Shown here: one piece after another, positions 1 to 64,000 of the stretch
Numbering within the stretch: the first letter of the stretch is position 1
Layout: each line of letters begins with the position of its first letter
NCBI GenBank assembly: GCA_964515545.1
Contig: CAZERI010000002.1
Location: forward strand, 149,731 to 213,730
Source: an uncultured Gammaproteobacteria bacterium
GTDB lineage: Bacteria > Patescibacteriota > Microgenomatia > Levybacterales > UBA12049
Length of the DNA: 64,000 nt
Direction: 5' to 3'
The notes under the pieces: model-generated
The model's database searches: none
Seen by the model: only the letters and a program-made list of their open reading frames with translations
Told to the model about the DNA's origin: nothing
Made by a program: the position numbers and the translations under genes

Positions 1-1920
1 AAAAGAGAAAAAGGAAATTAAGAAGCCAGCTATAAAAGAGGTTGAGTGATAAGTAAACGTATAGGTATGCTCTCCTTTTTCTAACGGTATATTCAAAAAG
101 TCATTTTTTAATAATTTCAGATTTTGTTTATTGTCAATAACTGCTTTCCATCCTGGAGCAAACGATTCTAAAATCAGGAGCGTCTGGTTATTTTTTGTTG
201 AATCAGCTGTAACAGTTATTTTATCAGGCATTATCTCAACATTTTTTAGATTCATATTTTCTGTCGAGATTTTTTTCAACTTTCCTGCAGCTCCAGAATA
301 TATGTCAACATAAGCAGTGTAATTTTTATTCTTGTATAGCTTGCTACCCTTACTTCCTTGATAAATTTTTTTATAAGTAATTGAGCTTGGAGGCTTAGAT
401 GTTTTAGGAAAAATATAATACTTTGGAGCAATAGCTAAGTAGCTGTTTGGGCTTAACGAATAGGTTTTTTTCAAAAGATAGCCATAGTTATGATTATAAA
501 TTAGTTGCTCATTGTTAATAGCTGGATATATCGGAACTCCGTCTGTAAAGAACTGACTTTGTCCGATGAGGTAATAACTATCATCAAGCTTTTTTACTTG
601 ATTAAGTATGTCTTGTAAATCACTGATTGGGGGAGTGTATATAAAGCTATTTCTATAAATTTTGGCATTAAATGAAGCTAAAACGTTCAAAAAATTTATA
701 GATAATATAGCAATTATTACGATCTTTGTTATTCTGCCCTTTGTTTTGTAAAAGTAGTTCAAGACTATAGCATTAAGCGTAAGAATGACTGGAATTAGGA
801 AAAGAAATATCCTGCTTGGAATTCTAAACTGTTGAAGAAAAGAAATATTGTTAAAGATCCAAGTAAAGGGATTTAGGGGGCTTCCTAGCATCGAAAAGCT
901 GATTATCACAAATAGTAAAAAGGAAAAAATTTTAAGCTCGCTTAACGCCCCTTTTTTTATAATAAAAGGGATTAAAAATAAACAGAAAAACGGGAGAGAT
1001 CCAATAAAAGCATAACTCTCCCACCAAAAATATGGGGTGTTTGGGTTAAAGTTGCTAATCCCAAATATTAAATATAATCCGTTATAAGGGAAAAACAAAT
1101 TATATAATAAGCTAATAAAGCTCTGAGAGCCTCTAAAAGGGTCACTTACATGCAATATATAAGTACTTATTTCTGTAAGAGGTAGTATCTTCACAGCAGA
1201 AAAAAACATAAATAAAAAACACGAGATTAAGAGAAATAAGATTTTAGGTATATATTTTTTGTCTTGCTTTACGATAAAGATGCCTATATAAAGAATAATA
1301 ATTGATCCTAGTACTATAAAGGCATAGAGTGTTTCATATATTGCTCCAGAAAAAACGAATAAAGTTAATATTCCTGCTACTATTCCAGACCATTTTATAC
1401 CACCTTTTTTTAGCAAAATTAAAATGGAGAGTAACAGTAAAGGTACTAAGGGGTATGAAAGAATTTTTTCTAAATGGCCTGCATATATTCGAGCTGCCAT
1501 ATAACCACTCGACATAAATGTAAAAGAAAGAGGTAAGGATATATTCCTCTCTATATTTAATTGTTTGAGAAGAAAATAGAAAAACAACCCTGATAGAAAA
1601 ATAGAGATTATATAAGTAAGTTTTATTGAGATAAATAAAGGGAATACGAGGAATGTTAATAGAATAATTGGATTATAAAAGGTGTTTAGCGGGTCTGCTA
1701 CTATTGGTATTCCTTCATTTAAAAGTGGATTCCATTTTGGAAATACCCCGTGTTCAATTAGCATTTTTTTTATATATACGAGATTAACTACATTACCTGA
1801 TAAATCGTTTGTTTTTAGGATAGAACCATCCATAATGAATGGTAAGCAGATTATGATAGTGATAATAAAAATCAAGATAATGTTGAGACGATTGGCTCTA
1901 ACTATGCTCATCATTTCCAT
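1..1920 (-). CDS. polytopic membrane protein, GT-C-fold (ArnT/PMT/YfhO-like) putative glycosyltransferase; C-terminus runs off the window start
   Basis: Uninterrupted minus-strand frame from ATG at 1920 (MEMMSIVRANRLNIILIFII...) down to position 1 (spot-checked codons at 1-60 and 1861-1980). Highly hydrophobic with many TM helices and an acidic first loop. Paralogous blocks (FPxW, SIKL, GH) shared with ORFs 58779..60308 and 61264..63081. Plus-strand ORFs 131..313, 1329..1517 and 1682..1975 are short antisense artefacts. Confidence 0.5.
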   Translation of the reverse strand, partial: MEMMSIVRANRLNIILIFIITIIICLPFIMDGSILKTNDLSGNVVNLVYIKKMLIEHGVFPKWNPLLNEGIPIVADPLNTFYNPIILLTFLVFPLFISIKLTYIISIFLSGLFFYFLLKQLNIERNISLPLSFTFMSSGYMAARIYAGHLEKILSYPLVPLLLLSILILLKKGGIKWSGIVAGILTLFVFSGAIYETLYAFIVLGSIIILYIGIFIVKQDKKYIPKILFLLISCFLFMFFSAVKILPLTEISTYILHVSDPFRGSQSFISLLYNLFFPYNGLYLIFGISNFNPNTPYFWWESYAFIGSLPFFCLFLIPFIIKKGALSELKIFSFLLFVIISFSMLGSPLNPFTWIFNNISFLQQFRIPSRIFLFLIPVILTLNAIVLNYFYKTKGRITKIVIIAILSINFLNVLASFNAKIYRNSFIYTPPISDLQDILNQVKKLDDSYYLIGQSQFFTDGVPIYPAINNEQLIYNHNYGYLLKKTYSLSPNSYLAIAPKYYIFPKTSKPPSSITYKKIYQGSKGSKLYKNKNYTAYVDIYSGAAGKLKKISTENMNLKNVEIMPDKITVTADSTKNNQTLLILESFAPGWKAVIDNKQNLKLLKNDFLNIPLEKGEHTYTFTYHSTSFIAGFLISFFSF

Positions 1921-2295
1921 ATCAGAATTATGTATTGAACAAGGATTAAAAGCAACAGCTTTAACTAAATTATAAAAATAGTAATAATCCTAAGGATAAG
2001 GCTATAGTATTGATAAGCTGCTGAGGATCTAAGATACTGAATGTATAACTGTTGTGAACATTAAAGAACTACTCGCTTTAAAGAGATTTTCTTTTGGTCA
2101 TTTACTTCTTCTATTTTCTTTTGCTCTTACTCCAATTCTTTTATTTAGTAATAAGGTCGGTAGTGCTGAACTCAGTGCAGCATGGGCATTTATTTATCTT
2201 TCAGTGGCTATAGTTGAATCTGTATTACCTCTTCATAAGAGGAAATAATTTAGAAGTAATTATTAAATTAACTCCTAAGATGCTACAATTAGCTC

Positions 2296-3228
2296 ATGCT
2301 AAGTATAGTTGTCCCTGTCTATAACGAAGAGGAGAGCCTGCCTCATTTTTATGAGGAGCTGGTCAGAGTCCTCAAAGCACTTAACAAAGACTATGAAATA
2401 GTCTTTGTTGATGATGGCTCCAGAGATAAATCCTTCTCAATACTTCAGGAACTCGAAGCGAAAAATAAGCATATCAGAGTATTCTCATTCAGACGCAATT
2501 TAGGTAAAGCAGATGCTCTCTCTCTTGGCTTTCTTAAAGCAAAAGGAGATATAGTCATCACTCTTGATGCGGATCTCCAAGATCAGCCTTCAGAAATTCC
2601 TAACTTTTTGGCAAAACACAAGGAGGGTTATGATGTCGTCTGCGGTTGGCGTAAGAATCGTAAGGACGCTTCTAAAATGAAGATGATCTCTCGCCTCTTT
2701 AACTATACACTTAATAAGGCTTTTGATCTCATGGTCCATGACTATAACTGCGGTATGAAGCTTTATACTGCAAGTGCTGCGAAAAGTCTTCACCTCTATG
2801 GCGGTCTTCATCGATTTATCCCTATTCTAGTCTATGAACAGGGATACTCTGTAACAGAGATGGTGGTCCACCACGAACCGCGCAAGTTCGGCAAGTCTAA
2901 GTACGGATTTTCAAAAATCTTTAAAGATCTTCCTGACATGTTTACGATGTTATTCCTTGTGAAATACATGAAGCAGCCTCTGCATTTTTTTGGGGGAGTC
3001 GGAGGAGTACTCTCTGCAATAGGGATGCTAATCCTTTTTTATCTCACAATCCTTCATTTCTTGGGTGAGTCTATTGGAAGACGGCCTCTTCTGATCTTTG
3101 GAGTTTTACTAGTGGTAACAGGCTTACAGGTATTCTTTACAGGCTTCCTAGCAGAGCTTCTTATCAATCTTTCACAGCGCGGGGAAAGACATAGCTATCC
3201 TCTGAAATACGTGTCTAGTGATAACTAA
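2296..3228 (+). CDS. GT2 polyprenyl-phosphate sugar synthase (DPM1/Ppm1/GtrB/ArnC family) with two C-terminal TM helices
   Basis: VVPVYNEEESL, VFVDDGSRD and DADLQDQP (DXD) motifs. About 230-aa GT-A domain followed by two hydrophobic helices, which is the typical dolichol/undecaprenyl-phosphate glycosyltransferase architecture. Confidence 0.85.
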   Translation: MLSIVVPVYNEEESLPHFYEELVRVLKALNKDYEIVFVDDGSRDKSFSILQELEAKNKHIRVFSFRRNLGKADALSLGFLKAKGDIVITLDADLQDQPSEIPNFLAKHKEGYDVVCGWRKNRKDASKMKMISRLFNYTLNKAFDLMVHDYNCGMKLYTASAAKSLHLYGGLHRFIPILVYEQGYSVTEMVVHHEPRKFGKSKYGFSKIFKDLPDMFTMLFLVKYMKQPLHFFGGVGGVLSAIGMLILFYLTILHFLGESIGRRPLLIFGVLLVVTGLQVFFTGFLAELLINLSQRGERHSYPLKYVSSDN

Positions 3229-3252
3229 CGCTTCAGAATTGACAGACTGCTT

Positions 3253-3822
3253 TTGCTCATGCATGCTAAATGTAATAAGTCTATGCGAATAGGAATAGAT
3301 ATTTCTCAATTAACATACAGCAATACAGGTGTAGCCAACTATTTAACGCATCTTGTGAAGGAACTTACAGTGGCTGATTCTTCAAATGAATATGTCCTTT
3401 TCTATTCTTCCTTACGAGGAAAAATAGATGAAAGCTTTGTCAAAGATCTTACTAAATCTCATGTGACTATTAAGAGCTTTAAATTTCCTCCAATTTTCCT
3501 TGATCTTCTATGGAATAAACTGCATATTTTACCAATTGAAGCACTTATCGGAGAGGTAGATTTATTTATCACCTCAGATTGGGTTGAACCACCTGCCAGA
3601 AGTGCGAAAAAAGCTACTATTCTTTACGACCTTATCGTCTATAAATATCCTCATGAATCAACTGCAAAAATCGTTGAGACTCAGAAAAGGAAGCTGAAAT
3701 GGGTTAAAAAAGAGACCCAGGCAGTCTTTTGTATCTCAAAAGCGACTATGAAAGATGCAATTGAAATCCTTAAAATTCCTCAAGAAAAACTTCACGTTAT
3801 TTATCCTGGTTTTACCATGTAA
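3253..3822 (+). CDS. truncated GT4 glycosyltransferase (N-terminal Rossmann domain only, ends at the V-Y-P-G hinge); possible pseudogene or split GT
   Basis: MRIGIDISQL...ANYLTHL N-terminal GT4 signature. The ORF stops right after HVIYPGF, where the C-terminal catalytic domain should begin. A full GT4 starts 2 nt downstream. Confidence 0.45.
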   Translation: MLMHAKCNKSMRIGIDISQLTYSNTGVANYLTHLVKELTVADSSNEYVLFYSSLRGKIDESFVKDLTKSHVTIKSFKFPPIFLDLLWNKLHILPIEALIGEVDLFITSDWVEPPARSAKKATILYDLIVYKYPHESTAKIVETQKRKLKWVKKETQAVFCISKATMKDAIEILKIPQEKLHVIYPGFTM

Positions 3823-3823
3823 T

Positions 3824-4954
3824 ATGATTATCGGAATTGATGCCAATGAAGCAAACGTAGAAAAAAAAGTAGGAATCAGTGAGTATGTCTACCAGTTACT
3901 GCTGCAGTTTCACGCAGCTGCATCAGATAATAAAAAGTTTGTTATTTACCTCAAAGATAAGCCCCGTGAGGATTTCCCGAAAGAGTCTCCCAATTGGGAG
4001 TACAAAGTAGTGGGTCCTCATAAAATGTGGACTCAGATGGGGCTTCCTCTTAATTTATTCCTTACCAAAGTTAAGCCAGATGTCTTTTTCTCTCCTGGCC
4101 ACTATGCACCTCGCTTCTCTCCTATCCCGACAGTTATATCTATTATGGATTTAGCTTTTTTTCATTTTCCGGAGTATTTTACCCAGAAAGATCTAGCCCA
4201 GCTTAAAAGTTGGACTAACTACTCAGTTAAGAAGGCTAAGGCTGTCATTACCATCAGCGATTCTACTAAAAATGATATAATTAAGCTGTACGGTGTCCCT
4301 GATAAAAAAATACATGTCGTTTATTTGGGGATTAAAAATGCGCTGACTCTCACACCGCACATCTATCCTATGCAGGAGTTGCAGACTAAATACGGAATAA
4401 GCAAAGACTTTATCCTTTTTGTGGGTACACTACAGCCACGAAAAAATATCCAGAGACTCATCCAGGCTTTTGCAGAGCTTCTCAAGCAAAAAAAATATCA
4501 GGATTCACCTCATCAGCTGGTCATCGTAGGTAAAAAAGGCTGGCAGTATGATGAGATCTTGGCTGCTCCAAAGAAGCTTGGTATTGAGGATAGAGTGAAG
4601 TTTCTGGATTTTGTCCCCGATGAGGAGTTAGTGATGCTGTATAAGAATGCACTTTGCTTTGCATGGCCAAGCCTGTATGAAGGGTTTGGTCTTCCAATTC
4701 TTGAAGCGATGAAGCTGGGATGTCCGGTAATTACCAGTAACGTCAGCAGTATGCCAGAAGCAGGAGGAGATGCTAGTCTCTATGTCGATCCCGAGGATAC
4801 TGAGGACATCGCAGAGAAACTTGATAAGGTACTATCTGATCCTAAGCTTCGTTCAGAAATGATCGAAAAAGGTAAAAAGCAGGTCCAGAAATTTAGCTGG
4901 GAGAAGACAGCTAAAGAGACCTTGGCTGTTTTAGAAGAGGTAGCGAGAGTTTAG
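3824..4954 (+). CDS. GT4 (group 1) glycosyltransferase
   Basis: MIIGIDANEAN N-terminus. C-terminal domain has the E-x7-E-like region (FAWPSLYEGFGLPILEAMKLGCPVITSN). The ORF-track start at 3755 is an out-of-context N-terminal extension, and ATG 3824 immediately follows the stop of the upstream ORF. Confidence 0.85.
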   Translation: MIIGIDANEANVEKKVGISEYVYQLLLQFHAAASDNKKFVIYLKDKPREDFPKESPNWEYKVVGPHKMWTQMGLPLNLFLTKVKPDVFFSPGHYAPRFSPIPTVISIMDLAFFHFPEYFTQKDLAQLKSWTNYSVKKAKAVITISDSTKNDIIKLYGVPDKKIHVVYLGIKNALTLTPHIYPMQELQTKYGISKDFILFVGTLQPRKNIQRLIQAFAELLKQKKYQDSPHQLVIVGKKGWQYDEILAAPKKLGIEDRVKFLDFVPDEELVMLYKNALCFAWPSLYEGFGLPILEAMKLGCPVITSNVSSMPEAGGDASLYVDPEDTEDIAEKLDKVLSDPKLRSEMIEKGKKQVQKFSWEKTAKETLAVLEEVARV

Positions 4955-4966
4955 TTCTTAGATGAT

Positions 4967-5017
4967 AGGTCTTAGGTCTTAGGTCTTAGGTCTTAGGTCT
5001 TAGGTCTTAGGTCTTAG
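4967..5017. repeat. perfect heptanucleotide microsatellite (AGGTCTT)x7 plus a partial unit, intergenic
   Basis: Read directly: seven uninterrupted AGGTCTT copies at 4967-5015. They lie between the GT4 stop (4954) and the acetyltransferase start (5047). Confidence 0.95.
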
Positions 5018-5046
5018 TTTATATCTTAAGAAAAATACAAACACAT

Positions 5047-5601
5047 ATGATTCGGAAAGTAATTAATCGAATAAATACAGTTGCTAATGAGTATGTGCTT
5101 TTTTGGCTTCATTTAGTGGGAAGTATTCCTTCCCATCACCTCCGCCGGTTTTTTTATCGTCTTTCAGGGATGAAGATTGGGAGAGGTTCAACGATCCACA
5201 CTGGGGCTAAGTTCTATCAGCCACTTGGTATACGAATTGGTAAAGATTCCATCATTGGTGAAGGAGTAGTACTGGATGGGCGAGGAACACTTGAGATTGG
5301 TGATCATGTAGATATTGCTTCAGAAGTGATGATTTACAACTCTGAGCATGATATCCATGATCCAAACTTCGGTCCTATCACCCAAGCTGTGAAAGTTGAA
5401 GACTATGTCTTTATCGGCCCACGGGCGATTATTTTGCCTGGGGTGGTGATTGGGAAAGGAGCAGTCGTCGGAGCCGGAGCGGTAGTTACTAAAGACGTCA
5501 AGCCATTTATGGTGGTTGGCGGAGTTCCAGCTAAAGAGATAGGAGAGCGGAGAGACCAGAATCCTTCTTATAAGTTGGGGAGGGCTGCATGGTTTCGTTA
5601 G
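5047..5601 (+). CDS. hexapeptide-repeat (left-handed beta-helix) sugar O-acetyltransferase, WbbJ/LacA/MAT-like
   Basis: Repeated [LIV]-G-x-x-x-x hexapeptides (IGKDSIIGEGVVLDG..., IGPRAIILPGVVIGKGAVVGAGAVV). Size about 184 aa. Confidence 0.85.
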   Translation: MIRKVINRINTVANEYVLFWLHLVGSIPSHHLRRFFYRLSGMKIGRGSTIHTGAKFYQPLGIRIGKDSIIGEGVVLDGRGTLEIGDHVDIASEVMIYNSEHDIHDPNFGPITQAVKVEDYVFIGPRAIILPGVVIGKGAVVGAGAVVTKDVKPFMVVGGVPAKEIGERRDQNPSYKLGRAAWFR

Positions 5602-6440
5602 TTATCCTCTCTTATAATAAACGAGAATTAACCTCAAGCTGCCTTACTAGTATTTATAAGCATATTCCTGAGAAAGAATGTGAAGTAATTGTTGTCGATA
5701 ATGCCTCAAGTGATGACAGTGTAGAGTATATTAAAAAGCATTTTCCTCAAGTAAAACTCATAGAAAATTCAAAAAACGCAGGTTTTGCAGGAGGATGTAA
5801 TCTAGGAGCAAAACGTGCTTTGGGAGAGTATGTCTTATTTCTTAACAATGATGCGGAAGTCGCCAGTGATCCGCTTCCTCAGATGATTGAGGTCTTTGGA
5901 AAACATCCTGATACGGGAATTGTGGGAGGACTTTTGGTAAATCATAATGGCAGTCTCCAGCGTTCATTTGGATCATTTTATACAGTTGTGAACGTCGCTT
6001 ACCTTCTTTTTGCAGGTGAGAGCGGAGAATTAAAAAGATTCCACAGTAATGATGTTACCCCAACTGATTGGGTGAGTGGTGGTTTTATGATGGTAAAGAG
6101 AAGTATTTTTGAGAAGGTAAAAGGATTTAATGAATCGTATTTTATGTATATTGAGGATATGGATCTTTGCTACAGAGTTAAGAAGGAGGGTTATGAAATC
6201 TATAACACACCTTTTGCCCGAGTGAGACACCTAGGCCAGGGAAGCACTAATAAGGCATTTGCGATAGTACATATTTTTGAGGGACTTCAAATTTTCTATA
6301 AACAGCAAAGAAGTGCTTTCGAATATTACGCAGTTAAGCTATTATTATTTATTAAGGCAGTCTCTGCTTTACTTATTGGTGTGGTGACGATGAATAAATA
6401 TCTTGTCACGACATATAGAGATGCGCTTAAGACATTATGA
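5589..6440 (+). CDS. GT2 family glycosyltransferase (rhamnosyl/galactofuranosyl-transferase-like, soluble)
   Basis: LVILSYNKRELT, VIVVDNASSDDS and FLNNDAEV (DXD-like) motifs of GT-A family 2. Confidence 0.85.
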   Translation: MVSLVILSYNKRELTSSCLTSIYKHIPEKECEVIVVDNASSDDSVEYIKKHFPQVKLIENSKNAGFAGGCNLGAKRALGEYVLFLNNDAEVASDPLPQMIEVFGKHPDTGIVGGLLVNHNGSLQRSFGSFYTVVNVAYLLFAGESGELKRFHSNDVTPTDWVSGGFMMVKRSIFEKVKGFNESYFMYIEDMDLCYRVKKEGYEIYNTPFARVRHLGQGSTNKAFAIVHIFEGLQIFYKQQRSAFEYYAVKLLLFIKAVSALLIGVVTMNKYLVTTYRDALKTL

Positions 6441-9400
6441 GATTGTTACGCTGGATTAAAGCTAATCCATTATTACTTATTACCCTTTTTCTTTTTGCAT
6501 TTATCCCTCTTTATCCAAAATTGCCACTTCTGGATATCAAAAATACGTGGGTATATATAAGGGTTGAAGATTTCCTTGTAGCTTTTGCCTGGTTAGTATT
6601 TTTTATTGCGTTTATTCGCAAAAAAGCGACTCTTAAAACGCCATTATCTATCCCTATCCTTATCTTTTGGATCGTCGGAGCAATTGCTACAGTTTATGGT
6701 GTACTGTTTATCTTCCCAAAGCTTGCCAATGTCTATCCCAATTTAGCTTTTCTTAATTATCTCCGCCGTATTGAATATCTTTCTGTTTTCTTCCTTGCTT
6801 ATTCATCAATAAAGAAAAAAGAGGCGATTACTCCTATTATGATTACTCTTTTTGTTACCATGCTTGCAATTTTCTTGTATGGAATAGGACAAAGGATGTT
6901 TGGATTTCCTGCCTTTCAGACGATGAATGAAGAATTTGCAAAAGGAATTCCACTTAGGCTTTCGGCGCTCTCCAGAATTCCATCTACCTTTGCGGGGCAT
7001 TATGATTTAGCTGCTTATTTAATCCTCCTTATTCCAGTTCTAGGAAGTATGATCTTTGGCTATAAAAAGTGGATTGTGAAGATCCTCTTTTTTCTTCTTA
7101 CGACCGCGAGCCTCGTCCTTCTCCTGATGACTGCCTCGCGTGTGTCATTTGCAGTGTATATGGTTTCAATTGCTCTCATGCTTATCTTCCAAAAACAGAA
7201 GAAGTTCATTATTCCTGTCTTTATCTTAAGTATTCTCCTCTTAAAATCCTTTACAGGAATTTCTCAGCGTTTTGCTGCTACATTTACTCAAGTAGATCTC
7301 GTTGTTGACTCGCGAACCGGTAAGGCTATAGGAGTTGCATCAGAATATGGAAATGGAAATATCGTTATTTCTGACGAGTTATCAAATGGGGAGAATTTAC
7401 CGACAGGCTCCCGCTATATTAATCTGGCAGGAGGAGGACAAGGACAGGACTCAAATATTACTTACAAAAGACTTGTCCCAGGGTCTGGCCAGCAGGAAAT
7501 CATAACCAAGGCAGGTAAGGTAATCGTCAAGAAAGCCTTTGCTTATGACGTCTCATTTACTACGCGTTTTCAAGGCGAATGGCCAAATGCTATCAAGGCT
7601 TTTGAGAGAAATCCACTCCTCGGGAGCGGATATTCATCCATTACGCTTGCTACAGACAACAGCTTTCTCCGCATGCTGGGTGAGACCGGACTCTTAGGCT
7701 TTTTCTCCTTTATCAGTATTTTTGTCTTTGTGGGAATTTATCTCATACGGCTGGTCCCTGAGATTGACGATAGGCGTATTAAAAGTCTTATTTGGGGCGT
7801 ACTAGCAGGAAATATAGGACTTGCGCTTAATGGGACACTTATTGATGTCTATGAAGCATCAAAGGTGGCTTTTGTTCTATGGATTTTACTTGGCGTAACA
7901 CTTGGTCTAGCACATCTTTACCAAAAGAAAAAGATTGATTATCTCTTAGATCTTCGTAAGATTTTTACCTCAACACCAGCATTTATTGTAGGGATAGTCG
8001 TTGTTGGTTTTTTGGTTTTTGCAGGATCATTCTCAAATTACTTTACCGCTGATGATTTTACCTGGCTTCGCTGGGCAGCTGATTGTAAGCAAATTATTGA
8101 GCAGACAGGTCTCCAACAGTGCGGTTCTCTTATCTCAACGATTACTCATTACTTCACTAACTCTCAAGGATTTTTCTATCGTCCTGGTACCAAAGCGTAT
8201 TTCTTGATAGCGTATCCTATTTTTGAATTATTTCCGTCTCCTTTCCATGTGGTTTCATTCATGCTCCATTTGACAGCAACAATTCTTATATTCTTCATTT
8301 CTAAAAAACTCCTCAAGAGTCAGATCTATGGCTTTTTAGTCGCAATTTTCTTCCTCTTTTTAAGTGTGCATGCAGAAGCACTTTATTGGATTTCAGTTAC
8401 TGGGCACTTAGTGACTGCAGTCTTGATACTTTTTGCATTTCTCTGCTTTATCTACTTTAGGGAGACAAAAAAGAAAATCCTCTTCGCTCTTGCATGGGTA
8501 GCAGTATTTATCTCTATGTTTTTCCATGAATATGGTACGACAGGTCCGCTCCTTCTTATAGCTTATGATTTAATTGATGATTGGAAGATGGCGGTTAAGA
8601 AACCATTTGCTAAATGGTATTATCTTTTGCTCCTCCTTCCTATCGGTTTATATTATTTTCTTCGTGTCATCTCTCAGAGTGTGTGGTTCCAGGGAGACTA
8701 TAGTTACAATATCGCGAAGCTGCCGTTTAATGTCATAGGTAATACACTTGGCTATGTGAGTGCATCCGTCGTGGGACCGGTTATCCTGCCTTTCTTTACG
8801 ACTCTGAGAACTTCGGCAGCACACAATCTCCCCCTCACTGCAGTTGCTGTATTAGTAGGAATAGCAGTTGTTGGAGGAGGAGTATGGCATGTGAGAAGAT
8901 CATTCAAGAAAGACAGTAGTAAAATGCTTTTATTATCAGGAGCCTTATTTATCATTCCGTTACTTCCATTTTTAGGGCTTGGCAATATCAGTCCTCGGTA
9001 TGCATATCTCTCTTCATTTGGAGTTGTTTTTTTCATTGGGTATATTCTTCAGCAGTTCACAAAAGAAGAGAAAAAATATAAAGTTACTTTTGCCTTAGTT
9101 GCTTTAATTAGTGTTGTTTTTGTTTCACTCCACTTTAGTCAGCTAAATAAGATAAATAAAGACTGGAATAAGGCAGGTGCTATAGTCAATAACACGCTTG
9201 TTGGTATCAATTTGGCCTATGCTCAACCAGGAAGTCTCCCTCGCAATCCTATTTTCTATTTTGTAAATATACCTATTAAATATGGCGATGCATGGGTGTT
9301 CCCGCTTGGTCCGCAGGATGCTCTATGGTTCTCATTCCAGGATGTTCCTCTTCAGACAATATTAACGAACTCTGAAAAAGGAGCAGAGGATTTAGCTGAC

Positions 9401-9535
9401 AAACATCCAAACGTAAGTGTATTCATGTATGACAAGGAGGGAAGTATCGGACAGTACACACCTCCTCTAACACCTACCCCAACTCCAGGATATAAGGTAA
9501 AGACAGTAGTTAGTCCTACTCCGTATGTTAAATAA
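6437..9535 (+). CDS. fusion protein: N-terminal O-antigen ligase/polymerase (Wzy_C) domain plus C-terminal GT-C-like polytopic domain, with a Pro/Thr-rich C-terminal tail
   Basis: Wzy_C signature NPLLGSGYSSITLATDNSFLRMLGETGLLGF in a 12+ TM N-terminal half. C-terminal half (from about aa 530) has a DDFTWLRWAAD loop and a hydrophobic core resembling the DWHSWRQAD loop of the next ORF. Ends with PPLTPTPTPGYK. Confidence 0.7.
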   Translation: MRLLRWIKANPLLLITLFLFAFIPLYPKLPLLDIKNTWVYIRVEDFLVAFAWLVFFIAFIRKKATLKTPLSIPILIFWIVGAIATVYGVLFIFPKLANVYPNLAFLNYLRRIEYLSVFFLAYSSIKKKEAITPIMITLFVTMLAIFLYGIGQRMFGFPAFQTMNEEFAKGIPLRLSALSRIPSTFAGHYDLAAYLILLIPVLGSMIFGYKKWIVKILFFLLTTASLVLLLMTASRVSFAVYMVSIALMLIFQKQKKFIIPVFILSILLLKSFTGISQRFAATFTQVDLVVDSRTGKAIGVASEYGNGNIVISDELSNGENLPTGSRYINLAGGGQGQDSNITYKRLVPGSGQQEIITKAGKVIVKKAFAYDVSFTTRFQGEWPNAIKAFERNPLLGSGYSSITLATDNSFLRMLGETGLLGFFSFISIFVFVGIYLIRLVPEIDDRRIKSLIWGVLAGNIGLALNGTLIDVYEASKVAFVLWILLGVTLGLAHLYQKKKIDYLLDLRKIFTSTPAFIVGIVVVGFLVFAGSFSNYFTADDFTWLRWAADCKQIIEQTGLQQCGSLISTITHYFTNSQGFFYRPGTKAYFLIAYPIFELFPSPFHVVSFMLHLTATILIFFISKKLLKSQIYGFLVAIFFLFLSVHAEALYWISVTGHLVTAVLILFAFLCFIYFRETKKKILFALAWVAVFISMFFHEYGTTGPLLLIAYDLIDDWKMAVKKPFAKWYYLLLLLPIGLYYFLRVISQSVWFQGDYSYNIAKLPFNVIGNTLGYVSASVVGPVILPFFTTLRTSAAHNLPLTAVAVLVGIAVVGGGVWHVRRSFKKDSSKMLLLSGALFIIPLLPFLGLGNISPRYAYLSSFGVVFFIGYILQQFTKEEKKYKVTFALVALISVVFVSLHFSQLNKINKDWNKAGAIVNNTLVGINLAYAQPGSLPRNPIFYFVNIPIKYGDAWVFPLGPQDALWFSFQDVPLQTILTNSEKGAEDLADKHPNVSVFMYDKEGSIGQYTPPLTPTPTPGYKVKTVVSPTPYVK

Positions 9536-10964
9536 ATCATTAGCGACTAAAGTACTCATAGTTATCCTAGCGGTCGGGTTCCTTGTAAGACTTTATCGAT
9601 TTGATAATCCTATCGCTGATTGGCACAGCTGGCGTCAGGCAGACACCTCGTCAGTCTCCAGAAATTTTGTTACTTCAGGATTTGATGTACTACATCCTCG
9701 CTTTGATGATTTATCAAATGTCCCTTCCGGCCTTGATAACCCGCAAGGCTATCGCTTTGTTGAATTTCCTATTTATAATATTCTCCAAGCTGGATTTTTT
9801 AAGTTTATTGGGATACTGACTTTAGAAGAGTGGGGAAGACTCATTAGTATTTTTGCTTCTCTATTCGGGAGTTTTGTGATATTCCAGCTTCTCAATAAGT
9901 ATTCGGGAGTAAAAGCAGGGTTAGCAGGAGCTTTTTTCTATACATTTTTGCCGTATAACATTTATTATTCACGTACTATTCTGCCTGATCCTGCTATGGC
10001 AGGAGCAGTAATAGGAGCAGTCTATTTTTTTAGTAAGTGGGCAGATAGCCATGGTAAGGATACTAGGAGTTTTGTACTATCTCTTCTTCTTCTCATGTTA
10101 GCTATTCTCCTTAAGCCGTATGCTCTTTTCTATGGATTGCCATTTTTGGTACTTGTCTATCAGGAATTTGGGATGAAAGTACTAAAGAATGTGAAAATAT
10201 GGATATATGTGATAGCTTCCATTATCCCTTTTATCCTTTGGCGACTTTGGATGCAGCAATTCCCCGAAGGAATCCCTGCTAATGCATGGCTTCTTAACGG
10301 CAATGGTATTAGATTTAGGCCATCATTTTTTCAATGGATTGGGTATGAGCGGATAACTAAGCTAATCTCAGGGTATGTGGGGATACTCCTCCTAGGAGTA
10401 GGAGGAATACAGCTTATCAAAGAAAAGCGAAGACTTTTTTATCTTTCATTGGTTGTAAGCGCTTTGGCATATCTTTGTGTATTCGCGACAGGGAATGTGC
10501 AGCATGATTACTATCAAATAGTAATTATGCCTGTGGTAGCAATATTATTTGGCCTTGGGGCAAAATGGTTCCTTGAGCCTAAGTCCCATAAGGCATTAGC
10601 TTTTAAGCCGATTATTCTGGGAGTCATCACCTTGGTGGCTTTCAGTCTGAGTTGGTATCAGGTGAAAGATTACTTTAATATTAATAATAGAGCCATTGTT
10701 ATAGCCGGGAATGCAGTAGACCAGAAGATCCCTGAAGATGCCAAAGTAATTGCTAATTACAATGGAGATACTTCTTTTCTGTATCAGACAAAGAGAAAAG
10801 GCTGGTCAAGCTTTGAGAAACCGCTTCCTGAGATGATCTCAATGGGTGCTGATTATTTAGTCTTAGCCAATCCTTCGACTCAAGATCTCTACTTTGCTAA
10901 AGACTATAAAATTATTGCACAGACTAAAGACTATTTGCTCTTTGATCTTCACCAGAAACCATGA
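9525..10964 (+). CDS. GT-C-fold membrane glycosyltransferase (GT39/GT83, ArnT/PMT-like)
   Basis: N-terminal TM, then a periplasmic loop DWHSWRQADTSS with an acidic motif, followed by more than 10 TM helices. Paralogous to the C-terminal half of ORF 6437..9535. Confidence 0.6.
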   Translation: MLNKSLATKVLIVILAVGFLVRLYRFDNPIADWHSWRQADTSSVSRNFVTSGFDVLHPRFDDLSNVPSGLDNPQGYRFVEFPIYNILQAGFFKFIGILTLEEWGRLISIFASLFGSFVIFQLLNKYSGVKAGLAGAFFYTFLPYNIYYSRTILPDPAMAGAVIGAVYFFSKWADSHGKDTRSFVLSLLLLMLAILLKPYALFYGLPFLVLVYQEFGMKVLKNVKIWIYVIASIIPFILWRLWMQQFPEGIPANAWLLNGNGIRFRPSFFQWIGYERITKLISGYVGILLLGVGGIQLIKEKRRLFYLSLVVSALAYLCVFATGNVQHDYYQIVIMPVVAILFGLGAKWFLEPKSHKALAFKPIILGVITLVAFSLSWYQVKDYFNINNRAIVIAGNAVDQKIPEDAKVIANYNGDTSFLYQTKRKGWSSFEKPLPEMISMGADYLVLANPSTQDLYFAKDYKIIAQTKDYLLFDLHQKP

Positions 10965-12151
10965 AAATTTTAATGATTTCATCATACCTTCCTTACCCTC
11001 TCTTTGATGGGGGGACCATCCGTCTCTTTAATTTGATAAAACAGCTCAGTACTAAGCATGAGATTACGCTTATTTGTGAAGTAAGACCGCATCAAAATAG
11101 AGACGATAGTAAGGAGGTTGAGAAAATTACAGAAAAGGTGATCACTATCCCTCGTAAAAAACAATGGAGTGCACAGAATATCCTTAAGGCGGGTTTTTCT
11201 AGTGATTCGTTTTTGATCGTCGGCCATACACTCCCTGAGATGAAGAAAGTAATTGACAATGAACTAAGGACAAAGACCTACGACCTTATCCACGTCGAGA
11301 CTTCATACGTCATGCAGAATCTACCTCCGACAACACTCCCTGTAGTTCTTGTTGAGCATAACATTGAATATCTGGTTTATACAAAATTTATGGATAAAGC
11401 GCCTTTGCCTCTCCGTCCTTTTCTAAAGATTGATATAGCAAAACTGAGAAAGCAAGAAGAGGCTTTTTGGCGGAAAGCTTCTCAGGTAGTAACTGTGTCT
11501 GATGGAGAAAAGAAGATTGTCGAAAAAACAGGAATTAAAGCAAAGACTGTCTATAATGGTGTTGATTTATCAAACTTTCCTTTTAAAGATGTGGTTAAGT
11601 CATTGGAAGGCGACAAAAAACAATTCTTATTTATAGGCAACTATAAATGGCTCCAAAATCGCGACTCTGCCAGATGGATCTTACAGGAAATCTGGCCAAA
11701 AATAAAAGAAAAAGCAGTGGGGGAAGTTGTGCTTCGTATTGTTGGGCGGGATATGCCTGAGGATATAAGAAATTGGAAAGATGAGTCAGTCATCATCGAA
11801 GAGAATTCAGGTCGTAAGACTCAAGAAATCTTTGCAGAAAGCTTTGCCCTCCTGGCACCGATCAGAATTGGAGGAGGCAGCCAGTATAAGATTTTAGAAG
11901 CCTTAGCAGTCGGGACTCCAGTTATCACGACCACTCTTGGCTTGTCAGGACTTGATGTAAAAAAGGATGCGGATCTCCTGGTCGCAGATAATGCGTCTGA
12001 TCTTTCGGAAAAGGCTCTAGCTCTTCTTAGTGATGAAAAACTCTATAAGCATCTTGCAACAAGTGGAAGGAAGCAAATTGAGGAAAAGTATGATTGGGGA
12101 AAGATCGCAATAACTCTCCAGGAAATATACCAGGAGGCTGTTAACGTATGA
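10961..12151 (+). CDS. GT4 (group 1) glycosyltransferase
   Basis: MKILMISSYLPYPLFDGGTIR N-terminal GT4 motif. C-terminal GGSQYKILEALAVGTPVITT. Start/stop overlaps its neighbours (ATGA coupling). Confidence 0.85.
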   Translation: MKILMISSYLPYPLFDGGTIRLFNLIKQLSTKHEITLICEVRPHQNRDDSKEVEKITEKVITIPRKKQWSAQNILKAGFSSDSFLIVGHTLPEMKKVIDNELRTKTYDLIHVETSYVMQNLPPTTLPVVLVEHNIEYLVYTKFMDKAPLPLRPFLKIDIAKLRKQEEAFWRKASQVVTVSDGEKKIVEKTGIKAKTVYNGVDLSNFPFKDVVKSLEGDKKQFLFIGNYKWLQNRDSARWILQEIWPKIKEKAVGEVVLRIVGRDMPEDIRNWKDESVIIEENSGRKTQEIFAESFALLAPIRIGGGSQYKILEALAVGTPVITTTLGLSGLDVKKDADLLVADNASDLSEKALALLSDEKLYKHLATSGRKQIEEKYDWGKIAITLQEIYQEAVNV

Positions 12152-13251
12152 GGATTGGCATTGATGCACGATTTTGGCATGAAACAGGTGTTGGGCGATA
12201 CATTCGTAATCTTGTTCTAGAGCTCGACAAATTAAATTCCGAACATGAATTTGTCCTTTTTGTAAAAGAACAAGATGAAAATAAGATACGCAGTGCTGTC
12301 ATGAATAAAAATTTTAAGATTGTACCAACTGCTATTCATTGGCATTCTGTTAAGGAACAGCTTTTATTTTCACGGATTTTACAAAAAGAGAGGATGGATT
12401 TGATGCATTTTACGTATTTCTCAGTGCCTATTTTATACTCAGGCCCATTTGTAGTGACAATTCATGATTTAATCATCCATCATTTTGCCACTGGTGAAGC
12501 AACAACTCTGCCTTTTCCTCTCTATAAAGTCAAAGTTGAGGCATATAAGCATGTTATTTCAACAGCAGCAAGAAAGGCGGTAAAGATTATTGCAGTATCT
12601 GAAGCAACCAAGAAAGAGGTTGTAGATCATTTAGGAGTACCTGAAAATAAAATTACCGTTACCTACGAAGGCGTAGACCTTTCTCTATCTAAGCCAAAAG
12701 ACCGAGGATCTAAGAATGATTATGGCAAGTACTTCCTCCATGTCGGCAATGTCTATCCTCATAAAAATGCTAAGCGGTTAGTAGACGCCTTTGAATTTAT
12801 TCATGAGGAGGATGTCAAACTTCTATTTATTGGTAAAAAAGATTATTTTATGACTAAATTGGAGAATTATGTTAAGAAGAAAAATATTTTAAATGTAGAA
12901 TTTTTAGGATTTGTTAAAGATGATGAGCTAGAAGAGTTATACCAAAATGCTCTTGCTACTGTTGTTCCTTCTTTGATGGAAGGATTTGGTCTGCCTGTCC
13001 TTGAGGCACTTGCAAATAAATCACTTGTAATTGCTTCAGATATTCCATCTTTGAGAGAGGTAGGAAAAGAGGCCCTCTTGTATATTGATCCTTTAAATAT
13101 TACCTCGCTTTCTGCTAAGATGCAGCACATTGTCAAGGATGATCCGAAAAATTTTGAAAGTTATAAGATAAGAGGACTCGAGATAGTAAAGCATTTTAGC
13201 TGGAAAGATATGACTGAGGCGACAATACGAATATACGAAAGCTGCCTTTAG
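12148..13251 (+). CDS. GT4 (group 1) glycosyltransferase
   Basis: MRIGIDARFWHETGVGRY and EGFGLPVLEALANKSLVIASD motifs. Confidence 0.85.
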   Translation: MRIGIDARFWHETGVGRYIRNLVLELDKLNSEHEFVLFVKEQDENKIRSAVMNKNFKIVPTAIHWHSVKEQLLFSRILQKERMDLMHFTYFSVPILYSGPFVVTIHDLIIHHFATGEATTLPFPLYKVKVEAYKHVISTAARKAVKIIAVSEATKKEVVDHLGVPENKITVTYEGVDLSLSKPKDRGSKNDYGKYFLHVGNVYPHKNAKRLVDAFEFIHEEDVKLLFIGKKDYFMTKLENYVKKKNILNVEFLGFVKDDELEELYQNALATVVPSLMEGFGLPVLEALANKSLVIASDIPSLREVGKEALLYIDPLNITSLSAKMQHIVKDDPKNFESYKIRGLEIVKHFSWKDMTEATIRIYESCL

Positions 13252-13312
13252 TCCCGTTTAAGGACAACGTGATCCGACTAACTATACACTGCTCCTAACG
13301 TCTCTTTGATCT

Positions 13313-14413
13313 ATGAAAGTAGCGCTTGTTTATGATCGTGTAAATAAATGGGGTGGAGCAGAACGCGTCCTCATAGCTCTTCATGAGTTATTCCCAGATG
13401 CAGATTTGTATACCTCAGTCTACAGCAAAAAAAAAGCCAAGTGGGCAAAGAATTTTTCAGTTATTCCTTCTTTTTTGCAGGACTTCCCCTTTGCCAAAGA
13501 TGCTCATGAGTTCTATCCTCTGTTAATGCCGATCTCTTTTGAGTCATTTCATTTTGATGACTATGATGTAGTGATTTCAGTTACCAGCGAAGCTGGAAAG
13601 GGGATAATCACCAAGCCCCATACTCTTCATATCTGTTATTGTCTGACTCCGACCCGTTACTTGTGGAGTGGTTTTGATGAGTACTTTCCGACCCCTTTAG
13701 CACGGATTCTCTCCTATCCGGCTATTTCTTATCTAAGAATGTGGGATAAAGTAGCGAGTTCCCGACCTGACAGATTTATCGCCATATCAAAAGAAGTAAG
13801 CTCACGAATAAAAACCTTTTACCATCGAGATACTCAGATTATCCACCCGCCTGTTGCTCTTATTGAGGCTGATTTTTCTAAAAATACAAGAAAGAAAAAA
13901 GGAGAGTATTACTTAGTGGTATCAAGGCTCGTGCATTATAAGAGAATTGATCTAGCAATTTTGGCTTGCAATAAGCTTAACCTTCCGCTTAAAATCGTAG
14001 GAACAGGCAGCGAGATAGAGAAATTAAAAAGAATTTCAGGGCCTACTATTGAATTTCTCGGATTTGTTCCTGATGAAGAGTTAGTCCCCCTCTATAAAGA
14101 TGCAAAAGCTTTGCTTTTTCCAGGGAGTGAGGATTTTGGGATAGTCATGGCTGAAGCATTAGGCTTTGGGACACCTGTTATCGCTTATAGGAATGGGGGA
14201 GCTATGGATATCGTTGAAAACGGTAAGTCAGGAATCCTTTTCCCGCATCAGACTGTCGCCTCGTTAGTAAAGGCTATAAAAATGGCTGAGACCAAAAAAT
14301 TTAGAACATTAGATCTCAAAAAACGAGCTCAATATTTTTCTTCAACACATTTTAAGCAAAAGATAAAAGCCTATATTGACGAGTCTTTGCAAAAGAAAGA
14401 AATATGTCTATAA
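13313..14413 (+). CDS. GT4 (group 1) glycosyltransferase
   Basis: MKVALVYDRVNKWGGAERV N-terminus and EDFGIVMAEALGFGTPVIAYRNGG C-terminal motif. Confidence 0.85.
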   Translation: MKVALVYDRVNKWGGAERVLIALHELFPDADLYTSVYSKKKAKWAKNFSVIPSFLQDFPFAKDAHEFYPLLMPISFESFHFDDYDVVISVTSEAGKGIITKPHTLHICYCLTPTRYLWSGFDEYFPTPLARILSYPAISYLRMWDKVASSRPDRFIAISKEVSSRIKTFYHRDTQIIHPPVALIEADFSKNTRKKKGEYYLVVSRLVHYKRIDLAILACNKLNLPLKIVGTGSEIEKLKRISGPTIEFLGFVPDEELVPLYKDAKALLFPGSEDFGIVMAEALGFGTPVIAYRNGGAMDIVENGKSGILFPHQTVASLVKAIKMAETKKFRTLDLKKRAQYFSSTHFKQKIKAYIDESLQKKEICL

Positions 14414-14425
14414 TAAGGTGAATCT

Positions 14426-15508
14426 ATGAAAATAGTTATTTTTGCAGGCGGAGTTGGTACACGGCTTTGGCCTCTATCGCGCAAGAATACTCCTAAGCAG
14501 TTTGGACAGATCATAGGAGATAGGTCTACCCTTCAGCAGACAATAGATCGTTTATCAACAGAATTTCCTCCTGATGATATTTTTATAGCCACGGGTAAAC
14601 AGTATAAACAAAATGTAGAATCCCAGCTCTCAATGGTTCCTAGGGAAAACTTTATTTTTGAACCGATGATGCGGGATGTAGGACCAGCTATCGGCCTAAA
14701 TGCTTTTTTACTGGAGAAATTGGCTCCCGATGAACCTATTGCGATTTTGTGGAGTGATCATCTTGTTAAGAATGTCTCGATGTTTCGCCATGTGCTGCGG
14801 ATAGCTGAGAAAATGATTCTGGAAGACAATGCTAACTTTGTTTTTATTGCTCAAGAGCCACGATTTGCCAACCAAAATCTCGGCTGGATAGAGTTGGGAG
14901 AAAAAGTAAAGAATGATAATGGAGCTGAAGTTTACCATTTTGCTAAGTTGCGTTATCGTCCTGCACTAGAAGAAGCTGAGCAGTTTTTCCAGCAGGACAA
15001 CTTTGTCTGGAATTTAGGCTACTTCGTTACCACACCCCGCTTCCTGGTGTCCTTATTTAAGGAAAATTCCCCTGAGATGTATGAAAAGCTACGAGAGATC
15101 CAGTCAGCATATCAGACAGCTGAGTATGAACAAAAGCTTGAAGAAATTTATCCAACTCTCGAGAAGATAAGCTTTGATGATGCAGTGCTGGTAAAAATGT
15201 CACCTCAGGATGTCTATGTGATATCTACTGATCTGGGCTGGAGTGATATAGGAGCATGGGATGCTCTGAAAGAAGCATTAGCTAATACTTCAGATGAAAA
15301 TATTACCAAGGGTAAAGTTCTGGTAGAGGATACACGTGATTCGTTGGTCTTTAACTATACCGATCAATTAAGTGTAGGGATAGACCTTTCGGAGATGCTT
15401 ATTATTAATACAGAAGATGTGCTTCTCGTCTGTCCTAAGAGCTCAGTACCAAAAATTAAAAAGCTGGTTGAGAACCTTAAAGACACTCCTCATGAGCATC
15501 TAGCCTAG
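14426..15508 (+). CDS. manC: mannose-1-phosphate guanylyltransferase (GDP-mannose pyrophosphorylase), short form without cupin/PMI domain
   Basis: MKIVIFAGGVGTRLWPLSRKNTPKQF matches the ManC/CpsB nucleotidyltransferase N-terminus. About 360 aa. Confidence 0.8.
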   Translation: MKIVIFAGGVGTRLWPLSRKNTPKQFGQIIGDRSTLQQTIDRLSTEFPPDDIFIATGKQYKQNVESQLSMVPRENFIFEPMMRDVGPAIGLNAFLLEKLAPDEPIAILWSDHLVKNVSMFRHVLRIAEKMILEDNANFVFIAQEPRFANQNLGWIELGEKVKNDNGAEVYHFAKLRYRPALEEAEQFFQQDNFVWNLGYFVTTPRFLVSLFKENSPEMYEKLREIQSAYQTAEYEQKLEEIYPTLEKISFDDAVLVKMSPQDVYVISTDLGWSDIGAWDALKEALANTSDENITKGKVLVEDTRDSLVFNYTDQLSVGIDLSEMLIINTEDVLLVCPKSSVPKIKKLVENLKDTPHEHLA

Positions 15509-15510
15509 CC

Positions 15511-16176
15511 ATGCCATACGTTGAAATTAAAAAAAGCAGAGCATATGAAATGGCCAAACGTGCTATTGATATCATAAGCTCTCTTTCTATTCTTTTGATC
15601 TTTTTTCCTGTTATTCTTCTTGTGGCTCTTGCGATTCGGTTGGATTCAAAAGGTCCCATCCTTGCTGATACTCCTGAGAGGGTGGGAAGGGGAGGAAAAC
15701 CCTTTAAGATGTATAAATTCCGTTCTATGATTCCCAATGCCCATATTATCCTGCGTGAGGATCCTGAATTTGCAGCTTTGTATGAACAATATAAAAAAGG
15801 CAGCTACAAACTGACAAATGATCCCCGTATAACGAGAGTTGGGACATTTATAAGGAAGCATTCGCTGGATGAAGCTCCGCAGTTGTTTAATGTCTTAAAA
15901 GGAGACATGAGTCTGGTTGGCCCTCGGGCGTATTACCCTGATGAGCTTCGCGAGCAGCAAAAAAAATATCCTGAGACAAAGGATGCAGTAAAAGTAGTGC
16001 TGTCTGTTAAGCCTGGGGTAACTGGCTTATGGCAGGTCTCAGGGAGAAGTGAGATTAATTTTGATAAAAGAATAGAAATGGATGCAAATTATGTAAAACG
16101 ACGATCTATTTTGTATGATATATGGCTTATTCTCCGCACGCCAGGAGCTGTCATAACCGGCCGAGGAGCACGATAG
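15511..16176 (+). CDS. bacterial sugar transferase (priming phosphoglycosyltransferase, WbaP/WecA-functional-analogue, Bac_transf family)
   Basis: One N-terminal TM, then KMYKFRSM, DEAPQLFNVLKGDMSLVGPR and PGVTGLWQVSGR. These are classic polyisoprenyl-phosphate hexose-1-phosphate transferase motifs. Confidence 0.85.
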   Translation: MPYVEIKKSRAYEMAKRAIDIISSLSILLIFFPVILLVALAIRLDSKGPILADTPERVGRGGKPFKMYKFRSMIPNAHIILREDPEFAALYEQYKKGSYKLTNDPRITRVGTFIRKHSLDEAPQLFNVLKGDMSLVGPRAYYPDELREQQKKYPETKDAVKVVLSVKPGVTGLWQVSGRSEINFDKRIEMDANYVKRRSILYDIWLILRTPGAVITGRGAR

Positions 16177-16221
16177 TGATTTTATACAAGTTGACAATGA
16201 AGAAAGCTCTTTCGTATCATA

Positions 16222-18171
16222 GTGAGTATGCCCGGATTTGAAAAGATCGATCTAGATCTTAAAAATGATATAATAACAGAGACTCCAGGTATGGCACGAC
16301 AAAATCGAAAGCAGCGAAAGAAGTCTCCTAAGAATATGAAATTAATCGGCGGAATTGTACTCGTCGTAGTTCTATTTCTTATTTTTGGACTTATTCTCCC
16401 TGCTTACTCTCTCATTAAATCAGCTAAAGCCACTTATACTCAGACCAAGGCTCTTTCAGCTGCAGTAAAGCAGCAGAATATAGATCTGGCATCAACAGAA
16501 CTGGTTAAAACCCAAGAAAAACTAGCTGACACTAAAAATAAATTACACAGACTTGGCTATCTGCACTTTATTCCTCTAGCAAATTTCTACTATAACGATG
16601 CTGATCATATGATGAATGCAGGGGATGAAGGGCTAAAGACTGCCAAGATAGTCATAGAGTCGCTCAAGCCTTATGCAGATGTATTAGGCCTTAAAGGCCA
16701 AGGTACTTTTGTCGGAGGATCAGGTGAGGATCGAATTAAGACTGCTGTCCTGACGCTTGGTAAAATTACTCCTCAGATAGATACGATCTCAGGTAGTCTC
16801 TTAAAGGTTAAGTCGGAAATTGATAAGGTAAATCCCCGTCACTATCCCAAACTTCTTTTCGGGAGTAAGATACAGGATCAGCTTATACAAGTCAGGACAC
16901 TAACTGATGAAAGCGTGGAATTCGTGGATCAGGCAAAGCCGTTGATTAAGGTTCTTCCGACTCTTTTAGGTGAAGAAGAGGAGAAGAAATATCTCGTCTT
17001 ATTCCAAAATGATAAAGAGCTTCGCCCAACCGGAGGCTTTATCACAGCATATGCCATATTCAGAATTGATAAGGGAGTAATCAACTTAGAGCGTTCTGAT
17101 GATATCTATCCTCTGGATGACTCTATCTCTAATAAGCCTAAGGCTCCTGCACCTATTTTGAAGTATCTCCCTAAAGTCTATAATCTCAATCTTCGTGATA
17201 GTAATTTATCCCCTGATTTTATTGAGTCAATGGACCAATTTAATGAGCTGTATCAGAGAGCAGGTCAGAGGGTAGATGTCGATGGTATTATCGCCATGGA
17301 TACCAATGTCTTGACGACAACTATCAAGATTCTTGATGATCAGGTGACAGTAGATGGCCAGACATTTACTACTAAGAATGATCCCCGATGTGACTGTCCA
17401 CAAGTGATTTATGCTCTGGAGGATAATATTTCTCGTCCGGTTAACTACGTCAAAACTGATCGTAAGGGACTTCTTGGTGACATGCTCCAGACACTTATGA
17501 AGAAAGCTCTTTCTTCATCTCCTAAAGTCTACTGGGGTCCCCTTTTCCAGTCTATGCTCGCCCTTACTCATCAAAAGCATATCCTTTTTGACTTATATAA
17601 CGATGATGCTCAGTCAGGAATCGTAGCTCTCCAGGCAGCGGGAAAGATCGAAGCGTTTGATGGAGACTATCTTCATATTAATGAAGCCAACTTCAGCGGA
17701 GCTAAGACTAATCTCTTTATCAACCAGACAGTAGAGAGCTCATATGATGTTAAGAGTGACGGGAGTGTCACTAAGACAGTCACTATTAACTACAAGAATA
17801 CCCATGCTCCTTCAGACTGTAACTTAGAGAGCGGAGGGCTCTGTCTCAATGCTGAGTATCGTGACTGGATCCGGCTGTATGTTCCTAAAGGAAGTAAGAT
17901 GGTAGATAGTAAAGGTTCTCAGGTAAAAATGTCTACCTATGATGAATTAGGGAAGACTGTGTTTGATGGCTTCCTCACAGTAAGACCATTAGGTGCAACG
18001 ACTTTTACTATTACCTATACGCTTCCATTTAAGGTAAAAGGCGGAGAACTTCCGCTTCTTATCCAGAAGCAGCCAGGGACAGATATGCCTGCCTACACTG
18101 TCAAGGTAAATGGTCATACAGTCCAAAAGTTTAACCTCCTTACAGACAAGAAAGTTACATTAAAAGTATAA
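16222..18171 (+). CDS. membrane-anchored DUF4012-family protein (unknown function, associated with cell-envelope polysaccharide loci)
   Basis: N-terminal TM (LIGGIVLVVVLFLIFGLIL). Internal motif FQNDKELRPTGGFI matches the NxAExRxTGG hallmark of DUF4012. Confidence 0.55.
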   Translation: MSMPGFEKIDLDLKNDIITETPGMARQNRKQRKKSPKNMKLIGGIVLVVVLFLIFGLILPAYSLIKSAKATYTQTKALSAAVKQQNIDLASTELVKTQEKLADTKNKLHRLGYLHFIPLANFYYNDADHMMNAGDEGLKTAKIVIESLKPYADVLGLKGQGTFVGGSGEDRIKTAVLTLGKITPQIDTISGSLLKVKSEIDKVNPRHYPKLLFGSKIQDQLIQVRTLTDESVEFVDQAKPLIKVLPTLLGEEEEKKYLVLFQNDKELRPTGGFITAYAIFRIDKGVINLERSDDIYPLDDSISNKPKAPAPILKYLPKVYNLNLRDSNLSPDFIESMDQFNELYQRAGQRVDVDGIIAMDTNVLTTTIKILDDQVTVDGQTFTTKNDPRCDCPQVIYALEDNISRPVNYVKTDRKGLLGDMLQTLMKKALSSSPKVYWGPLFQSMLALTHQKHILFDLYNDDAQSGIVALQAAGKIEAFDGDYLHINEANFSGAKTNLFINQTVESSYDVKSDGSVTKTVTINYKNTHAPSDCNLESGGLCLNAEYRDWIRLYVPKGSKMVDSKGSQVKMSTYDELGKTVFDGFLTVRPLGATTFTITYTLPFKVKGGELPLLIQKQPGTDMPAYTVKVNGHTVQKFNLLTDKKVTLKV

Positions 18172-18178
18172 TATCCTC

Positions 18179-18730
18179 GTGCGAAATTTTAAGACTGAAG
18201 GCATTATTATTAAACGCCATGACTTCAATGAAGCTGATAGAATGCTGACTATCTACACGAAAGACTTCGGTAAGATAGGGGTTAAGGCGACAGGAGTGAG
18301 GAGGATTACCAGTCGTAGAGCCTCACATATAGAGCTTCTTAATGATGTCACACTTACTCTCTACAGGAAGTCTCATATTCCGGTCCTTACAGAAGCCCAG
18401 ATGATCAATAGTTTTTCTGAGATAAAGAATAATTTAGAAAAAATGGGGTATGCTTATCATATTTGTGAGCTTATTGACGGTCTTTGTCCTGCCGAAGAGA
18501 TACAGCCTGAAGTTTTTCATTTACTCAAAAATACGCTTAATGAAATCTGTCTGGCAGAAAAAGAAGAATTACTTTTTACGATCCATGATTTTGAGGTAGC
18601 ATTGCTGACACTTCTTGGGTTTTGGCATAAGAGACCTCAAGAATCAACAGAGCTTGATACCCATCAATTTATTGAAAATATTCTTGAGCGAAAACTAAAA
18701 AGCCGTCGCATCTTCTCAAAGCTTCACTAA
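18179..18730 (+). CDS. recO: DNA repair protein RecO (short form)
   Basis: EGIIIKRHDFNEADRMLTIYTKDFGKIGVKATGVRR resembles the RecO N-terminal OB-fold signature. At 183 aa it is shorter than canonical RecO. Confidence 0.55.
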   Translation: MRNFKTEGIIIKRHDFNEADRMLTIYTKDFGKIGVKATGVRRITSRRASHIELLNDVTLTLYRKSHIPVLTEAQMINSFSEIKNNLEKMGYAYHICELIDGLCPAEEIQPEVFHLLKNTLNEICLAEKEELLFTIHDFEVALLTLLGFWHKRPQESTELDTHQFIENILERKLKSRRIFSKLH

Positions 18731-18771
18731 TTCATCTTCAATCCACAGTCTGTTTCTGCTATGATAGGCTC

Positions 18772-20253
18772 ATGACTGAGAATAAAATGGAAAAGTTGAA
18801 TGCCCTTTTTAAACGCCGAGGATTTGTCTATCCTGGATCTGAACTCTATGGTGGGTTGGCAAATACCTATGACTATGGCCCTGTCGGTACAGAACTTTTG
18901 AGAAATATCAAAAATTTGTGGTGGAAGTACTTTGTCCAAAAGCGGGATGATATGGTCGGTCTTGATGCGAGTCTTATCTCTCATCATAAGATCTGGGAGG
19001 CTTCAGGTCATACTGCAGGTTTTTCAGATGCGTTAGTTGACTGCAGAAAATGCAAAACAAGAATTCGGGCAGATCATTTGCTTGAGGACTGGATTAGTCT
19101 GAATAAAGATAGTGACACCGCAGATAAAGAATATGCTGTTCTGACTCATGAAAAAGTGAGTGAAGCATTTAAGTCAGAGAAGGTAGAGGGCTGGAGTCCA
19201 GAGGAAATGACAGAGTTTATAGATGTATTTCAGATTCCTTGTCCCAAGTGCAAAGATAATCCTGGAACTGAATGGACTCCAGTCCGTAAGTTCAACCTTT
19301 TGTTTCCGGTCCATCTAGGTATCATCGAAGGCGAGCAAAGTCTTTCGTATCTTCGTGGAGAAACTGCTCAGGGTATGTTTGTGGATTTTGATAATATCGT
19401 TAACTCGACTCGTGTCAGACTTCCTTTCGGTATAGCACAGGTCGGTAAGAGTTTTAGAAATGAAATTACCTTAGGAAATTCTGTTTTTAGAACTATTGAG
19501 TTTGAGCAGGGAGAAATTGAGTATTTCTTCGATCCAAATAAGTCCGATTGGAATGAACTTTTTAACAGTTGGAAAGACTCCATGTGGAACTTTGTCACTG
19601 AAAAGCTAGGGGTCAGTGCTGAGAATCTGCGGTGGCGAGAGCACACTGATGAGGAACGATCATTCTATAGCAAGCGAACTGAGGATTTAGAATACAACTT
19701 CCCATTTGGTTTTAAAGAGTTGTGGGGGCTTGCATATCGTACTAACTATGATCTTTCTCAGCACGAAGCATACTCAGGAAAAGAGTTACATATCATTGAT
19801 CCTGAGACCAACGAAAAAGTAAAACCGCATACTATTGAGCCAGCTGTCGGTATTAATAGGCTTTTCTTAATGGTATTAGCAGATGCCTATACTGAGGAGT
19901 CAGCAGAAGGTTCAGAACAAGCGAGAGTCGTACTGAAGCTTCACCCTCAGATTGCACCGGTAAAAGCAGCGGTTTTCCCGCTTTTGAAAAACAAATCAGA
20001 ACTCGTTGGGAAAGCACGTGATGTCTATACTATGCTTAAAGAGGCAATAGATGGAGTAGTTGTCTGGGATGATAGAGGTAATATAGGTAAGAGGTACTTA
20101 GCCCAAGATGAGATCGGTACACCATTTTGTGTAACAATAGATTTTGATACCTTGGAAGACGGCTCAGTTACTGTTCGTGATCGTGATTCTGCCTCCCAAG
20201 AGCGCGTTGCTATCTCAAGCCTCAGTAAGTTTCTCTCAGAAAAGCTCCAATAA
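18772..20253 (+). CDS. glyQS: glycine--tRNA ligase, alpha2 dimeric (archaeal/eukaryote-like GlyQS) type
   Basis: RRGFVYPGSELYGGLANTYDYGPVG. Class II motifs and anticodon-binding C-terminus. About 490 aa. Confidence 0.9.
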   Translation: MTENKMEKLNALFKRRGFVYPGSELYGGLANTYDYGPVGTELLRNIKNLWWKYFVQKRDDMVGLDASLISHHKIWEASGHTAGFSDALVDCRKCKTRIRADHLLEDWISLNKDSDTADKEYAVLTHEKVSEAFKSEKVEGWSPEEMTEFIDVFQIPCPKCKDNPGTEWTPVRKFNLLFPVHLGIIEGEQSLSYLRGETAQGMFVDFDNIVNSTRVRLPFGIAQVGKSFRNEITLGNSVFRTIEFEQGEIEYFFDPNKSDWNELFNSWKDSMWNFVTEKLGVSAENLRWREHTDEERSFYSKRTEDLEYNFPFGFKELWGLAYRTNYDLSQHEAYSGKELHIIDPETNEKVKPHTIEPAVGINRLFLMVLADAYTEESAEGSEQARVVLKLHPQIAPVKAAVFPLLKNKSELVGKARDVYTMLKEAIDGVVVWDDRGNIGKRYLAQDEIGTPFCVTIDFDTLEDGSVTVRDRDSASQERVAISSLSKFLSEKLQ

Positions 20254-20304
20254 TAGAAGAGTCTGACTCATTGACATAAAGTAGAGAGTTGGTACAATAA
20301 ATTT

Positions 20305-20811
20305 ATGAATATGAAAAATAAGAAGATAATGATCTCTGTTGCAGCGGTTGCTATACTGCTCCTTGGTATCGGTGGATATTTCGTGCTAGCTCAGAAAAAT
20401 ACCAAGCCTCCGGTTGAGAACCCTTATGAGTCAGAAGACGCGATTAAAATACCTGCCAGTGATATTGGTCTTACCATGGAATTAAGTGCTGATGAGAAGA
20501 AAGTTAGATTTACTGCTTCCAAGTTGGATGGAGCTACATCTCTGGAATGGACCTTTAACTATGATGCAGATATTCCACCTGATCAGAGATCTGAAGCAGA
20601 TGGAGCAGCAAAAGTCTCTCAGGCATTCGGAAGCCTTGAACCAGTAGATGTATCTGGCAAGTCTTCTTATACATCTGAATATAGAGAATTAGGAACCTGC
20701 TCAAGTGGCCATTGTCGCTATGATACAGGGGTTGAAAAAGTAAATCTTGTTCTTAAAATGACAAAGACGGACGGGAAAGTTTACCAAATAGAAGACTCAA
20801 TCAGCCTCTGA
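20305..20811 (+). CDS. hypothetical membrane-anchored extracytoplasmic protein
   Basis: N-terminal signal anchor (ISVAAVAILLLGIGGYFVLA) and no recognisable domain. TTGACA-N16-TACAAT promoter-like element at about 20270-20298. Confidence 0.4.
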   Translation: MNMKNKKIMISVAAVAILLLGIGGYFVLAQKNTKPPVENPYESEDAIKIPASDIGLTMELSADEKKVRFTASKLDGATSLEWTFNYDADIPPDQRSEADGAAKVSQAFGSLEPVDVSGKSSYTSEYRELGTCSSGHCRYDTGVEKVNLVLKMTKTDGKVYQIEDSISL

Positions 20812-21038
20812 GTGGTCAGCTCATCATCCTCCATTCCAAGACCTATTTTCTCCTTCTCTTAGCTGTTTTTTCTTACATTCTTTACCACTAGATGTAGTGT
20901 CGCAAGTAATCTGCAGTACACAACTCTGTGAAAATTCGTGTTGACAAGCTCATGTGAAAAGTGCAAAATAAATAAATAGTAGTGAAAAGTAGTTTTCAGT
21001 AGTGTTTTTTGTTACTATTTCTGGTACATTAACAAGCT

Positions 21039-21476
21039 ATGCTTTCAGGACAAGTAGAAGGAAAATTATCGAAGAAGTTCCAGTGTGCCTTTCCGAAGAA
21101 TTTTAGACAAGAATTAGGCTCTGTATTAATGGTGACTAAGAGTATAGATGAGTGTTTGTTAGTTGTTAGTGAGAAAAATTGGGAGACACTTTTGGAAGGA
21201 ACAAAAGGACAGCCATTTTTAGATAAAGCAACACGTGAATTGCAGCGCTACCTTTTTGGTAATGCTACGACGATTAGATTGGATGGACAAGGTAGATTTA
21301 TTCTCCCTGTCTACCTCAGAGAATACGCAGGGATGAGGAAAAATATTGTTTTTGTGGGAGTACAGCGGTATGTGGAGATATGGAGCAGCGAGAAATGGAT
21401 AAGTCATCAGAGAAGCATAGCTAAAAGTGTCGAATTACTTACTATAGATCTGTCCAAATCTGAAGGACATGAATAA
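21039..21476 (+). CDS. mraZ: transcriptional regulator MraZ
   Basis: First gene of the dcw cluster, immediately upstream of rsmH. Second DxxxR repeat LDGQGRFILP present. About 145 aa. Confidence 0.7.
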   Translation: MLSGQVEGKLSKKFQCAFPKNFRQELGSVLMVTKSIDECLLVVSEKNWETLLEGTKGQPFLDKATRELQRYLFGNATTIRLDGQGRFILPVYLREYAGMRKNIVFVGVQRYVEIWSSEKWISHQRSIAKSVELLTIDLSKSEGHE

Positions 21477-22350
21477 TTATCATACATCTGTTCTTTTACA
21501 AGAAGTACTTACCTTACTAGCTGTCAGACATGACGGTTTGTATATTGATTGTACGTTAGGAGGGGGAGGCCACACATTCAAGATTATAGAAAAGGGTGGG
21601 AGAGTTCTGGGATTTGATGTAGATGAAGACGCGATTGCTTTCGTTAAAGAAAGATTACGAGAGAAAAATCTGAATGAAGGAGAGGAACTTACTATTGTTC
21701 AGTCAAATTTCAACGTGGTAGGAAAAATAGCCCCGAAGCTGGGATTTGGCAAAGTAGATGGGATACTCATGGATTTAGGAGTCTCGAGTCATCAATTTGA
21801 TGAACCATCACGTGGATTTAGTTTTAGAGATGGCCCTTTAGATATGCGGATGGGAAAAGCGTTAGGGGTCAGTGCAGGGGATTTAGTAAATGGACTGACG
21901 GAAAAGGAATTGAGAGAGTTGTTTGAAAGATTTGGTGAAGAGCCATTTGCGAGAAAGATCGCTAAAAGGATCACTGAGGCCAGGAGAAAAAGCCCGATCA
22001 AACGGACTGAAGAGCTAGCTGAACTAATCAGAGCAACTGTGCATGGGGAGCAGGGTATCCATCCTGCTACACGTGTTTTTCAGGCATTAAGAATAGCAGT
22101 AAATGATGAGCTGAATATCTTACAGGAGGTTCTCCCTCAGGCTGTAGAGTTACTAAAGCCTCAGGGAAGACTGGCTGTAATTTCATTCCACTCACTCGAA
22201 GATAGGATTGTCAAACAGATGTTCGAGCAGTTAAAAAAAGAGAACAAAGTTAGAATGGTGACTAATAAGCCAGTTACAGCAAGTGAAGAGGAAGTACTTC
22301 AGAATAAACGTGCTCGAAGCGCTAAGCTTCGAGTCATAGAAAAAATATAG
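21469..22350 (+). CDS. rsmH: 16S rRNA (cytosine1402-N4)-methyltransferase RsmH (MraW)
   Basis: HTSVLLQEVL, DCTLGGGGHT and GILMDLGVSSHQFD motifs. Confidence 0.9.
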   Translation: MNNYHTSVLLQEVLTLLAVRHDGLYIDCTLGGGGHTFKIIEKGGRVLGFDVDEDAIAFVKERLREKNLNEGEELTIVQSNFNVVGKIAPKLGFGKVDGILMDLGVSSHQFDEPSRGFSFRDGPLDMRMGKALGVSAGDLVNGLTEKELRELFERFGEEPFARKIAKRITEARRKSPIKRTEELAELIRATVHGEQGIHPATRVFQALRIAVNDELNILQEVLPQAVELLKPQGRLAVISFHSLEDRIVKQMFEQLKKENKVRMVTNKPVTASEEEVLQNKRARSAKLRVIEKI

Positions 22351-22370
22351 TTTGTCTCAAAAGTAAAACT

Positions 22371-22652
22371 ATGAAAAAACCTGTCCTATTTATTATTTTA
22401 AATCTCACTGTCATTATCGGGCTCTCAATTGCCCAAGTTGTAGCAGCTAATAGCATCTCAACCACAGGGATTGAGCTGGGGAAAATACAAGATCAGACCA
22501 CCAAGCTGCAAAAGCAAAATGAAATTCTTAAAGAGCAAGTGCTTACGCTCTCGTCTCTCACCTCTATTGCATCCCGAGCAGGAAGTATGGGATTTGAAGA
22601 AGGAAAATCCACACTTGTTATCTCTCAACCGCTTCCAATTGCTAGAAGATGA
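22371..22652 (+). CDS. cell division protein FtsL-like (septum formation initiator family)
   Basis: 93 aa with one N-terminal TM then a coiled-coil (LGKIQDQTTKLQKQNEILKEQV). Sits at the ftsL position between rsmH and ftsI. Confidence 0.5.
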   Translation: MKKPVLFIILNLTVIIGLSIAQVVAANSISTTGIELGKIQDQTTKLQKQNEILKEQVLTLSSLTSIASRAGSMGFEEGKSTLVISQPLPIARR

Positions 22653-24349
22653 TGAGCTGGCGATATAGATTTGTTTTATTTTCATTTATCTTTGCTTTTT
22701 TGCTGATTTCAGCCAGACTTTTTTATTGGCAGGGTGTAAAGGCAATTGAGCTCTCTGCCCTAGGGGAATCACAGTATGGTCAGGCAATAAAACTAGATCC
22801 AGTCAGAGGAGAGATCAGGACTTCAGATGGATTTCCCATCGCTGCTAATAAATTAACCTATCAGGTATTTGCCAATCCAAAAGAGGTAAAGAATATCTCC
22901 AAAACTACAGACCTTCTTGCTCCAATCTTAGATGAGGATTCCGCTAGTATCTCAGCACTTCTCTCACTTAATAGATATTGGGTGGCGCTTAAACCTCATG
23001 TTGATAATGATACGAAGATTAAAATAGACGGCCTAGATCTCCCTGGTGTAGGCTTTGATGATCAGTCAGTCAGATTTTACCCAGAAGCTTCTATTGGTGC
23101 TAAGTTGTTGGGTTTTGTTGGTAAAGATGATGCAGGTGATGATACAGGCTATTTTGGACTCGAAGGATACTATGATAGACAGCTAAGAGGCAAAGAAGGA
23201 ATAGCCAAACAAATTCACGATGCTTTTGGAAGGCCCATTTTAGCCAAAGTAAATAATGCAAGCGGAGAGGTAAATGGAAGGAGCCTCAATCTTCATATTA
23301 ATCGGGTTCTTCAGTATGTTTTGGAAAACGAGCTTAAAACAGGAATTGAAGTTAATGGTGCAGCAGGGGCTATGGCTGCTATGATGGATCCAAAGACCGG
23401 TGGTATTCTGGCTTTAGCCTCTTATCCTTCCTTTGATCCGAGATCTTATTATGATTACACAGATACAGACTATAAAGATAGTTTTATTTCTGATACTTAT
23501 GAACCAGGATCCACCTTTAAGCCACTTGTTATGGCTGCAGCAATTAATGAAGGGTTAGTGAAGCCTGAGACACGATGTACAATTTGTGCAGGCCCTGTCT
23601 CTATTGGTGGATATGATATCGAGACATGGAATAACAAATACGAGCCTAATTTGACGATGACTAAGGTAATTCAGGAGTCTGATAATACGGGGATGGTTTT
23701 TGTCTCTCAGAAATTAGGGTTGGATCGTATGATCCAGTATATAAATAAATTTGGTTTTGGTCAGGCAACGAATATTGATCTCCAAGGAGAAGTAACTCCT
23801 AGTATTCGTCCGAGAAATGAGTGGTATCCTATCGACCTTGCTACTTCCAGCTTTGGACAAGGTATATCAGTCACTCCTATTGAGCTGCTTACTGCTATAG
23901 GAGCACTCGCTAATGGAGGAAAAAGAATGGAACCGCATGTTGTGGAAAGTATTGAGACACCAGATGGAAAAAAGATCACGATTCCTCCTAAAGTAGTGAA
24001 TCAGCCAATTAAAGAAGAGACAGCTAAAATTATGACAGAAATAATGGTGAATGCTGTTAATAAAGGAGAGGCGCAATTTGCCAGAATTAAAGGATATCGT
24101 ATCGCTGGAAAGACAGGAACTGCTCAGATCCCTGTAGCTGGGCACTACGATCCTACTAAGACAATCGCATCATTTGTCGGATATGGTCCGGCTGAGGATC
24201 CCAAATTTGTTATGCTAGTTATCTATGATAGACCAACGAAATCCATTTATGGAGCAGAGACCGCTGCTCCAACATTTTTTCATATCGCAAAGAGAGCGCT
24301 TGAGTATTTCAATATAGCACCAACAGAGCTTGATGAATTGGGGAGTTAG
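22649..24349 (+). CDS. ftsI: penicillin-binding protein 2 / FtsI-type transpeptidase
   Basis: N-terminal TM and dimerisation domain. Transpeptidase motifs STFKP (SxxK), SDN (ESDNTGM) and KTGT (AGKTGTAQ). Confidence 0.9.
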   Translation: MMSWRYRFVLFSFIFAFLLISARLFYWQGVKAIELSALGESQYGQAIKLDPVRGEIRTSDGFPIAANKLTYQVFANPKEVKNISKTTDLLAPILDEDSASISALLSLNRYWVALKPHVDNDTKIKIDGLDLPGVGFDDQSVRFYPEASIGAKLLGFVGKDDAGDDTGYFGLEGYYDRQLRGKEGIAKQIHDAFGRPILAKVNNASGEVNGRSLNLHINRVLQYVLENELKTGIEVNGAAGAMAAMMDPKTGGILALASYPSFDPRSYYDYTDTDYKDSFISDTYEPGSTFKPLVMAAAINEGLVKPETRCTICAGPVSIGGYDIETWNNKYEPNLTMTKVIQESDNTGMVFVSQKLGLDRMIQYINKFGFGQATNIDLQGEVTPSIRPRNEWYPIDLATSSFGQGISVTPIELLTAIGALANGGKRMEPHVVESIETPDGKKITIPPKVVNQPIKEETAKIMTEIMVNAVNKGEAQFARIKGYRIAGKTGTAQIPVAGHYDPTKTIASFVGYGPAEDPKFVMLVIYDRPTKSIYGAETAAPTFFHIAKRALEYFNIAPTELDELGS

Positions 24350-24351
24350 GA

Positions 24352-24690
24352 CTAGCGGATAGAGGATCCAGGAAGAGTAGTGCTTGATGGAATAAGAGGA
24401 ACAGGGCGTCCTCCATCTTTTCCTTCTGCAGCAAGAATCATACCTTGAGATTCCTCATCCATCATCTTTCTGGGAGCTAAGTTTACGATAAAAATAAAGC
24501 TTTTATCAGCAAATTCTTCAGGTTCAAACATCGGATAAAGAGCCGTAAAAATGGTCTTTACTCCTTCATCACCAAAATCAACACTAAGCCTGATCAGCTT
24601 TTCAGATCCTTCTTTGCGTTCAGCTTTTGTGACTAACCCTACTCGCAGATCGAGTTTGGCAAAATCATCAATTGTTACAATATCTTTCAT
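24352..24690 (-). CDS. tRNA-binding protein (CsaA/Trbp111-like EMAP/OB-fold domain)
   Basis: MKDIVTIDDFAKLDLRVGLV matches the tRNA-binding domain found at MetRS/PheT C-termini and in CsaA. Start taken at the internal Met of ORF 24352..24723. Confidence 0.7.
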   Translation of the reverse strand: MKDIVTIDDFAKLDLRVGLVTKAERKEGSEKLIRLSVDFGDEGVKTIFTALYPMFEPEEFADKSFIFIVNLAPRKMMDEESQGMILAAEGKDGGRPVPLIPSSTTLPGSSIR

Positions 24691-24730
24691 CTTCTTTATT
24701 ATACCATGTCCACCGCCTAGCAATTAACAA

Positions 24731-24759
24731 TTGACAATATATAGGACTATGATTATTAT
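24731..24759 (+). promoter_or_regulatory. sigma70-like promoter TTGACA-N17-TATTAT for the purF-purN gene
   Basis: TTGACA at 24731-24736, 17-nt spacer, TATTAT at 24754-24759. Confidence 0.4.
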
Positions 24760-24816
24760 GGAGTTGATGCTACTTAAGAGCAATCAATATAATAATTATT
24801 ATTAATGACTGAATGC

Positions 24817-24840
24817 AACCCGCCATGGCGGGTTTTTTTA
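24817..24840 (+). terminator. intrinsic-terminator-like hairpin in the 5' leader of the purF-purN gene (candidate attenuator)
   Basis: AACCCGC-CATG-GCGGGTT stem-loop followed by TTTTTTT, about 50 nt downstream of the predicted TSS and about 38 nt upstream of RBS GAAAGGA/ATG 24879. No upstream + strand gene for it to terminate. Confidence 0.5.
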
Positions 24841-24878
24841 TGGAAAGACTAGTAGTAGTTGGGAATGAAGATGAAAGG

Positions 24879-27014
24879 ATGCTGCAGGATAAATGCGGTA
24901 TCATAGGGCTGAGCTACCCCGACTGGATGATGGATAGCAAAGGTGAGGCTGCACCTAGCATGGTACGCAATGCTTTAGTAGCACTTCAGCATAGAGGTCA
25001 AGATAGTGCGGGTTTTACCGCTTTAAATGGAGATATGAAGACGTATCACGGGATTGGTCTTATTAACCAGGCAATTCCGGATGAAGATTTAGTAAAGGCA
25101 GGCGGAAGCAGGAGAGCTATTGGACATACACGATATAGAACTAAGGGCAGTATCTCAGGTGAGAACAGTCAGCCTATCCAGGTGCAAAATAATGATTATG
25201 TGCTTAGTCTTGCCCATAATGGCAATCTTACTAACGTTAATTGGCTGCGTGATAATACCGAACAGGTTTTTTCAGAAGATGCATCTGACACGGTTCTTCT
25301 GACTGCTTACCTTCTGCAGCAACGACACCTCTATCCCTCATGGGAGACTACTTTTCAAGAAGAAATGCCTCGTGTTAAAGGTGCATATAGCGCTGTAGCC
25401 TTAACAGAGGATGGAAATCTGCATGGTTTTAGAGACCCTTATGGAATTAGACCCTTTGTCGTCGGAGCATTTAGAGAGGGAGGAGTAATGATGGCCTCAG
25501 AATCTGTCGCTTTTGATACTGTGGGTGCTGAATATAGGAGACAGCTTGAGAGAGGTGAAATTATGACAGTAACTCCTGATGGAGACATACAATCGCTTTT
25601 CTATGGAGAGCCTAAAAGATCGAGATTCTGTACTTTTGAAAATTTTTATTTTCAACGTCCCGAAACATTTAGTAATGGTCAGAGGGTACAGTCAGGCAGG
25701 GTTGAGTCCGGTAGATTACTAGCCGAGAGGATGGAAAGTAAAAATATTAACTTTGATATCGTAGTTCCTACCCCTGCATCAGGATCACTTGCGGGGGAAG
25801 GATTAGCTGAGCGCTCAGGTAAACGGCTGGTCCATGGAGTAGGAACGAGTCATTATCTTGGGAGGACCTTTATTATGCCAGGGGAGGAAAACCGTAAAGA
25901 TGCGGTAAGCAATAAGCATATTATCATGCCGGATGAGCTGGATGATATGTCTGTAGCAGATGAAGACGACTCAACTGTACGCGGAACAACCTCAGGTAAA
26001 ATTACTGAAGAATTACGAAGAGGAGGTGCTCGTGAAGTGCATAAAGCCCTAGCTGCTCCTCCTGTTGTTAATACTTGTGATTTGGGGGTAGATATGCACG
26101 ACCGCTCAGAATTGCCTGCTGCAAAAGTAGCGGATAGATCTCATGAGGAAATAGAAAATTATATGGCACAGGTTATGCATTCGGATACTGCTACATTTCT
26201 TACTCGTGAAGAAGTATCAAGAGCGTTTAATAGGGATGAAAAAGATATGTGCACCTTCTGTCTAGGTGGTGAGCATCCAGTCCATGGCCGACAAGAGGAA
26301 TTTCCTCAACGGGAACGCCAAATGAGAGGCAGGCCAAAGCTTTCAGTTTTTATCTCAGGTAATGGGACTAATCTTCAGGAGATAATAAATGGAACTCAGT
26401 CCGGTACGCTTAAGGGGGAGATTGTCTCAGTTGTCTCGAGTAATCCTTATGCTTTTGGCCTCCGAAGAGCAATGGAGGCAGAACTGCCAATTTTTTCTAT
26501 TAGTTCCAAAGGAAAGTTGAGTAATCCTTTAAAAAGAGCAGAGTACGAAGAAAAATTACTGGATGTGCTCTATTCCAATCTCCCTGATGTTCTGGTTCTG
26601 GCTGGATTTATGAATATATTAGGAGATTCTTTTTTAGAAACTATGCAGGATTTAGAGATACCAGTTGTTAATCTCCATCCAGCTCTTTTGCCTTCTGATA
26701 AGAGGGATCAGATAGCGACTTCTCGAGGAAGAATGCCTGTTCTGAGGGGGACAGATGCGATTGATAAGGCTTTTGATCTTAATTTGCGTGCCTCAGGGGT
26801 AACGGTACATCAGGTACTGCCTGGAAATGAGTGTGATACTGGACCGGTTATTCTTAAAGAAGAAGTCCATCGTCGAGTAGACGATACACCTGAGGAGTGG
26901 GAGAAGAGAATTCATGAAGCAGAATTTAGAGTCCTTCCAACAGCTATTAAGAGAGTTCTTCATGTTATGGAACATGGAATAGATGTCAGCCGAGGTGAGT
27001 TCCCCTGGAGCTAA
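24879..27014 (+). CDS. purF: bifunctional fusion: amidophosphoribosyltransferase (PurF, Ntn glutamine amidotransferase + PRTase) fused to a PurN-like formyltransferase (GAR transformylase) domain
   Basis: N-terminal MLQDK-CGIIGL (propeptide plus catalytic Cys). RGQDSAGF, IGHTRYRTKG, HNGNLTN and the PRTase motif DEDDSTVRGTTS. C-terminal about 200 aa with LSVFISGNGTNLQEII, NLHPALLP and GVTVHQV...DTGPVIL, the Formyl_trans_N/PurN motifs. Start moved to ATG 24879, preceded by GAAAGGA. Confidence 0.8.
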   Translation: MLQDKCGIIGLSYPDWMMDSKGEAAPSMVRNALVALQHRGQDSAGFTALNGDMKTYHGIGLINQAIPDEDLVKAGGSRRAIGHTRYRTKGSISGENSQPIQVQNNDYVLSLAHNGNLTNVNWLRDNTEQVFSEDASDTVLLTAYLLQQRHLYPSWETTFQEEMPRVKGAYSAVALTEDGNLHGFRDPYGIRPFVVGAFREGGVMMASESVAFDTVGAEYRRQLERGEIMTVTPDGDIQSLFYGEPKRSRFCTFENFYFQRPETFSNGQRVQSGRVESGRLLAERMESKNINFDIVVPTPASGSLAGEGLAERSGKRLVHGVGTSHYLGRTFIMPGEENRKDAVSNKHIIMPDELDDMSVADEDDSTVRGTTSGKITEELRRGGAREVHKALAAPPVVNTCDLGVDMHDRSELPAAKVADRSHEEIENYMAQVMHSDTATFLTREEVSRAFNRDEKDMCTFCLGGEHPVHGRQEEFPQRERQMRGRPKLSVFISGNGTNLQEIINGTQSGTLKGEIVSVVSSNPYAFGLRRAMEAELPIFSISSKGKLSNPLKRAEYEEKLLDVLYSNLPDVLVLAGFMNILGDSFLETMQDLEIPVVNLHPALLPSDKRDQIATSRGRMPVLRGTDAIDKAFDLNLRASGVTVHQVLPGNECDTGPVILKEEVHRRVDDTPEEWEKRIHEAEFRVLPTAIKRVLHVMEHGIDVSRGEFPWS

Positions 27015-27038
27015 ATGCTTTGCTATACTGGATATATT

Positions 27039-27611
27039 ATGACGGGACGAACACATGATTTGGCTGCTTTTACAGCTTTGTCGTATGTTCTCGTTACGAC
27101 TCCTCCAGAAAAAATAAGTCTTGCTACCGCTCTTGTTGCATTCTCAGTTAATATGGTGGGAGGCCTTGCTCCTGATTTGGATCAGCCTACTGCTAGACTT
27201 TGGCATAATATCAGAGGAGGAAGCATTATCGGTAAAGTTATCTCCCCGCTTCTGGGAGGTCACCGATTTATTTCACACTCTCTTATCGGTATAGTCATAG
27301 GAGGGATAATTGCTAAAGCAGTTCTTGATATAGTGGGCACTGTGCTTCTTGTCGATATGCATATTGTCTGGTGGGCATTTATGATAGGGATGGTTTCTCA
27401 CATTTTTATGGATTTATTTACTCATGAAGGCGTTCCTCTTCTTTTTCCTATTCCCATCCGATTTGGAATTCCTCCGTTAAGTTTTTTGAGAATAAAGACA
27501 GGAGGACTCGTAGAGAAGTCATTTGTCTTTCCTATTCTTATCTTTATAAATGGCTTCCTTTACTATACCAACTATCAGACAATTCTTACGTTTTTACGTC
27601 ATTTGCGATGA
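27039..27611 (+). CDS. membrane-bound metal-dependent hydrolase (DUF457/YdjM-like)
   Basis: MTGRTHDLAAF N-terminus, multiple TM segments and conserved His residues (HSLIG, HIFMDLFTHEG), consistent with DUF457. Confidence 0.55.
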   Translation: MTGRTHDLAAFTALSYVLVTTPPEKISLATALVAFSVNMVGGLAPDLDQPTARLWHNIRGGSIIGKVISPLLGGHRFISHSLIGIVIGGIIAKAVLDIVGTVLLVDMHIVWWAFMIGMVSHIFMDLFTHEGVPLLFPIPIRFGIPPLSFLRIKTGGLVEKSFVFPILIFINGFLYYTNYQTILTFLRHLR

Positions 27612-27650
27612 AAATAGAATCTCACCATTGAGAGGTATATAATACACACA

Positions 27651-28835
27651 ATGCTTCAGTCAGCAAAAAATTATTTTCATTTATTACAGGCAATTCGGGC
27701 TGTGAGAAAGTATAAGAATCCCTCTCAGAGCTTAACGATAATAGGAGTAACTGGGACTGATGGAAAGACTACTACTGCAAGTCTTATTTACCATATTTTG
27801 AAAGAAGCAGGCTATAAAACAGCTCTCATTTCGACTGTAGCAGCATACATCGAGGATAAGAAATATGACACTGGATTTCACGTCTCGACTCCTGATAGCG
27901 CTACCCTTCAATCATATATCGCAAAAGCCAAAAAAGTCGGTGTAACCCATATTGTGTTGGAGGTAACGTCACACGCTCTTGATCAGCATAGAGTCCATGG
28001 AATTCATTTCGCAATCGGAGTCTTAACGAATATTAGCCATGAGCATTTAGATTATCATAAGACAATGCAACATTATATGCAGGCAAAAGCCAAACTTCTA
28101 GAGAGTTCGGATGTCTCTATTATTAATCGTGATGATGACTCTTATACTTTTATGCAGAATCGTCTAAAAAATAAAAAGGTAATAAGTTATGGTTTGAGCA
28201 ATTTAGCTGACAGCAACCTTTCAAACCATTCTTTTAAAACAAATCTGCCAGGTATATTTAACCAGTCCAATATCTTAGCTGCGTTAACGGTAGCAGATAT
28301 TTTAGAAGTTGATCCTCAGAAAGCTGCCCATGCCATCTCTTCTTTTCACCTTCCTGAAGGGAGAATTGATGTTGTCTACGATAAGGACTTTAAAGTCATT
28401 ATAGATTTTGCACATACGCCGAACGCTCTTAGAAACATTCTGCAGACTCTCAGGGAGACTACTCCTCAGGGAAGGATAATTCATGTCTTTGGCAGTGCAG
28501 GGAAAAGAGATGCAAGCAAGAGACCAGCTATGGGAAAGATTTCTCAAGAGCTTTCTGATATCATCGTCCTAACTTCGGAGGATCCAAGAGATGAGTCACC
28601 TGAAAAAATTGCGGAAGATATCACCTTGGGTATGACAGCCAGCCAGACTAAGCTTTCTTTTATAGCAGATAGACAGGAGGCTATAACTCAGGCGATACGT
28701 CTCGCGGAGAAAGGCGATGTGGTTATTATCACAGGGAAAGGTCATGAAAAATCGATGAATTTAGGCCAGGGAGAAAAAAAATGGAGTGATCATGATGCAG
28801 TAGAGAAAGCCTTAAAAGAATTATGGAAAAATTAA
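27651..28835 (+). CDS. murE: UDP-N-acetylmuramoyl-L-alanyl-D-glutamate--2,6-diaminopimelate (or L-Lys) ligase MurE, short N-terminus
   Basis: Mur ligase P-loop IGVTGTDGKTTT, central DFAHTP and C-terminal LTSEDPRDE (DNPR-like) motifs. Confidence 0.8.
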   Translation: MLQSAKNYFHLLQAIRAVRKYKNPSQSLTIIGVTGTDGKTTTASLIYHILKEAGYKTALISTVAAYIEDKKYDTGFHVSTPDSATLQSYIAKAKKVGVTHIVLEVTSHALDQHRVHGIHFAIGVLTNISHEHLDYHKTMQHYMQAKAKLLESSDVSIINRDDDSYTFMQNRLKNKKVISYGLSNLADSNLSNHSFKTNLPGIFNQSNILAALTVADILEVDPQKAAHAISSFHLPEGRIDVVYDKDFKVIIDFAHTPNALRNILQTLRETTPQGRIIHVFGSAGKRDASKRPAMGKISQELSDIIVLTSEDPRDESPEKIAEDITLGMTASQTKLSFIADRQEAITQAIRLAEKGDVVIITGKGHEKSMNLGQGEKKWSDHDAVEKALKELWKN

Positions 28836-30241
28836 GGAAAATTCATTTTGTAGGAATAAAGGGGGTCGGTATGACGCCTTTAGCGATTATTGCTAAAGAA
28901 GCAGGTATAGAAGTCTCAGGGAGTGATGTAGCAGAGAGATTTATTACCGATGCTGCTCTTAAGAAAGCGGGAATCTACCCTCAGGAAGGATTTATTCCGG
29001 AACATATTACATCAAATATTCAGCTAGTCATAACCACCGGAGCGCATGGTGGGTATGAGAATGTCGAAGTAATCAAAGCCCGTGAACTCTCAATTCCTGT
29101 TATAACCGCAGGAGAGGCTGTTGGGGAATTCATGCAGGGGGATATCTTAGGCAGGAAATTTCAAGGAATTTCCATCACAGGATCACATGGTAAAACTACC
29201 ACGACTGCTATGCTCACCACAATTTTTCAAGAAAATAACTTAGACCCATCATATTTGATCGGAACAGGCAGTTTTGGAGATTCCTTGCCGGGACATTTTG
29301 GTAAGGGGGATTATTTTATAGCTGAAGCAGATGAGTACGCGACTGAGCCGAAGCATAATCATAAGGCACGCTTCCTGTGGCAGCATCCCTCTATGGCTCT
29401 CTTTACTAATATTGAGCATGATCATCCCGATATCTATCCTACTATGGAAAGTATCGTTAAGGTATTTGAAGAATTTGCATTACTTATCCCTCATAATGGA
29501 GTGTTGGTAGGGAATGGAGATAATCCTTATGTCACAAAAATTTTTCAAAAAATGTCCTGCCAGACTATCACTTTTGGCCTATCTCCAAAGAATGACTACG
29601 TAATTGATCGAGTGCATATTTCAAGCAGCCAGACTTTTTTTCGTGCCCATACTAATGAAATTGATTTAGGCGAATTTAGGTTGTCAGTGACAGGGGAACA
29701 TAACGCGCTTAATGCACTTGGAGCTGCAGTTCTTGCGTTAGAGGCTGGCCTTCCCCTTGAGAAAATTAAATCTTCACTTGCGGTATATACCGGATCAAAA
29801 AGGAGACTTGAGTATAGAGGACAACTAACAACAGGAGCGTATGTATTTGATGATTATGCCCATCATCCGACCGAGATTAAAGCTACTCTTAAGTCACTTC
29901 GCCAGCGCTTCCCTCAGTCAACTCTGATTGCTGTCTTTCAGCCACATACCTATACTCGTACCAAGACGCTCCTTGAGGAATTCGTAAAGTCATTTGATGA
30001 TGCTCATAATGTTATTATTACTGATATTTTTGCATCAGCTAGAGAAGTTAAAGATGAGACAGTCTCTTCAAAGCTTCTTCTGCAGAAGCTTGCTACCCGT
30101 CATCCTGCAGCTTTATATATTCCTTCTCCTGAAATGGCAGTGGAGCTTCTTTTAAAAGAGAGACTTAAAGATAATGTGGTAGTTGTTTTTATGGGAGCGG
30201 GAGATATCTATCAGGCTATTGATTTATTGTCTTTTAAATAG
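28823..30241 (+). CDS. murC: UDP-N-acetylmuramate--L-alanine ligase MurC
   Basis: IHFVGIKGVGMTPLA N-terminal MurC signature. P-loop ITGSHGKTTTT. C-terminal Mur ligase domain. Confidence 0.85.
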   Translation: MEKLRKIHFVGIKGVGMTPLAIIAKEAGIEVSGSDVAERFITDAALKKAGIYPQEGFIPEHITSNIQLVITTGAHGGYENVEVIKARELSIPVITAGEAVGEFMQGDILGRKFQGISITGSHGKTTTTAMLTTIFQENNLDPSYLIGTGSFGDSLPGHFGKGDYFIAEADEYATEPKHNHKARFLWQHPSMALFTNIEHDHPDIYPTMESIVKVFEEFALLIPHNGVLVGNGDNPYVTKIFQKMSCQTITFGLSPKNDYVIDRVHISSSQTFFRAHTNEIDLGEFRLSVTGEHNALNALGAAVLALEAGLPLEKIKSSLAVYTGSKRRLEYRGQLTTGAYVFDDYAHHPTEIKATLKSLRQRFPQSTLIAVFQPHTYTRTKTLLEEFVKSFDDAHNVIITDIFASAREVKDETVSSKLLLQKLATRHPAALYIPSPEMAVELLLKERLKDNVVVVFMGAGDIYQAIDLLSFK

Positions 30242-30255
30242 GGCAAAATGGTATA

Positions 30256-31602
30256 ATGCAGACGATGGACAAGTACATAATCACAGGCGGAAATGTCTTA
30301 AAGGGAGAAGTAAGAGCCAGCGGTGCTAAGAATGCAGCCCTTAAAGCATTAGTAGCAGCCTGTCTTACTGATGAAGAAGTAATAATTAAAAATGTTCCCG
30401 AGATTGCTGATGTCTATGTAATGCTTGAGATCATGAAAGAACTCGGAGCAAAGGTGAGTTTTACTGATCACACAGTCCGCGTCCAGATGCAGGATTTTGT
30501 CACCCATAAGCTTTCACTGGAAAAAGCAGCACAAGCAAGAACTTCTTCTATGTTCATCGCTCCTCTTTTAGCACGATATAAAGAAGCTATTGTCCCTAAT
30601 CCTGGTGGTTGCAGATTAGGCGCTCGGCCTATTGATCGGACAATCGAGGGAATTGTTCATATGAATGCTCATATCCATTACGACAGTGATGATGGCTATT
30701 TCCATGCGAAGACCGTAGGGCTGCAGGGGATTGATTACACCTTTACCAAGAATACTCATACCGGTACTGAGACGCTCATCTTAGCTGCAGCTTTAGCAGA
30801 AGGGACAACTGTCCTGCATAATGCAGCAGAGGAACCTGAGATTGATGACTTGATAGGGTTGATTAATGCCATGGGTGGGAACGTAGAGCGGACCAATGCG
30901 AGAGAAATTACTATCGTGGGAGCAAAAAAACTCCATGGTGCATCATATACCATTAGCCCTGATCGGAATGAAGTAGTTACATTTGCTATTATGGCCTATG
31001 TTACTAAAGGTGATGTTTTTGTGAGAGATGCCCAAAAGGTAGACTTACAGGCATTCTACGAAAAATTAGATCAAGCAGGAGCATCCTATGAAAAAAAAGA
31101 AGATGGAGTAAGATTCTATTACGAAAAACCGCTGCAGGCAGTGAGTGTAGAAACCGCGATTTATCCGGGATTTATGACTGATTGGCAGGCACCATGGGCA
31201 GTCTTAATGACGCAAGCGATTGGAGAATCTATTGTCCATGAGACAGTATTTGAAAATAAATTATCATATATCAATGATTTAAAGAAGATGGGAGCAGCGG
31301 TGACGCTTTTTAATCCTGAAGTTGCCGATCCTGAGAAAGTGTATAACTTTAATCTAGAAGATAATGATCCGTCTTTTTTTCATGCAGTTAAGATTGTCGG
31401 CCCTAAACCACTTCATAATGCTGTGGTCATGATGGCAGATATCAGAGCGGGGGCTGCTGTAGTTCTGGCAGCGTTGTGCGCAAGCGGTGAAAGTTATATC
31501 TTAGATGTTCAGAAGCTGGACCGTGGGTATGAGCATTTTGAAGAAAGAATCCAAGCTCTTGGAGCGAGTATTAAGCGTGTTCGGGGTGAAGAAGTATTAT
31601 GA
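30256..31602 (+). CDS. murA: UDP-N-acetylglucosamine 1-carboxyvinyltransferase MurA
   Basis: YIITGGNVLKGEVRASGAKNAALK. EPSP-synthase fold, about 448 aa. Confidence 0.9.
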   Translation: MQTMDKYIITGGNVLKGEVRASGAKNAALKALVAACLTDEEVIIKNVPEIADVYVMLEIMKELGAKVSFTDHTVRVQMQDFVTHKLSLEKAAQARTSSMFIAPLLARYKEAIVPNPGGCRLGARPIDRTIEGIVHMNAHIHYDSDDGYFHAKTVGLQGIDYTFTKNTHTGTETLILAAALAEGTTVLHNAAEEPEIDDLIGLINAMGGNVERTNAREITIVGAKKLHGASYTISPDRNEVVTFAIMAYVTKGDVFVRDAQKVDLQAFYEKLDQAGASYEKKEDGVRFYYEKPLQAVSVETAIYPGFMTDWQAPWAVLMTQAIGESIVHETVFENKLSYINDLKKMGAAVTLFNPEVADPEKVYNFNLEDNDPSFFHAVKIVGPKPLHNAVVMMADIRAGAAVVLAALCASGESYILDVQKLDRGYEHFEERIQALGASIKRVRGEEVL

Positions 31603-32360
31603 CATCGTCTCAAGTCGGAGCAATTATTCTAGCAGCAGGGAAGGGGAAGCGAATGCAGAGTATCTCCATGAACAAAACTGCCTCTCTTCTTGGCAACAAA
31701 CCTATGATTCAGCATATTGTTGAATTTATGCAGAAAATATCTATTGGGCAAATAATTATAGTAGTAGGTTTTGCGAAGGAATCAGTAGAGAAAGCTTTAG
31801 AGGGATTTAATGTGACATATGCAGAGCAGACAGAACAATTAGGAACTGGTCACGCTGTTAAGGAAGCAATGAGAGAACTGCATCCTCAGATAAAAGATGT
31901 CTTAGTTGTCTATGGTGATGATGCAGTACTTTATAATAGTAACAACTCTCAAGTTGTTGCTGACTTGATTAGAAAACATCAGTCAGAAGGTAATTCAGTA
32001 ACGTTCCTTACTATTGAGCAGGATGATCCTACTGGCCTGGGAAGAATTATCCGCGATGAGAAGGGGGAGGCACTAGGAATTGTTGAGGAGAAAAATGCCA
32101 GCGATGAACAAAGAAAAATCACTGAAATAAATCCTGGCTGTTTTGTCTTTAGTGTGGAGTTCTTGAAAAAGTATATAAAGAGTATTGAAAAAAATGAGGT
32201 ATCAGGAGAGTATTACTTAACTGATCTGGTAGATATTGCTCGGACTAACCAGCTAAAGATGAATACAGTAAAAGGCGGTAAGCTGCTATGGCGAGGAGTT
32301 AATACTCCTGAAGAGTTACAGACTGCTCAAAAAATGATGGGAGAAATACTGCATGGATAA
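31599..32360 (+). CDS. stand-alone GlmU-N-like sugar-1-phosphate uridylyltransferase domain (UDP-GlcNAc pyrophosphorylase) lacking the LbetaH acetyltransferase domain
   Basis: AIILAAGKGKRM and EQTEQLGTGHAV motifs of the GlmU N-terminal domain. Only 253 aa, with no hexapeptide repeats. Confidence 0.7.
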   Translation: MTSSQVGAIILAAGKGKRMQSISMNKTASLLGNKPMIQHIVEFMQKISIGQIIIVVGFAKESVEKALEGFNVTYAEQTEQLGTGHAVKEAMRELHPQIKDVLVVYGDDAVLYNSNNSQVVADLIRKHQSEGNSVTFLTIEQDDPTGLGRIIRDEKGEALGIVEEKNASDEQRKITEINPGCFVFSVEFLKKYIKSIEKNEVSGEYYLTDLVDIARTNQLKMNTVKGGKLLWRGVNTPEELQTAQKMMGEILHG

Positions 32361-32787
32361 TATCGAATTTAAAAAAGTTCTGGAATTTACTCCTGAAATT
32401 GGGAAAGCTATACGGGATCTTACTGATCAGCTGGATAAAAACCACCAAGAGCTTTCGGATACTGATATAAGAGACATGATAGAGAATCCAGGGACTCATC
32501 TTCTAATCGCAAAAGATGCAGAACATATCGTTGGGATGATAACACTCATCGTGTATAGAATTCCTTTTAAGATGAAAGCTCAGCTGGAAGATTTTATTAT
32601 TGATGAAAGTATGCGGGGTAAAGGACTGGGAACTAAATTACTCCAATTTTCTATAGATGAGGCCAAAAAAGCCGGAGTGAAGTCCCTTAACCTGACATCC
32701 CGTCCCATCCGTGAGTCAGCAAATCTCCTCTATCAAAAAATGGGATTTCAAAAACGTGATACCAATGTGTATAGGATGGAACTATGA
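32353..32787 (+). CDS. GNAT family N-acetyltransferase
   Basis: Acetyl-CoA binding motif RGKGLGTKLLQFSIDEAKKAGV (Q/RxxGxG/A). 144 aa. Confidence 0.8.
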   Translation: MDNIEFKKVLEFTPEIGKAIRDLTDQLDKNHQELSDTDIRDMIENPGTHLLIAKDAEHIVGMITLIVYRIPFKMKAQLEDFIIDESMRGKGLGTKLLQFSIDEAKKAGVKSLNLTSRPIRESANLLYQKMGFQKRDTNVYRMEL

Positions 32788-33458
32788 CAAGTACCTTTCA
32801 AGAGAAAAAAGTACTTTTATTAGACATTGATCATACACTTTTTGATACCCGCCTTTATACAAATCTTTGCTACCAGGAAATCTTTACCTATACTGGTAGC
32901 TCAGATAAAGAAGAATTTATCAGGGTATGTAATCAATTGTACGCAGAACAAAGGAAAGTAGGTCCTTTTACTACTTCTCAGTTTATAGATAGCTTATATG
33001 TGGTTTTTCCTATCCAGACAAAGAGAAGCACTTTAGAAAAAATATTTGCAGATGAAACAATAATTAGAAAAGCTCTTTATCCTGATACTGAAGAAACACT
33101 TCAGAAATTATCTCAACGAAAGGATCTCCTCATAGGTGTTTTCTCGACAGGTCCTCTCCATCATCAAAGATCTAAAATAAATTCACTTCTTAGTTATTTT
33201 CACCAAGAGCATATTCATATCAATGAGGCAGATAAGATAAAAGATATCCCTTCGATCCTTGAAAGACATAAGGAGAGGAAGGTCTATGTTGTTGATGATT
33301 TAGCAAAAGTATTACATAATTTCAAAGCAAAAAATGATAGTATAATTACGATCCTTATAGAGAGAGACGTTATTTTGACAAAAGATCAGGTACTGGATTT
33401 TGAGCCTGATTATAGAGTAAAATCGCTTGACGAAATAATACAGATCATAAATATGTAG
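32784..33458 (+). CDS. HAD-superfamily hydrolase/phosphotransferase
   Basis: Motif I LLLDIDHTLFDT (DxDxT). About 224 aa Rossmannoid. Specificity unknown. Confidence 0.6.
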   Translation: MTSTFQEKKVLLLDIDHTLFDTRLYTNLCYQEIFTYTGSSDKEEFIRVCNQLYAEQRKVGPFTTSQFIDSLYVVFPIQTKRSTLEKIFADETIIRKALYPDTEETLQKLSQRKDLLIGVFSTGPLHHQRSKINSLLSYFHQEHIHINEADKIKDIPSILERHKERKVYVVDDLAKVLHNFKAKNDSIITILIERDVILTKDQVLDFEPDYRVKSLDEIIQIINM

Positions 33459-33474
33459 TTATTTTGGTAACCAT

Positions 33475-35235
33475 ATGTGTGGAATATTTGGATATATCGG
33501 TACTAGAACAGACGCTCCAGAGATAGTCTTGGATGGATTAAAACTCTTGGAATATCGTGGATATGATTCCTGGGGTATCGCTGCTAAGGTCGATAAGACT
33601 ATCGAGGTTGATAAGCATGTGGGTAAGATTGGTAATGCTACTATTAACTTCCCTCCTAGCAGTCTGAGTATTGGGCATACCCGTTGGGCAACCCATGGTG
33701 GTGTTACTGATATCAATGCTCACCCTCACCTCGACTGCACCAGACAGATTGCAGTAATACATAATGGAATTATAGAAAATTTTGAAGAGATAAAAGAAGA
33801 ATTACTACAGAAAGGACATACCTTTATTTCCGAAACTGACACTGAAGTAGTTCCTCACCTTATTGAGGAGCATCTTAAAACACAGGGGTTTGCACATGCA
33901 TTTAGGAATGCTTTTAATCGACTTCATGGGCTGAATGCGATAGTGGTCGCCTATGCACCCTCTAAAGAAATCATGGCAGCCAAGACTGGTTCACCGCTTG
34001 TTTTAGGTATTGGCGATGAAGAACTTTTCCTCGCGTCTGATTCTGCAGGAATTATTCCTCATACCAGAAAGCTAATCTTTATGAAAGACGGAGAGATGGC
34101 AATCTTAGGGAAGAAGCTGCAGCTTATTGCATTGAAAACCGGGGATCAGATTGAACCAGTAATAGAGGAAGTAAATTGGAAAGTAGAAGATGTGCAAAAA
34201 GGCGAGTACGACCATTTCATGCTCAAAGAAATGCATGAGCAGTCACAAATTGTCCGCAATATTGCAAGTACATATGACGATCAAGTGAGAGATATGGCTG
34301 CATTGATAAAAAATGCGTATGGTACTTATTTTATTGGCGCTGGCACTGCCTATCATGCAACTTTAGCAGGAACCTATCTTTTCTCAAAAATTGCTAAGAA
34401 GCATGTTAATACGTCACTTGCCTCAGAATTTAATTATCTTGAGGACTTTTTAACAGATAGGAGTTTAGTTATCCCTTTATCTCAGTCGGGGGAGACAATT
34501 GACGTTATTGAGCCTCTTACTCGGGCTAAAGAAAAAGGGAGTAAGATTGCAGCTCTTGTTAATGTCCTCGGCTCAACAATTTATCGCATGGCTGATAAAA
34601 AAATTCTTATTGGTGCTGGTCCAGAAAAAGCAGTCGCATCTACGAAAGCCTATATTGCTAAGTTAAGTGTGCTTATCCAGCTTGCTTATGCTCTTAGTGG
34701 CGAGTTAGAAGAGGGAAAGAAAGTTTTGGAAAAGGCTGCAGGCGAAATAGATAAAATACTTGGTGAAGACATGAAACAAACTATTGATACGATAGCTGAT
34801 GTCCTTTTAGATGCTGAGCATATCTATACTGTTGGGCGCGGATTATCATTTGCTACTTCTTTGGAGGCAGCATTAAAAATAAAAGAAATTAGCTACATTC
34901 ATACTGAAGGACTTGCAGGAGGAGAACTTAAGCATGGCCCGATAGCTCTTATTTCTCAGGGCACACCATGTATTGTATTCGCTCCAAGTGATGAAACGTA
35001 TTCTGCAATGATCTCCAATGCACGCGAAATTAAAGCTAGGGGAGGAGTAATCATAGGCGTTGGATCGAAAAAAGAGGAAGTATATGATCACTTCATCAAA
35101 GTAGGAGACTGCGGTGCAGCATCATTAATTGCACAAATTGTCCCTATGCAGTATCTTGCTTATAAATTGGCAGTAAAGAAAAATTTGGATCCTGACAAAC
35201 CCCGTAATCTAGCAAAAAGCGTTACGGTAAAGTGA
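33475..35235 (+). CDS. glmS: glutamine--fructose-6-phosphate aminotransferase GlmS
   Basis: MCGIFGYIG Ntn start, two SIS domains and C-terminal KSVTVK. 586 aa. Confidence 0.95.
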   Translation: MCGIFGYIGTRTDAPEIVLDGLKLLEYRGYDSWGIAAKVDKTIEVDKHVGKIGNATINFPPSSLSIGHTRWATHGGVTDINAHPHLDCTRQIAVIHNGIIENFEEIKEELLQKGHTFISETDTEVVPHLIEEHLKTQGFAHAFRNAFNRLHGLNAIVVAYAPSKEIMAAKTGSPLVLGIGDEELFLASDSAGIIPHTRKLIFMKDGEMAILGKKLQLIALKTGDQIEPVIEEVNWKVEDVQKGEYDHFMLKEMHEQSQIVRNIASTYDDQVRDMAALIKNAYGTYFIGAGTAYHATLAGTYLFSKIAKKHVNTSLASEFNYLEDFLTDRSLVIPLSQSGETIDVIEPLTRAKEKGSKIAALVNVLGSTIYRMADKKILIGAGPEKAVASTKAYIAKLSVLIQLAYALSGELEEGKKVLEKAAGEIDKILGEDMKQTIDTIADVLLDAEHIYTVGRGLSFATSLEAALKIKEISYIHTEGLAGGELKHGPIALISQGTPCIVFAPSDETYSAMISNAREIKARGGVIIGVGSKKEEVYDHFIKVGDCGAASLIAQIVPMQYLAYKLAVKKNLDPDKPRNLAKSVTVK

Positions 35236-35264
35236 TGTAGTAGTTAGCGTCTGCTCTTTTACAT

Positions 35265-36824
35265 ATGCGAATGGATGGAATGTATATTTTTACATCGGTG
35301 GCTTTTTTTATCTGGGCACTGCGCTCGATTTCCTATTGGATTAATCAGTGGCAGAGGTTATCTAGTGGAACACTTCAAGTAAGGTCTCCATTCAAATATG
35401 TAGTAAAAACATTTTTTTCGCCCTTTTCAGTTATTAGCTGGACGGGAGTTATTTTTGCTTTTTATATAACTATCGTAGATCTACCCCTCATTTACTACGA
35501 ATCTTTTATATTCTTTATATTTATTTTCAAAGCGGTATTTACTCTTATTGATCTTGGAGGAGGTAGGGTAACTCTTCCCCGATTTACCTGGCAGAACAGT
35601 ATTATTAGCTGTCTGGCAGTTATTTTAACAGCTGTTGTAATTGCCCTTCCTCTAACTGAAAGGTATTTGTGGCTTTTGTTAGTCGATAGAATGCTTTTTC
35701 TTTTTGTTGCATTACCTGTCTTTCTTATTTTATTTCCTAGTGAAATTTTGGATGATATTCAGTTAAGAAGAGCAGAACAGCTAATCAGAAAATTAAGAAG
35801 AATTAAGCCTGTTTTTATTCTTGGAGAGAATGCTACAGAGACAGCTTATTTTATGCAGCAGACTATCAGAAAGAAAAGGACTGTAATTGTAATAGAAGGT
35901 CCATTTATGAGGCCCGGATTTATAGCTAAGTCTATTATAAAAAATACTACCCCCAAAACAGATTTTATTTTCATTGTTATTCCGAAAATACACCTATCAT
36001 TACTTAATACTATAGCGAGAATAGTTCCGCCGGCTTTTGTTATTTTTTTGGATAAAGATCCAAAAGTATTTCAGAAAACAATAAAAGTACTTGATCCTTC
36101 TATTTCTAAAAATACCTCTCTTATTATGGATCAGGCAGTAAAAAATACAGCTGCTAGTAAGAGAAGAAACGTCTTCTCATTTGATGCACAAATTGGAGGA
36201 TCTCAGAAAAGTGATATTGCTCTGCTTTCATTCATGCAGAAAAAAGATGAACTGCAGATTTCCCTACGTCTTGATAGAGAAATGCAGATAAAAATTCCTG
36301 TTATTGGCAGCCATCATCTGCTTTACCTTCTTCCAGGGTTTCTTTTCGCTCATTTAATTGGATTTACGGAAGAAGAGCTGATAGCAGTTCAGAATTATAA
36401 CAGCCCAATGCCTGGAAGATTGGTAGGGCATATACTTCATTCAGGAATTGTCATTATTGATGCTACCCGTATCAAACAAAAAACTGAGGTAAGTGGCTCT
36501 CTTGAATACTTAAAAATTTATCATAAGAAAAAAATTGTGGTCTTTGGTATAGATGATGAGTTGAGTGCAGATGAGATAAAATCTCTTAAGACAGAATTCT
36601 CCCAGCCTACTTTGGTAATAGTCTTGAGACAGAAATACCAGCAGCTTATCAGAAGGCTTGTTCGTGTCGGTACAGGGAAATCAGAGGTAAAATTCAGTAA
36701 CGAGGAAGGAGTCCTTCAGCTCGTTTTAGATGAGTTAGGAAAAGGAGATGTAGTTCTTCTTATCGGTAAAGATGCAGAAGCGTTAGTCGAATCAATTTTG
36801 CTGTCCTCGCGAACACTTAGGTAA
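35265..36824 (+). CDS. MurF-like Mur-ligase homologue with degenerate ATP-binding loop and an N-terminal polytopic membrane domain (putative pseudoenzyme)
   Basis: About 170-aa hydrophobic N-terminus (4-5 TM). Then VFILGENATET where MurF has ITGSNGKTT (no Lys/Thr of Walker A), a retained VIVIEG (catalytic Glu region), IGSHHLLYLLPGFLFAHLIG...PMPGRL (MurF middle/C-domain-like) and VVFGIDDEL. Sits exactly where murF normally precedes mraY. Confidence 0.45.
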   Translation: MRMDGMYIFTSVAFFIWALRSISYWINQWQRLSSGTLQVRSPFKYVVKTFFSPFSVISWTGVIFAFYITIVDLPLIYYESFIFFIFIFKAVFTLIDLGGGRVTLPRFTWQNSIISCLAVILTAVVIALPLTERYLWLLLVDRMLFLFVALPVFLILFPSEILDDIQLRRAEQLIRKLRRIKPVFILGENATETAYFMQQTIRKKRTVIVIEGPFMRPGFIAKSIIKNTTPKTDFIFIVIPKIHLSLLNTIARIVPPAFVIFLDKDPKVFQKTIKVLDPSISKNTSLIMDQAVKNTAASKRRNVFSFDAQIGGSQKSDIALLSFMQKKDELQISLRLDREMQIKIPVIGSHHLLYLLPGFLFAHLIGFTEEELIAVQNYNSPMPGRLVGHILHSGIVIIDATRIKQKTEVSGSLEYLKIYHKKKIVVFGIDDELSADEIKSLKTEFSQPTLVIVLRQKYQQLIRRLVRVGTGKSEVKFSNEEGVLQLVLDELGKGDVVLLIGKDAEALVESILLSSRTLR

Positions 36825-36829
36825 TTTGA

Positions 36830-37879
36830 TTGAACTCACACTGTATCAGGAGTATAATACTGAATATGGCTGCACTTTTGGGGCTTACTATTCTTTCATT
36901 TTTTGTTAATATTATCCTCTTTGTTCCTTTCATAGATTTTTTGTACAGAGCTAAATTAAGGCGACAGCACCAGGAGACTCGTGATCTTTTTAATAACAGG
37001 ACGCCAATTTTTGATAAATTTCATAAGCTCAAGGCAGGGACTCCGGTAGGCGGTGGAATACTAATTATTGTTCTTACCTGCGTACTCACCATTTGGTCGT
37101 ATGGAATTTTAAATGTTCCCACTAAGGCGTGGGAGATGTTCGTTATTTTCTTCTCAATTATTACGTTTGGTGCATTAGGAATGCTTGATGACTGGAAGAA
37201 AATAGCTGATCCGACCCAAAAAAACGTTTTTTTCGGACTGCGTTTTAGGCATAAATTTATTATCCAGTGGATACTTGCATTAATTATTGCGACTGTTTTT
37301 TACTTTCAGTTAGGCTACTCATTTATTTACCTTCATGGGATAGGACTGATTAGTATTGGAGTCCTTTTTATTCCTTTTGCTGCATTTGTAATTGTATCTT
37401 TTGTTAATGCGGTGAATATCACAGATGGGCTTGATGGACTTGCTTCAGGGCTTTTAGTCATCTGTCTAGTGGGATTTTTGGCAATTAACTCTCAGCAGAT
37501 AGATAAGTCTCTTGGAGTATTTATCTCCATCCTTCTTGGATCAGTGATGGCATTTCTTTACTTTAATATTTATAAAGCAAGGATATGGCTTGGAGATGTC
37601 GGATCCCTTGCCTTAGGTGCTTCTCTAGCAGTTATTGGACTTTTAACAGGAAAGACAATCACCATTGGAGTTATTGGGGGAGTTTTTATCATAGAGATAG
37701 CTTCATCTCTTCTCCAAATCCTTAGCAAGAAGTACTTAAAAAGGAAGCTCTTTCCGGCTGCCCCTTTCCATTTGAATCTTCAGCAGCGCGGGTGGGAAGA
37801 GCCAAAGATTGTAATGCGTGCATGGCTAGTGGGTATCCTCTTTGCAGTATTGGGTGTTTACTTGGCATTCCTCTCTTAA
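36830..37879 (+). CDS. mraY: phospho-N-acetylmuramoyl-pentapeptide transferase MraY
   Basis: NAVNITDGLDGLASG and other MraY/WecA family motifs. 10 TM. True start may be the internal Met at 36866. Confidence 0.9.
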   Translation: MNSHCIRSIILNMAALLGLTILSFFVNIILFVPFIDFLYRAKLRRQHQETRDLFNNRTPIFDKFHKLKAGTPVGGGILIIVLTCVLTIWSYGILNVPTKAWEMFVIFFSIITFGALGMLDDWKKIADPTQKNVFFGLRFRHKFIIQWILALIIATVFYFQLGYSFIYLHGIGLISIGVLFIPFAAFVIVSFVNAVNITDGLDGLASGLLVICLVGFLAINSQQIDKSLGVFISILLGSVMAFLYFNIYKARIWLGDVGSLALGASLAVIGLLTGKTITIGVIGGVFIIEIASSLLQILSKKYLKRKLFPAAPFHLNLQQRGWEEPKIVMRAWLVGILFAVLGVYLAFLS

Positions 37880-37931
37880 GTGATTCTTCACTCGCAAGGA
37901 ACAGCTCTTTTTTATACAATAGAGAAAGATT

Positions 37932-39005
37932 ATGAAGCGAGTCGATCTTGTCCTACTGTGTACTACTCTTTTTCTAACGGTTTTTGGCCTCTTTATGATC
38001 TACGATGCTTCATCTGTTATTGCCTTTCGTGATTTTGCTGATAAGTACCATTACATCAAGGAGCAGTGTATTAATGCTCTTATCGGACTGAGTGCATTAA
38101 TTTTTTTGAGTTATTTTGATTATAAGAAGCTTTATAATTTTTCCATTCTTATTCTTATTGCAGCGATTGGAATGCTTGTAGGTGTATTTTTGCCTGGAGT
38201 TGGTATCTATGCATTAGGAGCGCATAGGTGGATTAATTTAGGTATTACAGTCTTGCAGCCTGCGGAGTTCGTCAAGCTAAGTCTAGCCATCTATCTGGCT
38301 GCGTGGTTTTCAACGAAAGAAAATGGCAGACTGTTAGCATTTGGATTACTGATGGGTTTTGTGCTGCTTCTTATCATGGCTCAGCCAGATATGGGTACTG
38401 CATCTATCATTCTGTTTGAGGCTGTTGTTCTTTATTTTTTATCAGGAGCAAGTATTATGCAGTTTTTGGTGATGATTCCGGTTATTGGTGTCGGTGGATT
38501 TCTCTTAGTTTTACTGGCTCCTTATAGACTTGCCCGTTTGACATCTTTTCTGAGCGTAGGAAGTGATATCAATAATGCCTCTTATCATGTTAAACAAATT
38601 CTTATCGCTCTTGGATCAGGCGGATTACTGGGTGTAGGAGCTGGAAACTCCTTACAAAAATTTGCGTATCTGCCTGAAAACGTTACTGATTCAATTTTTG
38701 CTATTATTGCAGAAGAGTTCGGTTTTTTGGGATCAGTTGCTCTTATGGCTCTCTTTGTAGTAGTTATGTGGCGGGGATTTATCATCTCCTCAAGAGCCAA
38801 AGATAATTTTGGCAGGCTTTTGGCAGCGGGTATAATTTGTTTTTTGGGAGTTCAGGCGGTCATTAACCTATCAGCTATGACTGCTCTTATTCCATTAACA
38901 GGCGTACCTCTTCCTTTTATTTCTTACGGCGGATCAGCTTTAATTGTAGATATGGGAGCGGTAGGGATCTTACTTAACATTTCAAAACAAGGAAAAAATT
39001 CATGA
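37932..39005 (+). CDS. ftsW: SEDS-family peptidoglycan glycosyltransferase FtsW
   Basis: LIMAQPDMGTASIIL and PLTGVPLPFISYGGSALI. dcw position between mraY and murG. Confidence 0.85.
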   Translation: MKRVDLVLLCTTLFLTVFGLFMIYDASSVIAFRDFADKYHYIKEQCINALIGLSALIFLSYFDYKKLYNFSILILIAAIGMLVGVFLPGVGIYALGAHRWINLGITVLQPAEFVKLSLAIYLAAWFSTKENGRLLAFGLLMGFVLLLIMAQPDMGTASIILFEAVVLYFLSGASIMQFLVMIPVIGVGGFLLVLLAPYRLARLTSFLSVGSDINNASYHVKQILIALGSGGLLGVGAGNSLQKFAYLPENVTDSIFAIIAEEFGFLGSVALMALFVVVMWRGFIISSRAKDNFGRLLAAGIICFLGVQAVINLSAMTALIPLTGVPLPFISYGGSALIVDMGAVGILLNISKQGKNS

Positions 39006-40129
39006 AAATAGTTATTGTCGGTGGGCATTTATCACCAGCACTCGGAGTTATTGATGCTTTATCTAAAAATGATACGGTGGTATTTATCGGTCGCAAATTT
39101 GCCATGGAGGGAGATAAAGCACCATCTCTTGAATATGAAGAAATAACCGGAAGAAAAATCCCTTTTAGGTCTTTAACAACTGCCCGAATTCAACGGAGGA
39201 TTACTTCCAAAACTGTTTCCTCGCTTGCCAAGCTGCCGATTGGCCTTTACCAGGCAGTGACTTACCTCAGGGAGGAGAACCCTGATGTCGTGTTAGGTTT
39301 TGGGGGATATTTATCTCTGCCTGTGGGATATGCTGCCAAGATGCTAGGTATCCCTCTTGTCATTCATGAGCAGACGTTACAGGCAGGACTTGCCAATAAA
39401 ATCTTAGGTAAAATTGCTGATAAGGTCTGTATCTCATGGGAGACATCGTCTCATTTTTTCCCGAAAAATAAAGTAGTCGTTACAGGTAATCCACTCAAAG
39501 AATTTGTGGGAGATAGTTTCTCATTCAGTTTTAAAAGAAGTGATTCCTCTTTACCGCTTATTTATGTGACAGGAGGGAGTACTGGGTCTCATGCCATAAA
39601 TGAACTAGTAGGAGAGTCGCTGTCTGAGCTTCTCGTACAGTATCGGATTATCCATCAGACGGGGGACTCAAGACAATTTAAAGACTATGATAGACTCAGC
39701 AAAAAGAAAGAAGAGCTCCCTCCTAACCTTCAAAGCCGATACATAATCGAAAAATTTATTTCTTCAAGAGATATAGGAGGAGTCTTTAAAGAAGCAAGTG
39801 TCATCGTCAGCCGATCTGGTATCAATACAGTAAGTGAGTTAATGTATTTTGGTAAACCAGCTCTTCTTATTCCTCTTCCGCATGGGCAGAAAGATGAGCA
39901 GGCAACCAACGCACGATTTTTGCAAAATTTAGGAATGGCATTAGTACTCCCCCAAGAGACAGCCACTCCCGCTATTTTTCAAAAATCACTTGAGCAGCTA
40001 GTAAAAGATAAAGATGAGTATTTATCTCATGTAAAGGAAGCCCGCCAGCTACTGCATCCACGTGCTGCTTTCGAGATAATTCATACGCTTTCATATGTGG
40101 TCAACAAGAAGAGTTCTCAGAAGAGATAA
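39002..40129 (+). CDS. murG: undecaprenyldiphospho-muramoylpentapeptide beta-N-acetylglucosaminyltransferase MurG (GT28)
   Basis: MKIVIVGGHLSPALGVIDAL and GGYLSLPVGYAAKMLGIPLVIHEQT. C-terminal UDP-GlcNAc binding domain. Confidence 0.85.
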   Translation: MKIVIVGGHLSPALGVIDALSKNDTVVFIGRKFAMEGDKAPSLEYEEITGRKIPFRSLTTARIQRRITSKTVSSLAKLPIGLYQAVTYLREENPDVVLGFGGYLSLPVGYAAKMLGIPLVIHEQTLQAGLANKILGKIADKVCISWETSSHFFPKNKVVVTGNPLKEFVGDSFSFSFKRSDSSLPLIYVTGGSTGSHAINELVGESLSELLVQYRIIHQTGDSRQFKDYDRLSKKKEELPPNLQSRYIIEKFISSRDIGGVFKEASVIVSRSGINTVSELMYFGKPALLIPLPHGQKDEQATNARFLQNLGMALVLPQETATPAIFQKSLEQLVKDKDEYLSHVKEARQLLHPRAAFEIIHTLSYVVNKKSSQKR

Positions 40130-40538
40130 AAAACAGCTCAATAAAAAACGTATCCTCCTTCTTAGTATACTTTCAGGGTTAGTAGGAGTGATCTGTGTTA
40201 TTCTGGGTGTTATTGTTCTGTCTCGTGAGCCGGTATTTATCAGTCCTCTCCCTTTTTTAAGGTCATTAGGACTGGCATCTACCAATGATGCCAGTAAAAA
40301 GAAAATTCAGGATTTTATGAAAGCTCAGAATATACCATATAAGGATATCTCGTTGGCAGGTAAAACAACCTATATTATAAAGATGACTGAGAACGGAAAC
40401 GCTTACATAACAACGAATAAAGATGTTTCTGAACAATTATCCTCTTTACAAAGAATCCACTCACGACTTACAATGGAAGGTAAGAAGTTTACGAGGCTTG
40501 ATCTACGTTACGACAAGCCCGTTATTGTATTGCAATGA
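40095..40538 (+). CDS. FtsQ/DivIB-like cell division protein (short, TM + POTRA-like)
   Basis: Single TM (ILLLSILSGLVGVICVILGVIVL) followed by a small beta-rich domain. Occupies the ftsQ slot between murG and ftsA. Confidence 0.4.
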   Translation: MWSTRRVLRRDKKQLNKKRILLLSILSGLVGVICVILGVIVLSREPVFISPLPFLRSLGLASTNDASKKKIQDFMKAQNIPYKDISLAGKTTYIIKMTENGNAYITTNKDVSEQLSSLQRIHSRLTMEGKKFTRLDLRYDKPVIVLQ

Positions 40539-41827
40539 AATCACAACAGGAAGGAAAAATTGTCGTCGGAATTGACGTTGGAACCTATAAAATAGTATCA
40601 CTTATTGCTAAGGTAGATGAATTTGTTAACATCCTGGGTGTATCTGAAGTTAAATCTGCAGGTATCCGTAAAGGACAGATTGTCGATATAGAGGAAGCAG
40701 TCCATGCTATTAATTCATCACTTGAGGCAGCTGAGAGGATGGCGGGCTATTCTGCTTCGCATGTCTTTGCCTCAATTGGCGGAAATCAAATAGATAGCCA
40801 GAATTCACGGGGTGTTGTGGCTGTCTCAACTCCACAGGGGGAAATTACCCAAAATGACCTCAGCCGTGTTATTGATGCTGCTAAGGCTATCTCTCTTCCT
40901 TCAACCAGAGAAATTATCCATGTGCTTCCACGTAATTATATAGTTGATGGCCAGGAGGGTATTAAAGATCCGATTGGTATGTCAGGAGTCAGGCTTGAGG
41001 TAGATACTCATATTATTACTGCTAATAGTATTGCAGTACGCAACTTAGATAAAGCTTTCTCTGAAGTCGGTGTGGATGTGAATAGTTATGTATTTAATGG
41101 ATATGCCAGTTCGCTTTCAATTCTTTCTGACACTGAACGTGAATTAGGAGTAGTACTTGTCGATATAGGAGCAGGAACTACCGATATTTCAATCTATACG
41201 GAAGGATCGGTAGCGTATTCGTCAGTTCTGGCAATTGGGGCTCGTCATATTACTAATGATTTAGCTATCGGGCTTCGAATTTCTCTTGAGAGTGCAGAAA
41301 AAATTAAATTATTTCTCTCCGAACAGGCACATCATAGAGTACTCAGGCCTGATGATGATGAGAAAAGAGAAAAGCCAAGTGATGAGATAGATCTATCTTC
41401 ATTAAACCTGCCTGAAGAAGTGCGGAAGGTTTCCTACAAAACACTTGTTGATGGCATTATTCGTCCAAGGATGAATGAGATATTTACTATGATTGGAATT
41501 GAGATTAAAAAAAGTGGATATGGCGGGCAGACTCCAGCAGGGCTCGTACTAACAGGCGGGGGTGCTATGACTGTTGGAATTAAAGATGCTGCTAAGAGAA
41601 TGCTGGCTATGCCTGTTCGGGTAGGGACGCCGTCAGATCTCAAAGGAATCGTAGATGAAGTACAGAATCCAGCCTACGCTAGTGTCGTTGGACTTCTCAT
41701 GTATGGAGCAAAGAATGATACGAGTAAGCTCTCAGGCGGATTTGGCTTTTCTATGCCTAAAGTACCGGGAGGATCAAATCAGTTAATGAAGAAAATAATT
41801 GAGTTAATTAAGTCGTTTATCCCATAA
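40535..41827 (+). CDS. ftsA: cell division protein FtsA
   Basis: IVVGIDVGTYKIVSL actin-fold phosphate-1 motif, DIGAGTTD phosphate-2, C-terminal amphipathic tail. Confidence 0.9.
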   Translation: MKSQQEGKIVVGIDVGTYKIVSLIAKVDEFVNILGVSEVKSAGIRKGQIVDIEEAVHAINSSLEAAERMAGYSASHVFASIGGNQIDSQNSRGVVAVSTPQGEITQNDLSRVIDAAKAISLPSTREIIHVLPRNYIVDGQEGIKDPIGMSGVRLEVDTHIITANSIAVRNLDKAFSEVGVDVNSYVFNGYASSLSILSDTERELGVVLVDIGAGTTDISIYTEGSVAYSSVLAIGARHITNDLAIGLRISLESAEKIKLFLSEQAHHRVLRPDDDEKREKPSDEIDLSSLNLPEEVRKVSYKTLVDGIIRPRMNEIFTMIGIEIKKSGYGGQTPAGLVLTGGGAMTVGIKDAAKRMLAMPVRVGTPSDLKGIVDEVQNPAYASVVGLLMYGAKNDTSKLSGGFGFSMPKVPGGSNQLMKKIIELIKSFIP

Positions 41828-41882
41828 CTTTGAAAAAAGTTCTTATCTCTACTCTTGCAAAGAAATATAGTATCTGTTAGGA

Positions 41883-43085
41883 TTGGCTCGTATGCTGATT
41901 CGTCCTCAGACTTCAAATTTTGCCAAAATTCGTGTTATCGGAGTCGGCGGTGGTGGTGGTAATGCTATCTCCTCAATGATCACCCAAAGTAATATCCAGG
42001 GAGTGGAATTTGTAGCTATTAATACTGACGCGCAGGCTCTTCTTCGCAATCCAGCATCAACAAAAGTTCAAGTAGGAGAAAACCTTACCAAAGGTCTCGG
42101 AAGCGGTGGCGATCCAGAAATAGGCCGTCAAGCAGCTGAGGAGTCAGCGGAGAAGATTAAGGATATGCTGGAAGGCTCTGATATGGTCTTCCTGACTGCA
42201 GGGATGGGAGGAGGCTCCGGAACAGGCGCTACCCCTATTGTAGCCAAGATTGCCAAGGAAGTTGGGGCTCTCACAGTAGCTGTTGTTACCAAGCCATTTT
42301 CTTTTGAGGGAACTCGTCGTATGGTCGCAGCTGAAGAGGGAATTGAGAATCTTAAAGATAAGGTAGATACATTAATCGTAATTCCTAATCAGCGTATTAT
42401 GGATGTAGTCGATCGTAAGCTTTCCCTTCTTGAAGCATTTAAAGTAGCTGACTCAGTTCTTGGGCAAGGAGTACAGGGGATATCTGAAATTATCACCATG
42501 CCTGGTCTGGTTAATGTCGACTTTGCTGATGTACGGACTATTATGTCAAATGCTGGCTCTGCTTTAATGGGTATCGGGACTGGCATAGGCGAGAATAGAG
42601 CACAGGCTGCAGCACGAGCTGCAATTGCTTCACCGCTTCTTGAAGTTACGATGGATGGAGCCAGAGGAGTTCTCTTTAATATCGTCGGCGGTAATGATCT
42701 GACTATGACTGAAGTCGATGAAGCAGCTAAGATCATCAGTAGCTCTGCCGATCCGGATGCAAATATCATCTTTGGAGCAACGATTGATGAGACCATGCAC
42801 GATCAGATCCGCATCACTGTTGTGGCAACTGGTTTTGATCAAACTAAGCAGCGTCTCCAGCAATTCGTCGCTCCCCATTATCAAAGGCAGTCAGCTCCGG
42901 AGCCTCTTCCTAATCCATTTGTTACACAAGGGTCAGCATCTTCTTATACAGAGGATAGTCATCAGCAGGGAGAAGAGACATATCCTGAAGAACAGAAGTC
43001 GGCTCCACAGAGTTCCCAGCCTCAGCAGAAAGAATCAGAAGAAGATGAGTGGGATATACCTGCATTTCTAAGACAGAGGAATTGA
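41883..43085 (+). CDS. ftsZ: cell division GTPase FtsZ
   Basis: [12 protein letters not shown] tubulin signature, NTDAQAL, C-terminal conserved peptide [13 protein letters not shown] at 41883 or ATG at 41892 as start. Confidence 0.95.
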
Positions 43086-43146
43086 TTACTTAGTCCCATC
43101 TTCATACTGATAGAGTGCCCGCTTCTTCTTACAGAGGAGATAGAAC

Positions 43147-44295
43147 CTATCGTGGCTTCTTATCTTTGAGGATCTTTTTATATACCTCTATGTAGCTCCG
43201 GGTCATTTTTTCAACTGTATAGTGCTCTTTTACTCTTTCCCTGCATGCTTTTCGCATTTCTTTATACTCTGTTTCACTCATTGCATAGATCCTATTAATG
43301 GCTTCACAAAATCCTTCGATACCAGTCTTTTTTATGATGAAATCGCCCTTTGATTCCTCAGGTGAAGGGTTAACGATAAATCCAGTCACTCCATCCATTA
43401 TCACCTCAGGTGCAGATCCTCTAGCATACGCAATAACCGGTGTTCCGCTAGCCATAGCCTCAATAAGTACCAGTCCAAATGGCTCTTCCCAATGGATAGG
43501 GAAGAGAAAAATTTTACTTTTTTGAAATTCATGAGCGAGTTTATGTCTGCTTACCGAATTTTTAACACCAAAATTAGGATCATGGGGACGCTTCTTCTCA
43601 ACAATTTCTCTAAACCATAAGGGAGTTTCCTGCTTCATAAGCGGGAAAATGGAGAGAGGTTTTTTGGATTTTGCTACTATTTTTGGTAAGTCATGAATGC
43701 CTTTTTCTCTGATAGCTCTTCCTGCCCATATCATAGAGTCCCCACCATCTGAATCGAATTTCCACGTCCTTTTAATATCAATTCCATGAGGAATTGTCTC
43801 CACATAGTTTATCCCCGGTAGTGGCAATCGCTGAGCAGATGAGAGAGAGACAAAGTAGAGATTAGGTAAGTTATTAAAAAGAGAGAGGTATTTCTTAGTA
43901 TATTTCTCTTCCAGAAAACTTCCATGCATAGTAATAAGAATAGGTTTGGTAACAAATGGAGCAAGAGGGAGGACAGTATCGCCATTGCCAATATTCACAT
44001 GAAATATATCAAATGATTTCTGCATACTAAATGCTTTAGAGACAAGTGCCATTTCAAATGTTTTGTGATGTTCAATCCCTATCGCTTTATCACTAAGAGA
44101 AGATTGATAGTTGATACTCTCTACTTTAACCGGTAATTCTGAGTCACCTGAAGCAAAAGCAGTAATCTGAAGATTAAATCGTCTGGAGAGACGCTTTAAT
44201 TGCTGGATAAGGATATAAACATAGATTTCTGTACCTTTTTTAGTATGCCGATTTATTGAAACAAAGTTAGAATTAACAATAGCCAATTTTATCAT
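43147..44295 (-). CDS. GT4 (group 1) glycosyltransferase
   Basis: EPFGLVLIEAMASGTPVIAYARGSAPEVI C-terminal GT4 motif. Confidence 0.85.
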   Translation of the reverse strand: MIKLAIVNSNFVSINRHTKKGTEIYVYILIQQLKRLSRRFNLQITAFASGDSELPVKVESINYQSSLSDKAIGIEHHKTFEMALVSKAFSMQKSFDIFHVNIGNGDTVLPLAPFVTKPILITMHGSFLEEKYTKKYLSLFNNLPNLYFVSLSSAQRLPLPGINYVETIPHGIDIKRTWKFDSDGGDSMIWAGRAIREKGIHDLPKIVAKSKKPLSIFPLMKQETPLWFREIVEKKRPHDPNFGVKNSVSRHKLAHEFQKSKIFLFPIHWEEPFGLVLIEAMASGTPVIAYARGSAPEVIMDGVTGFIVNPSPEESKGDFIIKKTGIEGFCEAINRIYAMSETEYKEMRKACRERVKEHYTVEKMTRSYIEVYKKILKDKKPR

Positions 44296-44328
44296 TACAT
44301 ATAGTTTATCAGATCAAAAACTTAGGAC

Positions 44329-45594
44329 TTATTGCGTTCCTTCATTCCAGGAGGAGAGGTATTTTTTCTGTTGAGGAGTAAGCTTGTCAATTTGAATATC
44401 CATAGCTTTTAGTTTTAGGCTTGCTACCTGGATGTCTAATTTTTTAGGCAGAACATAGACTTTATTTTCTAATTTTCCTTTGTTATGGACGAACCACTCA
44501 GCAGAAAGAGCCTGATTTGCAAAGCTCATATCCATCACTTCTGCCGGATGGCCTTCTGCTGCAGCGAGATTTACCAGTCGTCCCTCTCCTGCAACATAGA
44601 TTTTTTTACCACTTTTAAGAATATATTCGTCAAGCTGATGTCGGATTCTCCTTTTTGATTTTTTTTCTTTCTCGAGTCCTGCCATGTCTATCTCCACATC
44701 AAAGTGGCCGGAATTAGCAACGACAGCTCCGTCTTTCATTGTTTTCATATGACTGAGACTGAGGACATGCTTATCTCCAGTGGCTGAGATGAAGATATCA
44801 CCATTTTTTGCAGCCTGAGCCATGGGCATGACAGAAAAACCATCCATGGCTGCTTCTAATGCTCGAATTGGATCGACTTCTGTTACTATGACGATACCTC
44901 CTAGCCCGCGTGCTCTCTCTGCAATCCCGCGGGAACACCAGCCATAACCAGCAACTACGACAATTTTCCCTGCAATGAGAAGGTTAGTGGCGCGTATTAC
45001 CCCATCAAGTGTAGACTGACCCGTTCCATACCGATTATCAAACATATGCTTGGTATCAGAGTCATTAACAGCGATAACAGGGAGGCGGAGGGCTTTGTCT
45101 TTTTCCATGGCTTTAAGCCGGATAACTCCTGTGGTGGTCTCTTCACTTGAGCCATAAATCTCAGACAGCTGCTTTTGTCTTTTGGTGTGGAGGAGAGAGA
45201 CGAGATCTGCTCCGTCATCCATTGTAATGTGAGGGTGATAGTCCAAAACTGTATTAAGATGTTCGTAGTAAGTTTTGTTATCCTCTCCTTTAATAGCAAA
45301 AGTAGGGATGTCAAAATCAAGAGCCAGAGAGGCAGCTACGCTATCTTGGGTAGAGAGTGGATTTGAGGCGCACGCGACAACTTTAGCACCACCTGCTTTT
45401 AAGGTAGTAAGAAGATTAGCTGTCTCTGAGGTGATATGGAGACAGGCAGCAATAGTAAGATTTTTAAAGGGTTTTTCTTTCTCGAAACGATCTCTAATAG
45501 TACGGAGGACTGACATTTGCTCTCCTGCCCATTCTATTTTTAGTTTTCCTTCTTTGGAGAGAGTCTTATCTTTAATGTCAAACTTTTTATCCAT
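44329..45594 (-). CDS. ahcY: adenosylhomocysteinase (S-adenosyl-L-homocysteine hydrolase)
   Basis: [25 protein letters not shown]-binding GYGWCSRG, about 421 aa. Confidence 0.9.
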
Positions 45595-45600
45595 GAGGAA

Positions 45601-46533
45601 CTATAAATGTAGCAAAGATCCATAAGCCTGTCTATAGGTTTTTCTAAATTCTTTTATAGTAAAAGTATGCTCCTGAGTGCCGAATTTAGCTACCGCAAAC
45701 GCTCCTGCAACTGCTCCCATTTGACCACAGGTGAGGAGATCATAATTCCTTTGCATACCTGCCAAGAAACCGCCTCTCCATGCATCTCCTGCGCCTGTTG
45801 TCGAGACAATAGCTTCAAGCTTAACCGGCTTTATCATGATTTTTTTGCCTTTATCGCTTATCTCAGCTCCTTTATCTCCCTGTGTAGTAATAATAATTTT
45901 TTGTTTAAGGAGTTCTTTAAAATTTTTAACTCTTGATCTAATCAAATTTATCTCGTATTCATTGCCGATAATAATCTTAGCATGATTCATCCCAAGACTG
46001 AGATCTCGGTTTGAGACTTCAGTTAGGATAAATCCAGGGTCGAACATGTATGGAATGTGATAGGTAATACACTGTCTAATAAAGTTGAGTGAACCTTGAG
46101 CACCTTGAGGTCCAATGAGGACAAGATCAATTGGTTCTTTGATCATGGCAAGATCAAGCTTTGTGTTCTTAGCTCCAGCACCATAATAATATCCCCAAAT
46201 TTGATTTTGGGTTTTATCCGTCATAGCAAAACCCGTAGCAGTATGTTCATCTTTCTCAATAAAAACATACGAAGTATTTATTTTTAGCTGGGTAAATTTT
46301 TTCTTATAATCTCTGAAATCGTTACCTGCATATGAGAGCAGAAGGTGAGGAGTTTTGAGTAGACCCAAGGTATATGAGGCATTACCAGCTGTGCCTCCAC
46401 GTCGTCTGGCAAATTTGTTAACAATAAAAGACAGGTTAATGTTATGCGTCTGATCAGGAAGGATGTAATCTCCAAAACTTCCTGGGAACTCCATGATATA
46501 GTCATATGCTAAAGATCCTGTCACAACAATCAT
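45601..46533 (-). CDS. PfkB-family carbohydrate/nucleoside kinase (ribokinase/adenosine kinase-like)
   Basis: N-terminal GG motif (RRGGTAGNASY) and C-terminal TTGAGDAWRGGF (DTxGAGD anion hole). Confidence 0.8.
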   Translation of the reverse strand: MIVVTGSLAYDYIMEFPGSFGDYILPDQTHNINLSFIVNKFARRRGGTAGNASYTLGLLKTPHLLLSYAGNDFRDYKKKFTQLKINTSYVFIEKDEHTATGFAMTDKTQNQIWGYYYGAGAKNTKLDLAMIKEPIDLVLIGPQGAQGSLNFIRQCITYHIPYMFDPGFILTEVSNRDLSLGMNHAKIIIGNEYEINLIRSRVKNFKELLKQKIIITTQGDKGAEISDKGKKIMIKPVKLEAIVSTTGAGDAWRGGFLAGMQRNYDLLTCGQMGAVAGAFAVAKFGTQEHTFTIKEFRKTYRQAYGSLLHL

Positions 46534-46574
46534 TTTTCTATTGTATGAAAAACAGTGTTAAATAACTAGGGGAG

Positions 46575-47927
46575 TTACTCAAGAGGGAAAGAATCGTCGT
46601 AATGAGGGAGAATGATATCTGTTATACCGAGTTCTTTTCCTATTCTTTCCCGAAGGGCTTCCTGTTGGTGAATTTCTCCATGTGTTAAAAAGACTTTTTT
46701 CACTCCTTTAATATGCTGCAGCCAGGTAATAAGCTTTGGCTGGTCTGCGTGAGAGCTGAGTGTCTTAATCTCGCTGACTTTTGCCCTTATAGGGATAGAT
46801 ATTTTATTAATAACGACATTTTGGGCTCCTTCTAAAATTTGTCTGCCGATTGTCTCCTCTGCTTGGTAGCCGACAAAAAGTATCCTGGTCGTTGCCAGAG
46901 GGAGGTAGTTAGCAGCATGTTGCATGATGCGTCCTCCAGACATCATGCCTGATCCGGCGATAATTACTTTCGGTCCTGGAGATTTGATGATATCTTTACT
47001 ATCTCTCACATCATCCGTTATTACCAGGCCTTCGAAGTTAAAGGGGATATCAGTATGGCTTTTGATCTCGTCATTATAATAATCCTTAAAGTCCAGATAA
47101 GCCTGGGTAGCGTTAATTCCCATAGGACTATCTAAAAATACCGGAGTATCAGCCTTTACTTTTTTGTCTTTTTTTAAGTGATGGATGATATGGAGCAGTT
47201 CTTGAGTCCTCTCAATTGAGAAAGCCGGAATAAGAAGTGTCCCGCCTGACTCCTCCACAGCATTTATCTCCCGTTGGACTATCTCATCGGGATCTTCGTC
47301 GGGGTGGCTCGAATCACCGTATGTCGATTCCATTACCACAAAATCGGCTGAATCACTGTATTCTGTAGGTTTGACGATAGATTGAGGAGTATTTCCTAAG
47401 TCACCACTAAAAATAATCTTGTTATTGTTCTCCTTTGTGCTATCAATAATCTCAATTGATGAGGATCCTAAGATATGCCCAGCATCTCTAAAAGTAGCCT
47501 TGAAGCTGCCGACTATTACCTCCTCATCATAGGATACGGTCTGTATCATATTCATAGTCTTCCAAACCTCTTCAGTCGTATAGATAGGGTGCTTTGGGTT
47601 ATCTTTTTCTGCAACATGAGCTGCGTCATTGAGGATAATCTCAACGAGGGCACGTGTCGCCTCAGTCATATAGATCTTTCCTTTAAATCCACCAAAAACA
47701 AGAAGAGGGAGTCTGCCACAATGATCTAGATGGGCATGAGTAAGAAAGACTGCCTTAAGCCCTGATGGAGAGAAGGGGAGAGGAAGATAATTACGCTCCT
47801 CTGATTTGTCGCTTCCCTGGAACATACCAAAATCAACAAGAATTTGTTCTAACTCAGAAGAGGTGAGAAGGTAGCAGGATCCCGTTACTTCACCATTTAC
47901 ACCACCCACAAACTCAATAGACTTCAT
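46575..47927 (-). CDS. beta-CASP family metallo-beta-lactamase-fold ribonuclease (RNase J/CPSF73-like)
   Basis: THAHLDHCG (HxHxDH). MBL and beta-CASP spacing of later His/Asp. About 450 aa. Confidence 0.7.
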   Translation of the reverse strand: MKSIEFVGGVNGEVTGSCYLLTSSELEQILVDFGMFQGSDKSEERNYLPLPFSPSGLKAVFLTHAHLDHCGRLPLLVFGGFKGKIYMTEATRALVEIILNDAAHVAEKDNPKHPIYTTEEVWKTMNMIQTVSYDEEVIVGSFKATFRDAGHILGSSSIEIIDSTKENNNKIIFSGDLGNTPQSIVKPTEYSDSADFVVMESTYGDSSHPDEDPDEIVQREINAVEESGGTLLIPAFSIERTQELLHIIHHLKKDKKVKADTPVFLDSPMGINATQAYLDFKDYYNDEIKSHTDIPFNFEGLVITDDVRDSKDIIKSPGPKVIIAGSGMMSGGRIMQHAANYLPLATTRILFVGYQAEETIGRQILEGAQNVVINKISIPIRAKVSEIKTLSSHADQPKLITWLQHIKGVKKVFLTHGEIHQQEALRERIGKELGITDIILPHYDDSFPLE

Positions 47928-48019
47928 ACAGACCAGTATAGCTGAAATTGGCGAAAAAGCCAGTCAGATTTGAGTTTTAAGTAATGAAAATCCCGTCAGT
48001 ATTATGATAGAATAGAGAT

Positions 48020-48508
48020 ATGAAATTTAGTGAGGATAAGATATGGAATGTATTAAGAGTATTCTTGTCAGCGGTATTTTTATGGGCGTTTTTTGACAAA
48101 GTATTCGGACTCGGTTTTGCTACGGATCCTACTCATTCTTGGTTACAGGGAATTTCTCCTACGGCTAAGTATTTGCAGTTTGGAGCAAAAGGTATTTTTG
48201 CCCCGTTTTTCCATGTATTATCAGGAAATCCTATAATAGACCTCCTTTTTATGCTGGGCTTATTTCTAGTAGGTATGAGTCTTTTGCTTGGGGTAGGTAT
48301 CAGAGTCGCCTGTATAAGTGGAAGCTTCCTTTTGTTCCTCATCTATCTTTCTTCTTTCCCGCCTATGAATAATCCACTAATAGATGAACATATTGTTTAT
48401 ATTGTAGTGTTAGTAGGTATTTTAGTGAGATCTTCTCACCAATCATTTGGTCTTTCTAAGAAATGGTCCCAGACTCCTTTTGTCAAAAAGTATCCTTTAC
48501 TAAAATAA
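48020..48508 (+). CDS. DoxX-like small membrane protein
   Basis: Four predicted TM helices, 162 aa, DoxX-like hydrophobicity pattern. No catalytic motif. Confidence 0.4.
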   Translation: MKFSEDKIWNVLRVFLSAVFLWAFFDKVFGLGFATDPTHSWLQGISPTAKYLQFGAKGIFAPFFHVLSGNPIIDLLFMLGLFLVGMSLLLGVGIRVACISGSFLLFLIYLSSFPPMNNPLIDEHIVYIVVLVGILVRSSHQSFGLSKKWSQTPFVKKYPLLK

Positions 48509-48512
48509 TTTA

Positions 48513-48541
48513 TTGACATACTCTTCAATGTCCTTTATAGT
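48513..48541 (+). promoter_or_regulatory. sigma70-like promoter TTGACA-N17-TATAGT upstream of the EamA transporter gene, followed by an approx. 135-nt GC-rich structured leader
   Basis: TTGACA 48513-48518, TATAGT 48536-48541. Leader contains hairpins CTCGC-AGTG-GCGAG (48568-48581) and GTCTGT-TAGAC-ACAGAC (48634-48650). Confidence 0.4.
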
Positions 48542-48681
48542 ATTTCTACTCTTTCAGGGTCGGGTGACTCGCAGTGGCGAGAATTCCCAATCGGTAGTTA
48601 CACTCTACGAGTTTTCCTAATTAGGAGACAGGAGTCTGTTAGACACAGACAGCGACGGTATAGTCCGGATAGAAGAAAGAT

Positions 48682-49602
48682 ATGAAAAAACTCCTCGGCT
48701 TCGGGCCGTTATTTGTCGTTATTGCTGCGCTCCTTTGGAGCTTTGATGGACTGTTAAGGATCAGTCTCTACTCTCTTCCTCCTGCTGTTATTGTTTTTTA
48801 CGAACATCTCTTAGGATTTATTGTTTTACTTTTCCTGAGCTTTAAGTGGGTGAAAGATCTTAAAGAGATGACGCGAAAGGAGTGGATTGCGATAGGAATA
48901 GTGGCACTCTTCTCCGGTGCGTTGGGGACCATCTTATATACCACAGCACTGAACTTTATTCACTATACTCAGTATTCAGTGGTTGTCCTTCTTCAGCAGC
49001 AGCTTCAGCCAGTTTGGGCTATTGGAGCAGCGGGTCTTCTCTTAAAAGAAAGGATTACAAAACGATTTGTCCTCTATGCGATTCTCGCATTAGTTTCTGC
49101 TTATTTCATCACGTTTAAAGATCTTCAGGTAAATTTCGCTACAGGAGGCGGGACTATCCTGGCTGCATTATTAGCAATAGGAGCTGGATTTATGTGGGGT
49201 ACCTCCACTGCTATTAGTAAAGTTGTACTCAACCGTGTCTCTTTTATTGCAGGGACTGCATTAAGATTTATGTTAGCTCCTATTTTTGCATTAGGCTTTG
49301 TTATTATGGGAGGGCAGACAGCTTCACTTACCCAGTTAAGTCTGCCGCAGCTTCAGACATTACTTCTTATTACCTTCTCAACCGGTATGGTAGCGCTGCT
49401 TTTTTATTACTATGGCTTAAAAAGAACTCCTGCACGGATTACCACTCTTTGTGAATTAGTCTGGCCAGCATCTGCTATTCTTATCGATTACTTTCTTTTT
49501 CATAAAAGCCTTACCTTTACGCAGATATTTGGAGTAATTGTCCTTCTGGTCGCAATTTATAAAATTACCATGCCTCTTTCTAAAAAAACTCCATCTATCT
49601 AA
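48682..49602 (+). CDS. EamA/DMT-superfamily transporter (10 TM)
   Basis: Two tandem EamA-like halves, hydrophobic throughout, 306 aa. Confidence 0.75.
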   Translation: MKKLLGFGPLFVVIAALLWSFDGLLRISLYSLPPAVIVFYEHLLGFIVLLFLSFKWVKDLKEMTRKEWIAIGIVALFSGALGTILYTTALNFIHYTQYSVVVLLQQQLQPVWAIGAAGLLLKERITKRFVLYAILALVSAYFITFKDLQVNFATGGGTILAALLAIGAGFMWGTSTAISKVVLNRVSFIAGTALRFMLAPIFALGFVIMGGQTASLTQLSLPQLQTLLLITFSTGMVALLFYYYGLKRTPARITTLCELVWPASAILIDYFLFHKSLTFTQIFGVIVLLVAIYKITMPLSKKTPSI

Positions 49603-50091
49603 CTGAATTACTTGACAGAGAAGCATGAAAAATTCCAATGTGCATGTCTTGGGATCTCTCTTAAGATACCACTGACAAAAGTGACACTTGTGGAAGACTT
49701 TGGGATGGCCATTTTAGCCTTATTAATGCTGGTTCTGTGAAAAGATTTGTAAGAGTTTTTTTAGCCTCAAAGCTAATGTTTCCCGAGTAATTCCTGTGAT
49801 ACAGTTTTATATACTTTTCTCTCTTGACAGAGAGGCTGGTAGAGCCATATAGTCTAGGCAGTCCAAGTACTCAATTACCAATTGAGTGTACGGGGCAATA
49901 AACTTTCGTCGATCGAGAGGAGTTTAGAGGACAAATATGTGATCCCATGTCTGTCCTTTTTTTGTGATCTACGCACAATTTAACAGCGTCGATATAATGT
50001 GTCAAGTAGCAATTTACTATACATTTAACTCTACGCAGTTATGAGCCTTCGTTCATTGAACAATTAGCTGATTTCCGCTACAATTAGCCTT

Positions 50092-52911
50092 ATGTTCAAG
50101 CCGGTTTCACCTAAGATAAGTTTCCCTGATCTAGAGGAAGAGATAGGTAAATTTTGGAAAGAAAATAATACCTTTGAAAAATCAGTCACTTCACGCCCTG
50201 AAAATAAGAAATGGACATTTTTGGATGGTCCGCCTTTTGTAACAGGAATGCCTCATTATGGCCATCTTTTAGGAAGTATTCATAAAGATTTATTTGGACG
50301 TTACTGGACAATGAAAGGATATCGAGTCCGTCGAGTCTGGGGGTGGGATGGACATGGACTCCCAATTGAGAATAAAGTCGAAGGAAAACTAGATATAAAG
50401 CATAAAAAAGATATTGAGAATGTAATCGGCGTTAAAAAATTTATTGATGAATGTAAAAAATATGTTGAAGAGATCTCAGGAGAGTGGGAGTGGTATGTAG
50501 ATCATATTGGACGCTGGGTCGACTTCAAACATGCATACAAGACGTGGGATACACCTTATATGGAATCGGTGATGTGGGTCTTTAAACAGCTTTTTGAGAA
50601 GGGGCATATCTATAAAGGCTTAAAAGTTACTCTCTACTGCCCTCACTGTGCAACTCCTATTTCTAATTTTGAAGTCGCTATGGATGCTGATAATTACAAA
50701 GAAGTTCCTGATAGCGCCACTACTTATAAATATGAATTACCATCTGAAGAGCCAGGACCCAAAACCTTTATTCTTGCATGGTCGACTACTCCGTGGAATA
50801 AGATCGTTACTCCTGCACTAGCAGTTAATCCTGAGTTGGAGTACGTTAAAGTTAAGCAGAGTGATGACTATTATATCCTTGCCAAGTCAACACTCAAAAC
50901 GCTTGTGGGGAAGTATGAAATAGTAGAGGAGATGAAGGGTAAGGATCTCGTCGGAATGAAATTCGTACCTCACTATGACTACTATAAAATAAAACCAGGG
51001 GAAAAGGCATTTGAGATCATCGCGGGTGACTTTGTCACAGCAGATGAAGGTACTGGCGTCGTTACAATCGCTGCTTATGGAGAAGAGGATTTAGTCGTCA
51101 TGCTACGAGACAATGTGCATATTGAGATGCATGTAGATGAAGACGGCATGATAAAAGAAGATGTGCCAAAATTCGGCGGGATGTATTACCTCAAAGCTAA
51201 TAAAGCAGTTAATGAGGATCTGGCTTCACGAGGGCTTATTTATAAAGACGAAGAACTGCCACACAATGTTCCTCTGTGCTGGAGGTGTCATACAAGACTT
51301 TATTATGCACCAATTGATGCGTGGTATGTTAATGTCCAGAATATGAAGGAGCTCCTTAAAAAAACAAATGAAAAAGTAAATTGGTTTCCTAAGCATTTTA
51401 AGTATGGAAGATTTCTTAAGAGTCTTGAGAATGCACCAGACTGGAATATCTCACGTAATAGATACTGGGGAAGCCCTGTCCCTGTATGGGAGTGCAAATG
51501 CGGGGAGCGATTTGTCCCGGGATCTATTAAGGAATTAGAAGAGAGAGCAGGAAGAAAGGTTACTGATCTTCATAAGCCCGAGATTGACGAGGTAACGATC
51601 AAGTGTGAAAAATGTGGTGAGGATGTAAAGCGTGTTCCTGAAGTCCTCGATAGCTGGATCGAAGCAGGAAGTGCATCTTTTGCAGAGCGTCATTATCCTT
51701 TTAACACATCAGAAAAGCTGGAAGATTTTTTTCCTCCTGACTTTATTGCTGAGTACACAGGTCAAATAAGAGCATGGTTTTATGTCCTTCATGTTATTGG
51801 TGGGGCACTCTATGGTACTGAGGCATTTAAAAATGTCGGAGTTGAGGGAGTCATCTTAGGTACAGATGGAAGAAAAATGAGTAAAAATTTAGGTAACTAT
51901 CCTGATCCTAAAGAGCTTTTGGCTAAGTATGGAGGAGATGCTTTACGTCTCTATCTGATGACAAGTCCCATTATGCATGGAGAGGATATTATCATCTCTG
52001 AAGAACAGTATCGCAATCAAGTCCGCGGTATGATGCTTATTCTCTGGAATGTCTATAATTTCTTTATTCAGAATGCACTTATCGATAGCTGGATACCTCA
52101 CAATCACGAGCAGAAACCATCAAGTAATGTCCTTGACCTTTGGATTACTTCACAGCGTAATGGTCTTCTCGAGAAGGTAACCACAGCTCTTGATAATTAC
52201 GATACCGTCGTTGCGATTGATGCTATAAAAGTCTTTATCGATAATTTCTCTACATGGTATCTCCGCCGAAGTAGGGATAGAGTTGGCCCTATGGCAGCGG
52301 ATACTGAAGATAGAAATGCTTTTTATGAGACTACGTATACTACACTTATAACACTTACTAAGCTTTTGGCACCCATTGCTCCTTTTATCGCAGAGGCGAT
52401 GTATAAAAATCTTACTGATAAAGAATCTGTCCATTTAGCAGATTGGCCGGCATTTGATACATCACTAATCAATCAAGACCTTGAGCATCAGATGAGCTTT
52501 ATCCGTAAAATCGTTGAGGTTGGACATTCGGAGCGAAAGGAAAAAAGCTTAAAAGTACGCCAACCGCTTGCCAAGGCGATAATTTCACTAGGGAAAGATG
52601 CAGTGAAGCCTACTGATGCATTGGAATATCTTATAAGAGATGAACTCAATGTCAAAACACTTGATTTTAAAGAGAGTGAGGAGCTAGGAGTAGTATTTGA
52701 TACGGCACTTACTCCTGAGCTGGAGGCTGAAGGGAAAGCACGTGATATTATCCGTATGATCCAGGATGAGCGTAAAAGGCTAGAAACCAAGCCAACAGAA
52801 CTTATAGATGTTACTCTTGAGGAATGGCCTGAGGTTTTTGCTGAGGAAATAAAGAGAAAGACTCTCACGGCTACTCTCTCACAAGGACCATTTGCTATTA
52901 GACGTCAATAA
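50092..52911 (+). CDS. ileS: isoleucine--tRNA ligase
   Basis: HIGH-type motif PHYGH, GWDGHGLPIE (IleRS-specific GWDCHGLPIE-like), KMSKNLGN, ISRNRYWGSPVPVW, Zn-finger cysteines. 939 aa. Confidence 0.85.
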   Translation: MFKPVSPKISFPDLEEEIGKFWKENNTFEKSVTSRPENKKWTFLDGPPFVTGMPHYGHLLGSIHKDLFGRYWTMKGYRVRRVWGWDGHGLPIENKVEGKLDIKHKKDIENVIGVKKFIDECKKYVEEISGEWEWYVDHIGRWVDFKHAYKTWDTPYMESVMWVFKQLFEKGHIYKGLKVTLYCPHCATPISNFEVAMDADNYKEVPDSATTYKYELPSEEPGPKTFILAWSTTPWNKIVTPALAVNPELEYVKVKQSDDYYILAKSTLKTLVGKYEIVEEMKGKDLVGMKFVPHYDYYKIKPGEKAFEIIAGDFVTADEGTGVVTIAAYGEEDLVVMLRDNVHIEMHVDEDGMIKEDVPKFGGMYYLKANKAVNEDLASRGLIYKDEELPHNVPLCWRCHTRLYYAPIDAWYVNVQNMKELLKKTNEKVNWFPKHFKYGRFLKSLENAPDWNISRNRYWGSPVPVWECKCGERFVPGSIKELEERAGRKVTDLHKPEIDEVTIKCEKCGEDVKRVPEVLDSWIEAGSASFAERHYPFNTSEKLEDFFPPDFIAEYTGQIRAWFYVLHVIGGALYGTEAFKNVGVEGVILGTDGRKMSKNLGNYPDPKELLAKYGGDALRLYLMTSPIMHGEDIIISEEQYRNQVRGMMLILWNVYNFFIQNALIDSWIPHNHEQKPSSNVLDLWITSQRNGLLEKVTTALDNYDTVVAIDAIKVFIDNFSTWYLRRSRDRVGPMAADTEDRNAFYETTYTTLITLTKLLAPIAPFIAEAMYKNLTDKESVHLADWPAFDTSLINQDLEHQMSFIRKIVEVGHSERKEKSLKVRQPLAKAIISLGKDAVKPTDALEYLIRDELNVKTLDFKESEELGVVFDTALTPELEAEGKARDIIRMIQDERKRLETKPTELIDVTLEEWPEVFAEEIKRKTLTATLSQGPFAIRRQ

Positions 52912-53993
52912 TGCGAAGAAAAACACTGCTTGGTATCGACTGGTGGCTCTTAGCTCCTGTTGCGGTACTTCTTATCATCAGCTTGGTGACACTGCTGTCT
53001 CTTAATAAATCACTTTTTTTCAGTCAGTTTTTTACTCTTATCGTTGGGCTTGTTGCTTTCTTCTTCTTCTCACGAATTCGTGTGGAAGCGCTTCAGAGAA
53101 TTACACTTCCCATATACTTTATCTCCATTCTTCTTCTTTTTATTGTATTGGTGATAGGATTTGAAAGTCATGGAGCAGTCAGGTGGGTATCGGTAGCGGG
53201 ATTTCCTATCCAGTTTTCTGAAGTTTTAAAGCCTTTTTTAGCCCTAACACTGGCATCATATCTCTCAAGACAGTCTACTAGATCGTTTCGATCTCTCGTC
53301 ACCATCTTAGTTTTATTATCACCTATCTTTGGGCTTATTGCTTTCCAACCTGACTTAGGTAATGCGCTTATCTATGCTGGGGTAGTATTCCTTGTGCTGA
53401 TAACATGCGGATATTCATTAAGGTGGTTTGGCCTTTTGGCAGTTCCATTTCTTATGGTATCGCCTATTGTATGGAATCTACTTCATGACTATCAGCAAAA
53501 ACGTCTTTTAACATTTCTTAATCCAACAAGTGATCCATTAGGAGCCTCATATAACGTAATTCAGGCTATGATTGCAGTCGGGTCGGGTATGTTTTTGGGG
53601 AAAGGCCTTAGTCAAGGTACTCAATCTGGATTAAGATTTCTACCTGAAAGGCATACTGATTTTATCTTTGCAACACTCTCGGAAGGATTAGGGTTTGTAG
53701 GTGCAATTATCGTACTTATCGCCTTTGTTATGCTTTGTCTGAGGATTTATAGCATTTTTACCCATCTTGATAACAATTTTGCCAAAATATATGCCTCAAT
53801 TGTCTTTGCTTTTTTTCTGGTCCAATTTTTTGTTAACATAGGTATGAATTTAGCCTTACTTCCTGTAGTGGGGGTGACACTTCCTTTTGTTTCGTTCGGG
53901 GGGAATTCGCTCCTATCTAACTTTATTTTCTTAGGAATCCTCTCCTCTATGGTTACTACCTATTCGAGGCATTCCGTGCTGGAAATCAAGTAA
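52911..53993 (+). CDS. rodA: SEDS-family protein RodA/FtsW paralogue (second copy, outside the dcw cluster)
   Basis: FQPDLGNALIY and LLPVVGVTLPFVSFGGNSLL motifs. Confidence 0.8.
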   Translation: MRRKTLLGIDWWLLAPVAVLLIISLVTLLSLNKSLFFSQFFTLIVGLVAFFFFSRIRVEALQRITLPIYFISILLLFIVLVIGFESHGAVRWVSVAGFPIQFSEVLKPFLALTLASYLSRQSTRSFRSLVTILVLLSPIFGLIAFQPDLGNALIYAGVVFLVLITCGYSLRWFGLLAVPFLMVSPIVWNLLHDYQQKRLLTFLNPTSDPLGASYNVIQAMIAVGSGMFLGKGLSQGTQSGLRFLPERHTDFIFATLSEGLGFVGAIIVLIAFVMLCLRIYSIFTHLDNNFAKIYASIVFAFFLVQFFVNIGMNLALLPVVGVTLPFVSFGGNSLLSNFIFLGILSSMVTTYSRHSVLEIK

Positions 53994-54019
53994 GAGATCT
54001 GCTATAATTGGTGGACATT

Positions 54020-54433
54020 ATGAACTACGCAGTTATTAAATCAGGCGGAAAGCAGTATAAAGTTTCAGAAGGAGACGTTATTACTGTTGAGAGAGTAGCA
54101 GTTCAGCCTAATGAAACTATCACTTTTTCTGAAGTTCTACTTCATATCGCTGATGGAAAGGCTACTTTTGGGCAGCCTACGATATCAGGCTTTAGTGTCT
54201 CTGGGAAAGTCTTAGCTCATGTACGAGGAGAGAAGCTCCGAATTGCTAAATATAAAGCTAAAGTACGTTATCGCCGAGTTACAGGACACCGCCAGGAGCT
54301 TTCCAAAATTCAGATTGAAGCAATTGGAGGACATAAAGCTTCTAAGGCAGAAGAGGCTACGAAAGCTGAGGTTAAAGCTTCAGCAAAACCTCGTACCACC
54401 TCGACCTCTAAAAGAAGTAAAAAATCCGCATAA
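54020..54433 (+). CDS. rplU: 50S ribosomal protein L21 with Lys/Ala-rich C-terminal extension
   Basis: MNYAVIKSGGKQYKVSEGDVI. Start at the internal ATG 54020 of ORF 54008..54433. Confidence 0.9.
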   Translation: MNYAVIKSGGKQYKVSEGDVITVERVAVQPNETITFSEVLLHIADGKATFGQPTISGFSVSGKVLAHVRGEKLRIAKYKAKVRYRRVTGHRQELSKIQIEAIGGHKASKAEEATKAEVKASAKPRTTSTSKRSKKSA

Positions 54434-54441
54434 AATAACTA

Positions 54442-54487
54442 TTGACATTTGTGAAAACAAAACCTATTATAGTTATGTTTTCACAAA
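54442..54487. promoter_or_regulatory. promoter TTGACA-N17-TATTAT embedded in a perfect 12-bp inverted repeat (TTTGTGAAAACA-N16-TGTTTTCACAAA) upstream of rpmA-parB
   Basis: Arms at 54448-54459 and 54476-54487 are exact reverse complements. The -10 hexamer 54465-54470 lies in the 16-nt spacer. RBS AAAGGA precedes ATG 54513. Confidence 0.45.
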
Positions 54488-54512
54488 TTCATAAAATAAG
54501 CGAAAGGAAATT

Positions 54513-54764
54513 ATGGCACATACAAAATCACAGGGAGCAGTAAAAGGGAATAGAGATTCAGTAGCTAAGAGACTTGGTGTCAAGGTATATGGCGGTGGTC
54601 TCGTCAAAGCTGGAAACATTATTATAAGACAAAAAGGTAGTAAGTTCTTTGCTGGAAATGGCGTAGAGATGGGTAAAGATTTTACTATTTTTGCAGTACG
54701 GGATGGAGTAGTTAATTTTAAGACAAGACTCGGCAAAAAAGTTGTCGAAGTAATAAATGGATAA
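54513..54764 (+). CDS. rpmA: 50S ribosomal protein L27
   Basis: [24 protein letters not shown]...IIIRQKG. Confidence 0.95.
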
Positions 54765-55632
54765 TAAACAAGGTCAATTGACCGAACTCGAAACAACACA
54801 ATTGCAGTCAAATCCGCTGCAGCCACGTGGAGTTATCCTACAAGACTCCCTCACTGATCTCGTTGAATCAATTCGTGAACAAGGAATTTTAGAGCCTATT
54901 GTAGTAGCTGAGACTCCTGCTGGATATCAAATTATCGCTGGTGAGAGACGCTGGAGAGCTGCCAAGATATTGGGCCTTCCTAAAGTTCCTGTTGTCATTA
55001 AGAATACCACTCCTCAAGGAATGCTTGAGATGTCTATTGTTGAAAATGTTCAGCGTGAGGATCTTAATCCAATAGAGAGAGCTCTCTCTTATAAAAGGCT
55101 TATTGATGAATTCGGTCTAGGAACGAACGAAGTCGCTAAACGAATCGGTAAAAGTGCTCCTACAGTTAGTAATACTATTAGACTTCTTTCGCTTCCAGAT
55201 GCTATCAAAGACGCGCTGGTAGCAGGCGTCATTACTGAAGGACATGTACGTCCGCTTATCTCACTTGGGGATCCTAAGTTGATGCTTGAATTGTTCAAGA
55301 GAATTTTGCGGGATAACCTTACTGTCCGTCAGACGGAAGATATCTCACGAAAAGTAAAAGGTGAAGTTCAGCAGCGTGAGCCTGAGAAGAGTAAAGATAG
55401 GCTCTGGGTGCCGGAACAGGATAGTATGGCTCAGCATCTCCAGGAAAAATACCATGTAGATGATGTAAAGATCTTTCAATCCAGTAAGCTCGCGCGTATG
55501 ACTATCGTTATCAAAGGAGACGTCGATGTTACTACTAAAAAGCTAAAGCAGTTCCATGATATCTTAAGTTCTGCAAGTGTAGAAGAGAAAAAAGAAGAAC
55601 CACAGGAGACAGAACAGCTCACCGCTCAATAA
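54757..55632 (+). CDS. parB: ParB/Spo0J-family chromosome partitioning protein (CTP-binding ParB N-domain + HTH)
   Basis: GERRWRAA box, ParB N-terminal domain, HTH ([21 protein letters not shown]). No parA adjacent. Confidence 0.85.
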
Positions 55633-55634
55633 AT

Positions 55635-56207
55635 TTATTTAGCTACGGGATTTTGTACCAAATGCGCTTCAGCGATAGGCCAGTATACAAAGAAAGATTT
55701 TCCAATCACAGCTGATTTTTTAAGAAGCCCCCATTCTCTGGAGTCAGAGCTAGCTGATCTATTATCTCCTAAGACAAAAATAGATCCTTCAGGGATTTTT
55801 TTCTCAACATTGTCTGCCAGAAATGTCCCTCCAAAGGTACGGACATTATTCTCTAGATACGAGCTTTCATCTAATTTCTGTCCATTAAGATAGACAAAGC
55901 CATTCTTCAGCTCGACAGTGTCGCCAGGAAGGCCTATGACTCTTTTGATAAAGTCTTTATCGTCCTCAATCGGTGCTTTAAAAACGATAACGTCTCCGCG
56001 CTTTACATGATCTAACTTAACACCGAGTATGTTAGTAAAAATGTATTCTCGATCTTTATAGGTAGGGAACATAGAATCACCGCTTACCTGGAAAGGCCGT
56101 GCGATAAAGAAATAAATTACTAAAAAGACAGCCAATGCCATGAGGAAGGTCTGGAATGTATCAGAAAAGAGTCCGGAGAAACGATTTTTGGAGGTAGTAT
56201 GTTCCAT
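55635..56207 (-). CDS. lepB: signal peptidase I (S26 family)
   Basis: N-terminal TM. Catalytic Ser box SGDSMFPT, Lys box KRVIGLPGD and GDNRSASSDSR. Confidence 0.9.
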   Translation of the reverse strand: MEHTTSKNRFSGLFSDTFQTFLMALAVFLVIYFFIARPFQVSGDSMFPTYKDREYIFTNILGVKLDHVKRGDVIVFKAPIEDDKDFIKRVIGLPGDTVELKNGFVYLNGQKLDESSYLENNVRTFGGTFLADNVEKKIPEGSIFVLGDNRSASSDSREWGLLKKSAVIGKSFFVYWPIAEAHLVQNPVAK

Positions 56208-56227
56208 CTAGGTCGTTTCATTATTCT

Positions 56228-56290
56228 GGATTAGCCACAATTTGTCAACCAGAGATTACAAAATCAATGTCGGATTAGTATTCATTTGTC
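56228..56290. promoter_or_regulatory. two copies of direct repeat GGATTAG-N5-ATTTGTC (44-bp period) in the lepB/nuclease divergent intergenic region
   Basis: 56228-56246 and 56272-56290, both 7-mers identical in each copy. TTGAAT-N17-TATAGT promoter-like element downstream (about 56314-56342). Confidence 0.35.
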
Positions 56291-56358
56291 TCTTTTTGTA
56301 ATGAATGCTGATCTATTGAATACTATATTAAAAAAGAGTATAGTCCCAGTAGATCAGT

Positions 56359-57111
56359 ATGAAGAATATATTTCTAATTTTATTTCTTTTTATAGTGTCC
56401 ACAATATTTTTGAGACAGGTTTATGCTGAACCTAACCTCTTTAAGGTCCTTAGCGTTGTTGATGGAGATACTATAAATGTAGATATTCGTGGGAAGAAAG
56501 AAGCTGTCAGACTTTTAGGTATTGATACTCCTGAGGTTGTTGATCCTAGAAAGCCTGTTCAATGTTTTGGTAAGGCAGCAAGTGACAAAATGAAAACCTT
56601 TGTTAGTGGTAAATCGGTAATTCTTGTAGATGATAGTACTCAAGGTAACAGAGATAAATACAATAGATTGCTGAGATATGTTTATCTTCCAGATAGTGTT
56701 CGTACTTTCGTTAATGGGGAAATGGTAAAGCAAGGATATGCATTTAGTTATAAAGAATATCCTACCAAAATGATTAATAAATTTAATTTACTAGAGACAT
56801 ATGCACGAGAACATAATTTTGGGTTATGGGGGTCATGTACTTTAACTCCATCACCTGCAAAAGCTGTAACTAAAAGTACAATAGTAAAGAAAGTTACACC
56901 TACATCTTCTTATATGGCTCCGATTGAAAATCAAAAGACGACTAATGAGGTTCCGAGATCTAATAGTGGGGATGGTTATACTTGCTCTGGTAAGACTACT
57001 TGTGGCCAAATGACTAGTTGTGCCGAAGCAAGATACTATTTAACCTCGTGCGGTCAGACCAGGTTAGATGGAGATAAAGATGGGACTCCATGCGAAACAA
57101 TATGTAATTAA
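56359..57111 (+). CDS. secreted thermonuclease (SNase/micrococcal-nuclease fold) with C-terminal Excalibur calcium-binding domain
   Basis: Signal peptide. SVVDGDTINVDIRGKKEAVRLLGIDTPE...RLLRYVYLPDS...VKQGYA (SNase catalytic core). C-terminal Cys-rich RLDGDKDGTPCE (DxDxDGxxCE Excalibur motif). Confidence 0.85.
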   Translation: MKNIFLILFLFIVSTIFLRQVYAEPNLFKVLSVVDGDTINVDIRGKKEAVRLLGIDTPEVVDPRKPVQCFGKAASDKMKTFVSGKSVILVDDSTQGNRDKYNRLLRYVYLPDSVRTFVNGEMVKQGYAFSYKEYPTKMINKFNLLETYAREHNFGLWGSCTLTPSPAKAVTKSTIVKKVTPTSSYMAPIENQKTTNEVPRSNSGDGYTCSGKTTCGQMTSCAEARYYLTSCGQTRLDGDKDGTPCETICN

Positions 57112-57193
57112 GTAACGGAATATGAATCTAAAAGAGATAAATTAATGAGAATAAATTACTAGCTTTATAAATTATTGTGGAATTCTTGTATTC

Positions 57194-57943
57194 TTAAGGT
57201 AAAATTTCAATATCTTTTGTTTGTTTAACGCTTATTGTATTTTTATTTGGATCATAAATACCTGTAATGAGAACTCTCCTGTTTAAATAATTATCCATTT
57301 TGAGGTTATTTGAAGATAATATAAAGATTATTTTTTCGTCGTTGTCTAAAAGTACGAATCTTGATAATGGAGGAGTAGGGGTTGGAGTTAATGTAGGAGT
57401 TGGTGTCGGAGGGAAAGGAGTTGCGGTGGGCGTAGTGTTATCTGATTCCGCAGCGAGCACTTGATATGTTCCTTTTACAATACCTACTTTTGATGTCAAA
57501 TATGGTGCGGGAACTAAGGTAGGGATTACTGATGCAATAGGGGGTGATATTGTAGATGTTTTAGTATTCTGTTTTTCTGTTTCTTTTCCCAGATTAAAGA
57601 AAAATGTAAAAGCACTACCTAACACTACCAGAAATACTGGAAGAGCAATTAGTGGGATTTTAACTTTGAATTCAAAGGTGGTTGTCTGTTTATTCTTAAT
57701 TTCCTTAATCCATTGAAGAAGTTTCCTGAATGGGTTATTAACCGTAACACTGAGAAGCGGTTTATCTAGAGATGGATCTGTTAACGCTTCTTTTACAACT
57801 TGTATAGGTCCAGATACCTCAACCGATTTAGTAGCGGTTTTTTCAGGAGGAGTATCTTTAGCAACAAACTTTCCATCTCCATCCCTTAGCCTTTCCTGGG
57901 CCTTCTCAGGGTGTTCAGGATCAACAAACATATAACTCAACAA
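57194..57943 (-). CDS. hypothetical single-pass membrane protein with Pro/Thr-rich extracellular linker
   Basis: TM IPLIALPVFLVVLGSAFTFFF. Linker TTPTATPFPPTPTPTLTPTPTPP. No recognisable domain. Confidence 0.4.
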   Translation of the reverse strand: MLSYMFVDPEHPEKAQERLRDGDGKFVAKDTPPEKTATKSVEVSGPIQVVKEALTDPSLDKPLLSVTVNNPFRKLLQWIKEIKNKQTTTFEFKVKIPLIALPVFLVVLGSAFTFFFNLGKETEKQNTKTSTISPPIASVIPTLVPAPYLTSKVGIVKGTYQVLAAESDNTTPTATPFPPTPTPTLTPTPTPPLSRFVLLDNDEKIIFILSSNNLKMDNYLNRRVLITGIYDPNKNTISVKQTKDIEILP

Positions 57944-57972
57944 TATGCCTGTCTAAATGAATTGTCAATACC

Positions 57973-58740
57973 TTAGCTTTTAATCTTAAAATTAAACTTT
58001 TTAGCGACAAGGTGGATATTTGACTCGCCAAATATTGGAATTGTTAATTCGTCAATTAATGCAACAATATCTGAAAGAAATCCTCGAATAAACCGTATGG
58101 ATTTCCCCGCATTGGTGTTGGTAAAAAGAAAGTTTCTAATTATTCCTTCATGTTTTCCAACTAGTAGGACGTCATAACCACATTCTTTCACAAGCTTTGT
58201 TAAATTTTCAGATGTATATCTGCGGACATGTCCTACTTGTTTATCGAATTCTTTAAGCATACCCATTCTATACAGGGGTGCATTTTTGGAAGGAGTGGTA
58301 ATTACTAAAAACCCTCCTGCCTTAAGTACTTTCCGAATATCTCTCAAAGCTTTTTTGTCATCATCTAAATGTTCAATAACTTCAGAAAATATCACAAGGT
58401 CGTATTTATTCCCTGAAATTTTAGAAGGGAAAGTAGCATTAATAAATGTAATTTTTTTGTCAAGGTTGAACATCTGAGTGTTCTTTTTTGCAAGTTCGAT
58501 GGCTTGTTTGGATATTTCAATCCCTGTTACATTTTTTCCTTTAGTAGCAAGGTAAAAATCGACAGCTCCAACTCCACATCCGATATCGAGTACATTTTTG
58601 ACTTTTGATAGAAGCGGTCTAAGAATTTTAATTAACTCTCGATACGTAAAATTATTATCAGTAATGATTCGCTTTTGAAGTTTCCTATCGTTATGAAACT
58701 CTTCATATAATTTATTTTTTTGTTTAGATGAATTTTTCAT
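57973..58740 (-). CDS. class I SAM-dependent methyltransferase
   Basis: Motif I VLDIGCGVGAVDFYLA, post-I acidic residue, motif II VIFSEVIEHL. Confidence 0.85.
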   Translation of the reverse strand: MKNSSKQKNKLYEEFHNDRKLQKRIITDNNFTYRELIKILRPLLSKVKNVLDIGCGVGAVDFYLATKGKNVTGIEISKQAIELAKKNTQMFNLDKKITFINATFPSKISGNKYDLVIFSEVIEHLDDDKKALRDIRKVLKAGGFLVITTPSKNAPLYRMGMLKEFDKQVGHVRRYTSENLTKLVKECGYDVLLVGKHEGIIRNFLFTNTNAGKSIRFIRGFLSDIVALIDELTIPIFGESNIHLVAKKFNFKIKS

Positions 58741-58778
58741 TGATCGTATTTTAACATAATGTTGAGTTATAATTAGGT

Positions 58779-60308
58779 TTGGATCATAATACTTCTATGA
58801 AGAGGTTGTGGGGACAAGATATATTAATACCTGCTGCAATTTTTGCAGTTGTTCTCTCTACCAGTTACTTCTTTTCTCATATCGGGATAGACCCTCATCA
58901 TGATGGTTTAATGCTGAAAAATGCAGTAGATGTCTATAACGGGAAAATGCTTTTTAAGGAGAGCTATACTCCCTATGGAGCATTAACAACTCTCATTCAC
59001 AGCTGGTTTATGATGCTTTTTGGAGTAAAACTTCTCTCCCTTAAGATTGCCTCTAGTATTTTTTACGCATCAAGTGGAGTTCTTATCTGGCTTATCTCAA
59101 GACACTTTTTATCTAAGAATTACTCACTGGCTGTTATTCTCCTTTGGGTAGGGAATCTTCCATTTTTTACCGATCCGTTATATCCTTGGGCATCAATTTA
59201 TGCCACATTTTTTGTCCTTCTTACTCAATACACAATTTTGACTGCAATATCTCTTAAAAAATCTCAGAGATTGCACTACTTCCTATATGCTTTGTCAGGT
59301 GCTCTGGGGATGTGTGCATTTTGGTGTAAACAGCCATATGGTACAGTCCTATGTGCGCTGATTATTATTCCTCTTATTAGATGGTATATACAGAAAAAAC
59401 CTAGTAGAAAGTATGTATTAGAGATAGTATCTGTAATAGCTGGGGCAGCTATAGTACATGGGATATTTTTGGGATGGCTTATTTACAATAATTCTCTGGG
59501 GGACTGGTTCGTAGAGACAGTACGACTGGGGTATATCACAGGGAGAGTATTAGGAGAGCATTTTAGTGTTCTCGACTTTTTTTCAGTACTGATCCATAAT
59601 CCTTTAGGATTACTTTTACCGCTTAGTGTGGGATACCTTCTGATGACTGAGGGTAAAAATATTTTTCAGGGGAAGAAAGCCGATCTAAAGAAGATCTCTC
59701 TTGCCCTCTTAGCTTCCAGTGCACTTCTCTCATACTATCCACTTTACGATTTAAGCCATCGATTCTGGGCAGGAACACCAAGCTATGCAGTTCTCGGAAT
59801 AGCAATCTATAATGTGGCACGCTACCGAGTAAAAAACTTCGTATATGCTATGATCCTACTTTTAATAGGATTTTGTGTAGCTTTTGATAGTACGAGAAGT
59901 ATTATCTCCGGATTAAATAAAGTAGCTGTCCCTTATCGGAGTATTACTTATCCTTCGATCTTATCTGGGGTGAGGGTGAGTGCGAAGGAGGAAGAAGGAT
60001 ACAAGGAGTTGGCATCAAAAATGGATACCTATTTCAGGACTCATCCTGGTTCGACATTTATCGTTCTGGGAGGAGATGCTCTTTCTCTCACATTTACTTC
60101 TTATTCTCATAACACCGGCCCGTATTTCGTAGATTTCAGTGACATTACCTCAGGAATCTATCCATACAATCAGCGCTTAGATGAGTATATCTCTAAATTT
60201 CGTCCTCTCATGCTTGTGACGAAGGTACCGCCTGTTATCCCTCCTAATTATAAAAAAATCGGAGAATGGCCGGTATTTCATGGAGTATTAGTAATGCCAA
60301 TTAAGTAA
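58779..60308 (+). CDS. polytopic membrane protein, GT-C-fold-like (paralogue of 1..1920 and 61264..63081)
   Basis: More than 10 TM helices. First loop GIDPHHDGLMLKNAVDVYNGK with conserved acidic residues. Shared block GVKLLSLKIASSIFYASSG aligns with ISIKLTYIISIFLSG and SIKLLLITSFVASG of the paralogues. Confidence 0.4.
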   Translation: MDHNTSMKRLWGQDILIPAAIFAVVLSTSYFFSHIGIDPHHDGLMLKNAVDVYNGKMLFKESYTPYGALTTLIHSWFMMLFGVKLLSLKIASSIFYASSGVLIWLISRHFLSKNYSLAVILLWVGNLPFFTDPLYPWASIYATFFVLLTQYTILTAISLKKSQRLHYFLYALSGALGMCAFWCKQPYGTVLCALIIIPLIRWYIQKKPSRKYVLEIVSVIAGAAIVHGIFLGWLIYNNSLGDWFVETVRLGYITGRVLGEHFSVLDFFSVLIHNPLGLLLPLSVGYLLMTEGKNIFQGKKADLKKISLALLASSALLSYYPLYDLSHRFWAGTPSYAVLGIAIYNVARYRVKNFVYAMILLLIGFCVAFDSTRSIISGLNKVAVPYRSITYPSILSGVRVSAKEEEGYKELASKMDTYFRTHPGSTFIVLGGDALSLTFTSYSHNTGPYFVDFSDITSGIYPYNQRLDEYISKFRPLMLVTKVPPVIPPNYKKIGEWPVFHGVLVMPIK

Positions 60309-60329
60309 ATTCGTAGTAAAATAGCGTTT

Positions 60330-61337
60330 ATGAAAAAAATAATCTTTCTTACCAGATCATATTACCCAAATGGAGGAGGAGTGGAAAAACATATCTATGA
60401 AATTTCTAAAGTACTGGCAGGCAGAGGAGATAGAATTACTATTATTACCGAAGATTCATTACAAAATAAAACAATTGATTTTAATTTTGCTATAAAAGGA
60501 GTTAAGATAATACGAATTCCGGCTGGTAGAAATAATTGGTTTAAAAAATTTAGAATTTGGCAATGGATATGGAGAAATAAAGAGCAAATATTGAACTCTG
60601 ATATTATCCACTGTCACGATGTCTTCTTCTGGTACTTACCGCTTGCCATTACTAATCCTCTTAAAAGTGTCTATACGACATTTCATGGATATGAAAGCTA
60701 TCCTATCAAACTAAAAGCGGTTATCTACCGTAAAGTATTTGAGTATATGTCAAACAAGACAATCTGTGTAGGAGATTTTATGCGCAAGTGGTATCATGCT
60801 CATCCAACAGCTGTTATTTATGGCGGAGTGGAACTGCCAGCAAAATCAAGTAAACCAAGAAAAAATACAGCTGTATTTATTGGAAGACTTGATGAACATA
60901 CGGGTATCAAGACATATGTTGAGGCTGTCACACTTTTAAGGAAAAAGATACCCTCCTTTACTTTAACTGTGTATGGAGATGGACCACTTAAGGATGAGAT
61001 CAAAAGAGAAGGAGTAATACTAAAAGGATTTGATCCTCATGCAGATAAGGAGATTCAAAAATATGAATACGCATTTATTTCTCGGTATTTAGGCATACTT
61101 GAAGCTATGGCGGGAAAACGTCTTATTTTCTCCCATTATGATAATCCTGTTAAAAAAGATTATTTAGAAATGACTCCTTACCGGGAGTGGATAGTGTCAT
61201 TTACATCAGCTAAAGAATTAGTATCTCTGATACAAAATAATAAAAATTACTCTGCAAAAGTAACTAATGCTTACGAGTGGGTAAAAGGCCAGAGTTGGGA
61301 GCATGTCGCTGACGTCTATTCTTCTTTGTGGAAGTAA
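60330..61337 (+). CDS. GT4 (group 1) glycosyltransferase
   Basis: MKKIIFLTRSYYPNGGGVEKH N-terminal GT4 motif. C-terminal domain about 335 aa. Confidence 0.8.
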   Translation: MKKIIFLTRSYYPNGGGVEKHIYEISKVLAGRGDRITIITEDSLQNKTIDFNFAIKGVKIIRIPAGRNNWFKKFRIWQWIWRNKEQILNSDIIHCHDVFFWYLPLAITNPLKSVYTTFHGYESYPIKLKAVIYRKVFEYMSNKTICVGDFMRKWYHAHPTAVIYGGVELPAKSSKPRKNTAVFIGRLDEHTGIKTYVEAVTLLRKKIPSFTLTVYGDGPLKDEIKREGVILKGFDPHADKEIQKYEYAFISRYLGILEAMAGKRLIFSHYDNPVKKDYLEMTPYREWIVSFTSAKELVSLIQNNKNYSAKVTNAYEWVKGQSWEHVADVYSSLWK

Positions 61338-63081
61338 TTTTTATACGATTAAGTAGCGCATGGATACCTCTTCGAGTAAGTAAGTAAAATGCTAAAGAAA
61401 GAGCAGTAATACCGCTTATCCATTTCCCACTTATCCTATCCGCTGTATCGGTAAAAGTCAGGTCAATCTTTGACAACCCAGGGGGGACTTTAAAGGTAAT
61501 TACTCCTGTATATATCTTATTGTGGTAATCAATGGCTACTTCTTTATCATTAATGAAAGTCTTCCATCCGGGGTAATAATAGGTGTTTTCTTTAATCCTC
61601 ATAGGTGTCTTTGCATATATCAGATACTGATGATTGGTCATATCATGCTTGAGTATTTTTATCTCTCCTTGTCCAGAAAGTACTTCTATGGGAGAGTGAG
61701 GAACTGTACCAATCCAGATCTGGTCTCTATTGACAGAATTTGGAGTAGTAAGATCTACCACTCCAGGTCTTTCTCCAAAGAGAGGTTGGGATCTGATTAC
61801 GCTGTCACTGAGGAATGGAACCATTTTTCTATTTCCCCAGTTTAGTAGGGTATACATGATAGTAAAAAAACAAATGATATAGATAATTTTTTTAGGGATC
61901 ACCTTAGTGGTAATGGCAGCAATGAGTGATGTCAGTAAGCTGATCTCTATTAAAAGCCTCCATGTAAATTGAAAATTTTTAAGAAGCGGAGTTAGGTTCC
62001 AGATGGGGCGTGTTATTTCCTGCATTGCTATAAAAAGAACAGAAAATACCGCCAGGCTCAGTGCCAGTAAATAATAATTTTTACCTTTTACTTTCTTTTT
62101 GATAAGAATATACAATGCAATACCTATAACAATCCACTGAAGGTAGCCGACATTTAAGTACAGTTCACCACGATGTCCTTGGAAAAGGAGTCCAAATCTA
62201 TTTTCAGAGTAGAGAAAGCTGCTAAGCGGATGGAAGTCTATCTTATCGTCAGTTACATACCAAGTTAATTTACCTTCGGCAAGTACAGGGATCCAGTAAA
62301 AGGCTGCTAGTAAAATTCCTAGCAATTGTGAGAAAAATGAAATAATTAAAGAGGAAAATTTTCTTTTTTTAATTCTTATCCATACAATGAACGAGTATCC
62401 TAACAGAAGCGGAAGAGCGACAAAAGAAGTGACTTGATGAGACAGGATAAGAAGTCCAAAAAATATTCCCTCTAAGATAAAATAAAAAGACTTTTTTGAC
62501 TCAATAAATCTTTTTGTTAGGAGGAAGGTAAATGGGAGAATTGTAAATGATACCATTTCTCCAATCGCGACTCTAAAATGAAGATCAATAAGGTGATATG
62601 GGGCAAACAAATAAAATATACCAGCGACAAACCCTGCTAGCTCACCAAGTTCCTCTTTTATCCAAAGATACATTCCCAGTCCTGAAGCGACAAAACTGGT
62701 AATAAGAAGTAGTTTGATGCTTCCGATAAATGAAAAGCCGAGAAAATGGAAAAAAGATGCTATGTAGTAAGGAAAGGGATAGATAAATATGTATACCGGA
62801 CAGCCATAAGATCCGCAGTGCCTACCCATCCATTGGGGGATGAGGTTGCCTTGGACAATATTGTCAAAAAATTGGGCAGTAAATTTGGCATGAAGGGTCA
62901 GATCTCCACTTTCATACGTTCCATTTCGAAGAATACTGATGAGCGGGAGGAAGGAAATAAGAAGTAGAAGGATAAAAAAACTAATCTTTTTTTTAAAAAC
63001 TTTTGTATAAATAACCAGCCCGCTTAGTAAGGAAAAAGACGCTATTAGACTTACAAAAACCATTCTTTGTGGCTCAAGCAT
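61264..63081 (-). CDS. polytopic membrane protein, GT-C-fold (ArnT/PMT/YfhO-like) putative glycosyltransferase
   Basis: 605 aa, more than 12 TM. Loop NGTYESGDLTLHAKF...LIPQWMG. Paralogous to the ORFs at 1..1920 and 58779..60308. Confidence 0.5.
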   Translation of the reverse strand: MLEPQRMVFVSLIASFSLLSGLVIYTKVFKKKISFFILLLLISFLPLISILRNGTYESGDLTLHAKFTAQFFDNIVQGNLIPQWMGRHCGSYGCPVYIFIYPFPYYIASFFHFLGFSFIGSIKLLLITSFVASGLGMYLWIKEELGELAGFVAGIFYLFAPYHLIDLHFRVAIGEMVSFTILPFTFLLTKRFIESKKSFYFILEGIFFGLLILSHQVTSFVALPLLLGYSFIVWIRIKKRKFSSLIISFFSQLLGILLAAFYWIPVLAEGKLTWYVTDDKIDFHPLSSFLYSENRFGLLFQGHRGELYLNVGYLQWIVIGIALYILIKKKVKGKNYYLLALSLAVFSVLFIAMQEITRPIWNLTPLLKNFQFTWRLLIEISLLTSLIAAITTKVIPKKIIYIICFFTIMYTLLNWGNRKMVPFLSDSVIRSQPLFGERPGVVDLTTPNSVNRDQIWIGTVPHSPIEVLSGQGEIKILKHDMTNHQYLIYAKTPMRIKENTYYYPGWKTFINDKEVAIDYHNKIYTGVITFKVPPGLSKIDLTFTDTADRISGKWISGITALSLAFYLLTRRGIHALLNRIKITSTKKNRRQRHAPNSGLLPTRKH

Positions 63082-63160
63082 ATTATTGATTATAAGTTAT
63101 TGTATAGGTCTTTAAAAGGTATTGCTTTTATACCTTACAGTAACTATTATTGGTATATTA

Positions 63161-64000
63161 ATGAAATCAAAAAAATCAGCACCTTTACGAGTTCCTTACG
63201 CAAAGGCAGTCTATGACACAAAGGAGCAAAAAGCGGTTCTTAGAGTTCTTCAAGAGCATCGTGAGATGATCGGTGTTGAGGTTAAAAATTTTCAGGAAGG
63301 GGTAGCAAAATATTTTGGAAAAAAATACGGCATCATGACGAATTCTGGTTCGTCTGCAAATTTACTGGCTTTTGAACTCCTTGACCTTCCTAAAGGATCT
63401 GAAGTAATTACGCCTGTCCTAACATTCTCTACTACAGTAGCGCCTCTTATCGCTAAAGGGTTAATTCCGGTTTTTGTTGATGTAGTAAAAGGGACTTACC
63501 AGATTGATGCCGATAAAGTTGAGAAAGCCATCTCAAAAAAAACAAAAGCAATTATGGTCCCTCTTCTTTTGGGGAATGTTCCAGATATGGCTAAGCTTTC
63601 ACGGATTGCTAAGAAGCACAAATTATTTCTAGTAGAAGATTCCTGTGATACATTAGGTGCTGCCTATAATAATAAGCCAACAGGGAGCTATTCTGATATT
63701 ACTACAACTAGTTTTTATGGTTCACATATTATAACTGCTGGAGGCGGTGGAGGAATGATAATGGTAAATAAGGAAAGCTGGCGTGATCGAGCAAAAGTCC
63801 TCAGAGGATGGGGTAGAGGATCTGCACTTATTAACGAGTCAGAAGACTTAGATCTGAGATTTCAGTCAAAAATTGGGAATATACCATATGACGCAAAATT
63901 TATCTTTGGTGATATTGGATATAATTTCTTACCTACTGAAATAGGAGCAGCATTTGGTAATGCACAGCTTAAAAAACTTCCTCAGTTCAGAAAGATACGA
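63161..64000 (+). CDS. DegT/DnrJ/EryC1/StrS-family PLP-dependent sugar aminotransferase (partial, C-terminus beyond window end)
   Basis: ATG 63161. VPYAKAVYDTKEQKAVLRVL, GSSANLLAFELL and FYGSHIITAGGGGGMI motifs. Open to position 64000. Confidence 0.85.
   Translation, partial: MKSKKSAPLRVPYAKAVYDTKEQKAVLRVLQEHREMIGVEVKNFQEGVAKYFGKKYGIMTNSGSSANLLAFELLDLPKGSEVITPVLTFSTTVAPLIAKGLIPVFVDVVKGTYQIDADKVEKAISKKTKAIMVPLLLGNVPDMAKLSRIAKKHKLFLVEDSCDTLGAAYNNKPTGSYSDITTTSFYGSHIITAGGGGGMIMVNKESWRDRAKVLRGWGRGSALINESEDLDLRFQSKIGNIPYDAKFIFGDIGYNFLPTEIGAAFGNAQLKKLPQFRKIR

What the first reader, a model, noticed from the sequence alone, without database searches (positions are those of the whole stretch)
31599..35235. 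Split, possibly eukaryote/archaeal-style UDP-GlcNAc supply module embedded in the dcw cluster (GlmU uridyltransferase domain only, GNAT, HAD, GlmS)
Bacterial GlmU is normally bifunctional, with an N-terminal uridyltransferase plus a C-terminal left-handed beta-helix acetyltransferase acting on GlcN-1-P. Here the GlmU-like ORF is only 253 aa: the uridyltransferase domain with LAAGKGKRM and QLGTGHAV, and no hexapeptide repeats. It is immediately followed, with translational coupling, by a GNAT acetyltransferase, then a HAD-family protein, then GlmS. No glmM is in the window. GNAT is the fold eukaryotes use (GNA1) to acetylate GlcN-6-P. The arrangement suggests non-orthologous replacement of the GlmU acetyltransferase domain, and perhaps of GlmM, by GNAT (+HAD) proteins. 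These are placed next to murA/murC/mraY, which consume UDP-GlcNAc.
Basis: partly seen in the sequence, partly recalled or inferred. Interest (0 to 1): 0.6.

Follow-up and report, generated by a model that had tools for sequence, protein, structure and literature searches.

The report
Short GlmU paired with GNAT acetyltransferase
In this candidate-phylum (Levybacteria) genome the enzyme that makes the cell-wall precursor UDP-GlcNAc has lost its usual acetyltransferase half, and a small unrelated acetyltransferase gene always sits right behind it, making that gene a concrete candidate for a "missing" enzyme the field has recently flagged as unidentified.

Summary
At 31599-35235 four co-directional genes, overlapping or nearly abutting, encode a 253-aa GlmU uridyltransferase domain with no LbetaH domain, a 144-aa GNAT, a 224-aa HAD-fold protein and GlmS. 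They lie between murA and mraY in a dcw cluster of a Levybacteria-type (Patescibacteria) genome.

GlmU-N followed directly by the GNAT recurs in about 20 distinct related loci, down to 37% GNAT identity. All 5 short GlmUs sampled independently of the GNAT have it downstream. In two loci GNAT-HAD-GlmS lies outside dcw, next to a YvcK/CofD-family gene.

The GNAT belongs to a distinct family (625 clusters at E<=1e-30) with an invariant, strongly cationic acceptor site. Its closest characterised relative is the apicomplexan GlcN-6-P acetyltransferase GNA1 (PDB 6yug), and several of that enzyme's sugar-binding residues are conserved.

The most likely reading is that the GNAT non-orthologously replaces the lost GlmU acetyltransferase domain. 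Whether it acts on GlcN-6-P or GlcN-1-P is unresolved.

The idea that the HAD replaces GlmM is not supported. Orthologues lose the cap domain or are absent. Absence of glmM genome-wide could not be tested.

Monofunctional GlmU is already known (Bacteroidetes, 2015). The partner acetyltransferase was called "unidentified" in a 2026 preprint.

The parts
30256..31602 (+). murA (UDP-GlcNAc enolpyruvyl transferase), the first consumer of UDP-GlcNAc. Its stop overlaps the start of the next gene by 4 nt.
   Evidence: PF00275 at 265.7 bits. Coordinates.
31599..32360 (+). Monofunctional GlmU: the GlcNAc-1-P uridyltransferase domain only, 253 aa, ending in the helical linker. No LbetaH domain.
   Evidence: TIGR01173 positions 3-236/452, 207 bits. 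PDB GlmU residues 1-235 at 140 bits, with the LAAGKGxRM, QLGTGHA, YGD, DDPTG.GRI, EINxG, GEYY.TD and GVN motifs aligned. All 120 best homologues are 240-260 aa with no Hexapep domain.
32353..32787 (+). GNAT acetyltransferase of a distinct family. It is the candidate glucosamine-phosphate N-acetyltransferase that replaces the GlmU C-domain.
   Evidence: PF00583. Family alignment A1. AF2 model pLDDT 95. CpGNA1 (6yug): HMM 47.9 bits, hhalign 97.8% probability, TM 0.82. Invariant D80, R120, Y127, R135 in 86/86 sequences. Lies directly downstream of GlmU-N in all Levybacteria-type loci that have upstream sequence.
32784..33458 (+). HAD-superfamily protein (subfamily IA, C1 cap) with intact DxDxT, S/T, K and DD motifs. 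Accessory component, probably a phosphatase. Role unresolved.
   Evidence: Weak Pfam HAD hits. YjjG-family hit at 25.7 bits. Motif alignment showing long and capless orthologues. AF2 model pLDDT 83. Foldseek returns generic HADs.
33475..35235 (+). glmS (glutamine--fructose-6-P aminotransferase), which makes GlcN-6-P.
   Evidence: NF001484 at 643 bits, TIGR01135 at 627 bits. Begins with MCGI.
27651..30241 (+). Upstream dcw context: a MurE-like ligase (394 aa) and MurC (472 aa).
   Evidence: Pfam Mur_ligase domains.
35265..37879 (+). Downstream dcw context: a membrane-anchored MurF-like protein (519 aa) and MraY.
   Evidence: TIGR01143 murF at 35.5 bits over residues 285-501. PF00953 at 104 bits.

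Best explanation
This is the UDP-GlcNAc supply module of a Levybacteria-type (Patescibacteria, Microgenomates) bacterium, transcribed as part of the dcw operon.

Proposed pathway: GlmS makes GlcN-6-P. The 144-aa GNAT supplies the N-acetyltransferase activity that other bacteria carry as the LbetaH C-terminal domain of GlmU. The 253-aa monofunctional GlmU then uridylylates GlcNAc-1-P to UDP-GlcNAc, which MurA, encoded immediately upstream, consumes.

Shown: domain content, loss of the LbetaH domain, conserved and translationally coupled GlmU-N -> GNAT pairing, a second independent linkage GNAT-HAD-GlmS-YvcK, and sequence and structure similarity to the apicomplexan GNA1.

Inferred: that the GNAT's acceptor is a glucosamine phosphate. 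I favour GlcN-6-P (the eukaryote-like order, about 55-60% given the main hypothesis) over GlcN-1-P. Also inferred: that the 6-P/1-P mutase step is done by an alpha-phosphohexomutase encoded outside the window, and that the HAD protein is an accessory phosphatase rather than the mutase.
For: 1. The GlmU is truncated but otherwise a genuine GlmU uridyltransferase domain. The whole clade of 120 nearest homologues is 240-260 aa with no Hexapep domain.
2. The GlmU-N -> GNAT gap is -8 to +13 nt in nearly all of ~20 distinct loci, with GNAT identity from 80% down to 37%.
3. All 5 short GlmUs picked by GlmU similarity alone have the GNAT next.
4. In L021 (a Levybacteria chromosome) and L037, GNAT-HAD-GlmS lies outside dcw and is followed by a CofD/YvcK-family gene at 285-310 bits. 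The B. subtilis member YvcK (GlmR) is, from my own knowledge, a UDP-GlcNAc-sensing activator of GlmS.
5. Among characterised enzymes, the best PDB profile hit is C. parvum GNA1 (6yug): 47.9 bits nearly full length, hhalign 97.8% probability with 28% identity, Foldseek TM 0.82/0.82.
6. CpGNA1 sugar-binding or catalytic residues T117, Y127 and R141 (PMC7587441) align with T115, Y127 and R141, which are invariant or near-invariant here. E80-H81 aligns with E79-D80.
7. The family has further invariant basic residues (R120 and R135 in 86/86, K/R75 in 80/86), which fits an anionic acceptor.
8. The only LbetaH protein in the window is a WcaF-type EPS O-acetyltransferase.
9. The literature recognises the gap: a 2026 preprint refers to 'an unidentified acetyltransferase' in bacteria with only the GlmU N-domain (bioRxiv 10.64898/2026.06.23.733835).
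Against: There is no biochemical evidence.

Similarity to GNA1 is not exclusive. Uncharacterised GNATs (1z4e, 3pp9) score higher, and polyamine or histone acetyltransferases score about the same. Foldseek ranks many GNATs alike. CpGNA1 Arg113 has no conserved counterpart, and Arg73 falls in an insert.

The same GNAT family, with the same signature residues, occurs in Acidimicrobiia, Anaerolineae and Bacteroidota in unrelated or lipid-metabolism contexts with no GlmU nearby. The only fusions found are with HPPK or NUDIX, not GlmU.

A separate LbetaH gene or a full-length glmU elsewhere in the genome cannot be excluded from 64 kb.
Confidence: 0.58

Rival explanations
1. GlcNAc salvage or auxotrophy. 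As in Capnocytophaga canimorsus, the monofunctional GlmU reflects loss of de novo GlcNAc synthesis. The episymbiotic CPR cell takes GlcNAc from its host, and the GNAT has an unrelated substrate (protein, polyamine, antibiotic, lipid head group) and merely rides in the operon.
For: C. canimorsus has a monofunctional GlmU, lacks GlmM and the acetyltransferase, and is a GlcNAc auxotroph (PMC4358021). The GNAT family occurs widely outside CPR with no hexosamine context. Sequence scores to GNA1 overlap those to polyamine and histone acetyltransferases.
Against: An intact GlmS is encoded in the same operon, which is pointless if GlcN-6-P cannot be acetylated. The GNAT is translationally coupled to GlmU-N across about 20 loci and is separately linked to GlmS and YvcK. 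No nagA, nagK or anomeric-kinase genes were seen in the window. RimI model scores 44 bits against a cut-off of 86.
Confidence: 0.17
2. Split GlmU. The LbetaH GlcN-1-P acetyltransferase domain still exists as a separate gene elsewhere in the genome, and the GNAT does something else.
For: The 2026 preprint reports species that encode the two GlmU domains as separate genes. Only about 64 kb of a genome of roughly 1 Mb could be inspected.
Against: The only LbetaH ORF in the window (5047-5601) is WcaF-like at 107 bits, matches GlmU at 37 bits over 41 residues, and lies in a glycosyltransferase/Wzy cluster. No LbetaH gene lies within +/-10 kb of GlmU-N in any related locus (gene tables). This reading does not explain the strict GlmU-N/GNAT coupling.
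Confidence: 0.12
3. Full eukaryote-like bypass. The GNAT acetylates GlcN-6-P and the HAD protein is a HAD-type phosphomutase converting GlcNAc-6-P to GlcNAc-1-P, so no GlmM/AGM1-type enzyme is needed.
For: The gene order MurA, GlmU-N, GNAT, HAD, GlmS is the pathway in reverse, with the HAD where a mutase would fit. HAD-fold phosphomutases exist (beta-PGM and eukaryotic PMM, from my own knowledge). HAD catalytic motifs are intact. No alpha-phosphohexomutase is in the window.
Against: Orthologues at the same position are capless (155-162 aa) in at least 8 loci, and the gene is missing in L017, L025 and L054. A cap that encloses the substrate is generally needed to retain the bisphosphate intermediate (from my own knowledge). 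Foldseek neighbours are dehalogenases, YjjG/YfnB and HDHD4 phosphatases, and a putative beta-PGM ranks only 20th at TM 0.62.
Confidence: 0.08

Closest known systems
Bifunctional bacterial GlmU (E. coli type; TIGR01173)
   Same: The N-terminal uridyltransferase domain is clearly orthologous, at 140 bits to PDB GlmUs with all signature motifs aligned. It serves the same pathway and the same product.
   Different: It lacks the entire LbetaH acetyltransferase domain and ends in the linker helix at residue 253. It is encoded inside the dcw cluster next to murA.
Monofunctional GlcNAc-1-P uridyltransferase GlmU_Cc of Capnocytophaga canimorsus and other Bacteroidetes (Renzi et al. 2015, PMC4358021)
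   Same: It is a uridyltransferase-only enzyme in a bacterium, which shows that GlmU need not be bifunctional.
   Different: In C. canimorsus it goes with loss of GlmM and of acetylation, giving GlcNAc auxotrophy. Here GlmS and a coupled GNAT are present, which points to de novo synthesis. Orthology to Ccan_15070 was not tested.
Apicomplexan-specific GNA1 (C. parvum, P. falciparum; PDB 6yug; PMC7587441, PMC5838249)
   Same: It is a small GNAT of about 145 aa. It is the best characterised PDB relative. The shared features are the Y.IP...K..IE.V motif, the catalytic Tyr127, Thr117/T115, and the C-terminal FEK.xT.V.R motif including the essential Arg141.
   Different: Identity is only about 25-28%. 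CpGNA1 Arg73 and Arg113 are not conserved. The bacterial family instead has invariant R120 and R135 and an Asp where CpGNA1 has His81. Activity is untested.
Classical eukaryotic GNA1 (yeast, human, C. elegans, Arabidopsis)
   Same: GNAT fold. The proposed reaction is the same. An ED dipeptide at the beta4 bulge is shared according to my recollection of ScGNA1, which I did not test here.
   Different: Matches are weaker: 4ag7 at 41.6 bits, 3cxp/2huz at 33-34 bits, 3t90 at 31.7 bits with Foldseek rank 44. The classical enzymes have extra secondary-structure elements.
S. aureus NagU / eukaryotic UAP1-type uridyltransferase (bioRxiv 10.64898/2026.06.23.733835)
   Same: Another recently recognised departure from the canonical GlmS-GlmM-GlmU scheme in bacteria. 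The same paper notes GlmU-N-only species that need an unidentified acetyltransferase.
   Different: In that case the uridyltransferase is the replaced component, whereas here it is the acetyltransferase. No UAP1-like gene is in the window.

Membership tests
Bifunctional GlmU (TIGR01173 equivalog) | N-terminal GlcNAc-1-P uridyltransferase domain with the LxxGxGxRM and QLGTGHA motifs | tested here: met
   Matches model positions 3-236. PDB alignment to GlmU residues 1-235.
Bifunctional GlmU (TIGR01173 equivalog) | C-terminal left-handed beta-helix (hexapeptide) GlcN-1-P acetyltransferase domain; full-length score at or above the cut-off | tested here: not met
   No Hexapep hit in Pfam. 207 bits against a cut-off of 366.85. 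The protein ends at residue 253.
Monofunctional GlcNAc-1-P uridyltransferase (GlmU_Cc-like) | Uridyltransferase domain alone, with no acetyltransferase domain | tested here: met
Monofunctional GlcNAc-1-P uridyltransferase (GlmU_Cc-like) | UTP + GlcNAc-1-P -> UDP-GlcNAc activity; orthology to Ccan_15070 | not testable with these tools
   Needs an enzyme assay.
GNA1, glucosamine-6-phosphate N-acetyltransferase (EC 2.3.1.4) | GNAT fold with the catalytic Tyr before the C-terminal strand | tested here: met
   AF2 model pLDDT 95. Y127 present in 86/86 sequences and aligned to CpGNA1 Tyr127.
GNA1, glucosamine-6-phosphate N-acetyltransferase (EC 2.3.1.4) | Conservation of the GlcN6P-binding residues defined in CpGNA1 (Arg73, His81, Arg113, Thr117, Arg141) | tested here: inconclusive
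   Thr117 aligns with T115 and Arg141 with R141 (conserved). His81 aligns with D80. Arg73 lies in an insert. Arg113 is not conserved. Other invariant Arg residues are present.
GNA1, glucosamine-6-phosphate N-acetyltransferase (EC 2.3.1.4) | Closer to GNA1 than to other GNAT subfamilies | tested here: inconclusive
   CpGNA1 is the top characterised hit but ranks third overall. Its 47.9 bits compare with 43-46 bits for polyamine and Hpa2 acetyltransferases. Foldseek rank is 6.
GNA1, glucosamine-6-phosphate N-acetyltransferase (EC 2.3.1.4) | Acetyl-CoA + GlcN-6-P -> GlcNAc-6-P activity; homodimer with a shared sugar site | not testable with these tools
   Needs an enzyme assay. No multimer prediction was available.
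RimI (ribosomal protein S18 alanine acetyltransferase) | Score at or above the TIGR01575 cut-off | tested here: not met
   44.3 bits against a cut-off of 86.4.
HAD-type phosphomutase (beta-PGM / PMM-like) | HAD core motifs I-IV | tested here: met
   DIDHT, S121, K151 and DD171-172 are conserved in 17 orthologues.
HAD-type phosphomutase (beta-PGM / PMM-like) | Conserved substrate-enclosing cap domain; closest structural relatives are phosphomutases | tested here: not met
   The cap is absent in at least 8 orthologues. Top Foldseek hits are dehalogenases and phosphatases, with a putative beta-PGM at rank 20.
GlmS | N-terminal Cys glutaminase domain plus two SIS domains; score at or above the cut-off | tested here: met
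   643 bits against a cut-off of 381. Begins MCGI.
GlmM / alpha-D-phosphohexomutase | Presence of a PGM_PMM protein ([ST]ASHNP and DxDxDR motifs) in the window or genome | tested here: not met
   None found in the window in six frames or by Pfam. The genome-wide question is not testable with these tools.

The most novel reading that the evidence does not exclude
This GNAT family is the general 'missing' bacterial glucosamine-6-phosphate N-acetyltransferase. It has at least 625 clusters at 50% identity and is found in Patescibacteria, Bacteroidota, Chloroflexota and Actinomycetota. If so, lineages with monofunctional GlmU, including the many Bacteroidetes genera previously inferred to be GlcNAc auxotrophs, make UDP-GlcNAc by a eukaryote-like order of steps: acetylate at the 6-phosphate stage, then isomerise. 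The 'apicomplexan-specific' GNA1 would then be a relative of this bacterial family, possibly acquired by horizontal transfer.
Probability: 0.25. Interest if true: 0.85.

Novelty: new variant of a known kind. Interest (0 to 1): 0.64.

Why it matters
GlmU is treated as a universally essential bifunctional enzyme and as an antibiotic target.

It is already known that some bacteria have only its uridyltransferase half. For those organisms the acetylation step is either assumed lost, giving auxotrophy (Renzi 2015), or attributed to 'an unidentified acetyltransferase' (2026 preprint).

This locus offers a specific, cheaply testable candidate family for that enzyme, backed by strong comparative-genomic evidence. 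If confirmed, four things would follow:
1. It would add a genuine non-orthologous displacement in an essential cell-wall pathway.
2. It would correct the routine mis-annotation of about 250-aa proteins as 'bifunctional GlmU' in Patescibacteria.
3. It would change inferences about amino-sugar auxotrophy in CPR and possibly in Bacteroidetes.
4. It might reveal the bacterial relatives of the apicomplexan GNA1, which is being pursued as a drug target.

Tried and rejected
1. RmlA or another NDP-sugar pyrophosphorylase identity for the 253-aa ORF: rejected. GlmU scores 104-140 bits and other classes at most 39 bits. RmlA models score 33-66 bits against 207 bits for GlmU.

2. The free LbetaH ORF at 5047-5601 as a split GlmU C-domain: rejected. 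It is WcaF-type and sits in the EPS cluster.

3. A Rosetta-stone GlmU-N-GNAT fusion: none among the 150 best family representatives. The long members are HPPK-GNAT, NUDIX-GNAT or carry unannotated extensions.

4. Using the non-CPR homologues' neighbourhoods to infer function: no common context. Anaerolineae show lipid genes and Bacteroidota show nothing conserved.

5. Searching for glmM: none in the window or in the related +/-10 kb loci. TASHNP/DPDADR motifs appear only in three Microthrix loci, 6-7 kb from the GNAT.

7. HAD homologue search by word index: it returned only 3 proteins, so the HAD model rests on a 3-sequence alignment (pLDDT 83).

8. Literature searches for a prior description of GNAT plus short GlmU in CPR: nothing found.

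9. Promoter and terminator scan inside the block: no more sites than in shuffled sequence.

10. glmS ribozyme or other RNA elements near the block: none. The only Rfam hit in the window is an FMN riboswitch elsewhere.

Full report
OBSERVATION.
- 31599-32360: 253 aa.
- 32353-32787: 144 aa, with an 8-nt overlap.
- 32784-33458: 224 aa, with a 4-nt overlap.
- 33475-35235: 586 aa, after a 16-nt gap.
murA (30256-31602) overlaps the first gene by 4 nt.

The block sits in a complete dcw cluster on one strand:
- MraZ 21039, MraW 21469, FtsI 22649
- a PurF/PurN-like fusion 24813, YdjM 27015
- a MurE-like ligase 27651, MurC 28823, MurA
- [the four-gene block]
- a membrane-anchored MurF-like protein 35265, MraY 36830, FtsW 37932, MurG 39002
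- FtsA 40535, FtsZ 41883

Promoter- and terminator-like sites inside the block are no more frequent than in shuffled sequence, which is consistent with one transcription unit. The nearest relatives are named Candidatus Levyibacteriota or Levybacteria, a phylum of the Microgenomates group of Patescibacteria.

THE SHORT GlmU. The 253-aa protein matches GlmU models only over their N-terminal half: TIGR01173 positions 3-236 of 452, at 207 bits against a full-length cut-off of 367. It has no hexapeptide domain. Its 17 best PDB matches are all residues ~1-240 of bacterial GlmUs at 104-140 bits. The next enzyme class scores 39 bits. The aligned motifs are LAAGKGxRM, QLGTGHA, YGD, DDPTG.GRI, EINxG, GEYY.TD and GVN. 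It is therefore a true GlmU uridyltransferase domain and not an RmlA-like enzyme.

It is not an isolated truncation either. The 120 best homologues in a database of 5.8 billion proteins are all 240-260 aa and carry NTP_transferase domains only. Many are auto-annotated as 'bifunctional GlmU'.

THE GNAT AND ITS LINKAGE. The 144-aa GNAT belongs to a tight family (alignment A1). An exhaustive profile search finds 625 representative clusters at E<=1e-30, nearly all stand-alone proteins of about 145 aa.

A scan of one genome per species found 275 relatives. Eighteen of the 80 loci kept from that scan, together with L007-L010 found earlier by exact-protein look-up, have the Levybacteria-type dcw layout. 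Several of these MAG records carry other taxon names, which I did not verify. In every such locus with upstream sequence, a GlmU-N of 245-262 aa lies immediately upstream. The intergenic distance is -8 to +13 nt, with one exception of 138 nt. GNAT identity to the window ranges from 80% down to 37%.

The reverse sampling agrees. Five short GlmUs were chosen only by similarity to GlmU, and all five have the GNAT next.

In two loci GNAT-HAD-GlmS lies outside dcw and is followed by a CofD/YvcK-family gene. These are L021, a complete Levybacteria chromosome, and L037. The B. subtilis member YvcK (GlmR) is, from my own knowledge, a UDP-GlcNAc-responsive activator of GlmS. This is a second, independent link between the GNAT and HAD genes and hexosamine synthesis.

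WHAT KIND OF GNAT. No curated model claims it: RimI scores 44 bits against a cut-off of 86. A profile search of the PDB gives two uncharacterised GNATs first (1z4e, 3pp9). Third is 6yug, which is the Cryptosporidium parvum GNA1 with acetyl-CoA and Glc6P. It scores 47.9 bits and aligns over residues 18-147. Classical GNA1s follow at 32-42 bits, interleaved with polyamine and histone acetyltransferases.

The AlphaFold model is confident at pLDDT 95. Foldseek ranks 6yug sixth, with TM 0.82/0.82 and 25% identity. Hhalign gives 97.8% probability and 28% identity over 110 columns.

The structural paper (PMC7587441) names Arg73, His81, Arg113 and Thr117 as Glc6P ligands. It names Tyr127 as the catalytic residue and Arg141 as essential. 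In the alignments:
- Thr117 aligns with T115 (81/86 Thr, the rest Ser).
- Tyr127 aligns with Y127 (86/86).
- Thr137 aligns with T137 (85/86).
- Arg141 aligns with R141 (22/22 in the GlmU-linked clade).
- Glu80-His81 aligns with E79-D80 (D80 in 86/86).
- Arg73 falls in a three-residue insert, and Arg113 has no conserved counterpart.
The bacterial family has its own invariant R120 and R135 (86/86) and K/R75 (80/86).

So the family is GNA1-like in fold and in several functional positions, and it has a conspicuously cationic conserved acceptor site. It is nevertheless a distinct family, and the similarity is not exclusive enough to prove the substrate.

CAVEAT FROM THE WIDER FAMILY. Homologues with the same signature occur in Acidimicrobiia, Anaerolineae and Bacteroidota, including Segatella copri, Alistipes and Arenibacter. 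None has GlmU within 10 kb and there is no common context. In Anaerolineae the neighbours are lipid genes: a CDP-alcohol phosphatidyltransferase-like gene, a PlsC-like gene and a DAG-kinase-like gene. The few fusions are HPPK-GNAT and NUDIX-GNAT. This neither supports nor excludes a hexosamine role outside CPR.

It is notable that Bacteroidetes is the phylum where monofunctional GlmU is documented, in 30 of 45 genera (PMC4358021). I could not test co-occurrence.

THE HAD PROTEIN. Motifs I-IV (DxDxT, S/T, K, DD) are conserved. The model (pLDDT 83) shows a Rossmann-like core with a helical C1 cap. Three observations argue against a phosphomutase that replaces GlmM:
- Orthologues at the same position come in a long form (216-227 aa) and a capless form (155-162 aa).
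- The gene is absent in L017, L025 and L054.
- Foldseek neighbours are generic subfamily-IA members: haloacid dehalogenases, YfnB/YjjG, and human HDHD4 (NANP). A putative beta-PGM ranks only 20th.
I regard it as an accessory phosphatase of unknown substrate. A sugar phosphate, UMP or PPi are speculative options.

OTHER CANDIDATES IN THE WINDOW.
- The only LbetaH protein (5047-5601) is a WcaF-family EPS O-acetyltransferase inside a glycosyltransferase/Wzy cluster.
- No PGM_PMM protein or motif is present.
- No NagA, NagB or anomeric kinase is present.
- The PfkB kinase at 45601-46533 is ribokinase/nucleoside-kinase-like.
Whether glmM, an AGM1-like mutase, or a separate LbetaH gene exists elsewhere in the genome cannot be decided from 64 kb.

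COMPARISON WITH WHAT IS KNOWN. Monofunctional GlcNAc-1-P uridyltransferase in bacteria is established: C. canimorsus GlmU_Cc, where it accompanies GlcNAc auxotrophy (PMC4358021). [quoted passage not shown] I found no paper that links a GNAT to short GlmU in CPR or elsewhere.

The truncated GlmU is therefore not new. The conserved GNAT partner, and its relation to the apicomplexan GNA1, appears to be new.

VERDICT.

The best explanation (confidence about 0.58) is non-orthologous replacement of the GlmU acetyltransferase domain by a dedicated GNA1-like GNAT, co-translated with a monofunctional GlmU and GlmS inside the dcw operon. GlcN-6-P is somewhat favoured over GlcN-1-P as the acceptor. The mutase is probably encoded elsewhere, and the HAD is an accessory enzyme.

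I rate it a new variant of a known kind, with interest 0.64. It turns an acknowledged gap into a directly testable hypothesis.

Noticed in passing
window 35265-36824 (+): A 519-aa protein between glmS and mraY. It has a hydrophobic N-terminal region of about 170 aa that looks multi-spanning, and a weak MurF/Mur-ligase C-terminal part (TIGR01143 at 35.5 bits over residues 285-501; Mur_ligase_C at 22.9 bits). It is conserved at this position in related loci (397-542 aa). It may be a membrane-anchored, highly divergent MurF or MurD.
   Followed up: partly
window 27651-28835 (+): A MurE-like ligase of only 394 aa, with Mur_ligase_M and _C domains but no N-terminal Mur ligase domain. It is conserved as 392-426 aa in relatives. 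No MurD, MurB or Ddl was seen in the window's dcw cluster, whereas several relatives (L007, L010, L092, L096) have a MurB-like FAD_binding_4 gene between murC and murA.
   Followed up: no
window 24813-27014 (+): A 733-aa ORF that combines class-II glutamine amidotransferase domains (PurF-like) with a C-terminal Formyl_trans_N domain (PurN-like), inserted in the dcw cluster between ftsI and ydjM. Most relatives lack it at this position.
   Followed up: no
window 48546-48684 (+) and 48682-49602 (+): An FMN riboswitch (RF00050, 69.1 bits) lies immediately upstream of an EamA-family transporter. This is probably a riboflavin importer under FMN control.
   Followed up: no
window 2296-16176 (+): A large surface-polysaccharide cluster. 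It contains GT2 and GT4 glycosyltransferases, a WcaF-type O-acetyltransferase (5047-5601), a 1032-aa Wzy_C-containing membrane protein, a PMT_2 protein, a ManC-like GDP-mannose pyrophosphorylase (14426-15508), and a Bac_transf priming transferase. A ManC implies that a phosphomannomutase (PGM/PMM family) exists somewhere in the genome.
   Followed up: partly
L021 13035-14042 and L037 12873-13925: A CofD/YvcK-family gene directly follows GNAT-HAD-GlmS in two loci outside the dcw cluster. If it is GlmR-like, it suggests regulation of GlmS in these CPR genomes.
   Followed up: partly
L040, L050, L053, L062, L063, L066, L067, L086, L091 (Anaerolineae): The GNAT homologue overlaps the 3' end of a ~240-aa CDP-alcohol phosphatidyltransferase-like membrane protein gene. 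PlsC-like acyltransferase and DAG-kinase-like genes lie nearby. This suggests a possible link to an amino-sugar or amino-alcohol lipid head group.
   Followed up: partly
L094 6690-9500: GlmS is called as a 936-aa product, about 350 aa longer than usual, in one Levybacteria genome (GCA_016214555.1). It could be an intein, a fusion with the downstream MurF-like gene, or an assembly artefact.
   Followed up: no
L013, L014, L017, L025, L070, L022, L037 (record titles): Several MAG records have the Levybacteria-type dcw layout but are titled 'uncultured Gammaproteobacteria', 'Candidatus Sulfotelmatobacter' or 'Limnocylindrales'. These are probably mis-assigned taxonomy or mis-binned contigs.
   Followed up: no
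one search hit list (e.g. P0061, P0062, P0077, P0087): GlmU-N-only proteins of about 250 aa are routinely annotated as 'bifunctional UDP-N-acetylglucosamine pyrophosphorylase/glucosamine-1-phosphate N-acetyltransferase'. One is annotated as a MurE ligase. This is systematic mis-annotation that would hide the missing acetyltransferase step in metabolic reconstructions.
   Followed up: partly

What the first reader, a model, noticed from the sequence alone, without database searches (positions are those of the whole stretch)
35265..36824. MurF-like protein with destroyed Walker-A loop and a membrane-embedded N-terminus, sitting in the murF slot before mraY
The C-terminal about 350 aa aligns, by eye, with MurF central and C-terminal domains (VIVIEG catalytic-Glu region; GSHHLLYLL...AHLIG...PMPGRL; VVFGIDDEL). 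The ATP P-loop reads ILGENATET instead of ITGSNGKTT, with no Lys/Thr. The usual N-terminal UDP-MurNAc-tripeptide-binding domain is replaced by about 170 hydrophobic residues (4-5 TM). Canonical murF and murD are not in this otherwise fairly complete dcw cluster. A catalytically dead, membrane-anchored Mur-ligase homologue next to MraY could be a scaffold or regulator of lipid I synthesis, or a highly divergent D-Ala-D-Ala-adding enzyme using a different mechanism. Either would be new.
Basis: partly seen in the sequence, partly recalled or inferred. Interest (0 to 1): 0.6.

Follow-up and report, generated by a model that had tools for sequence, protein, structure and literature searches.

The report
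Dead membrane-anchored MurF beside MraY
This gene is a cell-wall enzyme (MurF) that is tethered to the membrane and has lost every residue needed for catalysis, yet evolution has kept it next to the next enzyme of the pathway in a whole branch of tiny CPR bacteria, so it probably now has a non-enzymatic job and these bacteria must finish their wall precursor some other way.

Summary
ORF 35265..36824 (519 aa) has five N-terminal transmembrane helices followed by MurF-like central and C-terminal domains, and sits between glmS and mraY. The exhaustive profile search changes the context. A membrane-anchored MurF, with a 5-TM domain replacing the UDP-binding N-domain, is a large family. Named members are Levybacteria or Patescibacteria, and about 65 of 116 full-length representatives keep all canonical MurF motifs. 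X belongs to a deep, diverse branch occupying the same chromosomal slot. That branch has lost the Walker A Gly-Lys, both Mg ligands, the carbamylated Lys, the substrate-binding Asn residues and the DDxxNANP and ELG motifs. X is not decaying: dN/dS is about 0.13 and the ORF is intact in every lineage. Constraint has shifted from the ATPase domain to the membrane domain, and new branch-specific near-invariant residues have appeared. Every dead-form neighbourhood examined also lacks murB, which is present in all three intact-form neighbourhoods. The most likely reading is a non-catalytic, neofunctionalised membrane partner in the lipid I step. I could not determine whether a replacement MurF exists elsewhere in the genome. 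I found no published description. This is a new variant of a known kind, of moderately high interest.

The parts
35265..36824 (+). ORF X, 519 aa: degenerate membrane-anchored MurF orthologue ('pseudo-MurF')
   Evidence: ORF. Family and fold. Purifying selection.
35265..35744 (+). N-terminal membrane domain, residues 1-160. Five TM helices, N-terminus out and C-terminus in. It is the most conserved part within the dead clade and carries the clade-specific residues P129, W136, R142 and E160, plus P158, which is also conserved in intact members.
   Evidence: No Pfam or PDB relative.
35745..35792 (+). Cytoplasmic stalk helix, residues 161-176, linking TM5 to the ligase-like body. Contains clade-specific D164 and family-wide A170.
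35793..36299 (+). Degenerate Mur-ligase central (former ATP-binding) domain, residues 177-345. It is the least constrained region.
35823..35846 (+). Former Walker A loop, residues 187-194, G-E-N-A-T-E-T-A. It aligns to E. coli MurF G107-K115 (GSSGKTSVK). Both Lys are now Ala, and acidic residues are conserved in their place.
36300..36821 (+). Mur-ligase C-terminal domain, residues 346-519. The fold is kept, dN/dS is 0.06, and the DDxxNANP and ELG motifs are lost.
36830..37879 (+). mraY, immediately downstream. The true start is probably M13 at 36866. It is adjacent to X in every dead-clade locus whose downstream flank was recovered.
33475..35235 (+). glmS, immediately upstream. This is the conserved left neighbour of X.
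27651..31602 (+). murE (short, no N-domain), murC and murA. The murC/murA junction at 30241/30256 lacks the murB found there in lineages with an intact TM-MurF.

Best explanation
Shown:
- X is the positional orthologue of a membrane-anchored MurF. That family has a five-helix membrane domain in place of the UDP-binding N-domain, followed by the MurF central and C-terminal domains in the cytoplasm. It is common in Microgenomates-type CPR bacteria.
- In a deep sub-branch that includes this Levybacteria-like genome, every residue needed for ATP-dependent ligation has been replaced or deleted, so the protein cannot add D-Ala-D-Ala by Mur-ligase chemistry.
- The gene is nevertheless kept intact under purifying selection. 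Constraint has moved from the ATPase domain to the membrane and C-terminal domains, and new branch-specific conserved residues have appeared.

Inferred:
- The ancestral enzyme had a second, structural role at the membrane, most plausibly docking the last cytoplasmic step onto MraY or the division-site wall-synthesis machinery.
- The dead form keeps only that role, as a non-catalytic partner or adaptor of lipid I synthesis. Its C-terminal domain may still bind a precursor peptide.
- Pentapeptide formation is either done by a gene elsewhere in the genome or bypassed.
For: Family and orthology:
- The exhaustive profile search finds 1308 representatives. Most top hits are full-length, 510-560 aa, and align from residue 3 to about 513.
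- 65 of 116 full-length representatives carry GS[YFV]GK[TS] exactly where X has G-ENATE, plus all MurF motifs.
- The family profile hits E. coli MurF 1gg4 at 1.2e-59.
- Intact members score 207-263 bits on TIGR01143, against 35.5 for X.
- Both forms lie between glmS and mraY in the same cluster.

Loss of catalysis: K111A, G110N, K115A, E158V, H188 deleted, K202I, E204V, N218D, N285Y, D330A, N333I, LG363-364 deleted, in E. coli numbering. X keeps 12 of the 46 positions that are at least 85% conserved in intact members.

Retained function:
- dN/dS is 0.13 overall (TM 0.12, central 0.16, C-terminal 0.06) against L005.
- The ORF is intact in all loci.
- Mean conservation is TM 0.44 > C 0.38 > M 0.33 in the dead group, against M 0.56 > C 0.47 > TM 0.39 in the intact group.
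- Dead-group-specific residues are P129 0.97, W136 0.97, E160 0.95, D164 0.92 and R142 0.82.
- The AF2 model is confident throughout, pLDDT 94.6, and the fold matches MurF.

Need for the missing activity: FtsI keeps STFK/SDN/KTG, and MurE and MurC keep their P-loops.
Against: - No interaction with MraY is shown. Adjacency and operon membership are only circumstantial.
- X evolves much faster than its neighbours (33% identity against 55-91% in L001), so constraint is weak for a core machinery component.
- I could not find a replacement murF, murB, murD or ddl. They are not in the 64 kb window, and the attempts to reach the rest of the genome failed. The pathway logic is therefore incomplete.
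- The single-clade picture of the dead forms rests on a rough NJ tree that may suffer from long-branch attraction.
Confidence: 0.6

Rival explanations
1. X is neofunctionalised but unrelated to MraY docking. One option is a membrane sensor or regulator that still binds a UDP-MurNAc-peptide or D-Ala-D-Ala through the C-terminal domain and controls precursor supply. Another is that its 5-TM domain has acquired a transport or lipid-handling role of its own.
For: The strongest constraint and the new conserved polar residues (R142, E160, D164) are in or next to the membrane domain. The C-terminal domain has the lowest dN/dS, 0.06. The gene is embedded among precursor-supply genes (glmS, glmU, murA) as much as next to mraY.
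Against: Five helices with no recognisable transporter or enzyme family. The conserved ligand-binding motifs of the C-domain (DDxxNANP, ELG) are gone. No regulatory domain is present.
Confidence: 0.2
2. The whole clade has remodelled or abandoned the canonical cytoplasmic pathway, with no MurF and no MurB activity at all. It would build its wall from scavenged host or environmental muropeptides or precursors, and X would be a leftover that became a membrane receptor or hand-over module for them.
For: murB is absent from the cluster in 6 of 6 dead or intermediate contexts and present in 3 of 3 intact ones. GlmU is split in the dead-clade contexts and full-length in two of the three intact ones (the P0100 contig and L012). 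No murD, ddl or second murF appears in any neighbourhood. From general knowledge, CPR bacteria are typically host-dependent with reduced biosynthesis.
Against: murA, murC, murE, mraY, murG, ftsW and ftsI are all intact and score above curated cutoffs, which makes little sense without MurB, MurD and MurF activities. The missing genes may simply lie elsewhere. The murB correlation may reflect one phylogenetic event.
Confidence: 0.1
3. X is still the D-Ala-D-Ala-adding enzyme, using a non-canonical active site or mechanism.
For: It is the only MurF-like gene seen in the murF position. The fold is fully preserved. The cell appears to need pentapeptide, since FtsI is intact.
Against: All nucleotide, Mg2+ and acyl-phosphate chemistry residues are lost together, and the central domain is the least conserved region of the protein in this clade. 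The P-loop position is filled with conserved acidic residues. No compensating conserved Lys, His or Glu constellation emerges in the central domain.
Confidence: 0.05
4. X is a functionless relic on its way to loss.
For: It is the fastest-evolving conserved gene of the cluster and has lost all catalytic motifs.
Against: dN/dS is 0.06-0.16 in all three regions. The ORF is full-length in every one of about 38 dead-type 50%-identity representatives and in all loci. Clade-specific near-invariant residues have been gained. The AF2 model is confident.
Confidence: 0.05

Closest known systems
MurF (UDP-MurNAc-tripeptide:D-Ala-D-Ala ligase; TIGR01143; PDB 1gg4, 4cvm, 3zl8, 4qf5)
   Same: Central and C-terminal domain fold (Foldseek E=2e-20). 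Best-matching family by HMM. Gene position directly upstream of mraY.
   Different: The N-terminal UDP-binding domain is replaced by five TM helices. Walker A, Mg ligands, carbamyl-Lys, and the HN..N, DDxYNANP and ELG motifs are all lost. It scores 35.5 bits against a 288.6-bit cutoff.
Intact membrane-anchored MurF of Microgenomates/CPR (for example OGH23936.1 'hypothetical protein', Candidatus Levybacteria; P0204, P0024, P0100). I found no published description of this family.
   Same: Homologous over the full length including the 5-TM domain. Same slot in the same dcw/mur cluster. Shared family-wide residues: Q30, P105, A170, G187, P256, G501.
   Different: Intact members keep GSYGK[TS], VEMGA, QH, K/E, FNGDN, GKHNxEN, DDTFNANP, MIELG and the cytoplasmic loop motif WQxKEYRxDR. 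X has lost all of these and gained its own conserved membrane-domain residues. Intact contexts contain murB and X contexts do not.
PAP11 / MurE-like subunit of the plant plastid-encoded RNA polymerase (PDB 8r6s_Q, 9epc_Q, 8r5o_Q)
   Same: A Mur-ligase fold retained in a non-Mur-ligase, structural role. It appears among the fold and profile hits.
   Different: Derived from MurE, soluble, part of a transcription complex in a eukaryotic organelle. It has no membrane domain and no link to MraY.
MurT (Mur-ligase-like subunit of the lipid II isoglutaminyl synthase MurT/GatD; PDB 6gs2, 6h5e)
   Same: A Mur-ligase homologue lacking the canonical UDP-binding N-domain that works at the membrane on a lipid-linked precursor. 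It is among the fold hits.
   Different: MurT is catalytically active with an intact P-loop, is soluble, has a DUF1727 C-domain and needs GatD. X gives no hit to the MurT model.

Membership tests
MurF / Mur ligase family (TIGR01143, PF08245, PF02875) | Central (Mur_ligase_M) plus C-terminal (Mur_ligase_C) domain fold | tested here: met
   Foldseek against PDB: MurF 4qf5, 3zl8, 4cvm and 1gg4, E 2e-20 to 1e-16, about 370 columns. AF2 pLDDT 94.6.
MurF / Mur ligase family (TIGR01143, PF08245, PF02875) | HMM score above the curated cutoff | tested here: not met
   TIGR01143 35.5 bits against 288.6. PF02875 22.9 against 28.4. No PF08245 hit.
MurF / Mur ligase family (TIGR01143, PF08245, PF02875) | Walker A / P-loop GxxGK[TS] | tested here: not met
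   G187-E-N189-A190-T-E-T-A194 aligns to E. coli G107-S-S-G110-K111-T-S-V-K115. Ala at the Lys column in all 12 close relatives.
MurF / Mur ligase family (TIGR01143, PF08245, PF02875) | Mg2+-binding Glu and His, and carbamylated Lys (E. coli MurF E158, H188, K202) | tested here: not met
   V238, deletion and I273 respectively.
MurF / Mur ligase family (TIGR01143, PF08245, PF02875) | N-terminal UDP-MurNAc-binding domain (PF01225-like) | tested here: not met
   Replaced by five TM helices. The family profile aligns to E. coli MurF only from residue 99.
MurF / Mur ligase family (TIGR01143, PF08245, PF02875) | D-Ala-D-Ala ligase activity | not testable with these tools
   Needs an enzyme assay.
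Membrane-anchored MurF of CPR (family delineated here) | Homologous 5-TM N-terminal domain fused to the MurF central and C-terminal domains, aligned end to end | tested here: met
   Full-length profile alignments 3-513 to more than 100 representatives. tblastn of intact members against the X locus, E 2e-38 and 3e-22 over about 535-576 aa.
Membrane-anchored MurF of CPR (family delineated here) | Position between glmS (or an adjacent gene) and mraY in the ftsI-murE-murC-murA...ftsZ cluster | tested here: met
   Window, L001, L002, L003, L005, L007, L008, L009, L013, L014 and the P0027 contig (dead or intermediate). L006, L011, L012 and the P0100 contig (intact).
Membrane-anchored MurF of CPR (family delineated here) | Cytoplasmic loop-1 motif WQxKEYRxDR and canonical catalytic motifs | tested here: not met
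   X has WQRLSSGTLQ. K32L, E33S, Y34S, R35G, D37L, R38Q. 12 of 46 conserved positions kept.
MurT (lipid II isoglutaminyl synthase subunit) | MurT-specific HMM (NF045635), intact P-loop, DUF1727 C-domain | tested here: not met
   No NF045635 hit for X at E<=10. No P-loop.
Non-catalytic Mur-ligase derivatives (such as plant PAP11/MurE-like) | Mur-ligase fold, loss of catalytic residues, retention under selection in a new role | tested here: met
   Fold, loss, dN/dS 0.13 and new conserved residues. This is a functional class, not a homologous family.

The most novel reading that the evidence does not exclude
A whole deep branch of Microgenomates has no working MurF, and has also dropped murB from the cluster. 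It therefore does not make UDP-MurNAc-pentapeptide by the textbook route. X would be a membrane-tethered, non-catalytic receptor or escort that feeds an alternative or scavenged precursor to MraY. A related possibility concerns the parent family. Both MurE and MurF of this lineage lack the UDP-binding N-domain, so the intact membrane-anchored MurF may act on a lipid-linked rather than UDP-linked tripeptide, as MurT acts on lipid II. That would change the order of steps in peptidoglycan synthesis in these bacteria.
Probability: 0.15. Interest if true: 0.85.

Novelty: new variant of a known kind. Interest (0 to 1): 0.65.

Why it matters
MurF is considered universal and essential in wall-bearing bacteria, and it is an antibiotic target. 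Three things are new here:

- A large, apparently undescribed family in which MurF is built into the membrane with an unknown 5-TM domain in place of its UDP-binding domain.
- A deep branch in which that protein has become a pseudoenzyme, yet is faithfully kept beside mraY.
- A correlated loss of murB from the same cluster.

Together these make a concrete question testable: how do these ultra-small, host-dependent bacteria complete and deliver their peptidoglycan precursor? They also offer a natural experiment separating the catalytic role of a Mur ligase from a structural one. Genome annotation pipelines currently call both the intact and the dead forms 'hypothetical protein' (OGH23936.1, HVZ58863.1) or, wrongly for the dead form, 'pentapeptide synthase'. 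That will distort pathway-completeness estimates for CPR genomes.

Tried and rejected
- **Second homologue search with the 69-sequence family alignment.** The word prefilter was saturated by canonical MurFs and returned none of the membrane-anchored relatives.
- **Composite MurB plus intact-MurF query.** The aim was to find replacement genes on the same contigs (348751, 166355, 96559 or 74184 bp). The result was swamped by MurC-MurB fusion proteins and no hit lay on those contigs, so it is inconclusive.
- **Extending the window's contig.** Upstream there are only polysaccharide-synthesis genes. The downstream look-up failed because the exact product is not on record.
- **Pfam and PDB-sequence searches of the membrane domain alone.** No consistent Pfam family and no PDB relative.
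- **Literature.** Nothing on membrane-anchored or inactive MurF in CPR. The Lipocone-superfamily paper (10.1101/2025.01.14.632903) does not mention Mur ligases or MraY. PMC7143001 says only that Microgenomates have 'essentially complete' peptidoglycan pathways.
- **Rejected: 'VIVIEG' as the catalytic Glu.** This was a misalignment.
- **Rejected: X as an extra paralogue alongside a normal murF in the cluster.** No second copy appears in any of the neighbourhoods examined.
- **Rejected: pseudogene.** dN/dS is 0.13 and the ORFs are intact.
- **Rejected: the short murE being the real murF.** It scores 400 bits on the MurE equivalog against 86 on MurF.
Full report
**The object.** It lies in a long co-directional cell-wall and division cluster:

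- mraW (21469)
- ftsI (22649)
- a purF-purN fusion
- ydjM
- murE (27651; 394 aa, without the usual N-domain)
- murC (28823)
- murA (30256)
- a uridylyltransferase-only glmU (31599)
- a small GNAT-like ORF
- a HAD hydrolase
- glmS (33475)
- X
- mraY (36830)
- ftsW
- murG
- a small membrane protein
- ftsA
- ftsZ

The nearest genome in the species-representative collection is a Candidatus Levyibacteriota MAG, in which X is 73% identical.

**Is it MurF-like, and is that more than chance?** Yes.

- By sequence alone the signal is weak and covers only the C-terminal part. TIGR01143 (murF) gives E=5.4e-9 and 35.5 bits over residues 285-501, far below the 288.6-bit cutoff. Pfam Mur_ligase_C gives E=1.7e-4, below the gathering threshold, and there is no Mur_ligase_M hit.
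- The best PDB sequence hit is P. aeruginosa MurF at E=0.02.
- Structure prediction resolves the question. With a 69-sequence alignment the AF2 model is confident over the whole chain (mean pLDDT 94.6, pTM 0.89).

**The membrane domain.** The hydropathy profile and the AF2 model give five long helices within residues 2-160, followed by a stalk helix to residue 176. K/R counts in the loops (1, 4, 0, 2, 1, 7) fit an N-out, C-in topology, which places the ligase-like body in the cytoplasm. The domain alone has no Pfam family: no hit is shared by more than 3 of the 28 members scanned. It also has no relative among PDB sequences.

**The key result: this architecture is not unique.**

- The word-indexed search found only nine close relatives.
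- The exhaustive HMMER search with their alignment found 1308 representatives at E<=1e-3 and 361 at E<=1e-10. Most of the top 150 are 510-560 aa and align from about residue 3 to about residue 513, so the membrane domain is included.
- Of 116 full-length representatives, 65 carry an intact Walker A, G-S-[YFV]-G-K-[TS], at about residue 188, exactly where X reads G-E-N-A-T-E. They also carry every other MurF motif: VEMGA...QH, K-x-E, FNGDN, GKHNxEN, DDTFNANP, MIELG.
- A profile of the whole family hits E. coli MurF (1gg4) at E=1.2e-59, with profile positions 182-468 aligned to MurF residues 99-380.
- Intact members score 207-263 bits on TIGR01143, far above their scores on the MurC, MurD and MurE models. 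They miss the cutoff only because the N-domain is absent.

So there is a large family of MurF enzymes in which the UDP-binding N-domain is replaced by a 5-TM domain. That domain carries a conserved cytoplasmic loop motif, LWQxKEYRxDR. Named members are 'hypothetical protein [Candidatus Levybacteria bacterium]' (OGH23936.1 and others; intact), 'hypothetical protein [Patescibacteria group bacterium]' (HVZ58863.1; dead form) and JGI 'MurF' or 'pentapeptide synthase'. I found no paper describing this family.

**X belongs to a degenerate branch.** I scored each sequence on the 46 alignment columns that are at least 85% conserved among intact members. The distribution is bimodal: about 0.9-1.0 for intact members and 0.22-0.46 for degenerate ones, with a few intermediates. 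X scores 0.26. Adding the E. coli MurF segment to the alignment gives an explicit map:

| E. coli MurF residue | Role or motif | X |
|---|---|---|
| G107 | Walker A | G187 (kept) |
| S108 | Walker A | deleted |
| G110 | Walker A | N189 |
| K111 | Walker A | A190 |
| K115 | TKE motif, just after Walker A | A194 |
| T131 | conserved in intact members | I210 |
| N136 | conserved in intact members | M215 |
| E158 | Mg2+ ligand | V238 |
| H188 | Mg2+ ligand | deleted |
| K202 | carbamylated Lys | I273 |
| E204 | invariant in intact members | V275 |
| N218 | middle-domain Asn | D289 |
| N285 | HN..N motif | Y354 |
| D330 / N333 / N335 | DDxxNxN motif | A400 / I403 / Q405 |
| L363-G364 | ELG motif | deleted |

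The functional roles are from established knowledge of Mur ligases. The loop-1 KEYRxDR motif is also gone. With nucleotide, metal and acyl-phosphate chemistry all removed, ATP-dependent ligation can be excluded with high confidence.

**Orthologue, not extra copy.**

- Every neighbourhood I could retrieve shows one and the same slot. The dead or intermediate forms are the window, L001 (33% identical), L002/L003, L005, L007, L008, L009, L013, L014 and the P0027 contig. The intact forms are L006, L011, L012 and the P0100 contig. All lie downstream of glmS, sometimes with one small gene between. They lie immediately upstream of mraY, except that two intact loci have degT (plus femAB in L011) inserted there. 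The cluster is the same ftsI...murE-murC-murA...ftsZ cluster throughout.
- No neighbourhood contains a second MurF-like gene. tblastn with intact members finds only the X locus in the window.
- A rough neighbour-joining tree puts the degenerate sequences in one deep, very diverse clade, with a second small group partly degraded. Long-branch attraction could exaggerate this single-clade picture.

**Not a pseudogene.**

- X is the fastest-evolving conserved gene of the cluster: 33% identity against 55-91% for its neighbours in L001, and 22% against 45-76% in L009. Only the small HAD gene is comparable.
- Against the closest available orthologue (L005, 73% identical), dN/dS is 0.13 overall: 0.12 in the membrane domain, 0.16 in the former ATPase domain and 0.06 in the C-terminal domain. 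dS is about 1.4, near saturation, so these values are approximate.
- The ORF is full-length in all loci and in about 38 degenerate 50%-identity representatives.
- The pattern of constraint is inverted relative to the working enzymes. Mean column conservation is M 0.56 > C 0.47 > TM 0.39 in intact members, but TM 0.44 > C 0.38 > M 0.33 in degenerate ones.
- The degenerate group has its own near-invariant residues that are not conserved in intact members: P129 0.97, W136 0.97, E160 0.95, D164 0.92, R142 0.82 and D495 0.87. P158 (0.97) is also near-invariant, but it is conserved in intact members too (0.77).

Gain of conserved positions indicates a new or retained non-catalytic function centred on the membrane and juxtamembrane region.

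**A correlated change in the cluster.** All three intact-form neighbourhoods with enough flank (the P0100 contig, L011, L012) have murB between murC and murA. All six degenerate or intermediate neighbourhoods lack it. In the window murC ends at 30241 and murA starts at 30256. tblastn with two MurB sequences finds nothing in the window, L001, L002, L008 or L009. glmU is full-length in two intact contexts and split in the dead-clade ones. The sample is small and phylogenetically non-independent, but it suggests that loss of MurF catalysis was part of a wider reorganisation. murD and ddl are absent from all neighbourhoods, intact or not.

**What it most likely does.**

- *Shown:* dead ligase, membrane-anchored, orthologous to a working membrane MurF, under selection, always next to mraY.
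- *Inferred:* the ancestral enzyme, being membrane-embedded directly upstream of the lipid I synthase gene, probably also served to position the last cytoplasmic step at MraY or the divisome. The dead form has kept that structural role. Its C-terminal domain is the best-conserved soluble part and may still bind a peptide or nucleotide-sugar ligand.
- FtsI keeps its SxxK/SxN/KTG motifs, and MurA, MurC, MurE and MraY are intact. The cell should therefore still need D-Ala-D-Ala-terminated precursors.
- So either a replacement MurF (and MurB, MurD, Ddl) is encoded elsewhere, which is my preferred reading, or the pathway is bypassed.

I could not test this. The window has none of these genes, and my attempts to reach the rest of the genome failed.

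**Comparison with known systems.**

- X works like a pseudoenzyme derivative of a Mur ligase. The only well-known precedent is the plant plastid PAP11/MurE-like protein, which also appears among the fold hits.
- MurT is a useful analogy for the parent family. It is a Mur-ligase homologue without the UDP-binding domain that acts on lipid II.
- X fails the defining catalytic features of MurF, so it should not be annotated as MurF.
- It is a member, by full-length homology and synteny, of the membrane-anchored MurF family delineated here, as a degenerate subfamily.

**Verdict.** The novelty is 'new variant of a known kind': a Mur ligase turned membrane pseudoenzyme, within an apparently undescribed membrane-anchored MurF family. 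Interest 0.65. The result is surprising for peptidoglycan specialists, and it makes the question of how these CPR bacteria complete their precursor directly testable. However, the function is inferred, and the crucial whole-genome check remains to be done.

Noticed in passing
window 27651..28835 (and L001, L002, L008, L009, L011, L012): MurE is only 392-419 aa and lacks the N-terminal UDP-binding domain, yet it passes the MurE equivalog cutoff (400 > 373 bits). So both MurE and MurF of this lineage have dispensed with that domain.
   Followed up: partly
window 30241/30256 junction; L011 3518-4495; L012 3943-4920: murB lies between murC and murA in all three intact-TM-MurF contexts and is missing in all six degenerate or intermediate contexts. 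No MurB is detectable anywhere in the 64 kb window.
   Followed up: partly
window 31599..32360 and 32362..32784: GlmU is split into a uridylyltransferase-only protein (253 aa) and a separate small GNAT-like ORF. Two intact-form contexts (the P0100 contig, L012) have full-length GlmU.
   Followed up: no
window 24813..27014: A 733-aa purF-purN fusion (amidophosphoribosyltransferase plus GAR formyltransferase) is inserted between ftsI and ydjM inside the division cluster. Relatives carry a small tRNA_bind gene there instead.
   Followed up: no
window 48546..48684: FMN riboswitch (69.1 bits, above gathering) running into the start of an EamA-family transporter gene (48682..49602). It is probably a riboflavin importer under riboswitch control.
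   Followed up: no
window 52911..53993: A second FtsW/RodA-family gene lies directly after isoleucyl-tRNA synthetase (50092..52911).
   Followed up: no
window 2296..16176: A large surface-polysaccharide island: GT2 and GT4 glycosyltransferases, a hexapeptide acetyltransferase, a 1032-aa Wzy_C-containing membrane protein, PMT_2, a sugar nucleotidyltransferase and Bac_transf.
   Followed up: no
L009 13936..15396: A 486-aa gene with no Pfam or NCBIfam hit sits between ftsW and murG, in the locus carrying the intermediate (GGVGKT but otherwise degraded) TM-MurF.
   Followed up: partly
family representatives P0040, P0057, P0059, P0062, P0066, P0071-73, P0076, P0077, P0090, P0096, P0098 and others; P0102, P0129, P0145: About 20 representatives of 367-408 aa all end at the central/C-terminal domain boundary, and separate 224-300 aa C-domain-only hits exist. 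This suggests split or C-domain-less versions of the membrane-anchored MurF.
   Followed up: partly
proteins P0210-P0329: MurC-MurB fusion proteins of about 770 aa are widespread (Roizmanbacteria, Patescibacteria, Chloroflexota, Verrucomicrobia). A few also carry Ddl or MurG domains.
   Followed up: no
window 36830..36866: The mraY ORF as listed starts at a TTG (349 aa), but orthologues are 322-339 aa. The real start is probably Met13 (36866), leaving about 40 nt between X and mraY.
   Followed up: partly
window 58779..60308 and 20305..20811: A 509-aa ORF and a 168-aa ORF have no Pfam match.
   Followed up: no
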